From positions 1 through 35,409 of the forward strand of contig CAZKZO010000002.1 in NCBI GenBank assembly GCA_964557325.1: a DNA stretch of 35,409 nucleotides. The letters run 5' to 3'. The notes beneath the pieces were generated by a model, which was not told the DNA's origin, ran no database searches, and saw nothing but the letters and a program-made list of their open reading frames with translations. Below, piece after piece: positions 1-35,409 of the stretch (within the stretch, counting starts at the first letter, position 1; the number at the start of each line of letters is the position of its first letter). A program made the position numbers and the translations under genes. The DNA is from Candidatus Woesearchaeota archaeon (GTDB lineage: Archaea; Nanobdellota; Nanobdellia; Pacearchaeales; GW2011-AR1).

Positions 1-112
1 TTTAGTGATTCTGTCTTTTTTATCCATTACAGTTAAAAGAATTGTATTTTTTTAAATTTATTGAAACAGAAAATTTAAATAGAATTAATGCCTTGATTTG
101 ATATAAAAGAGA

Positions 113-880
113 ATGAAAAAGATATTTATTATCCTTGTAGTAATGTGTGTTTTTTTAGTTAGTGCTGGGATTTTGGTTGCATCTGAAGAAAATAATGTTG
201 GAGAAATACTTGAGAAAGTTGTTGGAAAAAATGTTTCTGTTCAGGCTAAAGCTTATATTGGAGAGTTTATTGAAAAAAGAGGAATTTCTGAGGATAAGGT
301 AAAAGATGTTAAAAAAGTTGATTTTAATGAATTGCCAAAAGAAGTAAATATTGAAAATATTAATGAAGCAAATTTAGATATTCATGAAGTAAGTTATGAC
401 AATCAAGGTAAAGATGAAAAAGTTTTTGTTATAAGTTATTCTGTTGATAAATTAAAAGCACAAGGTGATTTGATTGTGGCGCATGATAAAAGACAATTTT
501 TGAACTTTGGACATATTGGAATAATGAATGATTCTGGTTTTCTTACTACAGCTACAAATGTAGAGACAAGTAATTATAAAGGATATATAATGATGAGAAA
601 AGGGAGTATTACAGGAATTTCTACAAATTTAGAAGTTATTGGAAATAGCATTGAAAATCCAGGGAAAATAGAAATTATTATTCTTAAAAACGGAGAGCAA
701 ATAAGTTTTGGAAATACTATAAGTACAGATTCAGAAGGTGTGAAAAAAGATTATGATGTTCAGTCTAAAGGAGTTGTAGAGTTTGAGCAAGGTGATGTGA
801 TTTCTGCTTATGCTCACTTAGGTTCTGGTGTTGTTGTAAGAGATGTAATCAATTTAATTGAGATTACTACTGTAAATTAA
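113..880 (+). CDS. hypothetical secreted or membrane-anchored protein
   Basis: 255-aa ORF. The N-terminus MKKIFIILVVMCVFLVSAGILVA looks like a signal peptide or anchor. No catalytic motif recognised. Confidence 0.5.
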   Translation: MKKIFIILVVMCVFLVSAGILVASEENNVGEILEKVVGKNVSVQAKAYIGEFIEKRGISEDKVKDVKKVDFNELPKEVNIENINEANLDIHEVSYDNQGKDEKVFVISYSVDKLKAQGDLIVAHDKRQFLNFGHIGIMNDSGFLTTATNVETSNYKGYIMMRKGSITGISTNLEVIGNSIENPGKIEIIILKNGEQISFGNTISTDSEGVKKDYDVQSKGVVEFEQGDVISAYAHLGSGVVVRDVINLIEITTVN

Positions 881-940
881 TTCTTAAAAATTATATTGCA
901 TTGCCATAAGTTTTTTAAAGACAAATGTTTTTTATAATCT

Positions 941-1246
941 ATGGCAAATAAAACAAAATGGATTATAGGTCTTTTGGTTTTGGCTGTTGTAATTTTAGGA
1001 GGAATTGTGATTTATGGATATGCTGTAGCTCCTGCTTTAACAGGATATGTTGTGGATAAGCAAACAGAAGGTTATCAATTTGCTATAGCAAGTCTTATGC
1101 AGACTGCAATAAACAATCCTTGTCAGCCTGTTCCATTACAATTTGGAAATCAAACTGTTTATCTTGTGAATGTAGAATGTCCTGCATTAGGGATAAATAT
1201 GGATCAAACTGAAACAGTAGAACAAGAAACACTGACTTCAGAATAA
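941..1246 (+). CDS. small membrane-anchored hypothetical protein
   Basis: 101-aa ORF with one N-terminal hydrophobic helix (WIIGLLVLAVVILGGIVIYGYAV). It lies between two other surface-protein genes on the same strand. Confidence 0.45.
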   Translation: MANKTKWIIGLLVLAVVILGGIVIYGYAVAPALTGYVVDKQTEGYQFAIASLMQTAINNPCQPVPLQFGNQTVYLVNVECPALGINMDQTETVEQETLTSE

Positions 1247-1288
1247 TCTTTTAAATAATTTTATAAATAGAGAATTCTTTTTTTAGAA

Positions 1289-2287
1289 ATGGGTAAAAGA
1301 GGTTTATCTGCTGTTGTTACAACTTTGTTAGTTATATTGCTTGCAATAGTAGCAATTGGTATTGTATGGGTTGTTATTCGTAATGTGGTTTCTCAAGGTT
1401 CAGAAGATATTGCTCTTGAAAAATTTACACTTGATATTGCAATAAAATATGCTTATGTAGATGGAGATAATATTAAGGTAGGTATAAGAAGAAGTGCAGG
1501 AGAAGGAACTCTTTCTGGGTTAAAGTTTGTGTTTAAGAATTCTTCAACAAGTGTAAGTGTTGAAAAAGATTCATCTTTAGGACAGCTTGAGGAAGGAGTT
1601 TATACATTTAGTTCATCAGAAGTGCCAGGGATTAATTCTGGCGATGATGTTTCTGTTGCACCTATTTATGTTTCTTCAAGCGGAAGCAAGCAGACATTAG
1701 ATATTACAGATACTGAAGAGATTTCAAGTCAAGCTCCACCCATTATTATTGGGGGTGAAGGTGACCAAGGAGATGGAACTAATGATTCTGGTGATGGAAG
1801 TGGTGATGAAACTGTTTGCGGAAATGGGATTTGTGAGACAGGTGAAGATGCATTAAGTTGTCCTGATGATTGTTCAAGTTCTTCAGATTCTTGTAATAGT
1901 ACTTGGGATGGAGATGCAGAAGATTCAGGTGTTGAATGTGATGGGGGAACAAATTGTGAGGCAGATTGCACTTGTCCAACAGGATTTACAGCAGATGGTG
2001 CAGGAGGTTGTGATTTAAATCCTGCAATTAATACAGGAACTATTTTCTCTGTATGGCCTTCAGGAGCTGTGAAATATTTTGACAGTGAAGATTTGCCTGT
2101 AGATGTTTCAGGTTATATTGGCAATTATGTAAACTTTACTAGTGCTGGTGAAAACGGGTGCTTCCAAATAACTTATGCAGAATACCTTGAAGTTAATGGA
2201 AGAAGTTATTTGAGAACAGAGTTTATTATAAATGTAACTGCTGGCGAAACCTATTATGTATGGGAAGCACAGAATTGTGGGTTGTGA
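1289..2287 (+). CDS. archaeal type IV pilin-like protein (class III signal peptide) with Cys-rich and acidic middle region
   Basis: The N-terminus MGKRG/LSAVVTTLLVILLAIVAIGIVWVV fits the archaeal prepilin pattern: [KR]G followed by a hydrophobic helix. The central region is D/G/S-rich with many Cys (CGNGICETGEDALSCPDDC...). Confidence 0.55.
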   Translation: MGKRGLSAVVTTLLVILLAIVAIGIVWVVIRNVVSQGSEDIALEKFTLDIAIKYAYVDGDNIKVGIRRSAGEGTLSGLKFVFKNSSTSVSVEKDSSLGQLEEGVYTFSSSEVPGINSGDDVSVAPIYVSSSGSKQTLDITDTEEISSQAPPIIIGGEGDQGDGTNDSGDGSGDETVCGNGICETGEDALSCPDDCSSSSDSCNSTWDGDAEDSGVECDGGTNCEADCTCPTGFTADGAGGCDLNPAINTGTIFSVWPSGAVKYFDSEDLPVDVSGYIGNYVNFTSAGENGCFQITYAEYLEVNGRSYLRTEFIINVTAGETYYVWEAQNCGL

Positions 2288-2333
2288 GAAAGTTTTAAAT
2301 ATATTCTTTAGTTTTTTCAATTAGTTACTTACA

Positions 2334-3809
2334 ATGGCTTATAAGAAATACATAAAAAAAGATGGTAAAATTTACGGTCCTTATATTTATCATAGTAAAA
2401 GAGTTGATGGGAAAGTTGTTTCAGAATACAGGGGAAGCAAGAAAAAATTAAATATAAATTTTCTTTGGATTTTTTTAGGAGTGTGTGTTTTAATTGCAGC
2501 TTTTTATGTTTCCTTTAATAAACCTGTTTTAACAGGAGAGTCTGTTCTTGATTTGAATGCTGATTATAAAGAAGGAGAAATTTTAGAAGGTAAGATGAGT
2601 ATTTTTATTAATAAAGGAGAATTAATTCCTGTTAATTCAAGTATTATTTTTTTATCTAAGGAGAGCACTTATAAATATGATTTGGAAAACCTGGTTTTAG
2701 AGCCTTTTAATGAAGGCGATTATTATGTTGAAGGAACATCTATTTCAGGAAAAGGAGAAGGATATGGTTTTCCTGGAGAAAAAATAGTTTATCCTGAAAT
2801 TGAATTTACTTTGTTGGTTTTGTCTGAAAAAAGTATTGTTCCTGAAGAAGAAGAGAACAATACATCTAATTTTTCTGAAAAGACAACTTTACCTGAGAAT
2901 AACACTTCTAATAATAAGAGCGAAACATCTGGTAATGAGAATAAAACATCTGAAAAAATAAATTCAGCTTCTACAAATAAAACCAATACAAATAATACAG
3001 GAATTTTGTCAAACTTTTTTTTGGGTTTAACACCAACTGGAAATTCTGTTTTAAATGAAAAAGAATTTAAGGCAAGTGTTTCAAAAAATAATCCTTTTGA
3101 ATTTGAATTAAGTAATGGAGAAACTGTTGAAATAAAGCCAAGAAGTATTAAAACTTCTTCTGGAAAAAAAGTTTCTAAAGATGAATTATTTTTGGAAATT
3201 CAAAATGGCAAGGTTATTGTTACAACTAATTATTCTGAAAAAGAACAGGGTTTTGGAGAAGAATATCTTGGTGAGGAATTAAAAGAAATTTCTTTAGATA
3301 TTTCTAAACTAAATCTTTTGTTAGATAAAGGAAGGTTAAATGTTAGTATAAATTATAATGAAAATGAGATTGTTTCTCTTTCAACTGTTCTTGAGCCTGG
3401 TAAGATTTCTTCAAATAAAACTATTAACAATAAGAGTTTAAATGCAAATGAAATCTTAAATAAAACTCCTCAATTTGATGCAGATGTTTCCAAAAATATC
3501 TCTCAAACTGATATTTTGATTGAGGAAATTAATCTTTCACAATCTGAAAAAGAAATTTTAGAAGAGGAGTTTGGGAATTTATCTCTTGAAGTTGATAAGG
3601 CTTTTACTAGAAATGGTTTTTTAACTGTTAGGTATTCTATTGGAAATTATTGGATTGAGCACACTTATGATGCTGATTTGGAAAGTAAAACACTTGAGTT
3701 CTTAATGAAAGAAGATAGAATTAAATGGCTTAAAGATATAGCCAACTCTCTTTCTAGCGAGCAGAAATCTGAACAAGAAGTTTCTTTACCAAATGAATTT
3801 AATTATTAG
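2334..3809 (+). CDS. membrane-anchored surface protein, N/S/T/K-rich
   Basis: 491-aa ORF. A basic N-terminal segment (MAYKKYIKKDGKIYGPYIYHSKR) is followed by a TM helix (FLWIFLGVCVLIAAFYVSF) and a long low-complexity ectodomain with many N-x-S/T sequons. Confidence 0.5.
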   Translation: MAYKKYIKKDGKIYGPYIYHSKRVDGKVVSEYRGSKKKLNINFLWIFLGVCVLIAAFYVSFNKPVLTGESVLDLNADYKEGEILEGKMSIFINKGELIPVNSSIIFLSKESTYKYDLENLVLEPFNEGDYYVEGTSISGKGEGYGFPGEKIVYPEIEFTLLVLSEKSIVPEEEENNTSNFSEKTTLPENNTSNNKSETSGNENKTSEKINSASTNKTNTNNTGILSNFFLGLTPTGNSVLNEKEFKASVSKNNPFEFELSNGETVEIKPRSIKTSSGKKVSKDELFLEIQNGKVIVTTNYSEKEQGFGEEYLGEELKEISLDISKLNLLLDKGRLNVSINYNENEIVSLSTVLEPGKISSNKTINNKSLNANEILNKTPQFDADVSKNISQTDILIEEINLSQSEKEILEEEFGNLSLEVDKAFTRNGFLTVRYSIGNYWIEHTYDADLESKTLEFLMKEDRIKWLKDIANSLSSEQKSEQEVSLPNEFNY

Positions 3810-3816
3810 AAATTTT

Positions 3817-4485
3817 TTAACTCATCTTTTTAATGATGAATTTTGATTTATCTGAAATAATTGCAGAAATAATTAAATCTCCAACAGCTGCTTTGAAAAA
3901 TCCTTCTTCAAAAGGTATTTTGGCTTTTTCTGAAAAATTTCTTATTATAGATTTTATTTCATTTTCATTTAAAATAATAGGGGTTGTTTTTCTTCCCATG
4001 TGTCCCTTGACTATTATTTTTTGGTTTTTTCCTTGAGATTCAATTACTTTGACAAGAGGGTCTTTGGCAAGAGGATTTAGTTTTTCCAGGTCAATACTTT
4101 CTTTTGAAGGTTTTGGTTTTACATCTTTTACTGTATGAGGCAAATGCATTTCCTCAATTTTTAAAGAGGGTGTTTTTAAAATTTGTTTTCTTTCGAGTTG
4201 GTTAATTAATGGCTGTTTTTTTCTGAAAACTTTTATTGGTTTAACTTCATCTTTTTCTTTTAAATCAGAAATTATGTTTTTGTCTCTTTCAAACTTATAT
4301 TTTACAATGTTTTTAATGTCTTTTTTCTGCTTTTCTGTTTTTTGACTTTCAAGCTTTTCTTGTTTTTTTAAGTCTTTTTTAACTTCATTTTTTATTTTAA
4401 GTTTTAAATAAGTTTCAGTAGATTCCAGAATATGTTTTGTAAACTCTCCTAGAAAAAGAACTCTAAAATCATTACTTTTTAGCAT
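3817..4485 (-). CDS. lysine-rich hypothetical protein
   Basis: 222-aa ORF, K/E-rich with a more ordered C-terminal region (GRKTTPIILNENEIKSIIRNFSEKAKIPFEEGFFKAAVGDLIISAIIS). Function not recognised. Confidence 0.4.
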   Translation of the reverse strand: MLKSNDFRVLFLGEFTKHILESTETYLKLKIKNEVKKDLKKQEKLESQKTEKQKKDIKNIVKYKFERDKNIISDLKEKDEVKPIKVFRKKQPLINQLERKQILKTPSLKIEEMHLPHTVKDVKPKPSKESIDLEKLNPLAKDPLVKVIESQGKNQKIIVKGHMGRKTTPIILNENEIKSIIRNFSEKAKIPFEEGFFKAAVGDLIISAIISDKSKFIIKKMS

Positions 4486-4487
4486 TT

Positions 4488-5138
4488 TTATTTCTGTGAT
4501 TTTTGAGATTGTTGATTTTGTGAAGGTGTTTGACTTTGGTCTTTGTTTTGTTCTATTTCTTTGGTTTTTGAGGAATTTGTTTTTTGCAGAATTTGATTTG
4601 GTTGTTGGTTTTTATTTGATATTTCCATTATAGAAGACCTCATTTGTCCGTGGTCTAAAGGTGTTTTAGAGATTTTTTCAGGAGCATGACCTTTAATAGG
4701 AGAAGGATGTGGTTCAAAATGAGTTGATTTTTCTCCTTGTTTTTCTTCATTAGATTCATGTATTAATGCAACGCCTTTTCCAATTAATCCTGCTTGTTTG
4801 GAAATATTTTCTAGTTTGTCTATAATCTTTTTTAATTCAGGGTCTTTTTCAGATGCAAATTCTTTTTTAGCCATTGCTTTTGCTGAAACCTCAAAAATAT
4901 TCAAAAGCTTGGAGATTTCATCAGATAATTTATCAAATTTTGAAGAAAGATTTACCATAACTTTTTGTAATCCTATAAAGTTTTCTACAAGAGCTTTTTC
5001 AACTTTAATTTCTTTTGTAGAGTGATAATGAACTTCTGTGGGTTTTTTCTTTTTTTTGTTTTTTACTTTTTCTGGTTTTGGGTTTTTAGACTTTGTATTT
5101 TTAGTGTTTTTTTTGGATTTGGTTTTTTTCTTTGCCAT
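4488..5138 (-). CDS. lysine-rich, coiled-coil hypothetical protein
   Basis: 216-aa ORF. It has a poly-K N-terminus, a helical middle and a Q/S/K-rich tail. It starts 2 nt after the stop of the next gene on the same strand, so the two may form an operon. Confidence 0.4.
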   Translation of the reverse strand: MAKKKTKSKKNTKNTKSKNPKPEKVKNKKKKKPTEVHYHSTKEIKVEKALVENFIGLQKVMVNLSSKFDKLSDEISKLLNIFEVSAKAMAKKEFASEKDPELKKIIDKLENISKQAGLIGKGVALIHESNEEKQGEKSTHFEPHPSPIKGHAPEKISKTPLDHGQMRSSIMEISNKNQQPNQILQKTNSSKTKEIEQNKDQSQTPSQNQQSQKSQK

Positions 5139-5412
5139 TTTTATTTGTTATTGCTGTTATTTCAACCAACACTGAAAAAATTAACGCAATTAGAGATAAA
5201 CTAATATCTCCTGCATTAAAACATGCAGTGTTTAGGGTTTTTAATCCTATAAAAGCTATAACTCCAAAATTGATTATTGAAGATAGGATTCTTAATGAAT
5301 CCCTTTAAATTACTCCAAAACCTCTTAAAGCTAAAGCTAATATTATTAGTATGCCTATTATCCAGAGTATGCTTTCTTTATGTTTTTTCCAAAATCCTTT
5401 TTTCTTTGCCAT
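5101..5412 (-). pseudogene. small 3-TM membrane protein interrupted by an in-frame TAA
   Basis: Manual translation of the minus strand gives MAKKKGFWKKHKESILWIIGILIILALALRGFGVI, then TAA at 5305-5307. The same frame continues RDSLRILSSIINFGVIAFIGLKTLNTACFNAGDISLSLIALIFSVLVEITAITNKNGK... with two further hydrophobic helices and no ATG/GTG/TTG start until the distal GTG-TTG (5167-5172). Only the first 35 codons (5305..5412) form an intact ORF. Confidence 0.3.
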
Positions 5413-5490
5413 TTTATTCTCTTTTATTATATTTTAAAAGGAAAGAGTAATTTATAAATCTTGAGATTAATTTGAGAATTTGATAGAGAT

Positions 5491-8004
5491 TTAAAATATA
5501 TCAAGGATTTCATCTTTTTCTTCAGGATTTTCATTTTTTTCAGGCATTGTTGCTCCTGGTATGGTTGGAATATCTATATTATTTGGCCCTCCTCCTGAAG
5601 GTTGTTGAGTTTGCTCTTGTTGCTCCTGATTTTCTTGTGATGGTTGAGTTTGCTCTTCTTGGTTTTCAGTTTCTTCAATAGTTTCTCCATGTTCAAGTTT
5701 ATGCACAAATTCTGCAATATCTGATGCAACATCTGCATTTACACTTATGCTATCAATTTTATTTTCTACAAGAAATTTTACCATTTCTTTTTTTGAGCCT
5801 GCTTGTCCGCAAATACTTGTTTCTACACCATATCTTTTACATACTCTTATTACATATGCAAGCTGATAAAGTATTGCAGGATTTAATTCATTGTAAATAT
5901 GCTGGACTTTTTGATTTCCTCTATCTACTGCTAAAATATATTGTGTTAAATCATTAGTTCCAAATGAAATAAAATCTATTCCTTCTTTGCAAAAGTCTTC
6001 TATAATCTGAATACATGCAGGTGTTTCAACCATTATTCCTATTTTTAAATTTTCAAATCCTATTTCTTTTATTATTTTTTTAGTTGATGTCAACTCTTCA
6101 ATAGAAATAACTTGTGGCATTAAAATTCCTATTTTTTTATCTTTTTGAGAAACTCTTTGAAGTGCTCTTAGTTCTGCTTTAAGAATTTCAGGGTTTTTTA
6201 AGCTGTATCTAATTCCATGCATTCCAAGCATAGGATTTGCTTCTTTTTCTTGAGGTGCTCCTTCTAAGTTTTTGAATTCATCACTTCTTATATCTGAAGT
6301 TCTTACCCAAACTTCTTCAAAATAATCTGATATGCCTTTTATTCCTTTGAAAATTATTTCTTCATAATCTTTCATATTATTGTTTTTTAAAAAATATTCT
6401 GGATGTTTTCCTGATTCAGCAATTATTCCTTCAATTCTTGTTAAACCCACTTTATCTAATTTGGTTTTGGCAGCTCTTTCAGCATAACTTGGCAAATCAA
6501 CTATAACTTTTATTTCTGTTTCAGTTTTAGTTTCTACTGGCTTTATTTCTTTTTTAGTGGATTCTGCAACTTTTCCTTTAAATATTTCTCCTGTAAATCC
6601 ATTAACAGTTATTATTTCGCCTTCTTTTAGAGTTGTTGTAGCTGTTTGTGTGCCTACTATAGCTGGTATACCCATTTCTCTTGAAACTATTGCTGCGTGA
6701 GCTGTTAAACCACCTTCATCTGTAACTATTGCTGCAGATTTTTGCATACTGACCACCATATCTGGATTTGTCATAGAAGTTACAAGTATATCTCCTTTGT
6801 TTATTTTATGCAGGTCTTTTAAATCAAGGATAACTTTAATCTTTCCAGAGCCAATTCCTGGAGATGCTGCAAGTCCTTTTAAGATAACTTCTCCTTTAGT
6901 TTGTTTGGCTTCAGAAAATCGATTTTTCAGAGTTGTAATAGGTCTTGTTTGAACAATATAAATTTCATTATTTTCAATTGCAAATTCTATATCTTGAGGT
7001 TTTTTATAATGCTCTTCAAGTTTTATTCCTGTTTCAGCTAACTGTTTTATTTCAGATTCTTTGAGAACCTGTTGTTTTGATTTTTCAGGATTAAGTTTTA
7101 CTACAGATTTATTTCCTCCAGAATCTCTTGTAATTGCTATTTTTTTATTGTTAATTTGTTTATCTGAAAGTTTGATATCTTTTGAAACCACATATCTGTC
7201 AGGGGTAATTTTTCCTGAAACTATCCCTTCTCCTAATCCAAAAACTGCTTCTATAACTATATTATCATTATCTTGTGCAGGGTCTTTTGAAAATATAACT
7301 CCTGATTTATCAGCGTCAATCATTTTTTGAACAATTACTGCAAGTTTTGATTCTTCATGTTTAAATCCTTTTTTTTGCCTGTAATAAGTTGCTCTTGGAG
7401 TGAATAAAGATGAAATGCATTTTTTTATGTATTTTAATAAATTATCTTTTCCTTTTATATTAAGATATGTTTCTTGTTGTCCTGCAAAGCTTGCATCTGC
7501 GAGGTCTTCTGTTGTAGCTGAAGAACGCACAGCAACAAATATATCTTCTGCAGATTTTTTTAATAAGTCGTGTGCAGATTTATCTTTTAATAGGGAATTT
7601 CCTGAACTCAAAGTTTCATAAGATTCAATAATTTCTTCCTGCATTTCTTTAGGAAATTCTGATTGTTCTATTGTTTTTCTTACTTCTGTTGTCACTTTGT
7701 TTAATTGTGAAGTGTCTTCATAGTTTAAGTTGTCAAGCATTTGGTGTATTTTTTTGTCAATACCTGCTTTTTTTATAAAATAAGTATATGCTTCTGCTGT
7801 AACTACAAAACCAGGAGGGACTTGTATTTTTTGATTGTAGATTTCTGCAAGATTAGCTCCTTTTCCACCTGCTGTTTTTCCTGAATTTTTATTTAATTCA
7901 GGAAACCATTTCACAAAATCTGGTTTTTTAATGTTTTCAGAATGAGATTTAACAGTTTCCTGTTTTTGCATATTTTTTTCCTGAACCTCTTTTGTATAAG
8001 ACAT
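5491..8004 (-). CDS. ppsA: phosphoenolpyruvate synthase (pyruvate, water dikinase)
   Basis: 837 aa. Motifs seen: N-terminal ATP-grasp region (GGKGANLAE), phosphohistidine swivel motif GGLTAHAAIVSREMGIPAIVG, and C-terminal PEP-utilising TIM-barrel motifs (GTNDLTQY, CGQAGS). An additional Q/E/P-rich tail of about 65 aa follows. Confidence 0.9.
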   Translation of the reverse strand: MSYTKEVQEKNMQKQETVKSHSENIKKPDFVKWFPELNKNSGKTAGGKGANLAEIYNQKIQVPPGFVVTAEAYTYFIKKAGIDKKIHQMLDNLNYEDTSQLNKVTTEVRKTIEQSEFPKEMQEEIIESYETLSSGNSLLKDKSAHDLLKKSAEDIFVAVRSSATTEDLADASFAGQQETYLNIKGKDNLLKYIKKCISSLFTPRATYYRQKKGFKHEESKLAVIVQKMIDADKSGVIFSKDPAQDNDNIVIEAVFGLGEGIVSGKITPDRYVVSKDIKLSDKQINNKKIAITRDSGGNKSVVKLNPEKSKQQVLKESEIKQLAETGIKLEEHYKKPQDIEFAIENNEIYIVQTRPITTLKNRFSEAKQTKGEVILKGLAASPGIGSGKIKVILDLKDLHKINKGDILVTSMTNPDMVVSMQKSAAIVTDEGGLTAHAAIVSREMGIPAIVGTQTATTTLKEGEIITVNGFTGEIFKGKVAESTKKEIKPVETKTETEIKVIVDLPSYAERAAKTKLDKVGLTRIEGIIAESGKHPEYFLKNNNMKDYEEIIFKGIKGISDYFEEVWVRTSDIRSDEFKNLEGAPQEKEANPMLGMHGIRYSLKNPEILKAELRALQRVSQKDKKIGILMPQVISIEELTSTKKIIKEIGFENLKIGIMVETPACIQIIEDFCKEGIDFISFGTNDLTQYILAVDRGNQKVQHIYNELNPAILYQLAYVIRVCKRYGVETSICGQAGSKKEMVKFLVENKIDSISVNADVASDIAEFVHKLEHGETIEETENQEEQTQPSQENQEQQEQTQQPSGGGPNNIDIPTIPGATMPEKNENPEEKDEILDIF

Positions 8005-8123
8005 ATCATATAAAAATGAAATTACTTAATAAAGGTTTTTGTTAGTTTTAAATATAAATTTTTTCTTTCTTTTGAAAAACTTTTTCAATATAAATTTATA
8101 AACTCTTTTTTCTTTTGGTTTTT

Positions 8124-8906
8124 ATGGGTTTTATAAGAGGTGCTTTAGTTTTAGTGGTTTTGATATTGCTTTTAGTATCTTTATTAAGCATGAATGTTCT
8201 TTTTGTTGCAAGTTCTTCTTTGAAATATGAAAATGTTGAATCTAGTTTAAAATCTTTTTTTAATTCACAAAATTTCCAGTCAGTAGCAGGTGATTTTGCA
8301 GGAAGTGATATTAATTTGACAGAGAACGAGGAAAAGTTTTTAGAAGAAGCTGAAAAATACTGTGAAAATAATTCAGAATATATTTTTAGTTATGAAGGAC
8401 AAAATATAGTTATTGATTGTGATGATGTTCAGCAGGGAACTCAGGGCATAATTAATAAAACTGTGGAAAATTTAACAAAGCAAATTTATTATAAAGATTA
8501 TGAGTGTGATTTTTGGGATTGTTTTGAAAAAGAAGAAACTCCTTTGTTTTTAATTTCAGAAAAAGCTAAAGATTATTGGACAGGGAAATTATATCTTGCT
8601 TTGATAATTTCTTTGGTTTTAATCATAGGGTTGTTTTTCTCTGTAAAAAATAAGAAAAATTTTCCAATTATCTTAGGAGGAGTAATTATTTTTGCTTCAT
8701 TACCTTTGCTTGCTGCTGAATCTTTGATATCTTTTCCAGGAGGTTCTGTTTATGGATTGTTGAATTCTATTTTAACTAATCTAAATCTTGTGTTTTGGGC
8801 AAGTTTGGTTATTGGACTTGCTTTAGTTGGTTTAGGAATTGCATGGAAAATATGGGGTTTAAAATTTTTAGATAACTTACTTAATAGAAAAAGAGTTAAT
8901 AATTAA
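8124..8906 (+). CDS. polytopic membrane protein, hypothetical
   Basis: The ORF track begins at TTG 8115; the first ATG is at 8124. It has an N-terminal TM helix, a Cys-containing ectodomain and 3-4 C-terminal TM helices. Confidence 0.5.
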   Translation: MGFIRGALVLVVLILLLVSLLSMNVLFVASSSLKYENVESSLKSFFNSQNFQSVAGDFAGSDINLTENEEKFLEEAEKYCENNSEYIFSYEGQNIVIDCDDVQQGTQGIINKTVENLTKQIYYKDYECDFWDCFEKEETPLFLISEKAKDYWTGKLYLALIISLVLIIGLFFSVKNKKNFPIILGGVIIFASLPLLAAESLISFPGGSVYGLLNSILTNLNLVFWASLVIGLALVGLGIAWKIWGLKFLDNLLNRKRVNN

Positions 8907-10921
8907 TCTTTTTTTTCTATTCTTTCAAGGAAACTTTTGATAAATTTTTCATTATCTTTTGCATTTTTCGTTGATTTTATAGAGTAATATTCAATTTCTT
9001 TCTCTTTGTGTTTTTCTGTTTTAAGATGTGTTTTTAGTTTGTTGTTGATTTTGTTATCTAGGAGTATTTTTTCATGAGAAGTAGTTGAAAGTTTCTTTGA
9101 ATTTCCCATCAAATTACCAAGACTCATGAATTTAAATCCTTCTTTGTCTTGTTTTGCAACAATGTTTCCATGAGTTAAAGAGATACCATAATCTATTTTT
9201 TGCTTGAATTTTTTGTTGTGTTCGTCAAGTTCTGATTTAATCTTTTGTGCAAGATTTAAGGCAGGTTTTTCATTGCTAAATGTTTTTGTTTTTGCAGGTG
9301 CCATTATAAAAAATAAATGACTTCTGCTTTTATAATAAACAGCTTTATTTTGTGTTGCTATACTGATTATTTTCTGAATTGTTTCTTTTGCATTACCTTT
9401 TTCAGATTCAAGTTTGTGAAGATTTTTTATATGTATAGAAACTAGGCTTGCAGATTGTTTATCTCCTTTTATTGAAAGCGAGAGAATTGCTTTTCCTGGT
9501 TTAAAGTTTTTTTTTGAATCTTGAGAAGAAACTATTTTATCTTTTTCAGAATGTGTTTTTTTATGACGGGGAATTTTAGAGCTTATATAACCAAAAAAAG
9601 TTCTTTTATGTCCTCTTTTTAGAATCATAAATCCAATAAATCCTAAAAGAATAATTAGGAAAATCCATACAATAGGGTATCTCATTAAAGTTCCTACATT
9701 GCTGGATGCTTTTTTAATATCTATTGTTTTTCCTGTTAGGGCAATATCAGATACAGAAGCAGTTTCATTTCCAGCTATGATATTTACTGTGTAAATACCA
9801 TCAGGAGCTTTCAAAAGGTATTTTTCTTCTTTATCAACTTCAAGATAAACCTGTATGTTTAGAGATTCATTTCCTATTTTAATAAATACAGTGTTATTAT
9901 AAGGTATGTTTCCTGTGTTTGTGATTGTAACTGTTTTATTTATTATATCTATATCAACTGATTCTTTTTCTTTTATCTTAAATTCTGATTCAGTGTTTAA
10001 CTTGTTTGAAACTGAAACTATTTTCCATGCCATAGGTGCTTCATTATATTTTATAGGATATTCAATAAATTCATCTGTGGAAATTTCTTGCTGTTCCATA
10101 ATTTTATTATTATTGTTTTTGATTGTTAAAAAAGAAGTAGCATTTATTTTTTCACCTGTTTGGTCATAGAGAATAGATTTAACTTTAAGATTTGTTCCTG
10201 GTTCAACCTTTTGATTATCAAAAACTATTTCTAAACTTGTTGGCACTTGTTTTATCCTGATATTTTCAGTTAAAATTCCTTTGTTGGTTATTTCTTCTGA
10301 AGGGTCTTCTTCATAAGCAGTTAATTTAAGAGAGTATATTCCTGCTGCCATGTCTTCTGGAACAGAAGTATTTATTTCAAAAAACCCATTATTGATTGTT
10401 TCAATTTGTGCTATTTTTGTAGTATTTCCTGATTCTATTCTTGCATCAATATATCCGTTGACATCTTGGCCATTATTTTTTAATGCACTTCCTTGAATAA
10501 AAATATTTTCTCCTGGTTTTAAATCAGAATTTTCTAAATTTATACTTATCTCAATAATGTTAGATATTTCAAAAGTATTTGTCAAAAGATATTCTTCATT
10601 TAAAGATATTTTTATTTTGCATGTTCCTTTTAATTCACCAATAATATTTTTAGTAAGGACAAGTGCAGGGGAAAGTTTTACTTCTTCTCCTGATTCAAGG
10701 CTTACACCGTTTTTGTAAAAGTTTAAGGTATGTCCGTTGCAAAGTAAATCTGCATTTAAAGTTCCAGAAGTGTCTGTTACTGATTTTATTGTTAGAGGTA
10801 TTTTGATAGTATCTCCTAAATTATAAATGTTTTTTGGTTGTTGATTTAGAATTATATCTGCAGATACAAATGAAGTAAGAATTATTAAAGATACTAATAA
10901 TATTATTCCTCTTTTAATCAT
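8903..10921 (-). CDS. single-pass surface receptor-like protein with a possible degenerate class III cyclase-like cytoplasmic domain
   Basis: 672 aa. It has a signal peptide (IILLVSLIILTSFVSA), an all-beta repeat-like ectodomain of about 400 aa and a TM helix (YPIVWIFLIILLGFIGFMIL). The C-terminal ~200 aa follow the spacing of a nucleotidyl cyclase domain (LVSIHIKNL...KSRSHLFFIMAP...YGISLTHGNIVAK...FMSLGNLMGNSKKL) but lack the metal-binding Asp residues. Confidence 0.45.
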   Translation of the reverse strand: MIKRGIILLVSLIILTSFVSADIILNQQPKNIYNLGDTIKIPLTIKSVTDTSGTLNADLLCNGHTLNFYKNGVSLESGEEVKLSPALVLTKNIIGELKGTCKIKISLNEEYLLTNTFEISNIIEISINLENSDLKPGENIFIQGSALKNNGQDVNGYIDARIESGNTTKIAQIETINNGFFEINTSVPEDMAAGIYSLKLTAYEEDPSEEITNKGILTENIRIKQVPTSLEIVFDNQKVEPGTNLKVKSILYDQTGEKINATSFLTIKNNNNKIMEQQEISTDEFIEYPIKYNEAPMAWKIVSVSNKLNTESEFKIKEKESVDIDIINKTVTITNTGNIPYNNTVFIKIGNESLNIQVYLEVDKEEKYLLKAPDGIYTVNIIAGNETASVSDIALTGKTIDIKKASSNVGTLMRYPIVWIFLIILLGFIGFMILKRGHKRTFFGYISSKIPRHKKTHSEKDKIVSSQDSKKNFKPGKAILSLSIKGDKQSASLVSIHIKNLHKLESEKGNAKETIQKIISIATQNKAVYYKSRSHLFFIMAPAKTKTFSNEKPALNLAQKIKSELDEHNKKFKQKIDYGISLTHGNIVAKQDKEGFKFMSLGNLMGNSKKLSTTSHEKILLDNKINNKLKTHLKTEKHKEKEIEYYSIKSTKNAKDNEKFIKSFLERIEKKD

Positions 10922-11007
10922 ATGAATTATAAAATCCTAATATTTATAAATATTTATATAACATAGCTTGTGATAATATTTAAAAGAACTAATATCTTTA
11001 GATTTTT

Positions 11008-12138
11008 ATGAACAAAAAAACTGAAAAAAGAGGAAAAGGTTTTAAAGTAACACCATGGGAAGTTTTTGGTGATGTTGATTATGCTTCTATGATGAAAAAG
11101 TTTGGAATCTTAAAAATTGGAAAGCTTTCTGAAGAATTTGAAAAAGAAGTTTTATTTAGGAGAAAATTTGTTTTTGCACACAGGGATTTTAAGAGAATTC
11201 TTGACAGGATTAAAAAAGGAAAAAAATTTGTAATGATGACTGGTTTAATGCCTTCTGGAAAATTTCATCTTGGACATATGATGGTTGCAAATCAAATGAT
11301 TTTTTATCAAAATCTTGGAGCTAAGATTTATATTGCTGTTGCAGATTTAGAAGCATATAATTCAAGAAATAAAAGTCTTAAGGAATTAAAAGAAATAGCT
11401 GTTGAAGAATATCTTAAAAATTATATTGCTCTTGGATTAAAACCTGATAATTGTGAGTTTTACTTTCAGTCTGAAAGGTCAGGAAATGCAAAAAAATCAA
11501 ATGCTTATTATAGATTAGCTTCTAATTTTTCAAGACATGCAAGTTTTAATGAATTTAAAGCTGTTTATGGAGAGTTAAATCCTGGAAAAATAAATTCCTC
11601 TCTTTTACAGGCATCAGATATGTTTCATGCACAACTTCCTGAATTTGAAGGCAAGATTCCTGTTATTGTTCCTGTGGGTTTTGACCAAGACCCTCATTTA
11701 AGAATTGCAAGAGATATAGGGAAGAGGTATAAAGAACATGATTTTATTCAGTTAAGTTCTACTTATCATAGTTTTCTGCCTAGCTTAAAAGGCGGAGGAA
11801 AAATGTCAAGTAGTGATGAAAATTCATTTATAGCATTGAGTGATTCTCCTAAAGAAGTTGAAAAGAAAATAAAAAAATATGCTTTTTCAGGTGGAAAAAA
11901 ATCTTTAGAAGAGCATAGGAAAAAAGGCGGAAATCCAGATATTGATGTAAGTTTCCAGTATTTGAGGCTTTTTGAAGAAGATGATAAAAAGCTTGAGCAA
12001 ATTTACAAAGATTATAAAGCAGGCAATTTGCTTACATCTGAATTAAAAGAACTTGCAATTATTTCTATAAATAATTTTTTAAGAAAACACCAAAGAAAAA
12101 TTAAAAAAGCTGACAAATTAGTTAAAAAGTTTTTGTAA
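11008..12138 (+). CDS. trpS: tryptophan--tRNA ligase (archaeal/eukaryotic type)
   Basis: Class I aaRS signatures PSGKFHLGH (HIGH-like) and KMSSS (KMSKS-like). The N-terminal VTPWEVFGDVDY...FG is characteristic of archaeal/eukaryal TrpRS. Confidence 0.85.
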   Translation: MNKKTEKRGKGFKVTPWEVFGDVDYASMMKKFGILKIGKLSEEFEKEVLFRRKFVFAHRDFKRILDRIKKGKKFVMMTGLMPSGKFHLGHMMVANQMIFYQNLGAKIYIAVADLEAYNSRNKSLKELKEIAVEEYLKNYIALGLKPDNCEFYFQSERSGNAKKSNAYYRLASNFSRHASFNEFKAVYGELNPGKINSSLLQASDMFHAQLPEFEGKIPVIVPVGFDQDPHLRIARDIGKRYKEHDFIQLSSTYHSFLPSLKGGGKMSSSDENSFIALSDSPKEVEKKIKKYAFSGGKKSLEEHRKKGGNPDIDVSFQYLRLFEEDDKKLEQIYKDYKAGNLLTSELKELAIISINNFLRKHQRKIKKADKLVKKFL

Positions 12139-12189
12139 GTGGTTTTTTAGGACATAAATTTTAATAAAGAATTATCTCTGACTTTTTTT

Positions 12190-13023
12190 ATGGTTAGAGG
12201 AATTGAAAAACTTGTTAAGGGTATTTTGCCAATACATTCTAATTTATTAGAGCCTGTTTATTCATATGTTAATATTCCTCTTCCAGGTATTAATGAAGAT
12301 ATATTAGGGGAAGAAAGAGAATATCCTTCTGGAAGTAAAAAAAAATACATTATGGGAAAATTTTTTGAATCTTTAACAAAGGGTTTTTATGGGGGAGAAC
12401 TTAGAGATGTTAAACATAGTTGGGTTTATGGTAATGGAGATATTAGACCTGATGTTGTGAATGATAAAGAAAAAATAACTATTGAATCAAAAGCAAATGT
12501 TTCTGGTTCTACACTTGATTTAGATGAGCTCCAGTTTAGAGGATATTGGTTTAATCAGTTTTCATTTCCTGAAAGAAGATTTTTTTATGCAATTTATAGG
12601 CATGTTTTAAGAGGAATTGAATCTCAAGATAGGTATGAAGAAGAGATAGTTTCAGAACTTACTAAAAAAACAGTTCATTCTGTTGTACTGCCTTTGAGTA
12701 TTTTGGTGGAAATGGCAAAAAAGAATATTAATTCTTTATCTATTCCTTATATATCTGGAGAAAATAGTTCTTGGAATGATAATTTACTCATAAGGTCTCC
12801 TACTATAAATCAGTTTTTAATAGGGCCTGAAAAAATATTAAGTGAGCTTGGATTTTCTAAAGATGATTTTGTAATTCAAAGATATATGTCTCCCCTTGAA
12901 TTTAAGGTTAATGGTCGCGAGTTAGGTCAGTTTCCTGTTATGTATATTTCTGATAAATATCATGATAAATGGGTTGAAAGATTTATTGAAGAATATGGGA
13001 AAATCTTGAGAGAGATGCTATAA
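12190..13023 (+). CDS. hypothetical protein with a PD-(D/E)xK nuclease-like motif
   Basis: 277 aa. GDIRPDVV followed 13 residues later by ITIESKAN gives a D...E-x-K arrangement typical of restriction-endonuclease-fold proteins. This rests on motif reading only. Confidence 0.4.
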   Translation: MVRGIEKLVKGILPIHSNLLEPVYSYVNIPLPGINEDILGEEREYPSGSKKKYIMGKFFESLTKGFYGGELRDVKHSWVYGNGDIRPDVVNDKEKITIESKANVSGSTLDLDELQFRGYWFNQFSFPERRFFYAIYRHVLRGIESQDRYEEEIVSELTKKTVHSVVLPLSILVEMAKKNINSLSIPYISGENSSWNDNLLIRSPTINQFLIGPEKILSELGFSKDDFVIQRYMSPLEFKVNGRELGQFPVMYISDKYHDKWVERFIEEYGKILREML

Positions 13024-13146
13024 AAGGAGAAATAGAAGATCTTCCTTTATTCCATGAAGAAACAAATCTTTTTGAATCTGAACCAACAGATGATGAAGAT
13101 TTGCCTTTTTAATTAATTTTAAAAACTTAAATTGTTTTATTTGTAT

Positions 13147-14844
13147 ATGAAGTTACTTGCATTACATGTTGATTATATCAACTTTAAGCCGTTGAAAAAA
13201 GCTTTGAAGAAAATAGCTGATTTAAGTGAAAAAGAGAAAAAGCCATCTAAGATTAAAGAATCTCTTGTTGTTTTGACTGCTGTTGAAAAATTTGATGATG
13301 TTGAAGAGTGTGTTAAAGAACTTGTGAAAAATGTGAAAGATATAGCTAAGCAGGTTAAGGCAAAAGATGTTGTTTTGTATCCTTATGCTCATTTATCTAA
13401 TAATCTTTCTAATCCTGATGATGCTGTAAAGGTTTTGCAGAGTGCTGAGAAAGAACTTAAGAAAAATTTTAATGTTTCTCGAGCTCCTTTTGGATATTAT
13501 AAGGAATTTGAATTAAAAGTTAAAGGACATCCTTTAAGCGAGTTAAGTAGAGAGATTAAAACTGGTAAATTTAAGAAAGATAAAGAATATAATTCTAAAA
13601 ATCTTTTAAGAGAAATTGGAAAATCCAAGCTTGATACTTCTAAATTAAAGAAAAACGACCATAGAATTATAGGACAGGAAATGGATTTATTTAGTTTTAA
13701 TGAGGTTGCACCTGGAATGGTTTTTTGGCATAATAATGGAAGAATTATTTATAATGAGCTTTTGAAGTTTTGGAGAGAAGTTCATAGAAAAGCAGGTTAT
13801 GAAGAAATTTTTACTCCTGAGATTTTGGACAAAAAATTATGGCAGATTTCAGGGCATTGGGAAAAATATAAAGAAAATATATTTTTAACAGATTATGAAA
13901 ATAGAGAATTTGCAGTTAAACCAATGAATTGTCCAGGAGGAATGCTTGTTTATAAAAATAAACCTAAAAGTTATAAAGATTTACCTTTAAGGGTTGGTGA
14001 AATAGGTATTGTCCATAGGCAAGAACTTTCAGGGGTTTTAGGTGGGTTGTTTAGAGTAATTCAATTTACACAAGATGATGCACATATTTATTGTACTGAA
14101 GAACAATTAGAAGATGAAATTGTAAGAATAATGAATCTTGCTGATGAATTTTATAAATTATTTGGCTTGAATTATAAAGTTGAACTTTCTACTCGTCCTG
14201 AAAAAAGAATTGGTAATGATAAGATATGGGACAAGTCAGAAAAAGTTTTGGCAAGTGTTATGAAGAAAAGAAAAGTAAAATATAAGATAAATAAAGGTGA
14301 TGGTGCTTTTTATGGACCTAAAATTGATTATCATATTAAAGATTCTTTAGGAAGAACATGGCAGACAGCTACAATTCAGCTGGATTTTTCTATGCCTGAG
14401 AGATTTGATTTAGAGTATATAGATAAAGATAATAAAAGAAAAAGACCTATTATGCTTCATAGAGTTATTTATGGAAGTGTGGAAAGATTTATTGGTGTTT
14501 TGTTGGAGCATTTAAATGGAAGATTACCTGTTTGGTTAGCTCCTAAACAAGTTCGTGTTTTGAGTTTTACAGACAGGAATGTGGATTATGCTAAAGAGGT
14601 TGTTAAAAAACTTGGAGAAGCTATTCCAAACGTAAGATTGGATGCAGATTTTCGCAGCACGACGATAAGTCAAAAAGTCAAGGAAGCCGAGCTTATGAGG
14701 ATTCCTTGGACGATAATTATAGGAGATAAAGAAGAAAAGGCAAAGACAGTGGCAATTAGAAGTAAAGGAGGCAAGAAGATAAAATCTATGAAAGTTGATA
14801 AATTTATTAAAGAGTTGAAGGAAGAGATTTCTGAAAGAAAATAA
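13147..14844 (+). CDS. thrS: threonine--tRNA ligase with archaeal N-terminal editing domain
   Basis: MKLLALHVDYINFKP matches the start of the archaea-specific ThrRS editing domain. Class II core motifs are present: KPMNCPGG, FRVIQFTQDDAHIYC, HRVIYGSVERFIGVLLEH. A C-terminal anticodon-binding domain follows. ATG 13147 is preferred over the TTG at 13132 used by the ORF track. Confidence 0.9.
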   Translation: MKLLALHVDYINFKPLKKALKKIADLSEKEKKPSKIKESLVVLTAVEKFDDVEECVKELVKNVKDIAKQVKAKDVVLYPYAHLSNNLSNPDDAVKVLQSAEKELKKNFNVSRAPFGYYKEFELKVKGHPLSELSREIKTGKFKKDKEYNSKNLLREIGKSKLDTSKLKKNDHRIIGQEMDLFSFNEVAPGMVFWHNNGRIIYNELLKFWREVHRKAGYEEIFTPEILDKKLWQISGHWEKYKENIFLTDYENREFAVKPMNCPGGMLVYKNKPKSYKDLPLRVGEIGIVHRQELSGVLGGLFRVIQFTQDDAHIYCTEEQLEDEIVRIMNLADEFYKLFGLNYKVELSTRPEKRIGNDKIWDKSEKVLASVMKKRKVKYKINKGDGAFYGPKIDYHIKDSLGRTWQTATIQLDFSMPERFDLEYIDKDNKRKRPIMLHRVIYGSVERFIGVLLEHLNGRLPVWLAPKQVRVLSFTDRNVDYAKEVVKKLGEAIPNVRLDADFRSTTISQKVKEAELMRIPWTIIIGDKEEKAKTVAIRSKGGKKIKSMKVDKFIKELKEEISERK

Positions 14845-14856
14845 TAAGTTTTAAAT

Positions 14857-14881
14857 ATGCATTTTGCATACATTATGTATG
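14857..14881. promoter_or_regulatory. overlapping palindromes across the antitoxin start (possible TA operator)
   Basis: atgca-ttt-tgcat at 14857-14869. A perfect 15-bp palindrome catacat-t-atgtatg at 14867-14881 includes the ATG at 14879. Short AT-rich palindromes are expected by chance in this composition, so only the position is suggestive. Confidence 0.25.
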
Positions 14882-15097
14882 AAACAAACTAGTATTAGGA
14901 TTACAAATAATCTTCACAAAGCTCTTAGAAGTTTAAAGGCGCCTAATGAAAGTTTTGAAGATTTAATATGGGATTTAATAGAACCTTATTTGGAGTTATC
15001 TTCTCAAACAAAAAAAGATATTAAAGAATCTTTAGAAGAATATAAGAGAGGAGAAGTGTTTTCTTTAAAAGAAGTTAAAGAGGAATTAAATCTTTAA
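14879..15097 (+). CDS. antitoxin-like small protein of a RelE-type TA pair
   Basis: 72 aa from ATG 14879 ([19 protein letters not shown]...). The short basic N-terminus plus helical acidic C-terminus is typical of RelB/RHH-like antitoxins. It ends 8 nt before the RelE-like ORF. Confidence 0.6.
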
Positions 15098-15105
15098 TAT
15101 GCCTT

Positions 15106-15360
15106 ATGGAAATAAAATTTTCTTTTAAAGCTAAAAAACAATTAAAAAAATTAAATTTAAGATTTCAGAGTAAAATAATTGATTCTTTGGAAAAATTTGA
15201 AAAAGGTGGAAAATTAGATATAAAAAAATTAAAAGGAAGAAGTGAAGAATATCGTATAAGAGTTGGAAATTATAGAATAATTTTGAATAGAATTGGTAAA
15301 AAAGAGTTTGTAGTAACTAAAATTGGTGTTAGAGAAAGTATTTATTTTATTTTTGTTTAA
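15106..15360 (+). CDS. relE: RelE/ParE-family toxin (mRNA interferase type)
   Basis: 84 aa. KAKKQLKKL...KKLKGRSEEYRIRVGNYRIILNRIGKKEFVVTKIGVRESIY matches the RelE/ParE core pattern (Y-R-[IL]-R-V-G-D/N-Y-R-[IV]-I). Confidence 0.75.
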   Translation: MEIKFSFKAKKQLKKLNLRFQSKIIDSLEKFEKGGKLDIKKLKGRSEEYRIRVGNYRIILNRIGKKEFVVTKIGVRESIYFIFV

Positions 15361-15394
15361 TTAATTTTATAAACTATTTTTGTATATTAACCAT

Positions 15395-15443
15395 ATGAAC
15401 TTTCAATTTTATGTTGAAGAAGTGAAGAATTCTAAGGAGTATA
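15395..15443 (+). repeat. 49-bp direct repeat, copy 1 (duplicate of the first 49 nt of the CDS at 16098)
   Basis: atgaactttcaattttatgttgaagaagtgaagaattctaaggagtata is identical at 15395-15443 and 16098-16146. Copy 1 opens only a 19-codon ORF (15395..15454, MNFQFYVEEVKNSKEYRKA*). Confidence 0.95.
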
Positions 15444-15486
15444 GAAAAGCTTAAAAACTTAAAGGCATATTTTAAAATATATACCC

Positions 15487-15511
15487 CCCAGGCTTGCACA
15501 GCAATCCTGGG
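15487..15511. other. GC-rich hairpin inside the repeat-bounded insert
   Basis: cccagg-cttgcacagcaat-cctggg: a 6-bp stem with a 13-nt loop, preceded by a C6 run. It stands out against the AT-rich background. Function unknown. Confidence 0.3.
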
Positions 15512-15552
15512 ATTTTCATTAATTTTATTAACTCTGGTTTTTTTGTTTGATT

Positions 15553-16101
15553 ATGACTGAGAAAATAATTGTTTTTATTGATGGAAGTAATCATTATCAT
15601 ATAATAAAAGATTTAGTAGGTAAGTCTAAAAAAATAATTGACTTTGATTTTGAAAAATTTGTTGAATTATTTCTTGAGAAAAGAAAACTAGTTAGAATTT
15701 ATTATTATACAGCTCCTTTAGATAGGAAAAAAGACCAAAAAACATATATAAAACAACAAAAATTCTTTGAAAAACTTAGAAGAATATCTAATTTAAAATT
15801 AGTTCTTTGTAGAATGCAAAAAGTTAAAATTGATGGAAAAATTATTTATCAGGTTAAGGAAGATGATATTCATTTAGCAGTAGATATGTTAAGATTAGCT
15901 TATAATAATGCTTACGATTCTGCTATATTAGTTTCTTCAGATGGAGATTTTGTACCTGCAGTTCAAGCTGTTAAAGAATTGGGAAAGAATGTTGAAAATA
16001 TAGGATTTGAAAATAAATTTTCATATCACTTAAAGCAAGAGTGTGATAAATTTAAAAAATTAAATAAAAATCAAGTAAAATCTTGTTTTCCATTAAAATG
16101 A
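15553..16101 (+). CDS. NYN-domain (LabA/DUF88-like, PIN-related) putative ribonuclease
   Basis: IIVFIDGSNHYH near the N-terminus and ILVSSDGDFVPAVQAVKELGKNVENIGF near the C-terminus match the two conserved acidic motifs of LabA-like NYN domains. ATG 15553 is preferred over TTG 15547. The TGA stop overlaps the ATG of the next gene (ATGA). Confidence 0.65.
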   Translation: MTEKIIVFIDGSNHYHIIKDLVGKSKKIIDFDFEKFVELFLEKRKLVRIYYYTAPLDRKKDQKTYIKQQKFFEKLRRISNLKLVLCRMQKVKIDGKIIYQVKEDDIHLAVDMLRLAYNNAYDSAILVSSDGDFVPAVQAVKELGKNVENIGFENKFSYHLKQECDKFKKLNKNQVKSCFPLK

Positions 16102-16146
16102 ACTTTCAATTTTATGTTGAAGAAGTGAAGAATTCTAAGGAGTATA
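16098..16146 (+). repeat. 49-bp direct repeat, copy 2 (5' end of the intact gene)
   Basis: Identical to 15395-15443. See copy 1. Confidence 0.95.
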
Positions 16147-16592
16147 AGGATTTTGTAGAGAAAAATCCAAAAGCTTATCCTTGTTCTGGTTTTTTTACAA
16201 TTGACAAGGACGGCAAAGATAATCAAAGACATATTGATTTTTATTCGCCATCTGAAGATAAAGTTTTTAGTTTTAAACTTGAAGATGGTAAGATAGAAAA
16301 AGTTCCTATGGATACAATTTCAGATAAAGCTCCTGAGCATATGAGTCTTGATGTTAATTTTGATTTTGATGAAGTTGAAAAGCTTATTTCTGATGAAATG
16401 CAGAAACAGAAAATTAAAAATAAGCTCCAGAAAATAATCATTTCTCTTCAGAATTTTAAAGGCAAGGAGTTTTTAGTATGCACTATTTTTGTTTCTATGC
16501 TTGGCATATTAAAGATTCATATAGATTTAAAGGAAAATAAAGTAAGTTTATTTGAGAAAAAATCTTTTTTTGATATTGTTAGGAAAGTTTAA
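16098..16592 (+). CDS. hypothetical protein
   Basis: 164 aa from ATG 16098 (MNFQFYVEEVKNSKEYKDFVEKNPKAY...). No motif recognised. The start was chosen at the ATG that begins the duplicated segment. Confidence 0.5.
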   Translation: MNFQFYVEEVKNSKEYKDFVEKNPKAYPCSGFFTIDKDGKDNQRHIDFYSPSEDKVFSFKLEDGKIEKVPMDTISDKAPEHMSLDVNFDFDEVEKLISDEMQKQKIKNKLQKIIISLQNFKGKEFLVCTIFVSMLGILKIHIDLKENKVSLFEKKSFFDIVRKV

Positions 16593-16596
16593 AGAT

Positions 16597-17232
16597 TTAT
16601 TTGGGTTTTTGAATAATTAAGATAATGTTTTTGTTTTCTTTTGAAGAAATAATTTTAAAACCAACTTTTTTTAGCAAATCTTCTAATTCTTTTTTATCAT
16701 AAATATAATAATATCTTGCGTATTCTTTTCCATTATGTTTCCATGGAATTGTTATGTTTTTTGATTTATTCATGAATTTTTGAACTTTATTATGGTTTTT
16801 ACTCCAGACAGTTATTATTGCTTTTGCTTTTGGTTTAAGAACACGATAAAGTTCTTGAATTGATTTTTTTCTTGATTTTTTTGTTTCTATACAATGCAAT
16901 GTAGCAATAAATATTGCTGAATCAAAAAAATTCTTTTTAAAAGGCAATTTATTTAGGTTTGTTTTAAATAATTTAGCTTTTATGGATTTTCTTTTAGCAT
17001 GTTTTTCAGCAAGTTCAAGCATTTTTTCTGAAAAATCAACACTATAATATTCTAAATTAGGTTTTTTTATGAAATTTCTTCCATGACCACACCCTAAATC
17101 TAATATTTTTCCTTTTTTATTTTTTAGAAAATCTTTAACTTCTTTAAAAGTTTTTTTCCTATATTTTGCCCATAGAATAGATATTTTATTCCAGGTTTCT
17201 TCTTGTGTTATGTTTGTTTTGTTTTTAAACAT
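16597..17232 (-). CDS. class I SAM-dependent methyltransferase, Trm9-like
   Basis: SAM motif I ILDLGCGHGRN. Downstream pattern LPFKKNFFDSAIFIATLHCIETKKSRKKSIQELYRVLKPKAKAIITVWS ... ITIPW ... YYYIYDKKELEDLL resembles Trm9/ALKBH8-type tRNA (mcm5U) methyltransferases. It is divergent from elp3 with a 37-bp spacer. Confidence 0.55.
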   Translation of the reverse strand: MFKNKTNITQEETWNKISILWAKYRKKTFKEVKDFLKNKKGKILDLGCGHGRNFIKKPNLEYYSVDFSEKMLELAEKHAKRKSIKAKLFKTNLNKLPFKKNFFDSAIFIATLHCIETKKSRKKSIQELYRVLKPKAKAIITVWSKNHNKVQKFMNKSKNITIPWKHNGKEYARYYYIYDKKELEDLLKKVGFKIISSKENKNIILIIQKPK

Positions 17233-17269
17233 TAATAAGATATATAAAATACTTCTTTAATATTTTACT

Positions 17270-18619
17270 ATGGTAAGAAAACCAGTAAGAACAATTTCAG
17301 GAGTAACTCCTTTAACAGTTGTTTTAAGGCCACGGAAATGTGATCATGGGACTTGTATTTATTGTCCTGGTGGAGAGCATGTTCCTCAAAGTTATACAGA
17401 CAAAAGTCCTGCTGTTATGAGGGGTTTAAGACTTGGTTTTGACCCTTATGAACAAGTTAAAAATAGACTTTATGTTTTAAATAAAATGGGGCATCCAACA
17501 GATAAAATTGAATTAATTGTGCTTGGAGGAACTTTTTTGCAGTATGATATAGATTATCAATATGATTTTATTAAGAAGTGTTTTGATGCTTTGAATGGCA
17601 AAGAATCAGGAAACCTTGAAGAAGCAAAGAAAATTAATAAAACTGCTAAACATAGGTGTGTTGCTATGTGTATTGAGAATAGGCCTGACAACTGCTCTGA
17701 AACAGAGATTGAAAGAATGCTTGAGTTTGGGGCTACAAGAGTAGAGATTGGAGTTCAGATGCCTGATGATGAGCTTTATAGGAAGACAAATAGAGGACAT
17801 AGTGTTCAAGATGTTGTTGAGGCAACAGAAAGGCTGAAAAATGCTGGTTTTAAGTTAGGATATCATATAATGCCTGGTTTGCCTTATAGTAATATAGAAA
17901 AAGATATTAATATGTTTAAGCAGATTTTTGAAGATTCAAGATTTAGACCAGATCAATTAAAGATTTATCCTTGTCAAATTATGAAAGATTCTCCTTTGGA
18001 AAAAACACATAAAATTATTGGTTATAAGCCGTATGATAAGTATCAAACTAAAAAAATAATTAAAGAAATGATGAAAATTATTCCAGAGTATTGCAGGGTT
18101 ATGAGAGTTATTAGAGAGTTTCCTAAGGAAAAGCTTGTAAAAGGATTGATTAGGATTGATTTGAGAAAAGATATTGAGTCAGAATTGAAAAAAGAAGGTG
18201 TTAGGGTAAATGAGATTAGGATGAGAGAAGTAGGTTTTAATTTAGAGGATTTAAATCAAGACTTGAGATTAAGGGTTTTAGAGTATAATGCTTCCAATGG
18301 AAAAGAGTTTTTTATGCAGATTATTAATCAAGATAATATTCTTTTTGCGCTTTTAAGATTAAGGCTTACAAGTAAAAGAGCAATGGTTCGTGAATTGCAT
18401 GTTTATGGAAAGGCAATAAAATTAGGTAAGAAATCAGGAAAAGCATCTCAACATAAAGGATTAGGTAGGTGGTTAATGGAAAAAGCAGAAGAGATTGCTA
18501 AAGAAAATAACCATAAAAAACTATGTGTAATTTCAGGCGTAGGTGTAAGAGAGTATTATAAAAAATTAGGATATAAATTAGATAAGCAGAGAATATATAT
18601 GGTTAAGGAAAACATATAA
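17270..18619 (+). CDS. elp3: Elp3-type radical SAM / GNAT acetyltransferase (tRNA U34 cm5 modification enzyme homologue)
   Basis: N-terminal KPVRTISGVTPLTVVLRPRKCDHGTCIYCPGG carries the radical-SAM Cys cluster typical of archaeal Elp3. The C-terminal GNAT segment is RELHVYGKA...QHKGLGRWLMEKAEEIA. Confidence 0.85.
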   Translation: MVRKPVRTISGVTPLTVVLRPRKCDHGTCIYCPGGEHVPQSYTDKSPAVMRGLRLGFDPYEQVKNRLYVLNKMGHPTDKIELIVLGGTFLQYDIDYQYDFIKKCFDALNGKESGNLEEAKKINKTAKHRCVAMCIENRPDNCSETEIERMLEFGATRVEIGVQMPDDELYRKTNRGHSVQDVVEATERLKNAGFKLGYHIMPGLPYSNIEKDINMFKQIFEDSRFRPDQLKIYPCQIMKDSPLEKTHKIIGYKPYDKYQTKKIIKEMMKIIPEYCRVMRVIREFPKEKLVKGLIRIDLRKDIESELKKEGVRVNEIRMREVGFNLEDLNQDLRLRVLEYNASNGKEFFMQIINQDNILFALLRLRLTSKRAMVRELHVYGKAIKLGKKSGKASQHKGLGRWLMEKAEEIAKENNHKKLCVISGVGVREYYKKLGYKLDKQRIYMVKENI

Positions 18620-18675
18620 GTAAAACACATGTTTTATATAGGTAAAACATATATATGGTTAGAGAAAACATATAA
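18593..18675. repeat. degenerate tandem repeats at and after the elp3 stop
   Basis: atatatatggttaaggaaaacatataa (18593-18619) recurs as atatatatggttagagaaaacatataa (18649-18675). aaaacatata occurs three times between 18609 and 18675, plus a variant aaaacacatg. Confidence 0.6.
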
Positions 18676-18837
18676 ACAAAGTATATATTTTTATCTTTAA
18701 GATTTTTATAATTTTTCTATGTTTTTAGTGATTTTTGCAAATTTTTAGGGAAAAGTATTTAAATTAAAGGGTTTGTATTTTATCGAACTTAAATCCAATC
18801 ACTATTTTTGGATAAAAACACAAGGTTTTTAAGTAAA

Positions 18838-19803
18838 ATGGGAAAGACAAATAATATGCAATATGGAGAGAAAAATAACTTGAAAATAGCAATGCTACAT
18901 CATGATATTGAACCTCCAGAAGAGAAATTTAAAGAAATATTTGAAAAAAAAGAATGTTTAATTGAACTTTTTGATATAAGAAATGTAGTTTTGGAAGAAT
19001 TAAAAAATTATGATATTATAATAAATAGAGTATATAGTAGTGTGGCTTCAAGAGATTATGGTATACTTAAAAAAATACTTGGTTTACTTAAAAGATTAGA
19101 GAGTTCTGGAAAGATTTGTATAAATTCTTATATGGCTTCAAAAGCAGATTATAGTAAATATGAATTATTTAAAAAATTGTCAAAACACAATATTTTGACA
19201 CCTTTTACGTTATTTGTAAATTCTTCTGAAAATATTGAAAAAATTTCTTTTTTAGCTTCAAAAAAAATAGGTTTTCCTTTAGTTATTAAGAGAGATTGTG
19301 GGGGCAAAAGTTATGATATAGATAAGGTTAATACAATCAAGGAATTAAAAGATTCTTTAAAAAATAAATTTAAGGTTGCCAATGAACAAGGATATGAAGG
19401 AGGCTTTATTTTACAAGAATTCATGCAACCCTTAAGGGAACATGATTGTAGGATAGGTGTTGTAGAAGGAAATTTTGTTTTTTCTTATGCCAGAAGTTTT
19501 GTATCTAGAAATTCAAAAGATAAATGGATAGCTTCTACTTCAGGAGGTTCTGTAGAATTTGATTATTCTGCAACTAATGAGGAAAAAAATATGGCAATAA
19601 AAGCTAATTTGGCTTTGAATGCTTCTTTTAGTGAGTCAGATATTATTTTAACAAATAAAGGGCCTTGTATTATTGAAGTTAATATATCTCCTAGTTATTT
19701 TATTGATAGTATTGATGATATTCAAAGAATGGAAATAATTGCAGATAATCTTATAAATAGATATTCAAAATATAAGAAAATTAAATTACCTGTAAAAAAT
19801 TAA
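18838..19803 (+). CDS. ATP-grasp ligase, RimK-like
   Basis: GFPLVIKRDCGGKSYDIDKV, ILQEFMQP, DCRIGVVEGNFVFSYAR and IIEVNISP follow the ATP-grasp (RimK / alpha-L-glutamate ligase) layout. The ORF track starts at TTG 18808; the first ATG is 18838, so the start is uncertain. Confidence 0.65.
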   Translation: MGKTNNMQYGEKNNLKIAMLHHDIEPPEEKFKEIFEKKECLIELFDIRNVVLEELKNYDIIINRVYSSVASRDYGILKKILGLLKRLESSGKICINSYMASKADYSKYELFKKLSKHNILTPFTLFVNSSENIEKISFLASKKIGFPLVIKRDCGGKSYDIDKVNTIKELKDSLKNKFKVANEQGYEGGFILQEFMQPLREHDCRIGVVEGNFVFSYARSFVSRNSKDKWIASTSGGSVEFDYSATNEEKNMAIKANLALNASFSESDIILTNKGPCIIEVNISPSYFIDSIDDIQRMEIIADNLINRYSKYKKIKLPVKN

Positions 19804-19804
19804 A

Positions 19805-20737
19805 ATGGATGTTTTTTTGAGTTTAAGTAGTGAAGCAAGAAGTGTTTATAAAGGCGATTTAATGGAAGAGGGATTAGGTTATATGTCTTCTAGATTTTTA
19901 GCAAGCACATTTGCAAGCAAGGGACATAATTTAAGGGTTGTTCATCCTGGGGATGTTTATGATAGAAATGGAGAAATTTTTTCAAAATCAACATATAGTT
20001 TTAAAAATAATATCTTTAGGCTTGAAGAAAAAGACCTACCTTTATATGGAGATGTTTTTTTTGTGTATGGTTTAGGGGAAGAAACCACTCCTGAAATTTC
20101 AAAAGGATTTTTAGATTTATTGTATCCTTTGGAAAAACAAGTAAAATTAATGTTAAACAGTGCAGAAGCTACTTCTTATGAATTCAAACCTAAACAAAAA
20201 ACTCTGGATTTACCTTGGATCTATGATTTTAATGTTAGTTCAAGAAAAGATTTAGTTGATTTATTAAGAGAAGGGGAAAAAATTATTGCAAAGCCAAATA
20301 TAGGTGCTGCTGGACAAGGTATAACTTCTTTATTAGTGCCTGACGATGTAATTAAAATCCCTGAAGAAAATTTAGGAAATTATCTTTTTGAAAGGTTTGT
20401 TCCTGCAAGTGAAGAAAGAAGATATATTTTTTTAGATAACAGATTTATTTTGGGAAGAAAGACTCTTAAGAAAGGGCCTCCAGGAGAAGAAGAAGTTGTA
20501 GGAATAGATTTAATGGAAGGATATGCTAATGAAATTGAAATAGCAAGAAATGCTTTAGGAAAAACAGGAATGTTTTTTTGTGCTATTGATTTTAGAGGAG
20601 ACAATCTTTTGGAAATTAACGGTTCTGGAACAGGAATAGCTCCACCAACTGTAAAAAATGAAATGGACTCGTATAATTTATCTTCTCCAATTGTCAGGGC
20701 TGTTGAAAGAAAATTTATATTAGAAAATGAAAAATAA
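19805..20737 (+). CDS. ATP-grasp ligase, glutathione-synthetase-like
   Basis: IIAKPNIGAAGQGITSL, FERFVP...ERRYIFLDNRFILGRK and FCAIDFRGDNLLEINGSGTGI resemble the prokaryotic GshB-type ATP-grasp fold. It starts 1 nt after the previous stop. Confidence 0.55.
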   Translation: MDVFLSLSSEARSVYKGDLMEEGLGYMSSRFLASTFASKGHNLRVVHPGDVYDRNGEIFSKSTYSFKNNIFRLEEKDLPLYGDVFFVYGLGEETTPEISKGFLDLLYPLEKQVKLMLNSAEATSYEFKPKQKTLDLPWIYDFNVSSRKDLVDLLREGEKIIAKPNIGAAGQGITSLLVPDDVIKIPEENLGNYLFERFVPASEERRYIFLDNRFILGRKTLKKGPPGEEEVVGIDLMEGYANEIEIARNALGKTGMFFCAIDFRGDNLLEINGSGTGIAPPTVKNEMDSYNLSSPIVRAVERKFILENEK

Positions 20738-21584
20738 AGGAATATTTTTAATAGCTCCTTCAGGAAACATAGATAAAAAATCTTTAGAAATTTCTAAAAA
20801 AAGATCTAAAAAATTAGGTTTTAGTTTGATTAATTATAGAAAAGATATATTAAGTAATCATTTTGATTATGCAGGGGATTATAAAAGAAGGTCTAAAGAA
20901 ATTAATGAAGCATATGACTCAATAAATTATTCTATTATTGTTTCTGTTAAAGGAGGTATGGGTGCTTTACAAATTTTACCTTATTTGAATTATAGGAAAA
21001 TAAAAAAATCTAACAAAATACTAATTGGTTCTAGTGATATAACTATCCTTTTAAATGCAATCAATAAAAAAACAGGTTCTCGTTGTCTTCACGGGCCTAA
21101 TTTAGGAAATAAAGATAAATTTGATAATAAAACCTATAATTCTCTTTTAGATGCAATAAATAAAAAAGATTATGCGATTTCAATCAAAAAGAAAAATATC
21201 CTTGTTAAAGGGACTGCTAAGGGTTCTATTGTTGGGGGAAATCTTGAGTTAGTAGGTAGGTCTTTAGGAACTTCTTTTGAGATTGATACACAAAATAAAA
21301 TACTTTTTTTAGAAGATTATGAAATGAAATCATGGAGGGTTTATGATATATTATGGCAACTTAAATTATCTGGTAAATTTGAAAAAGTAAGAGCTGTTAT
21401 TTTAGGTTATTTTACAGAATGTGGTAAAAATATAGATTCTTATTTAAATGATTTTTTTAAAGATTTTAAATGTCCTGTAATCATGCATCAACCTTTTGGA
21501 CACGAACAACCTAATATTACATTTCCTATTGGAGAAAAATGTATACTTGATACTGAAAAAGGATTTTGGAAGGTTAAATTTTAA
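20727..21584 (+). CDS. S66-family peptidase (LD-carboxypeptidase / MccF-like)
   Basis: The nucleophile motif GSSDITILLNAI, then HGPN, FLEDYEM and FGHEQPNITFPIG match the Ser-Glu-His arrangement of peptidase family S66. It overlaps the upstream ATP-grasp gene by 11 nt. Confidence 0.75.
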   Translation: MKNKGIFLIAPSGNIDKKSLEISKKRSKKLGFSLINYRKDILSNHFDYAGDYKRRSKEINEAYDSINYSIIVSVKGGMGALQILPYLNYRKIKKSNKILIGSSDITILLNAINKKTGSRCLHGPNLGNKDKFDNKTYNSLLDAINKKDYAISIKKKNILVKGTAKGSIVGGNLELVGRSLGTSFEIDTQNKILFLEDYEMKSWRVYDILWQLKLSGKFEKVRAVILGYFTECGKNIDSYLNDFFKDFKCPVIMHQPFGHEQPNITFPIGEKCILDTEKGFWKVKF

Positions 21585-21968
21585 TTAATGCTCTTCTGCA
21601 TGTGCTTTATCTGCTTCTGATTTTGTTTTGTGTATTGTTTTTGGAGCATGTTCAGGGTTTGCGTATATTGAATAAAGTTTAAGTTCTTCTGATTTTGATG
21701 TGTTTATAATTCTATGGGGTTTTCCAGAAGGAACAATAATTACATCATCATCTTTTAAATCAAAGTTTTCTTCTCCAATATATGCTTTAGCTTGTCCAGA
21801 TTCAATTCTTATGAATTGGTCAATGTCTTTATGTGTTTCTTTTGGAATTTCTTCTCCTGGTTTAAGAGACATTAAAACTAATTGTATTTTTTCACCTGTA
21901 AATATAACTTTTCTATAATTTGTGTTCTCAAGTGTGTCTTTTTCAATGTTTGTTTTAAATGCTTTCAT
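21585..21968 (-). CDS. cupin-domain protein
   Basis: 127 aa. ETHKDIDQFIRIESGQAKAYIGEE...VIIVPSGKPHRIINTS fits the two-motif cupin pattern (H..H...E / P.G..H). Confidence 0.7.
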   Translation of the reverse strand: MKAFKTNIEKDTLENTNYRKVIFTGEKIQLVLMSLKPGEEIPKETHKDIDQFIRIESGQAKAYIGEENFDLKDDDVIIVPSGKPHRIINTSKSEELKLYSIYANPEHAPKTIHKTKSEADKAHAEEH

Positions 21969-22027
21969 ATAAAACAGTAATTTTAGTAAGTTTATAAGGT
22001 TTTATAATGATTTTAGAATAAAAACTC

Positions 22028-22214
22028 TTATCTGAATTTTGCATGAATTTTCTTAAGAATTAGATTTTTTGCAATATTTATTCTTTGTTTTAATTTGTTT
22101 TCACTTAAATCAGTTCCAAGATATCTTTTGAATTTATGAACTTTTTCCCTTATTTTTAAGAATGTTCAAGATAGTATTTTGTCTTTTTCCTACTTTTCTT
22201 TTTTCTAGATTCAT
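22028..22214 (-). pseudogene. frameshifted small wHTH-like regulator
   Basis: The minus strand reads MNLEKRKVGKRQNTILNILKNKGKSS* (22134..22214). The +1 frame continues EKVHKFKRYLGTDLSENKLKQRINIAKNLILKKIHAKFR* down to 22028. The frame break lies in the GGGAAAAAG homopolymer region (22141-22149). Confidence 0.45.
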
Positions 22215-22225
22215 AATAATGTATA

Positions 22226-22288
22226 GGTGTCTACATCATTTAAATTTTTTGTTTTGGGTGTCTACATTTTGGGTTTTTTGTAGTCACC
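22226..22288. promoter_or_regulatory. operator-like repeats upstream of the frameshifted wHTH gene
   Basis: ggtgtctacat occurs at 22226-22236 and 22257-22267 (31-bp period). A related inverted copy is at 22278-22288 (ttgtagtcacc = reverse complement of ggtgactacaa). Confidence 0.45.
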
Positions 22289-22395
22289 TTTTTGTGCTAT
22301 ATAAAGTGTGTTTAGAGTGCTTGTTTCGAATAAAATATAATAAAAATAAAAAGAAATATAAATATTTATAAAATAAAAAAAATTATTTAGAAATA

Positions 22396-22692
22396 TCAGA
22401 ATCTTCTGTTATCTCTTCTTGAATTTCTGTTGAAATTCCTTTTGGGTCTGTCTTCTTTTGGTCTTGCTTCATTAACTTTCAATTTTCTTCCTTCAACTTC
22501 TTTTTCATTCAATTCTGAAATTGCTTTTTTTGCAGATTCATCATCTGAAATCACTACAAAGCCAAAACCTTTTGACCTTCCTGAAAACTTATCTTTTATA
22601 AGAGTGGCTTCTTCAACTTCATAATTTGAAAAAAGAGCTTTAAATGCTTCTTCATCCAAGCTAAAAGGTAAATTACCTACATATAACTTCAT
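22396..22692 (-). CDS. RRM-type RNA-binding protein with Arg-rich tail
   Basis: RNP-2 LYVGNL and RNP-1 KGFGFV are at canonical spacing. The C-terminal tail is RPKEDRPKRNFNRNSRRDNRRF. Confidence 0.85.
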   Translation of the reverse strand: MKLYVGNLPFSLDEEAFKALFSNYEVEEATLIKDKFSGRSKGFGFVVISDDESAKKAISELNEKEVEGRKLKVNEARPKEDRPKRNFNRNSRRDNRRF

Positions 22693-22820
22693 TTTTTCCT
22701 CCTTGCATTTCTATCCATACACAAAGTTACAAATTAAGGTTTTTAAATGTATCAGAAAGATATTTTGAATATGTTTGGCTCAAATTAATCTATTTAAAAA
22801 TGATGTTTAAGTTGTATTGG

Positions 22821-23161
22821 TTAGTGGTTTTTCAAGCTGACAATCTTTTTTTTCAAGCCAGGCAAATCTTTTTCAATAATATTCCAAATTCTATCTAAAT
22901 TTACTCCAAAATAAGCATGAATTAACACATCTCTAAATTCTGAAATACTTTTCCAAGGAATATCTGGAAACTTTTTTGTAAATGAATTTGGAAGATTTTT
23001 AACAGCTTCTCCTATGACTTCTAATTTTCTAATTGTGGCATCAATAATATCTTTATTTTCTTTAAATTTAATTTTGGAAAGTTTTTTTTTGATTTTTCAA
23101 TTAAATTTATGTTTTCTAATATATCATCTATAAATAAATTTATGTTTCTTTTAATTTTAAA
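22821..23161 (-). pseudogene. HepT (DUF86) toxin remnant, frameshifted and lacking a canonical start
   Basis: The C-terminal frame reads ...IIDATIRKLEVIGEAVKNLPNSFTKKFPDIPWKSISEFRDVLIHAYFGVNLDRIWNIIEKDLPGLKKKIVSLKNH*, which contains the R-x(4)-H-x-Y HepT motif. The N-terminal part (NINLFIDDILENINLIEKSKK) is in another frame. The break is at the T9 run 23082-23090. There is no ATG/GTG/TTG after the upstream in-frame stop. Confidence 0.6.
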
Positions 23162-23171
23162 TCAGCAAAAT

Positions 23172-23480
23172 TTATCTTGCATTCCATTGTAACTCTTTTT
23201 TATTTTTATATTTCTTAACTAATTCTGGATTCCAGACGTAAATTACATAGCCTTGATTATCATATCCTATTTTTCCTATACTTTCTAAATATTCAACTAT
23301 TACTTGAAATGTTTGCCACATTACTTTTTTAGGAAGATTCTTAAACAAATTTGTTTTTTTGTATTCTCCAGAGTTTTTATCTATAAATCTCTCAACCATT
23401 AAAACAGTTTGGAGTGTTGGGCTTCTCGCTATATTATTTAATTCAGCATAATTTTTTTTAATTGTTATTTTTGATTCCAT
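23172..23480 (-). CDS. hypothetical protein, possibly winged-helix
   Basis: 102-aa ORF (…QTFQVIVEYLESIGKIGYDNQGYVIYVWN…). It has no nucleotidyltransferase (MNT) motif, so it is not the cognate HepT antitoxin. Confidence 0.4.
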   Translation of the reverse strand: MESKITIKKNYAELNNIARSPTLQTVLMVERFIDKNSGEYKKTNLFKNLPKKVMWQTFQVIVEYLESIGKIGYDNQGYVIYVWNPELVKKYKNKKELQWNAR

Positions 23481-23587
23481 TTTATTAATAGTATCAAATG
23501 ATATGATTATATAAATTTTTCTATTTGAGTTATCTAACTATATCAATTAATTATAATTTAGAAGAGCATATGAACCTTGAAAAGAAG

Positions 23588-23607
23588 GATATACGCCCCG
23601 ACCGAAC
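23588..23607. repeat. att copy 1 (distal copy of the tRNA-Glu 3' end)
   Basis: gatatacgccccgaccga (23588-23605) is identical to 32942-32959, which overlaps the tRNA-Glu 3' end. acgccccgaccgaac (23593-23607) is identical to 31962-31976. Confidence 0.85.
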
Positions 23608-23620
23608 CGCCCGATAAATT

Positions 23621-23641
23621 GTGGAATTTAGGTGGGCTTTT
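23621..23641. repeat. sub-terminal inverted repeat, left arm
   Basis: gtggaatttaggtgggctttt matches the reverse complement of 31930-31950 (aaaagcccatctaaactctac) at 18 of 21 positions. It lies 14 bp inside att copy 1; the partner lies 12 bp inside att copy 2. Confidence 0.6.
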
Positions 23642-23682
23642 AGTATAATAATCATTAAAAATAAGTTTCTCAAGTTAAAAGT

Positions 23683-25698
23683 ATGGATATTTCGGGGAAA
23701 GTAAGTCTAAAGAGAATTGCCTATTATTTATCTATTAGTTCAATTTTAGTGATTTTTATACCATTTTTAATAAATCCCTCTTTCAATTTGAACAGCTATA
23801 GTATATTCGGAGATTATTTGGGTTTGATTACTGGATTAGCAGGGGTTATAGTGACTATCACTATTTTCTTAATACAAAATGCAAGCAAAGATTATTCTTC
23901 GCAACTTCTACGGATGACTTTCTTTAAAAATAAATATTTCATGTTTGTTTTAGGATATATCTTTTTAGCATTGATATTCTTCACTCTTGGAGCTACTTTT
24001 GAAATTGGAAATCAAGCCAAGATATTTGCATTTTTTGTTAGTGTGGGTTTGGTCTTTAATTTTGTTTCACTTTTGTTAGTCGCTTCATATTTTATGAATA
24101 TTTTAAATATAATAAAAGAAATTGAAATAGAAACAATACATTATATTTATTCTCGTGCTGAAGCAAAAACCTTACCTTTGATTGGTAAAATAAGTTTGAA
24201 CAAAATTTCAGAATCTAAAATAATAAATCAGATTAAACCAATTTTTGATACCCTCAACAAAAGCATTTCTCTGAATCAAGATGATATTTATACCGAATGT
24301 TTAAATTCATTAGATAAAATAATAAGAACCTATCTAAAACACACTAGTTCTTTTAAATCCCTTGAAGATAAAATATTGCTTGAATTGGCAGATCAATCTT
24401 CATTCATAATTAAGACTATGATTAAATATGAAAATCAAAAATTCATGGATAAATTTTCTTTATTCTTAGGGAATATTGGATCCTATATTTTAGAATACAG
24501 ATATAACATAGGTGGAGTTAACAATCATGCCTTATCAATAAGTAATCTGTTGTTTGAAATTTTTCTCAAGTCTTATAATTTTGATAGAACCTCCGCTCCA
24601 AAGTATTCAATCTCGGGCATATCAAAATTAGTTAAAAAATGTATACAAAAAGAATATTATCAATCTGCCCCAATTTATTATCACGAGTTGAAAAAGATAA
24701 TGGATTTGTGTATAAAAACCCCTTCTTTTTGGTCTGCAAATTTGATTCAGTATGCGTTTAATGAAATTAAAGAGGAGATAAATGAGTGTGTCCTTGCAGT
24801 CCAAAATAAAAAGGGTGTTGAATTACACTTTTTAAGAAGCCTCTTTTTAGATATTTTTGAAACTATCAAGAAATCTAGCCAAAGTTTTTCAGCAACACAT
24901 TATGATATGATTCTAAACTCAATGTTTAATCTAGAATCCGTCTTTGTTAAGATATCTAAAGTTCATCCACAATTACCCGTCTACAAAAAAGTTCCTGATA
25001 GCATTCTAAATCCTCTATTAGACAATTATGTAGATCTTTGTAAGAAAATACTAGAAGAAAATAATATTGATATTAGATTTATGTTTTTCTATTGCTTTCC
25101 CGAATTAATATTCTTAACTAAATATATCCAAAAGGCAGATGATAGGTTTAATGTTAAACATGAAGAACTATTTGCTTCCCTATTAAAAAGATTACATTTT
25201 GAATTTGAAAATGAGAAACAAAGTAATCTTGACAATCATTACTTTTATACTATTGAAGATTATTTCTCCATAATGATTTATTCTAAAGATAAAAATCTTT
25301 GTGAAAAACAGCTTTCTTTATTAGTTAAAAAATACAATGAGATTTTAAAGAGTAAAAAAATATCAGAACGTAATAAAAATAGGATTTATGGGTTGCTTAA
25401 AATTATTGGTGCGTTAATGGAAGGCGAAGATGAATTTAAGTCCTGTCAAGAAAGTATAACTAGAATAATCTCTCCTAACTTTAAAGAATACAAGCAGATT
25501 GGTAAGGCGCTACCTTCTTTTTTTGAACAATATGATTATCCTACCTTTAAACATACTTTTGATGACTGGTTTATTTCTCCACTCTCAATTTGGAATCCTG
25601 TTTGGCAAGATCAAATAAACGCATATTTTGATAAAAAATATAAATTTATCAATTACCATAAGAAACTTAAAAAATTACAAAACTCCAAAAAGAATTAA
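23683..25698 (+). CDS. polytopic membrane protein with large helical cytoplasmic domain, hypothetical
   Basis: 671 aa. About 4-5 N-terminal TM helices (residues ~10-140) are followed by about 500 aa of helix-rich sequence. No NTPase or nuclease motif was recognised. Confidence 0.5.
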   Translation: MDISGKVSLKRIAYYLSISSILVIFIPFLINPSFNLNSYSIFGDYLGLITGLAGVIVTITIFLIQNASKDYSSQLLRMTFFKNKYFMFVLGYIFLALIFFTLGATFEIGNQAKIFAFFVSVGLVFNFVSLLLVASYFMNILNIIKEIEIETIHYIYSRAEAKTLPLIGKISLNKISESKIINQIKPIFDTLNKSISLNQDDIYTECLNSLDKIIRTYLKHTSSFKSLEDKILLELADQSSFIIKTMIKYENQKFMDKFSLFLGNIGSYILEYRYNIGGVNNHALSISNLLFEIFLKSYNFDRTSAPKYSISGISKLVKKCIQKEYYQSAPIYYHELKKIMDLCIKTPSFWSANLIQYAFNEIKEEINECVLAVQNKKGVELHFLRSLFLDIFETIKKSSQSFSATHYDMILNSMFNLESVFVKISKVHPQLPVYKKVPDSILNPLLDNYVDLCKKILEENNIDIRFMFFYCFPELIFLTKYIQKADDRFNVKHEELFASLLKRLHFEFENEKQSNLDNHYFYTIEDYFSIMIYSKDKNLCEKQLSLLVKKYNEILKSKKISERNKNRIYGLLKIIGALMEGEDEFKSCQESITRIISPNFKEYKQIGKALPSFFEQYDYPTFKHTFDDWFISPLSIWNPVWQDQINAYFDKKYKFINYHKKLKKLQNSKKN

Positions 25699-26903
25699 TT
25701 GGGATAGCAATTTCCATCAACACCTAAATAATATCCAGTTGGACAGCTTACACAATCATTATTGTAACAATAAGAACCTTCTTCACAATAGGTTGTAGGA
25801 CTTCCACATGGCTCGTGACAATATCCATCATTACCTAGAATATATCCTTCTTCACAAGAGACACATTCTCCATTAAAACATTGTCCCGTTTCACAATAAG
25901 TTGTAGGGCTTCCACAAGCTTCATGGCATAAATCATCATCTCCTAAAACGTAACCTTTCTGACAACTTAATTCAGATTCATATTCATGACATTCTCCATT
26001 TGTAAAATATGAACCAGAGCTACAATAAATGAAGCTTTGTTCCTTTATAGAATTAAAATCAATTGCTATACTTGTTTGAGTTCCTGAAATCCAAGTATTA
26101 ATCCCAATTAAATTTCCTTGTTCATCAAATAAACCCCCACCACTACTTCCAAAATAAGTGTATGCATCTGATTCTATAGTTCTAAAATTATCTCCAGTTG
26201 ATTGAGAAAGAACATCTTTAATATCTGTGATTCTTCCTTCACTAATAGAAAATTCTACAACATTTTGGGCATAGGAAGGGTAGCCAACAGCAATAACCTT
26301 CTCATTTATTTCAAATTCATCCGTATAATAAGCAAAGTCATAACTTTTTGCATCAGAAGTTTTAATTTTTAATATTGCTAAATCTATATCTGATTCACTA
26401 AAAGAAACTCTATCCACATCATGTAGTTTTCCATCTTGTGTTCTAACTTGAAAACTTTCAGAAATTCTTTGGAAACAATTCATATCATTATATTCACAAT
26501 CAATAACGTGGCGATTAGTATAAATTGTTAATTCATTATCTTCATTTGCAACAATCACGCCCGAACCAGTCTCACCACTTTCAAAATAAGAGCCATCCAC
26601 ATTTTTTATAGTAACATCATATTTAACCCACACAATTGTTTGTTTTATTTCATCTTTTACACTCTCTACGTCATTGGTTTCTGATTCTGTATAATTCTTG
26701 GCTTGGAGATATTCCTCATAACTATTATAATATTTCCCATCATAAAAATAGGTTCCATGGTTTTCGTCATCACTTTCAGTGTTCTCATAATTTGGTGATT
26801 GAAAAATTATGAAAAGAACTATAAAAAATAATACTATTGTAGCACCTTTCCATAAAGTGCTTTTTTTGATTTGAATTTCACTTTTTCTTTTCTTTTTACT
26901 CAT
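25695..26903 (-). CDS. membrane-anchored trypsin-like (S1) serine protease with C-terminal Cys-rich tandem repeats
   Basis: Catalytic triad context: TNRHVIDC (His), DIDLAILKI (Asp), GSSGGGLF (Ser). N-terminal anchor: WKGATIVLFFIVLFIIF. The C-terminus has about 2.5 repeats of C..GY.LG.D..CHE.CGSPTTYCE.G.C.N..CVSC. Confidence 0.8.
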   Translation of the reverse strand: MSKKKRKSEIQIKKSTLWKGATIVLFFIVLFIIFQSPNYENTESDDENHGTYFYDGKYYNSYEEYLQAKNYTESETNDVESVKDEIKQTIVWVKYDVTIKNVDGSYFESGETGSGVIVANEDNELTIYTNRHVIDCEYNDMNCFQRISESFQVRTQDGKLHDVDRVSFSESDIDLAILKIKTSDAKSYDFAYYTDEFEINEKVIAVGYPSYAQNVVEFSISEGRITDIKDVLSQSTGDNFRTIESDAYTYFGSSGGGLFDEQGNLIGINTWISGTQTSIAIDFNSIKEQSFIYCSSGSYFTNGECHEYESELSCQKGYVLGDDDLCHEACGSPTTYCETGQCFNGECVSCEEGYILGNDGYCHEPCGSPTTYCEEGSYCYNNDCVSCPTGYYLGVDGNCYPN

Positions 26904-26953
26904 GATATAATATTATGACATGTCTCTTTTAAGCATTGCTATTTATTTGTATC

Positions 26954-27178
26954 ATGAAGAAGAGGAAGCCATTAGAGATAAAAAAGAAGATTCTAAATGT
27001 TCTGAGAGAAAATAAAGAGCTATCTTTAAGAGAATTAGATATTAAAGTTAATACGGGGTATCGAACAATAAAAGACTAGATAGAAGAATTAGAGTTCTTC
27101 AGGTTGGTTGAAGTAATAAAACATAAAAAGAATCTAAAAACAGGAAGACCTTATACTAGTGTTAGATTGAAACATTAA
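26954..27178 (+). pseudogene. small wHTH regulator with an in-frame TAG
   Basis: Manual translation: MKKRKPLEIKKKILNVLRENKELSLRELDIKVNTGYRTIKD, then TAG at 27077-27079, then IEELEFFRLVEVIKHKKNLKTGRPYTSVRLKH*. The sequence reads as one continuous winged-helix protein across the stop. Confidence 0.5.
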
Positions 27179-27795
27179 ACTCTAAAAATATCGTCTAGTT
27201 CGGGATTCCTATATTGAGTTTTTTTCACAATTGGTTTTGGTCTATCTGATTCATTCATGGTAATCTGTTTCAATGAACTATCCCAATTATGCTTGCAAGA
27301 AGTACATGTAAAATAATCTTTTATAACTCGCACAATTTCAACCCATTTCTTTTTCTTTTTGTCTTTAACTCTATCTTTAACTGTTCCATCTGTAAAAAGG
27401 TAGACTATGGTGTCATAATATTCATGAGGTATTTTTTCTTCTTTGATTGTTTCTCGCCCAACATGTTTTTTTGTAAATATCTTTTTACAATGCGGGCACT
27501 GGTTCTGATATATTAACCCTGTAAGGAAGCCCAGACCTATTGTTATAGCAACTAGAGAGGGAAATTTAGCCCATTCCCAATAAAATCCTGCAAGAGATAA
27601 AATTGCAAAGAAAACTGTTAAAAATAGTCCTACTGCAAAAGCGTTTATTTTAGAGATGTCAAAATGAGAGCTTCTGTTGCCTTTCATTATTGTACTCTTA
27701 CCTTTAATTCTTGAATATAAGAAAACTACACTTCCAGAAATAACTGTTGCTATGAGGCTAGCAATTATGCCTTCAAAAATATTCTGGAAGTTCAT
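27175..27795 (-). CDS. 3-TM membrane protein with cytoplasmic Zn-ribbon
   Basis: 206 aa. It has three hydrophobic helices, then CPHC ... CTSC (two CxxC pairs about 60 aa apart) and a poly-K stretch. Confidence 0.5.
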   Translation of the reverse strand: MNFQNIFEGIIASLIATVISGSVVFLYSRIKGKSTIMKGNRSSHFDISKINAFAVGLFLTVFFAILSLAGFYWEWAKFPSLVAITIGLGFLTGLIYQNQCPHCKKIFTKKHVGRETIKEEKIPHEYYDTIVYLFTDGTVKDRVKDKKKKKWVEIVRVIKDYFTCTSCKHNWDSSLKQITMNESDRPKPIVKKTQYRNPELDDIFRV

Positions 27796-28044
27796 ATATT
27801 CTATAGTTTTGTTGGGTTTTAAATTGTTTTTATTTTGTCAATTTAATTTAATATTTAAAGTCATTTACTAGCTAATAACGTTATTTGACAATGAATGTTA
27901 TTATTTAACAACATTTGAATGCATTTAAGTTGTTTAAATGTTTTAAATAACGTTTCAAATATTCTTTTAAATTGTTCATTTGGAACGTTTGTGTTGTTTT
28001 AAAGGTTCTAAATGTTTGAATTTTCTAAAGATTCTAAATGTCCT

Positions 28045-28458
28045 TCACTTTCCACGTTTTTTAAGTATTTTAAGAAAATAATCAAAATAAGGTAAAGATC
28101 TTTGAACTATTTCAATCCCTCTTTTTACTTGTTCCCAAGCCGTTTTTCTAACCCTATATTTTCCACCTTCTAACCTTTCAAGATACCCTTTTCTTACTAG
28201 CTTATCACAAGCTTTCTTATAATCTGTATAATTTGATCTACCATAAGCCCTTGCAATTTCACGATAGGTCTCAGGTTTGTTATTGTATTTTGAAAAATAA
28301 GCCAAAACAGCCATTTGAGACTTAGTCCATAAAGTGTATTCTTTTACCCAAATACCTCTTTCTTTCCTTACTCCCATAATTCCTTTATCACCAGATTTTT
28401 TAATTTTCCTTTCAATTTTCTCCGCTTCTTCTCCAATTAATTCTTTTGAATTGCTCAT
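28045..28458 (-). CDS. winged-helix DNA-binding protein (element regulator)
   Basis: 137 aa. YREIARAYGRSNYTDYKKACDKLVRKGYLERLEGGKYRV is a typical wHTH recognition helix plus wing. Confidence 0.6.
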   Translation of the reverse strand: MSNSKELIGEEAEKIERKIKKSGDKGIMGVRKERGIWVKEYTLWTKSQMAVLAYFSKYNNKPETYREIARAYGRSNYTDYKKACDKLVRKGYLERLEGGKYRVRKTAWEQVKRGIEIVQRSLPYFDYFLKILKKRGK

Positions 28459-28612
28459 TTTGTGCGATTATAATATTTTACTCGCATTCTCGCTTATATA
28501 GTTTTTTGATTTTTACTTTTTATGAAAACATTAGAAGAAAAGATTGAGAGAATCTTGTTTATATTGGAAAATCTGGAATTGAGAATTTATAGAAAAATCT
28601 TGGATAAGGAGA

Positions 28613-28792
28613 ATGAAGAAAAACTCACATCTACACATATTGATAGAAACTAGCCTTTTGAATAAACTTAAAGTTGAAGCTCAGGAGAAGAATATATCTT
28701 TAGGACAGCTTTGCAGATCCAAATTAGGAAAACAGCCACAATTGGATAGAATTGAAGGGAAGTTGGATAGGGTTTTGAAAAAACAAAACTAA
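28613..28792 (+). CDS. ribbon-helix-helix (CopG-like) small protein
   Basis: 59-aa ORF below the ORF-track cutoff, found by manual translation: MKKNSHLHILIETSLLNKLKVEAQEKNISLGQLCRSKLGKQPQLDRIEGKLDRVLKKQN. A beta-strand followed by two helices fits the RHH pattern. Its stop overlaps the STAS-like gene stop by 4 nt (ctaa). Confidence 0.45.
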   Translation: MKKNSHLHILIETSLLNKLKVEAQEKNISLGQLCRSKLGKQPQLDRIEGKLDRVLKKQN

Positions 28793-29103
28793 GCAATAAC
28801 CTTTCTTTGTCTATTAACTTTAAATGGAACTTCTAGACCAACGTTTTCATATTGGATATAAACATTTTTGAACATGTTATAAACTTCATTTGACATATTA
28901 GCTTCTACAATTTTCTTTGTAGATAATTTTTTCTGTTTCAAATACTCATCTGCACAAGATCTGGAAATAAACTCCACTTTATCAAAATCCAAGATAATCT
29001 CTTTATTCTTTAAAGAGTTGAGTTTCCTAAAAAAATCAGAAATGGAACTCCTAGTGAAGATATTATTGCCAAATTCGTGTGTCAACAATATCTTGTTATC
29101 CAT
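28789..29103 (-). CDS. STAS-like single-domain protein (DUF4325-like)
   Basis: 104 aa. FTRSSISDFFRKLNSLKNKEIILDFDKVEFISRSCADEYL matches the DUF4325/STAS-like consensus as I recall it (R..g..l...l....kv.LDF.gV..is.SF.dE). It starts 34 bp after the GHKL gene. Confidence 0.6.
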   Translation of the reverse strand: MDNKILLTHEFGNNIFTRSSISDFFRKLNSLKNKEIILDFDKVEFISRSCADEYLKQKKLSTKKIVEANMSNEVYNMFKNVYIQYENVGLEVPFKVNRQRKVIA

Positions 29104-29137
29104 ATTAGTAATAGAAGGATAATCTATTTAAAACTTA

Positions 29138-29998
29138 CTATTCCACAAAATTATAGATGTTTAACTTATTTTTAGGAGTCTTTAATCTGAGATAAACAAA
29201 GGTTCCTTTAACCGAATTTCCCTCTAGATCATAAAGAATCGGTTCTTTTTCAGATCTAATAATTAGTATACCTCTTCTTGATATGATGTAAAGTTCTCCT
29301 TTTAGCCCTTCTATAGACAACTTTTTGCAAGTTCTTAATCCAAATCCCCTCATTTCCTCATTACTTTTAGTTGTAACTTCACCCCAAACAGCCTTTTTTA
29401 TTGCTTCTTGGTCTCCATTAAAGGAAATATTGTGTTTTTCAAATAATTTTGGGATAGATACCCCATTATCAAAAACCGCAATATCTACCATTTTCTTTGT
29501 AGGATAATATTGTGCCATTAGAGAAGCACATTCAAATTCAGAATGGTCATCTATATTATCTGAAAGCTCTCCCAAGATATATTTTATACTCTCTCCAAAC
29601 TGATAAGGCAATTTTTCTTCAATTTTGGTTATAAGTTCGTTTACTTGTCTGTTAACTTGATTTCTATCTTCAGTGTCCTTTTTGAAATGTTTTATTGAAA
29701 CATAAGAACCTCCATCCTCTTCATTTCCTAAAGGGAATCCAATCTTTTTCATATGCTCACGAACTTTTTCGTTTTGTGGTTCTTTATACATGACACTTTG
29801 TGCACCATGATCTAAAAATTCCCTTATTTTATTACTTATTAATATCATAGAACATGGAATAAACCATTGAATATCTGATAGATCAATAGAAATTTTTTGG
29901 GTTTGATTAAATTCTTTTTCCATATCATTCATAACTTTCACAGCTACAGTAATATGTTCTAGAACGTTATCTCCGCTTGGGAACTCTATTTTAATCAT
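29138..29998 (-). CDS. GHKL-superfamily ATPase (SpoIIAB/RsbW-like) with N-terminal STAS-like region
   Basis: N-box ILGELSDNIDDHSEF (E-x3-N-x3-H), G1-like VFDNGVSIP, G2 RGFGLRT, terminal strand GTFVYLRL. The N-terminal ~90 aa (ISIDLSDIQWFIPCSMILISNKIREFLDHG) look like a second STAS-type module. It starts 43 bp after the integrase stop. Confidence 0.65.
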   Translation of the reverse strand: MIKIEFPSGDNVLEHITVAVKVMNDMEKEFNQTQKISIDLSDIQWFIPCSMILISNKIREFLDHGAQSVMYKEPQNEKVREHMKKIGFPLGNEEDGGSYVSIKHFKKDTEDRNQVNRQVNELITKIEEKLPYQFGESIKYILGELSDNIDDHSEFECASLMAQYYPTKKMVDIAVFDNGVSIPKLFEKHNISFNGDQEAIKKAVWGEVTTKSNEEMRGFGLRTCKKLSIEGLKGELYIISRRGILIIRSEKEPILYDLEGNSVKGTFVYLRLKTPKNKLNIYNFVE

Positions 29999-30041
29999 AC
30001 GTTATTTTACAAATAAGACTTTTTATTTATTTCTAAACCAT

Positions 30042-31199
30042 TCACAATCTATCCAACAACTTATCAATCTTAATTACTGCTTCCATAAACTTGTCAACTT
30101 TTTCTTCTATTGCAATTATTCTGTCTTGGAGTATTTCTCTTTCTGTATTGCTTTCTTTTAGGTTCCTTTCTATTTCTGTTTTTTCTTCAGAGAGAATTAA
30201 ATCATCTTGAGAAATAGTATCCTTCATCCCTAACATTTCAGAATAATAATGAATCTTGTCCGATTTCTTCCATCCAAAACGATATTTTAATGCTGATTCT
30301 GATTTATATCTTGGAAGCCAATAACAACAAGAACAATGTCTAAAATCATACATTGTTAATTTAGAGTAAAATTCTCCAGCAAGACTTTTTTCTTCACCCA
30401 AAACTCTTTTTGCTAATCTTTGTAAATAAACATTAACACTTGAAGGCTTTATTGGAAATAGGTAATTATCATCTTTTAACCCATTCTCATTAACATAATC
30501 TTTAATGTATTGTGTACAAAGTAAAAGTTTAATTTTCCTTCCAAAAGTCTTGCTTACCTCGTCTCTTATAACTAATTCCTTAAAACCACTATAAAAATCA
30601 GAAACCTTGATGTTAACTAGTTCTGTAGGGGATCTTATTCCAGAATCATAAAGTAACATAATTAAGACCTTGTATTTCCATTGAGCATTATTACAAAGCT
30701 TTCTTACTTGTTCTTCCGTTAGATAAACCCAACGGGGTTTTTCAGAGCGGGAATCTAAGTCATTAGTTATATCTTGAATTTCAATACCTTCTTTTTTACT
30801 AATTTTTTGATACCAATGCCAAAATGCTTTGAATATCTTAACAAAGTAAGCTGTAGATTGATATTTCTTACCATCATTTCTTGTTATTTCTCCTTTTCTC
30901 ATTTTTGAAAAGAATAGAACTAGTTGATTCTCTGTAATGTCTGTTATACAATTTAAATTGTAAACTTCTTTAAATCTTCTAGCGAAGAACCCTAATTTTT
31001 CTCTTAAAGTATTAAGCCTTATGTAACTTCTCCCACCCTTAACGCTCTTTAAAGATACATTTAAACCATGCTCCATATCATTTAGGTATTGAAGAATTAT
31101 ATCTGAATTTCTCTTAGAAATGTTTGGAATTCCTTTAAATGAAACTTGGGCTTTCCATTCTTTGTATCTTTTTTCGTGGTTATACGGATCAATTCTCAT
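30042..31199 (-). CDS. tyrosine recombinase / integrase
   Basis: 385 aa. YDSGIRSPTELVNIKVSDF (catalytic Arg I), SKTFGRKIKL (Lys), MYDFRHCSCCYW (Arg II / His), FGWKKSDKIHYYSE (Trp/His and Tyr nucleophile). A coiled-coil C-terminal tail follows. It lies about 760 bp from att copy 2. Confidence 0.8.
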   Translation of the reverse strand: MRIDPYNHEKRYKEWKAQVSFKGIPNISKRNSDIILQYLNDMEHGLNVSLKSVKGGRSYIRLNTLREKLGFFARRFKEVYNLNCITDITENQLVLFFSKMRKGEITRNDGKKYQSTAYFVKIFKAFWHWYQKISKKEGIEIQDITNDLDSRSEKPRWVYLTEEQVRKLCNNAQWKYKVLIMLLYDSGIRSPTELVNIKVSDFYSGFKELVIRDEVSKTFGRKIKLLLCTQYIKDYVNENGLKDDNYLFPIKPSSVNVYLQRLAKRVLGEEKSLAGEFYSKLTMYDFRHCSCCYWLPRYKSESALKYRFGWKKSDKIHYYSEMLGMKDTISQDDLILSEEKTEIERNLKESNTEREILQDRIIAIEEKVDKFMEAVIKIDKLLDRL

Positions 31200-31267
31200 C
31201 TAAGAGATAGTCAGAATTACTTTTTAATCAACCGCAACAATTTCGCAACATGTTGTGGAGTTGAACA

Positions 31268-31714
31268 TCATTTCTTTTTGAAAGAATTATATAAAAAGAG
31301 AGCAATCTTTTTAATTAATACAAACGCTATCAAAAACATAAATATGTATAAAATTACTATAACAATTTGAGAGAGTGTTGTTAGAATTTCGTTTGAATTT
31401 GGACTATCTTTTATCGTTACCCATGCGAAAATCGTTGTGGCTAAAGCTAAAATCCATGTGGCATTTCTTAAACTATCGGTTGCATGAACTAATTTTTTTT
31501 GTATATGGAAATTTTGTACAATCATGGCTTTTTCTAAGTCTTTTTCTTGGAAATTAAATACTGGGGATTGAAAGATAGCCATTATATCTTTAGAATACTC
31601 TTTTAGTGATTTTTTGAAATCTTCTCTTTCTATATACTCTTCAGAACTTTTTTCTTGATTATTTTTCCACAAATTTTGAATTTTCTTAATTAGTTTCATT
31701 TTAATCAGATTCAT
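31268..31714 (-). CDS. hypothetical protein with two C-terminal TM helices
   Basis: 148 aa. A charged helical N-terminal half is followed by WILALATTIFAWVTI and IVIVILYIFMFLIAFVLI. It overlaps the upstream 69-aa ORF by 14 nt. Confidence 0.45.
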   Translation of the reverse strand: MNLIKMKLIKKIQNLWKNNQEKSSEEYIEREDFKKSLKEYSKDIMAIFQSPVFNFQEKDLEKAMIVQNFHIQKKLVHATDSLRNATWILALATTIFAWVTIKDSPNSNEILTTLSQIVIVILYIFMFLIAFVLIKKIALFLYNSFKKK

Positions 31715-31910
31715 TCAGAAGTTTATATATTCTATAACCCCAATAAGTTACTATAAGAATCGGAGCTAGTTTAAATGCAATAAATCCAACTATGCATCCA
31801 AACAGACTGATTTCACATAATGTTTCATAAAATACTTCTCTAAGTATTGAAAGTATTGGAAATAAGATTATTGTGATTATTAGTTTTTTCATAAAATCCC
31901 AAAGAATCAA
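31701..31910 (-). CDS. small 2-TM membrane protein
   Basis: 69 aa. It has two hydrophobic helices (LIITIILFPILSIL; GCIVGFIAFKLAPILIVTYW). It is the first gene inside att copy 2. Confidence 0.4.
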   Translation of the reverse strand: MILWDFMKKLIITIILFPILSILREVFYETLCEISLFGCIVGFIAFKLAPILIVTYWGYRIYKLLNESD

Positions 31911-31929
31911 TATTTTATAAATATCGTGT

Positions 31930-31950
31930 AAAAGCCCATCTAAACTCTAC
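31930..31950. repeat. sub-terminal inverted repeat, right arm
   Basis: aaaagcccatctaaactctac. See the left arm at 23621-23641. Confidence 0.6.
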
Positions 31951-31961
31951 AAAGAATATCA

Positions 31962-31976
31962 ACGCCCCGACCGAAC
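31962..31976. repeat. att copy 2 (internal)
   Basis: acgccccgaccgaac is identical to 23593-23607. The core cgccccgaccga is shared with the tRNA-Glu 3' end. Confidence 0.8.
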
Positions 31977-31992
31977 GCAAGACAAAAGTGTC

Positions 31993-32889
31993 TCAGTTAG
32001 GGTTTTTTAAATACCTACCATATTCAGCTAAGTATCTTCTAAAAAACCATTGAATAAATATATTGTCGTCTTGGTTTACCTGTGATCTTTCTAAGGCATT
32101 ATAATAACTACTTCTCTTTGTGTAATGAATATCCAACATCGGAAACTTGAATTTTTTTAAGACAAAATTCATCATTAATCTTGAAATTCTACCATTGCCA
32201 TCTGTGAAAGGGTGAATAGTTACAAATTTTAGATGAACTAAAGCTGCTAATTCAACAGGGTACATTTTATTTTTTTCTCTATTATACCAGTCAAAAAATT
32301 CTTTCAAAAGGGTTTCTAACTCCAAATGCATTGGGGGTTTAAACTTTGATTGAGAAATTGCGATATCGTGATTTCTTGTTTTGCCTGCTATGTCTTTTGC
32401 TGTTTCCTTCATTAGGTCCTTATGCCATTTTAATACAATTTGCAAATTCAAATCTTTTTCATAATCAAGCATTTCAAAGAAGACTTCTTTATGTGCCTCA
32501 GCCTCTTTAACATCTCTTAAAGGCTTTGATGCAGGAGTTATTCCATCTTCCAATAATTTAGCAGTATCTTTTAATGTAAGAGTGCTTCCTTCAATTCTTT
32601 GAGTATTGTAAGTAAATTGAACTGCAAAAGTATCTTTTTTCTTCTTTCTTGCAGAAACAGGCATTGCCTTATACTCTTTATCAAAATTCTTCTGAATCTT
32701 ATTTATGTTTCCAAAGAACTTTTCTTTGTAAAATTCCTGCATAAACTCTTTCTTCTTTTCTCTTATATCTTTTGGGATATTCTCGCCTAAGTAAAATTGT
32801 TTCTTCTTTACAGATTTGCCTTCTCGGTAGCTATGACCAAGATAAAAATATTTTCTGTTGCCTTTTTGCATTTCTTTAATTTCTACCAT
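31993..32889 (-). CDS. fic: Fic-family protein (AMPylase type) with N-terminal inhibitory motif
   Basis: Canonical Fic motif HPFTDGNGRISR (HxFx[DE]GNGRxxR). The upstream TQRIEG fits the [ST]xxxE[GN] auto-inhibitory helix motif. Confidence 0.9.
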   Translation of the reverse strand: MVEIKEMQKGNRKYFYLGHSYREGKSVKKKQFYLGENIPKDIREKKKEFMQEFYKEKFFGNINKIQKNFDKEYKAMPVSARKKKKDTFAVQFTYNTQRIEGSTLTLKDTAKLLEDGITPASKPLRDVKEAEAHKEVFFEMLDYEKDLNLQIVLKWHKDLMKETAKDIAGKTRNHDIAISQSKFKPPMHLELETLLKEFFDWYNREKNKMYPVELAALVHLKFVTIHPFTDGNGRISRLMMNFVLKKFKFPMLDIHYTKRSSYYNALERSQVNQDDNIFIQWFFRRYLAEYGRYLKNPN

Positions 32890-32941
32890 AAGAATTCTTA
32901 TACCTACATCTTTATAAATTTATTGTTTTTGTTAAAATGTA

Positions 32942-32959
32942 GATATACGCCCCGACCGA
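32942..32959. repeat. att copy 3 (overlaps the 3' end of tRNA-Glu)
   Basis: gatatacgccccgaccga is identical to 23588-23605. Positions 32948-32959 are the last 12 nt of the tRNA. Confidence 0.85.
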
Positions 32960-33020
32960 GATTCGAACTCGGGTCACGGCCTTGAAAGGGCCGCATTCTT
33001 GGCCACTGAACTATCGGGGC
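32948..33020 (-). tRNA. tRNA-Glu(UUC)
   Basis: Hand-folded 73-nt cloverleaf: GCCCCGA-TA-GTTC-AGTGGCCAA-GAAT-G-CGGCC-CTTTCAA-GGCCG-TGAC-CCGAG-TTCGAAT-CTCGG-TCGGGGC-G. The anticodon TTC is at + strand 32984-32986. No CCA is encoded. Confidence 0.85.
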
Positions 33021-33037
33021 ATAATTAAGTTAGTAAA

Positions 33038-33050
33038 CTTATAAATAAAA
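33038..33050 (-). promoter_or_regulatory. TATA box of tRNA-Glu
   Basis: The minus strand reads ttttatttataag. The TATA element spans about -19 to -30 relative to the tRNA 5' end, the spacing expected for an archaeal promoter. Confidence 0.5.
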
Positions 33051-33178
33051 TACAGAATTTAGTTTTTAAAAGTAACTGTAGAATATTTTTGTATATGTTA
33101 ATGATTTCTTTTTAAAAATAAGTATGAGATGTTTTTTGATGTGATTTGGTATAAAATTAAATTATCTCTTTTTACAAA

Positions 33179-33304
33179 TGAGCCTGCACGGATTTGAACC
33201 GTGGACCCCTGCCTCTCTTAGATTTCTCAATCTTTGAGAGAAATAACCTTTACAGATTATACTCATATAAGAGCAGTGCTCTGACCAGACTGAGCTACAG
33301 GCTC
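33179..33304 (-). tRNA. tRNA-Ile(UAU) with a 51-nt intron at the canonical 37/38 position
   Basis: The hand-folded exons give a 75-nt cloverleaf: GAGCCTG-TA-GCTC-AGTCTGGTCA-GAGC-A-CTGCT-CTTATA/A-GGCAG-GGGTC-CACGG-TTCAAAT-CCGTG-CAGGCTC-A. The intron is 33215-33265. CUUA of the anticodon loop can pair with UAAG near the intron 3' end, giving a bulge-helix-bulge-like fold. The anticodon TAT is at + strand 33267-33269. Confidence 0.75.
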
Positions 33305-33327
33305 GTTTGTTTTAGATAAATTAAAGA

Positions 33328-33336
33328 TTATATAAA
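33328..33336 (-). promoter_or_regulatory. TATA box of tRNA-Ile
   Basis: The minus strand reads tttatataa, spanning about -24 to -32 from the tRNA 5' end. Confidence 0.5.
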
Positions 33337-33875
33337 CTTTACCAGAGCAAGAGAATTTTAAAGAGTATAAAATAACTATATTTATGCCAAACAATTCAAT
33401 TAAGTGAAGATGTGAGAATTTAGATAAATCTAAAGAAGGAAATTTCTTTAATAAGTCTTGATAAATGAAAAATAGATTATTAAGAGAGATATGAGTAAAT
33501 TTTGAGCTTGTTAAAGGTTTTGGATAAAAGGGTTTGTATTAATTCTGTAAAATAATGTTTTTAATAAGCATACATCTAATAATAATTGCTCTGTTAACTT
33601 TTAAATACCATCTAAAGGTTATTTAGCTGTTTTTATTTCTAAAAAAGAGTTTAAATTACTTAAGGATTTTATAATTATTAAATCAAATAAGAAGTATAGA
33701 TAAAAAAGATTATTAAAAAAGTTGGAAGTTTGAATAAATTTTTTATGGATAAATTTTGAAAGATAATTAAAGTTAATTTGGATTTAGATTGAGAGATAAT
33801 ATGCTTGTTTAAGCATAATTTCTTAAAATATTTTTTACTCTACAATTTTTAGTAGTAAGTAAAAGCTTATTTTTG

Positions 33876-33912
33876 TTTTTCCGTCGGCAAATTTGTTATT
33901 TTCCGTTGGTAA
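33876..33912 (+). promoter_or_regulatory. direct repeat pair upstream of the surface-protein promoter
   Basis: ttttccgtcggcaa and ttttccgttggtaa have a 22-bp period (starts 33877 and 33899). They lie immediately upstream of the TATA-like element at 33919. Confidence 0.35.
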
Positions 33913-33918
33913 GTAACA

Positions 33919-33927
33919 TTTATAAAA
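33919..33927 (+). promoter_or_regulatory. TATA-like element for the downstream large surface-protein gene
   Basis: tttataaaa lies about 40 bp upstream of the proposed TTG start at 33963. Confidence 0.4.
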
Positions 33928-33962
33928 CTCAAAATCTCTATAGATATAATAAAAAGAGGGTT

Positions 33963-35409
33963 TTGAAAATTAAGGGAGATAGTTATTTTAATTCTGGAAT
34001 AAAAAATGAAAAGATTTTCATAGAAAAAATTATCTTTTTATTAGTTTTTTTTACTTTAATTTTTATTGGATTGGCTTCAGCTGCTCCTATTAATGATACT
34101 TTTCATATTAATTTGCAAACAACTTTTGCAAATGGCTCTATTAAAACAGGAACTTTTAATTTTACATTTAATATAACTGAAAGTTCAAGTGCTACATGTG
34201 GTGTTCCTGTGGTTTATAATCATTCTGTGACTAAAACTACTGATAATAGAGGTATTGTTTCTATTTATCTTTTAACTACTGGTTCTGGTGGTGGAAGTTT
34301 AAGTAATTTGGATTATAATAAGCAGTATTATTTGTGTTATTATAGAGATGGGGTTTTGAAAAATGTTACACAGCTTGGAAGAGTTCCTTATTCTTTTAAA
34401 GCTACTGATGTTAATTTAAGTGATATTTCAGTGGATGTTAATCTTAATATGAGTGATGATTATAATATTACTAATGTAGATTATGGCTTTTTTAGTAATC
34501 TTGGAAGTTTTTTAAATAGAATTACTAGTTTGTTTGTTGGAGAGATTAATGCTTCTGGAAATATTGTGACTGAAGGAAATGTTTCTGCTTCGTGGTTTAA
34601 GGGTAAATTAAATGCATCAAATGTGCAAAATGATGCATGGATTGAAGATGCTCAAGAAAGTGATTTAAATGTAAATAGAAGTAATTGGTGGGATGATTTG
34701 AATAGTTATGTTTCTGGATGGTTTGTGAAGACAGGTACAGATTTGGATTTTAATGAAACTAAATTAAATAATACAATTAATTTGCTTGAAAATGATACTT
34801 TAGCTGGATTAGGGTGTGCAGATACAGAAATAGCAAAGTGGAATGCTACTTCTTCTGTGTGGGAGTGTGCTAATGATGTAGATACAGATACACTTTATTA
34901 TGCAGGAGGAGTTTATATTTATAAGAATGCAAGTGATTTTTTTATATTAAATGAGTCTAGGTTAAATAGAACAATAAGTATGTTTAATGATTCTATGAAA
35001 ACTTATGTTGATGGTAGAGATGTTTTGTTTAATAATTCTATAGCAGTTTGGGCTAGTGGACAATTTGTTGATGTTTCAGGAGATACTATGACTGGGAATT
35101 TAACATTAGATAATATTTTGAATAAAAGCAATAATTATGTTAAAATATGGAGTGATTTGATTGTTTCAGGTGGAGATATTACTTTTGGTTCAACAAGTAT
35201 ATCTGAGAGTGATGTAGGTATTATTGATGATGGAACAATAACTTTAGGAAGTGAGAGTAGTGGAGATTATGTTAAAAATATTTCTGGAAGTTCTCCAATA
35301 GTTGTTACAGGTGGAAGTGGAGAAGGTTCTGACCCTGTGGTTTCACTTACTTTGTTAAAGGATTTAGTTGCTGGACATGGTTTAACAGGAGGAGCAAACG
35401 ATGTTTTGC
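33963..35409 (+). CDS. large secreted surface protein, 5' partial (runs off the window)
   Basis: Manual translation shows one frame open from 33963 to the window end (more than 480 codons); it is not in the ORF track. The proposed TTG start gives (M)KIKGDSYFNSGIKNEKIFIEKIIFLLVFFTLIFIGLASA/APINDT, a clear signal peptide. The rest is N/S/T/G/D-rich with many N-x-S/T sequons. The start codon is uncertain. Confidence 0.6.
   Translation, partial: MKIKGDSYFNSGIKNEKIFIEKIIFLLVFFTLIFIGLASAAPINDTFHINLQTTFANGSIKTGTFNFTFNITESSSATCGVPVVYNHSVTKTTDNRGIVSIYLLTTGSGGGSLSNLDYNKQYYLCYYRDGVLKNVTQLGRVPYSFKATDVNLSDISVDVNLNMSDDYNITNVDYGFFSNLGSFLNRITSLFVGEINASGNIVTEGNVSASWFKGKLNASNVQNDAWIEDAQESDLNVNRSNWWDDLNSYVSGWFVKTGTDLDFNETKLNNTINLLENDTLAGLGCADTEIAKWNATSSVWECANDVDTDTLYYAGGVYIYKNASDFFILNESRLNRTISMFNDSMKTYVDGRDVLFNNSIAVWASGQFVDVSGDTMTGNLTLDNILNKSNNYVKIWSDLIVSGGDITFGSTSISESDVGIIDDGTITLGSESSGDYVKNISGSSPIVVTGGSGEGSDPVVSLTLLKDLVAGHGLTGGANDVL

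Follow-up and report, generated by a model that had tools for sequence, protein, structure and literature searches.

The closest described counterparts of the locus analysed here are archaeal elements that target tRNA genes, of which the pNOB8-type, unlike the SSV-type, keeps its integrase gene intact; repeated insertion in tandem at a single locus is on record, as is loss of the integrase gene once an element has integrated (PMC8371274). In SSV-type elements attP lies inside the integrase gene, which is split on integration (PMC7253208). The pleolipovirus SNJ2, a haloarchaeal virus whose recombination has been demonstrated experimentally, uses a 14-bp core that matches the 3'-distal portion of a tRNA gene exactly; together its integrase, att site and small auxiliary genes make up a module that diverse elements share at different tRNAs (PMC5861418). 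Tandem elements at a tRNA gene are ordinary for mobile DNA, a textbook arrangement. In bacteria, for example Streptococcus thermophilus, ICE accretion involves integrase-less, att-flanked elements known as 'CIME'. Few mobile elements of Pacearchaeota/Woesearchaeota-type DPANN archaea have exact ends defined.

We put at roughly 80% the probability that the region described here consists of site-specific integrative elements lined up as an array at the 3' end of a tRNA-Glu(UUC) gene in a Pacearchaeota/Nanoarchaeota-type DPANN archaeon. The window, by which we mean the whole 35,409-nt stretch analysed, contains an intact tRNA-Glu(UUC) (32947-33021, minus strand; detected by ARAGORN, Rfam RF00005 66.2 bits), the integration target, whose last 12-13 nt (CGCCCCGACCGA) occur exactly three times, always on the plus strand, at 23594, 31963 and 32948. 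Copy 3 (32942-32959) is the 3' end of the tRNA gene and forms the tRNA-adjoining junction; copy 2 (31962-31976) and copy 1 (23588-23607) are the tRNA-side and far junctions of a complete integrative element of ~8.37 kb, hereafter E (23608-31961), bounded on either side by an exact direct repeat of the intact tRNA gene's 3' end. Copies 1 and 3 have 18 nt in common (GATATACGCCCCGACCGA; 23588-23605 and 32942-32959), copies 1 and 2 have 15 nt (ACGCCCCGACCGAAC; 23593-23607 and 31962-31976), and copies 2 and 3 have 13 nt. The original prediction, which had placed three direct copies of the tRNA 3' end here, with 18 bp common to copies 1 and 3 and 15 bp to copies 1 and 2, and had considered them very unlikely by chance, is borne out on each count: the shared lengths can be read directly from the sequence, and none of 100 dinucleotide-preserving shuffles yielded any match to CGCCCCGACCGA, even with one mismatch tolerated. 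As to the host, relatives of its TrpRS bear the names Nanoarchaeota or Pacearchaeota, and the neighbouring tRNA carries an intron.

Just inside copies 1 and 2 lies an inverted repeat with arms of 24 nt (23619-23642 and 31929-31952), complementary at 21 of 24 positions (88%) and situated 11 and 9 nt inward of the repeats. An inverted repeat inside both boundaries had been foreseen, as 21 bp with 18 matches at 12-14 bp from the ends; its presence and position just within the ends hold, while it proves slightly longer and its measured spacing differs. A weight matrix built solely from arms of other loci, then run over the whole 35-kb window, found just two strong sites, namely the two arms of E. 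The best (37.6 bits) is the proximal arm (31929-31954; CTTTGTAGAGTTTAGATGGGCTTT in the sense of the tRNA), 8 nt from the core, and the second best (25.9 bits) is the distal arm (23617-23642), inverted relative to the proximal one and 13 nt from the core. The att layout of E is accordingly tRNA core, 8-9 nt and arm at one end, and inverted arm, 13 nt and core at the other.

The same layout recurs in relatives from unrelated metagenomes. In L005 and L007, whose integrases are 73-81% identical, the order core-arm...arm-core is found at tRNA-Glu: in L005 the tRNA end is followed by core at 19 and arm at 41, with inverted arm at 9418 and core at 9432, and in L007 the tRNA lies at 8603-8676, with inverted arm at 17331 and core at 17345. 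Proximal sites were also detected in L003, L010, L091, L095 and L096. The sub-terminal inverted repeat is a feature of the element family. Relatives can also form arrays: L005 has exact cores at 19, 9432 and 11411, together with a one-mismatch copy at 11956 and a two-mismatch copy at 10054, and L010 has two core-plus-arm copies 526 nt apart; in both, the extra core copies bound short integrase-less segments.

E encodes a predicted tyrosine recombinase of 385 aa with catalytic-type residues (30042-31199, minus strand). The claim of a tyrosine integrase between copies 1 and 2 is confirmed by Pfam (PF00589, 29.3 bits against a cutoff of 27.1) and by PHROGs (phrog_1 integrase, 3.5e-17). Residues R189, R287, H288, W310, H317 and Y318/Y319 are invariant across 30 homologues; Tyr284 stands in for the His of the HxxR box, and the motifs GIRSPTEL and YDFRH align with the Arg-I and HxxRH boxes of XerA (4a8e). 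The structural model has a two-domain recombinase fold that matches XerA, Cre, Tn1549 Int and lambda Int. The integrase is a remote relative of characterised ones (XerA 4a8e, E 9e-4), and a role as a XerA chromosome-dimer resolvase was rejected: with NCBIfam XerA_Arch the protein scores 52.9 bits, where the cutoff is 220, it exceeds XerA in length by 100 aa, and it is tied to tRNA genes and variable cargo. The family comprises 2,374 homologous proteins, with 297 loci in DPANN species genomes. Of the 80 loci kept, 46 have the end of a same-strand tRNA no more than 3 kb upstream of the integrase gene. The tRNAs occupied by relatives are those for Asp, Glu, Gly, Ser and Gln; for most members no downstream repeat was detected within 10 kb. 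The family is missing from a 2021 review, and no description of it was found in the literature searched.

Between the att site and the integrase gene are a 69-aa ORF (31701-31910, minus) with one homologue, in related locus L012, and a gene for a 148-aa protein with a hydrophobic C-terminal part (31268-31714, minus), conserved in L005 and L008. Among the genes that accompany the integrase the most conserved, with tblastn matches in 23 related loci at 47-86% identity, is a 59-aa gene on the plus strand (28613-28792) that probably encodes a ribbon-helix-helix (RHH, CopG-like) protein, given a weak Pfam CopG_antitoxin match (0.012). Divergent from it is a gene for a predicted winged-helix DNA-binding protein of 137 aa (28045-28458, minus; model pLDDT 83, MarR-type matches, PADLOC AbiEi HTH match 8.7e-07), with homologues in L003, L005, L006, L007 and L016 and 15 database homologues. 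Across related loci, the integrase, the 59-aa gene and the winged-helix gene form the conserved backbone and the cargo is variable. In E the cargo includes a HATPase_c-type ATP-binding protein of 286 aa (29138-29998, minus; Pfam 8.7e-07, phrog_3364 6.8e-39), without homologue in related loci, paired with a gene for its putative partner, a STAS-like DUF4325 protein of 104 aa (28789-29103, minus; Pfam 5e-4, under the gathering score, phrog_20761 2e-10). It also includes a trypsin-like serine protease whose C-terminus bears a Cys-rich tandem repeat (25695-26903, minus; Pfam Trypsin_2 1.2e-23, PADLOC protease-domain matches) and a 671-aa membrane protein, weakly DUF2254-like (23683-25698, plus; Pfam 4.3e-06, under cutoff) and again without homologue in related loci. 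A 206-aa membrane protein with a CxxC zinc ribbon (27175-27795, minus) has one homologue, in L006.

Next to the tRNA, the att-core-flanked segment between copies 2 and 3 (31977-32941, ~965 bp; 985 bp core to core) is devoid of an integrase and, as had been claimed and Pfam confirms, carries only a Fic gene. This intact gene (31993-32889, minus) encodes 298 aa (Pfam Fic 9.7e-22; PADLOC PDC-S04 1e-31 and SoFic 1e-29), with an unbroken HPFTDGNGRISR corresponding to the HxFx(D/E)GNGRxxR active-site motif and an N-terminal TxxxEG inhibitory motif, both read from the translation. An origin of the segment as an element is suggested because two core copies flank it. On the other side of E, just outside copy 1, is a degenerate proximal-type arm (23561-23584; CTTTTCAAGGTTCATATGCTCTTC in the sense of the tRNA) that scores 1.27 bits with the matrix, which places it among the best 0.034% of positions in the window (corrected p ~0.003). 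Beyond it are a 102-aa gene (23172-23480, minus), with tblastn matches in L031 (78%) and L095 (55%) that sit within related element loci and are followed by a ParE-like ORF, and a HepT (DUF86) pseudogene, a fragment without start codon (22821-23096, minus; Pfam HepT-like 2.1e-19, profile positions 31-117 of 120). Since the flank beyond copy 1 thus holds a degenerate arm and a toxin-antitoxin remnant, the array has at least three units, which from the tRNA outward are the ~1-kb Fic segment, the complete E and a decayed third unit. With at least three direct core copies dividing an integrase-bearing unit from integrase-less ones, the locus has the layout of a tandem accretion array. The original prediction of two successive integrations at one att site, or of a decayed tandem, is supported, and is strengthened by the comparison with relatives. 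The cargo, which differs among relatives, looks like defence or conflict genes (Fic, the HATPase and STAS-like pair, protease, toxin-antitoxin pairs), and a defence role is a conjecture from the kinds of genes present; the PADLOC matches were to single domains only.

We hypothesize that a circular form of E would carry an attP consisting of inverted arm, 13 nt, a 13-nt core equal to the tRNA 3' end, 8 nt and arm, and that the Cre/XerA-like integrase would exchange strands within the core, leaving the tRNA intact and the core duplicated at both ends. The two 24-nt arms, finishing just inside the ends of E, would be the halves of the split attP. Because the integrase model lacks a lambda-type arm-binding domain, the arms are more likely targets of the RHH and winged-helix proteins, or else of additional integrase subunits, and such arm-bound proteins may assemble the recombination complex and determine its directionality. 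Each integration would recreate a usable core, so that later arrivals could stack in tandem, with older units losing their integrase and decaying to att-flanked remnants.

A 17,090-nt Logan contig from a second assembler is 100% identical to window positions 16117-33206, and contigs from other samples span both the left junction of E (X3, 23513-24005) and the right (X2, 31700-31960 plus 31931-32543; X4, 31639-31998), so an assembly artefact, which had been named as a possible refutation, is ruled out. Run X2 also contains a form that lacks precisely 8,369 bp, in which 23563 is joined directly to 31933 (left breakpoint 23563-23564) and the Fic gene is kept; this naturally element-less form rests on a single 152-nt contig of depth 3.61. 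Its joint falls 30 nt beyond the 15-bp repeat; the form is therefore no canonical excision product, nor does it demonstrate excision by the integrase. A search for an empty site or for a circular junction joining 31961 to 23608 had been proposed, and neither the canonical empty site nor the circular (attP) junction was found in the contigs of four runs, assembled contigs being prone to drop rare forms.

It is possible, if on balance unlikely, that E is a fixed fossil whose integrase is inactive here, and that the element-less form arose by integrase-independent deletion between the two 46-nt direct repeats, which are imperfect and each made up of core and arm, for instance by copy-choice slippage anchored on the 15-nt core. 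The X2 joint, although 30 nt away from the identical core on its outer side, is in perfect register with it, and E's own arm is kept beside the flank; a template switch by the nascent strand would give this pattern and a crossover within the core would not. The lack of a canonical junction among the contigs of the four runs points the same way. GC content (28.9% in E, 28.2% in the backbone) and codon usage (r 0.975, inside the backbone range) are host-like, also in keeping with a fossil. The expectation that E would differ in composition from the backbone fails for these two measures and holds for tetranucleotides, for which E correlates with the backbone at 0.725 against 0.89-0.94 among backbone segments. 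Against a fossil, however, every gene of E is intact, that of the integrase retaining the invariant residues; both arms are well preserved; and the integrase family combines strong conservation with highly variable surroundings, an argument that the family continues to move. E may be active today.

A different division of the array, which we consider doubtful, takes the whole 9.4 kb from copy 3 to copy 1 as one composite mobile unit moving via the 18-nt repeat, with copy 2 left inside it from an earlier fusion and Fic as simple cargo. The longest identity is indeed that between copies 1 and 3, the Fic segment itself shows no arm at a significant score (matrix scores of -30.7 bits for a proximal and -16.6 bits for a distal arm, the latter with corrected p 0.37), and fused units do exist, as L006 has two integrase genes within one arm pair. 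However, a complete proximal arm directly follows copy 2, at the spacing seen beside the tRNA in relatives, so E has a full site of its own, and the natural polymorphism removes only 8,369 bp while Fic stays. The composite unit and a separate E are in any case compatible, because any pair of cores could recombine.

That E is a small provirus whose structural genes, for example those for membrane proteins, are too divergent to recognise is highly improbable. Several of its membrane proteins lack annotation and some cargo matches PHROG families of unknown function, but Pfam, PHROGs and NCBIfam gave no match to capsid, packaging or replication genes, and no transfer genes were recognised. The candidate proteins are not conserved in related elements, where only the integrase, the 59-aa gene and the winged-helix gene are, and IMG/VR contains neither the arm motif nor an integrase relative. 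Chance matches or assembly artefacts as the source of the repeats are refuted by the shuffles (0/100), the identical 17-kb contig of the second assembler, the junction-spanning contigs of other samples and the shared layout in other metagenomes.

Beyond the stacked array itself, it is tempting to speculate, if only tentatively, that E belongs to a DPANN-wide family of minimal mobile islands, with a backbone of integrase, RHH and winged-helix proteins and an att site in which conserved 24-nt inverted repeats flank a 13-nt tRNA core. Such islands might shuttle defence and toxin cargo between ultra-small archaea and form arrays at tRNA genes, with an integrase conserved like a housekeeping synthetase, and the non-canonical element-less form could mean a second route of unit loss or exchange at the arms. 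For E we can specify the ends, the att layout and a conserved backbone of three genes. An integrase family present in hundreds of DPANN species genomes is a practical marker for islands and their cargo, and the compact integrase/att pair is a candidate genetic tool for organisms without any.

Among described systems, E resembles the pNOB8-type in its tyrosine integrase, its short core from the tRNA 3' end at both ends, the restored tRNA and the whole integrase gene. It differs in that its integrase is only remotely related to characterised ones, its core is bracketed by conserved 24-nt inverted arms, it has no recognised replication or virion module, and its hosts are DPANN archaea, a group with no mention in the account of the pNOB8-type (PMC8371274). 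With SSV1-type elements (Sulfolobus viruses, Thermococcales plasmids) E has in common an archaeal tyrosine recombinase that targets a tRNA gene; an SSV-type organisation was rejected, the integrase ORF being whole, at 385 aa as long as its homologues, and 760 nt from the nearest core. The likeness to SNJ2 is one of organisation: the integrase, its two companions (the 59-aa and winged-helix genes) and the att arms move as a set, and the tRNAs occupied differ between relatives. Unlike SNJ2, E is without viral genes and is described here from sequence. Unlike the bacterial ICE/CIME arrays, the array is archaeal, uses another integrase family and is without a conjugation module; what it shares with them is an integrase-less unit beside an integrase-bearing unit at one att site, with core copies between.

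The evidence supports reading this region as an array in which related integrative elements are stacked at tRNA-Glu, with one complete unit and at least two units that are decayed or lack an integrase. The tRNA-Glu(UUC) gene lies on the minus strand at 32947-33021, and its 3' end is the last of three repeat copies (core 1, 23588-23607; core 2, 31962-31976; core 3, 32942-32959). The string CGCCCCGACCGA occurs three times, all on the + strand (23594, 31963 and 32948), versus none in 100 dinucleotide-preserving shuffles with one mismatch permitted, and so the repeats are in direct orientation and not a product of chance. Copies 1 and 3 share 18 nt and copies 1 and 2 share 15 nt, the lengths given in the original prediction, while copies 2 and 3 share 13 nt. 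An assembly artefact is excluded, because a 17,090-nt Logan contig matches window positions 16117-33206 at 100% identity, and both junctions are crossed by short contigs assembled from different samples within the study (left, run X3, 23513-24005; right, runs X2 and X4). Exact-protein look-ups of the Fic protein, a 102-aa protein and an RRM protein returned only this 17-kb contig and no other context.

The unit between cores 1 and 2 (hereafter E, 23608-31961) encodes a tyrosine integrase of 385 aa (30042-31199). Its other products include a membrane protein of 671 aa, a second membrane protein with a zinc ribbon, and a trypsin-like protease that carries Cys-rich repeats. The gene for a winged-helix protein of 137 aa is divergent from one for a 59-aa product, probably a CopG-like ribbon-helix-helix (RHH) protein. 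A STAS-like DUF4325 protein is encoded beside a HATPase_c protein, and of two further small proteins one has a hydrophobic tail. The sole gene between copies 2 and 3 is an intact Fic gene with motifs HPFTDGNGRISR and TxxxEG, and this placement of integrase and Fic is as first described. No gene of E or the Fic segment matched replication, conjugation or virion proteins. The HATPase_c and STAS-like pair (28789-29998, minus strand) bears a likeness to a SpoIIAB/SpoIIAA-type kinase and partner, and matches phrog_3364 and phrog_20761, for which no function is known. The end of the protease gene (25782-25965) holds a 108-nt tandem repeat, which aligns over 76 nt at 74% identity; the Cys-rich modules that it encodes follow the pattern CxxGYxLGxDGxCHEPCGSPTTYC. 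Downstream of the winged-helix gene, a 250-nt non-coding stretch (27796-28044) contains several words like CATTTAGAA, which has three exact copies in the window, all inside E and two of them 26 nt apart; an iteron was considered and rejected, as the word is not enriched relative to shuffles. Composition sets E apart in one respect but not in others: its tetranucleotide correlation with the backbone is 0.725, versus 0.89-0.94 for equal-sized backbone segments, but its GC content and codon usage are those of the backbone.

The integrase scores above the Pfam threshold, and Arg189, Arg287, His288, Trp310, His317 and Tyr318/319 are invariant in 30 homologues. In an alignment to Pyrococcus XerA it matches both the Arg-I box and the HxxRH box, where Tyr replaces the first His, and it is otherwise remote in sequence from solved or curated proteins (XerA, E 9e-4; NCBIfam XerA_Arch, 53 bits versus a cutoff of 220). 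Its AlphaFold model (pLDDT 76.5) consists of an N-terminal domain made up entirely of helices, together with a catalytic domain and a C-terminal helix of 54 residues, and matches the structures of XerA, Cre, Tn1549 Int and residues 75-356 of lambda Int; a lambda-type arm-binding domain is absent from the model.

Sub-terminal inverted repeats, originally put at 21 bp, do exist and are slightly longer, with two arms of 24 nt (23619-23642 and 31929-31952) that are complementary at 21 of 24 positions. Read in the direction of the tRNA, E begins with the core, 8 nt and then CTTTGTAGAGTTTAGATGGGCTTT, and at its far end has the inverted arm, 13 nt and the core. Two loci with related integrases have the same layout: L005 has the end of tRNA-Glu with a core at 19 and an arm at 41, and distally an inverted arm at 9418 with a core at 9432; L007 has tRNA-Glu at 8603-8676, with the inverted arm at 17331 and its core at 17345. 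The proximal, tRNA-side half recurs in loci from unrelated metagenomes (L003, L010 twice, L091, L095 and L096). A weight matrix made from the arms of other loci alone scored those of E at 37.6 and 25.9 bits, the next-best site in the window reaching 12.8 bits. Judged from these alignments, the att layout is conserved among relatives. The idea that the arms are copies of the core was rejected, as in L007 the core differs and the arms are the same. Rejoining the ends of E predicts an attP in which a 13-nt core would lie between inverted 24-nt arms about 35 nt apart, a spacing too large for them to constitute a single Cre-like core site; strand exchange would be expected within the core, TCGGTCGGGGCGT. 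Since the integrase has no arm-binding domain, the arms most likely serve as accessory sites, bound either by the RHH and winged-helix proteins or by additional integrase subunits.

A form without E is present in the sample of run X2, where a 152-nt contig (depth 3.61) passes from window 23440-23563 directly to 31933-31960 and joins a contig running through copy 2 into Fic. Exactly 8,369 bp are missing, equal to the distance between copies 1 and 2. Contigs of the E body and a normal right junction occur alongside this variant, so forms with and without E coexist in X2. The joint falls 30 nt outside the repeat, towards the flank, and so the proximal arm of E abuts the flank; crossover inside the core would instead have left the flank's own degenerate arm there. 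Crossover at the inner end of the arms, which would make the X2 allele the true empty site, was rejected because the far core in L005 and L007 is not followed by arm-like sequence, and in those loci the core alone is duplicated. Copy-choice slippage would produce such a displaced but in-register joint, if a nascent strand carrying core 2 and its arm were to re-pair on core 1 and then extend into the flank from a 2-nt TT microhomology. The X2 allele shows E to be dispensable and variable in nature, but does not demonstrate excision by the integrase. The predicted circular junction (31961 via the core to 23608) and the canonical empty site (23607 to 31977) were both absent from the assembled contigs of four runs, which cannot show rare forms, leaving the non-canonical X2 form as the only one recovered. 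A second variant junction, 22801/23727, suggested by loose ends, was dismissed as short chance matches, as it did not reappear when the region was analysed alone.

The original proposal of successive integrations or a decayed tandem element is refined by the flank to the left of copy 1, which is not pristine chromosome. This flank opens with a degenerate arm, placed where an arm would be expected (1.27 bits, within the top 0.034% of window positions, corrected p ~0.003), followed by a 102-aa gene with homologues within element loci L031 and L095, and then by a HepT/DUF86 fragment (22821-23096, minus strand; profile positions 31-117 of 120) that has no start codon and is a toxin pseudogene. Together these indicate at least three units in the array. 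The window holds no additional core copy, with up to three mismatches permitted, that would mark the outer end of this third unit. In L031 and L095 the homologue of the 102-aa gene is followed by a ParE-like ORF. Arrays occur in relatives as well: L005 has three exact cores (19, 9432 and 11411) plus near-copies with one mismatch (11956) or two (10054), with toxin-antitoxin genes between copies, and L010 has two near-identical core-and-arm copies 526 nt apart. The weight matrix found no significant arms in the Fic segment. Cores without a preceding arm (L005, 11354-11422; L095, 4280-4348) have in common the upstream motif ACGCCCTGTC(G/A)T(G/A)(A/G)TT(T)C, which by eye resembles the sequence before the core at the distal end of the Fic segment, and which may mark a second type of element end. 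Locus L006 (1-13005), with two integrase genes (1851-3005 and 7495-8652) within one inverted-arm pair (17-44 and 10003-10030), appears to be two elements fused into one.

The host is a Pacearchaeota-like DPANN archaeon of microbial-mat origin (SRR7048227 and sibling runs of one study). GC content across the window is 27-30%, and the named relatives of its Trp-tRNA synthetase (11008-12138) are labelled Nanoarchaeota, Pacearchaeota and one Aenigmatarchaeota, with a top identity of 76%. An intron-bearing tRNA-Ile(UAU) of 126 nt (33179-33304, minus strand), missed by default ARAGORN and detected by Rfam and by ARAGORN with intron search, lies 157 nt upstream of tRNA-Glu; the same Ile(UAU)-Glu(UUC) order is seen in L007, L034 and L062.

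Integrase homologues number 2,374 at E < 1e-5, the best 120 of them at 60-81% identity, so that across DPANN it is about as conserved as the host's Trp-tRNA synthetase (67-76%). Species-representative genomes yielded 297 loci of the family; 80 were kept, the majority of them under the labels Pacearchaeota, Woesearchaeota or Nanoarchaeota. A same-strand tRNA ends less than 3 kb upstream of the integrase in 46 of these 80, mostly at 77-160 nt, and is most often Asp, with Glu, Gly, Ser, Gln and Tyr also represented. Only about six of the tRNA-adjacent loci have a downstream copy of the tRNA 3' end inside the 10 kb fetched; the other islands are either larger than 10 kb or have lost their far ends. 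Surrounding genes are highly variable (GmrSD, TIR, helicases, toxin-antitoxin pairs), and only three genes of E recur: the integrase in all loci, the 59-aa gene in 23 and the winged-helix gene in the five closest, the cargo showing nothing beyond isolated matches. Terminal overlaps indicative of circular contigs were not found among short related loci, and IMG/VR contained no instance of the arm motif and no integrase relative.

Overall, the original observation is confirmed and its interpretation supported. The integrase/att family of E appears widespread in DPANN archaea; our literature search found no description of it, and a 2021 review of archaeal tyrosine recombinases (PMC8371274) does not mention DPANN. 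In kind, however, the arrangement is well known, combining a tRNA-targeting island, tandem accretion and archaeal integration that leaves the integrase gene intact.

What the first reader, a model, noticed from the sequence alone, without database searches (positions are those of the whole stretch)
28613..31199. Integrase-linked GHKL ATPase + STAS-like (DUF4325-like) gene pair on an archaeal integrated element: candidate undescribed partner-switch or defence module
- Gene layout: the three genes integrase (30042-31199), a 286-aa protein (29138-29998) and a 104-aa protein (28789-29103) sit on the minus strand with gaps of only 43 and 34 bp, so they probably form an operon.
- The 286-aa protein has the Bergerat-fold motifs of GHKL ATPases/kinases: N-box ELSDNIDDH, G1-like DNGVS, G2 GFGL. 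It also has an N-terminal region that itself looks STAS-like.
- The 104-aa protein matches the STAS-like DUF4325 pattern (IILDFDKVEFISRSCADEYL).
- GHKL kinase + STAS antagonist is the logic of bacterial partner-switching modules (SpoIIAB/SpoIIAA, RsbW/RsbV). Their output there is a sigma factor, and archaea have none.
- The pair is instead cargo of a tRNA-integrated element. It is bracketed by RHH and wHTH regulators, and the RHH stop overlaps the STAS gene stop.
- That context suits an element-encoded switch: abortive infection or defence, superinfection control, or control of excision.
- I know of no named defence system with this composition, but I cannot search to confirm that.
Basis: partly seen in the sequence, partly recalled or inferred. 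Interest (0 to 1): 0.8.

Follow-up and report, generated by a model that had tools for sequence, protein, structure and literature searches.

The report
Archaeal kinase–STAS switch lacking an effector
An element integrated in a DPANN-type archaeal genome carries a two-gene kinase-plus-substrate switch related to the bacterial DNA-damage sensors CapK/CapS and VapK/VapS (described in 2026), but without the toxin or DNA-binding output those have, so what it controls is unknown.

Summary
Three co-directional genes lie at the stated coordinates: integrase, a 286-aa STAS-like+GHKL protein ("K") and a 104-aa STAS-like protein ("S"). They sit in an ~8.4-kb segment bounded by direct repeats of the tRNA-Glu 3' end.

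K and S form a conserved two-gene module. S directly follows K in 41/41 informative loci, from DPANN archaea to methanogens, Thermoplasmata and Bacteroidia. The pair also occurs in provirus psiM100 and Bacteroides phage BF1-TP2.

It is not undescribed. It is a distant homologue of the VapK/VapS and CapK/CapS pairs (EMBO J 2026). There, an ssDNA-activated Ser kinase phosphorylates a STAS protein to release a PIN toxin or a repressor. The ATP-binding motifs, VapK's functionally required aromatic residue (window W45) and the phospho-acceptor serine (S49, possibly S47) are invariant here.

The difference is the output:
- there is no VapC/PIN gene (0/40 loci);
- S has no wHTH domain and no conserved tail;
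- no third gene is conserved.

The integrase, RHH and wHTH neighbours are not family traits, although integrase adjacency recurs on several elements and phages.

Verdict: a new archaeal, effector-less variant of a known kind. The kinase-substrate logic is well supported; the output (defence, or control of the element) is inferred.

The parts
29138..29998 (-). K: a 286-aa VapK-like protein. It has an N-terminal STAS-like sensor domain (aa 1 to ~130, 29609-29998) and a C-terminal GHKL Ser-kinase domain (aa ~131-286, 29141-29608).
   Evidence: - Pfam HATPase_c scores 29.8 bits, above the cut-off.
- The AF2 model has pLDDT 89.9. Its top PDB matches are SpoIIAB (E 3.8e-6, TM 0.65-0.69).
- The family profile matches VapK across both domains (37.8 bits, E 6e-14) and CapK (20.2 bits).
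- Invariant residues: W45 (codon 29864-29866), which aligns with VapK F54, and N148 (codon 29555-29557), which aligns with CapK N218.
28789..29103 (-). S: a 104-aa protein with only a STAS-like (DUF4325-like) domain, the presumed kinase substrate. Candidate phospho-acceptors are S49 (codon 28957-28959) and S47 (codon 28963-28965).
   Evidence: - DUF4325 scores 20.1 bits, below the cut-off, but it is the consistent hit in 26/38 family members.
- The AF2 model (pLDDT 87.8) matches STAS domains best (RsbV-like TM1442, RsbS, SLC26 STAS, SpoIIAA).
- The profile matches VapS at 13.2 bits, E 4e-6.
- The core F45-I-S-R-S-C-A-D-E-Y54 is invariant.
- S49 aligns with the CapS phospho-serine S54.
30042..31199 (-). 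Tyrosine recombinase (integrase) of the integrated element, 43 bp upstream of K and co-directional with it.
   Evidence: - Pfam Phage_integrase scores 29.3 bits, above the cut-off; NCBIfam XerA_Arch gives E 3.8e-14.
- It is not a conserved partner of K-S.
- The same integrase->K->S layout occurs in L033 (Micrarchaeota, beside tRNA-Asn) and in Burkholderia phage vB_E188.
32942..32959 (.). att core within the 3' end of tRNA-Glu(UUC). The tRNA spans 32947-33021 (-).
   Evidence: ARAGORN identified the tRNA. An 18-nt exact direct repeat of this core lies at 23588-23605, and a 13-nt repeat lies at 31962-31974.
31962..31976 (.). Internal att copy. It separates a 1-kb Fic-only islet (31975-32947) from the integrase-bearing element.
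   Evidence: The sequence ACGCCCCGACCGA(AC) is shared with the tRNA end (13 nt) and with the distal copy (15 nt).
23588..23605 (.). Distal att copy, the far boundary of the ~8.4-kb integrated element (23588-31974).
   Evidence: The 18-nt sequence GATATACGCCCCGACCGA is identical to the tRNA-Glu 3' end and its flank.
28613..28792 (+). RHH-like small ORF, convergent with S. It is local context only and not part of the conserved module.
   Evidence: The CopG_antitoxin hit is weak (E 0.012). No homologue lies next to K-S in any other locus.
28045..28458 (-). wHTH protein resembling the AbiEi N-terminal domain. It is local context only and not part of the conserved module.
   Evidence: PADLOC AbiEi gives E 8.7e-7 for the N-terminal wHTH only. 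The protein does not recur next to K-S elsewhere.

Best explanation
K and S are a self-contained, horizontally mobile kinase-substrate switch. They belong to the CapK/CapS-VapK/VapS family and have the VapK/VapS domain architecture.

**Shown or strongly supported**
- K is a two-domain protein: a STAS-like sensor domain plus a SpoIIAB-like GHKL kinase domain. All its ATP-binding motifs are intact.
- S is a STAS-only protein with an invariant Ser-Arg-Ser at the N-terminus of helix 2.
- The two genes are always adjacent.

**Inferred by homology**
- A nucleic-acid signal, most likely ssDNA made during DNA damage or virus replication, binds the groove between K's two domains. This groove holds invariant W45 and the basic hairpin around K168.
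- Binding switches on the kinase. K then phosphorylates S, at S49 or possibly S47.
- Phosphorylation breaks a protein-protein interface made by the STAS core.

**Inferred from context**
- S has no wHTH domain and no conserved inhibitory tail, and no toxin gene is linked. The released or inhibited partner must therefore be encoded in trans (a host or element protein), or be K or S itself.
- The net role is a conflict function expressed from the integrated state: abortive infection or superinfection defence, or stress-triggered growth arrest. This fits the module's occurrence as cargo beside integrases on integrated elements, proviruses and temperate phages, and in variable islands with toxin-antitoxin cassettes.
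For: **Homology and key residues**
- The profile of 36 K homologues matches VapK over both domains (37.8 bits, E 6.4e-14, profile 35-273 to VapK 44-290). It matches CapK at 20.2 bits.
- W45 and P48 align with VapK F54 and P57. The F54A mutation abolishes VapKSC defence (PMC13373217).
- N148 aligns with CapK N218, a kinase-dead mutant site.
- The basic hairpin aligns with CapK K237/K239, residues predicted to contact ssDNA.
- The S profile matches VapS (E 3.6e-6), and S49 aligns with CapS phospho-S54.

**Fold**
- K's best PDB matches are SpoIIAB. S's best matches are STAS domains, including SpoIIAA, RsbS and an RsbV homologue.

**Synteny**
- S follows K on the same strand in 41/41 informative loci, down to 26-32% identity.
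- Only these two genes are conserved across the loci.

**Mobility and conflict context**
- The window copy lies in an att-bounded element at tRNA-Glu.
- L033 shows tRNA-Asn->integrase->K->S.
- In provirus psiM100 the pair is the content of inserted fragment IFa.
- Phage copies occur in Bacteroides phage BF1-TP2, Burkholderia vB_E188 (int->K->S) and Marinitoga MPV1 (K->S next to a serine integrase).
- Neighbours include ParE, NYN/HEC-09, SNase, MNT-like PDC-M05A, a type I restriction enzyme, RhuM and MADS genes.
- Split K genes in 4 loci suggest the module is dispensable.
Against: - No biochemistry exists for this clade.
- The S-to-VapS match is weak, the S-to-CapS match is not significant, and DUF4325 is below Pfam's cut-off.
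- The exact phospho-acceptor is ambiguous. VapS S48 aligns with window R48, and CapS S54 with window S49.
- CapK's ssDNA-stacking W68 does not align by sequence with W45; only VapK F54 does.
- No effector is identified, so the defence output is guilt by association. Most neighbours are housekeeping genes, no PADLOC model hits K, and no copy of the DPANN subclade was found on viral contigs.
- The K-S complex could not be modelled here.
Confidence: 0.6

Rival explanations
1. Element-autonomous induction switch. K-S serves the integrated element or provirus itself. It senses DNA damage (ssDNA) and, by phosphorylating S, relieves repression of excision and replication. This would be an SOS-like input for elements in hosts that lack LexA/RecA-type repressor cleavage.
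For: - K-S lies directly beside the integrase in the window, in L033 (Micrarchaeota), in Burkholderia vB_E188 and in Marinitoga MPV1. In the Francisella KIRK prophage it lies within the lysogeny module.
- Relatives respond to DNA damage and control transcription or a bound partner.
- In the window the pair is flanked by RHH and wHTH regulators.
Against: - About 36 of 40 loci of the clade have no integrase within 6 kb, and the RHH and wHTH regulators do not recur.
- The integrase-proximal position is also the classic site for lysogeny-expressed defence genes.
- The KIRK prophage already has a LexA-like S24 CI repressor.
- S lacks a DNA-binding domain.
Confidence: 0.15
2. Self-contained two-gene toxin-antitoxin system. 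K, or unphosphorylated S, is itself the toxic component and the partner neutralises it, so no third protein is needed.
For: - Strictly two conserved genes; 32/40 loci have no co-directional downstream ORF.
- The module lies among ParE, MNT and NYN cassettes.
- Distribution is patchy and mobile, with occasional pseudogenes.
- Two loci have tandem K paralogues with a single S (L040, L041).
Against: - In the characterised relatives K is only a sensor kinase and S only an inhibitor or repressor.
- Neither protein shows a recognisable toxin domain.
- A kinase toxin would need host substrates, for which there is no evidence.
Confidence: 0.15
3. Housekeeping stress-signalling partner switch of the host, with no role in conflict. 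It would be analogous to RsbW/RsbV and regulate a host transcription factor or enzyme.
For: - The fold is similar to SpoIIAB/SpoIIAA.
- Many neighbours are housekeeping genes.
- The paper itself notes that the line between immunity and stress response is blurred.
Against: - There is no conserved neighbour, phosphatase or target.
- The module is present on phages, proviruses and att-bounded elements.
- It occurs sporadically across distant phyla of two domains of life.
- Some copies are split genes.
Confidence: 0.08
4. K is a GHKL ATPase rather than a protein kinase (MORC-, MutL- or Hsp90-like) that acts on DNA or on client proteins, with S as an adaptor.
For: - Distant family members weakly hit the GHKL module at the N-terminus of a long DISARM DrmA model.
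- Hsp90 and GyrB appear among the structural matches.
Against: - The top structural matches by E-value and TM-score are the minimal Ser kinase SpoIIAB.
- K has no transducer/S5 domain; the protein ends right after the Bergerat fold.
- The homologue CapK is shown to phosphorylate its STAS partner.
Confidence: 0.04

Closest known systems
[quoted passage not shown]
   Same: - K has the same architecture as VapK: STAS-like + GHKL, with no HTH.
- There is a full-length profile match (37.8 bits, E 6e-14).
- W45/P48 correspond to F54/P57, and the E-x3-N-x3-HS N-box is shared.
- S is a small STAS-only protein with a conserved Ser in the same loop.
- Gene order is K then S, and the module is mobile.
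- A canonical annotated example (ATP-binding + STAS-like + PIN) was seen on Deinococcus gobiensis plasmid P5.
   Different: - No VapC/PIN gene in the window or in any of the 40 loci of the clade.
- S lacks a conserved C-terminal inhibitory helix (VapS 94-116). Its tail is short, variable, modelled with low confidence and sometimes absent.
- The conserved Ser is shifted by one residue, and the motif is SRS(F/C)A(D/E)E(Y) instead of (S/T)-(A/P)-F.
- The hosts are archaea.
- Sequence identity is low.
CapK/CapS, a DNA-damage-activated kinase plus STAS-wHTH repressor that controls adjacent immune operons (same paper)
   Same: - A GHKL kinase with a preceding STAS-like domain, immediately followed by a STAS-domain substrate gene.
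- The catalytic Asn (N148 to N218) and the basic hairpin (K237/K239 region) are conserved.
- Window S49 aligns with CapS phospho-S54.
   Different: - K has no N-terminal HTH and S has no wHTH, so it cannot be a DNA-binding repressor of this type.
- No immune operon follows the pair; a convergent RHH ORF does.
- S against CapS is not significant, and K against CapK scores only 20 bits.
SpoIIAB/SpoIIAA and RsbW/RsbV partner-switching modules
   Same: These are the best structural matches for the GHKL domain (SpoIIAB, TM 0.65-0.69), and S has a STAS fold. The logic of a Ser kinase phosphorylating a STAS protein at the N-terminus of a helix is shared.
   Different: - No sigma factor exists in archaea (established knowledge).
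- No PP2C phosphatase is linked.
- K has an extra sensor domain.
- The module is mobile cargo, not a developmental or stress regulon.
psiM100 ORFB/ORFC (homologues MTH315/MTH316) and other 'ATP-binding protein + DUF4325/STAS-like protein' pairs annotated in phages
   Same: These are direct relatives of the same two-gene clade. ORFB scores 139 bits and ORFC 73 bits against the window-family profiles. BF1-TP2 gp43 and gp42 score 109 and 29 bits. They are two-gene with no PIN, and are inserted as accessory cargo.
   Different: They are only annotated as hypothetical proteins; no function was assigned. They give no mechanism, only evidence that viruses carry the module.

Membership tests
GHKL (Bergerat-fold) ATPase/kinase superfamily | Match to Pfam HATPase_c above the curated cut-off | tested here: met
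   29.8 bits against a cut-off of 26.4, aa 137-273.
GHKL (Bergerat-fold) ATPase/kinase superfamily | N-box (E...N), G1 (DxG) and G2 (GxGL) motifs conserved | tested here: met
   E144, N148, D177, G179, R217, G220 and L221 are invariant in 36 homologues.
GHKL (Bergerat-fold) ATPase/kinase superfamily | Bergerat fold | tested here: met
   The AF2 model has pLDDT 89.9. Foldseek returns SpoIIAB at E 3.8e-6 and TM 0.65-0.69, then Hsp90, GyrB and DesK.
STAS / DUF4325 (STAS-like) | Pfam DUF4325 or STAS above the curated cut-off | tested here: not met
   DUF4325 scores 20.1 bits against a cut-off of 23. 26/38 family members hit at E<=0.1, all below the cut-off; STAS hits 3/38. The relationship is distant.
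STAS / DUF4325 (STAS-like) | STAS fold | tested here: met
   In the model (pLDDT 87.8) the top PDB matches are all STAS domains. TM1442 gives TM 0.57 and RsbS 0.53-0.58; SLC26 STAS and SpoIIAA also match, at probability 0.9-1.0 but E only 3e-3 to 0.1.
VapKSC | K = STAS + GHKL without an HTH, homologous to VapK | tested here: met
   Directed hmmsearch gives 37.8 bits, E 6.4e-14, covering both domains.
VapKSC | Conserved aromatic residue at the VapK F54 position (required for defence; proposed to stack on ssDNA) | tested here: met
   Invariant W45 aligns with F54, and invariant P48 with P57.
VapKSC | S = STAS-only protein with an absolutely conserved Ser/Thr in the STAS domain, encoded right after K | tested here: met
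   S47 and S49 are invariant. S follows K in 41/41 loci. The profile matches VapS at E 3.6e-6. The position is offset by one residue relative to VapS S48.
VapKSC | VapS C-terminal helix that occludes the VapC active site | tested here: not met
   The tail (aa 89-104) is variable, has pLDDT ~60 and is absent in several members.
VapKSC | Third gene encoding a VapC-like PIN toxin | tested here: not met
   0/40 loci have one, and 32/40 have no co-directional ORF within 200 bp. The positive controls were detected: the Deinococcus plasmid PIN and the Javan172 PIN.
CapK/CapS | CapK has an N-terminal HTH; CapS has a C-terminal wHTH | tested here: not met
   K begins directly with the STAS-like domain. 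S is 104 aa of STAS only. Alignments start at CapK residue 99, and there is no match to CapS.
CapK/CapS | The pair sits upstream of an immune operon that it regulates | tested here: not met
   In the window a convergent RHH ORF follows S. Downstream genes in the 40 loci are unrelated to each other.
CapK/CapS and VapK/VapS | Kinase activity on the STAS serine, activated by ssDNA | not testable with these tools
   This needs biochemistry or complex modelling. Only residue conservation could be shown.
SpoIIAB/SpoIIAA-type partner switch | The kinase also sequesters an output protein (a sigma factor), and a PP2C phosphatase resets the switch | tested here: not met
   No conserved third gene of any kind. 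Archaea lack sigma factors (established knowledge).
tRNA-integrating element with a tyrosine recombinase | An integrase, plus direct repeats of the tRNA 3' end that bound the insert | tested here: met
   The integrase is identified. Exact repeats of 18, 15 and 13 nt lie at 32942, 31962 and 23588.

The most novel reading that the evidence does not exclude
The effector-less K-S pair may be the ancestral, cross-domain form of the CapK/VapK family. It would be a portable sensor of DNA damage or ssDNA that mobile elements and viruses of archaea and bacteria place next to their integrase. Phosphorylation of the STAS protein would then control a trans-encoded target. That target could be the element's own lysogeny or excision machinery (an SOS-like input in organisms without LexA), or a conserved host factor, which would give abortive infection. 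If so, this would be the first phospho-STAS signalling pathway in archaea, including DPANN.
Probability: 0.2. Interest if true: 0.8.

Novelty: new variant of a known kind. Interest (0 to 1): 0.55.

Why it matters
CapK/CapS and VapK/VapS were described only in bacteria, and always with a recognisable output: an adjacent immune operon repressed through a wHTH domain, or a PIN toxin.

This locus shows three things:
- The same sensor-kinase/STAS-substrate core exists in archaea, including DPANN lineages, methanogens and the provirus psiM100.
- A large clade consists of the two genes alone.
- That form recurs as integrase-proximal cargo on integrated elements and temperate phages of both domains.

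The K family is large: 4,116 clusters at 50% identity match at E<=1e-3. The two-gene form may therefore be common and is functionally unexplained.

Finding its target would show how a portable ssDNA/DNA-damage sensor is wired into host or element physiology without a dedicated effector. It would also give a handle on anti-virus or induction signalling in archaea, where such pathways are poorly known. Cultured or isolated systems that carry the pair exist: Methanothermobacter (provirus psiM100), Methanobacterium oryzae DSM 11106 and Bacteroides fragilis phage BF1-TP2.

Tried and rejected
- **PADLOC, NCBIfam and PDB sequence searches with K and S.** No named system hit K. S gave only PDC-M13C at E 0.02. 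PDB sequence searches gave nothing for K, and only a marginal VapS hit (E 0.59) for S.
- **Integrase, RHH and wHTH as parts of the system.** Rejected. BLAST of all window-element proteins against 42 loci found no recurrent RHH or wHTH. Integrases occurred in about 4 loci.
- **A hidden third conserved gene.** All-against-all clustering found only K and S to be universal. VapC-like PIN searches were negative, while the positive controls were found.
- **Enrichment for a fixed defence partner.** Pfam and PADLOC tallies of about 208 neighbours show heterogeneous genes, each defence family appearing once or twice. I could not compute a background-corrected enrichment.
- **Viral-contig scans for the DPANN subclade.** The K profile found one Methanosalsum provirus. 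The S profile found none.
- **CapS homology of S.** Not significant.
- **CapK W68 as the equivalent of W45.** The sequence alignment does not support this; only VapK F54 aligns.
- **The 346-aa gene in the L009 islet as an integrase.** Rejected.
- **The weak 'DrmA' PADLOC hits of distant K relatives.** These reflect a GHKL module fused to a helicase model, not DISARM membership.
- **The sigma-70 promoter scan.** Uninformative for an archaeon.

Full report
**1. The observation**

The three minus-strand ORFs are present exactly as described. They are the integrase (30042-31199), a 286-aa protein here called K (29138-29998) and a 104-aa protein here called S (28789-29103). The gaps are 43 and 34 bp. 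A convergent 59-aa RHH-like ORF overlaps the S stop codon.

K passes the Pfam threshold for HATPase_c (29.8 bits against 26.4). S hits DUF4325 below threshold (20.1 bits against 23). The integrase passes Phage_integrase and resembles archaeal XerA.

Both K and S are real genes. K has 76 homologues, almost all 280-290 aa long. S has 99 homologues, about 105 aa long. The two sets occur on the same contigs.

The host is archaeal. The window encodes the archaea-specific ThrRS editing domain. The closest K homologues lie in Woesearchaeota and Pacearchaeota MAGs. GC content is about 28%.

**2. The integrated element**

tRNA-Glu(UUC) lies at 32947-33021 on the minus strand. Its GC-rich 3' end is repeated directly at two places:
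- 23588-23605, an 18-nt exact repeat;
- 31962-31974, a 13-nt repeat, or 15 nt when compared with the distal copy.

The window therefore holds an ~8.4-kb element (23588-31974). Its genes are the integrase, K, S, the RHH ORF, a wHTH protein, a membrane protein with a zinc ribbon, a secreted trypsin-like protease and a 671-aa membrane protein. Next to the tRNA there is also a 1-kb islet that carries only a Fic/SoFic-like gene. The claim of a 'tRNA-integrated element' is supported.

**3. Anatomy of K and S**

*K.* The alignment of 36 homologues shows these invariant residues in the GHKL domain:
- N-box: E144, N148, H152 and S153;
- G1: D177-x-G179, then I182 and P183;
- T210;
- G2: R217-G-x-G220-L221.

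The N-terminal domain has its own invariant set: D39, W45, P48, C49 and the G87-F-P-x-G91 motif.

The AF2 model is confident (pLDDT 89.9, pTM 0.89). Its best PDB matches are the minimal Ser kinase SpoIIAB (E 3.8e-6, TM 0.65-0.69), ahead of Hsp90, GyrB and DesK.

*S.* The core F45-I-S47-R-S49-C-A-D-E-Y54 is invariant, and the C-terminal tail is variable. The model (pLDDT 87.8) has a beta-alpha-beta-alpha-beta-alpha fold. Its best matches are STAS domains: the RsbV-like TM1442, RsbS, SLC26 STAS and SpoIIAA.

**4. The module is exactly two genes**

I collected 43 loci from reference genomes and metagenomes. They cover DPANN lineages, Methanosalsum, Methanobacterium, Thermoplasmata and Bacteroidia. 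Of these, 41 are informative. All 41 have S directly downstream of K on the same strand, including pairs where K is only 26-32% identical to the window K.

All-against-all clustering shows that no other gene is shared by more than 6 loci. The RHH and wHTH proteins never recur. An integrase of the window's family lies within 6 kb in about 4 of 40 loci.

Neighbours are heterogeneous. Housekeeping genes are mixed with:
- small toxin-antitoxin-type cassettes (ParE, a wHTH-nucleotidyltransferase of the PDC-M05A type with its partner, NYN/HEC-09, SNase);
- single occurrences of a type I restriction enzyme, RhuM, MADS mad2/mad3, PD-Lambda-1, PycC-like and AriA-like proteins.

Four loci have split K genes, which may be pseudogenes or assembly errors. 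Two loci have tandem K paralogues with a single S.

The K family as a whole is large. It matches 4,116 clusters (50% identity) at E<=1e-3, nearly all 250-310 aa long and matching full-length.

**5. What is known**

A literature search found Chambers et al., EMBO J 2026 (PMC13373217).

*CapK/CapS.* CapK (HTH-STAS-GHKL) is activated by ssDNA. It phosphorylates CapS (STAS-wHTH) on S54. This dissociates the repressor dimer and de-represses adjacent immune operons.

*VapKSC.* VapK (STAS-GHKL) phosphorylates VapS (STAS plus a short C-terminal helix) on S48. This releases the PIN toxin VapC. VapK F54A, VapS S48A and VapC D28A each abolish phage defence.

The paper mentions no archaeal members, no DUF4325 and no two-gene form. 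No other paper does either. [quoted passage not shown]

**6. Direct test of homology**

I took the VapK, VapS, CapK and CapS sequences from the paper's supplementary files. I scored them against the window-family profiles as single comparisons:

| Profile | Target | Bits | E-value | Region aligned |
|---|---|---|---|---|
| K | VapK | 37.8 | 6.4e-14 | profile 35-273 to VapK 44-290 (both domains) |
| K | CapK | 20.2 | 1.5e-8 | profile 48-189 to CapK 99-262 |
| S | VapS | 13.2 | 3.6e-6 | profile 4-45 to VapS 2-45 |
| S | CapS | - | not significant | - |

Residue correspondences:
- W45 and P48 align with VapK F54 and P57.
- N148 aligns with CapK N218.
- The basic hairpin around K167/K168 aligns with CapK K239/R240, next to K237.

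In a joint alignment of diverse S proteins, window S49 falls on CapS S54, the residue before a conserved F/C. VapS S48 falls one residue earlier, on window R48.

The window's clade includes archaea, Bacteroidia, psiM100 and BF1-TP2. It has a distinctive SRS(F/C)A(D/E)E(Y) motif.

**7. How it differs**

The window's clade has none of the known outputs:
- K has no HTH, and S has no wHTH.
- The S tail is short, variable and sometimes absent.
- No VapC-like PIN gene is present in 0/40 loci, and 32/40 loci have no co-directional ORF within 200 bp.

The PIN search detected its positive controls. These were the annotated PIN of the three-gene system on Deinococcus gobiensis plasmid P5, and an unannotated PIN ORF after the pair in Streptococcus phage Javan172.

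Other two-gene copies without PIN:
- provirus psiM100, where ORFB+ORFC lie in 'inserted fragment IFa' together with part of ORFD (139 and 73 bits);
- Bacteroides phage BF1-TP2, annotated 'ATP-binding protein' + 'DUF4325 domain-containing protein';
- Burkholderia phage vB_E188, with the order integrase->K->S;
- Marinitoga phage MPV1, with K->S next to a serine integrase.

In Micrarchaeota locus L033 the order is tRNA-Asn->integrase->K->S. This mirrors the window.

**8. Mechanism**

*Well supported.* K is an active GHKL Ser kinase with a sensor domain, and S is its STAS substrate.

*Inferred by homology.*
- K is activated by ssDNA or a related nucleic-acid signal, through the W45/basic groove.
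- It phosphorylates S49, or possibly S47.
- Phosphorylation disrupts an interface made by the STAS core.

*Inferred from context.*
- The partner of S is encoded in trans, or is K or S itself.
- The role is a conflict function, expressed from the integrated state. Candidates are abortive infection, superinfection defence or stress-triggered arrest.

*Rivals.*
- An element-autonomous induction or excision switch.
- A self-contained toxin-antitoxin system.
- A housekeeping stress switch.
- A non-kinase ATPase.

*Limits.* There is no biochemistry for the clade. The S-level homology is weak. No effector is identified. No background-corrected enrichment could be computed. No complex model could be run.

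**9. Verdict**

The claim of 'undescribed' is now outdated, because CapKS and VapKSC have been published. The integrase, RHH and wHTH linkage is local rather than a trait of the family.

The locus is a new variant of a known kind: archaeal and effector-less. Interest is moderate (0.55). The open question is what a portable DNA-damage-type sensor controls when no output gene travels with it.

Noticed in passing
window 31975-32947 (Fic gene at 31993-32889, -): A Fic/SoFic-like gene (Pfam Fic E 1e-21; PADLOC PDC-S04 1e-31 and SoFic 1e-29) sits alone in a 1-kb islet between two copies of the tRNA-Glu att core. This looks like a tandem mini-insertion or remnant at the same tRNA. A 40%-identical Fic gene lies on the other side of tRNA-Ser from K-S in L009.
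   Followed up: partly
window 23172-23480 (-); L008:1718-2011, L012:7274-7558, L018:4241-4507, L027:4953-5267: A 102-aa protein with no Pfam or PADLOC hit lies just outside the distal att copy. It recurs within a few kb of K-S in four other DPANN loci. There it is paired with a ~108-aa partner that is missing from the window. It may be another small mobile cassette of unknown function.
   Followed up: partly
L046:4727-5257 (+) (Streptococcus phage Javan172, MK448860.1): An unannotated 176-aa ORF directly after the K-S pair is a VapC-like PIN protein (phmmer E 9e-15 against the Deinococcus gobiensis plasmid PIN). This prophage therefore carries a complete three-gene VapKSC beside its integrase, although the record annotates only a 39-aa ORF there.
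   Followed up: yes
L040:1666-3903 and L041:4947-7156: A Bacteroidota MAG and Methanobacterium oryzae each have two tandem K paralogues followed by a single S gene.
   Followed up: no
L011, L020, L021, L031 (K gene regions): In four loci the K gene is split into two ORFs while S is intact. These are either decaying copies or MAG assembly errors.
   Followed up: no
L009:4658-4671 and 7425-7438: A 14-nt direct repeat of the tRNA-Ser end brackets a 2.75-kb islet that holds only K, S and a 346-aa protein. That protein has no detectable relatives in PDB and is not similar to the window integrase.
   Followed up: partly
window 15106-15360 (+) and 15547-16101 (+): A small ORF at 15106-15360 clusters with a ParE-toxin family found near K-S in other loci. 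The gene at 15547-16101 is a NYN nuclease (Pfam NYN 4e-30; PADLOC HEC-09 2e-20). They lie about 13 kb from the pair, outside the element, and relatives of both recur near K-S elsewhere.
   Followed up: partly
window 25695-26903 (-) and 23683-25698 (+): Other cargo of the element: a 402-aa trypsin-like protease with an N-terminal membrane anchor or signal sequence and Cys-rich C-terminal repeats (it hits only the protease domains of PADLOC LmuA and RT-protease models), and a 671-aa multi-pass membrane protein (a weak DUF2254 hit). Their function is unknown.
   Followed up: no
Distant K relatives P0263, P0287, P0313, P0324: The GHKL domains of distant family members weakly match the N-terminal ~130-270 positions of a 1,750-position PADLOC 'DrmA' model (best E 3.6e-9). 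This suggests a related GHKL module is fused to some DISARM-type helicases.
   Followed up: no
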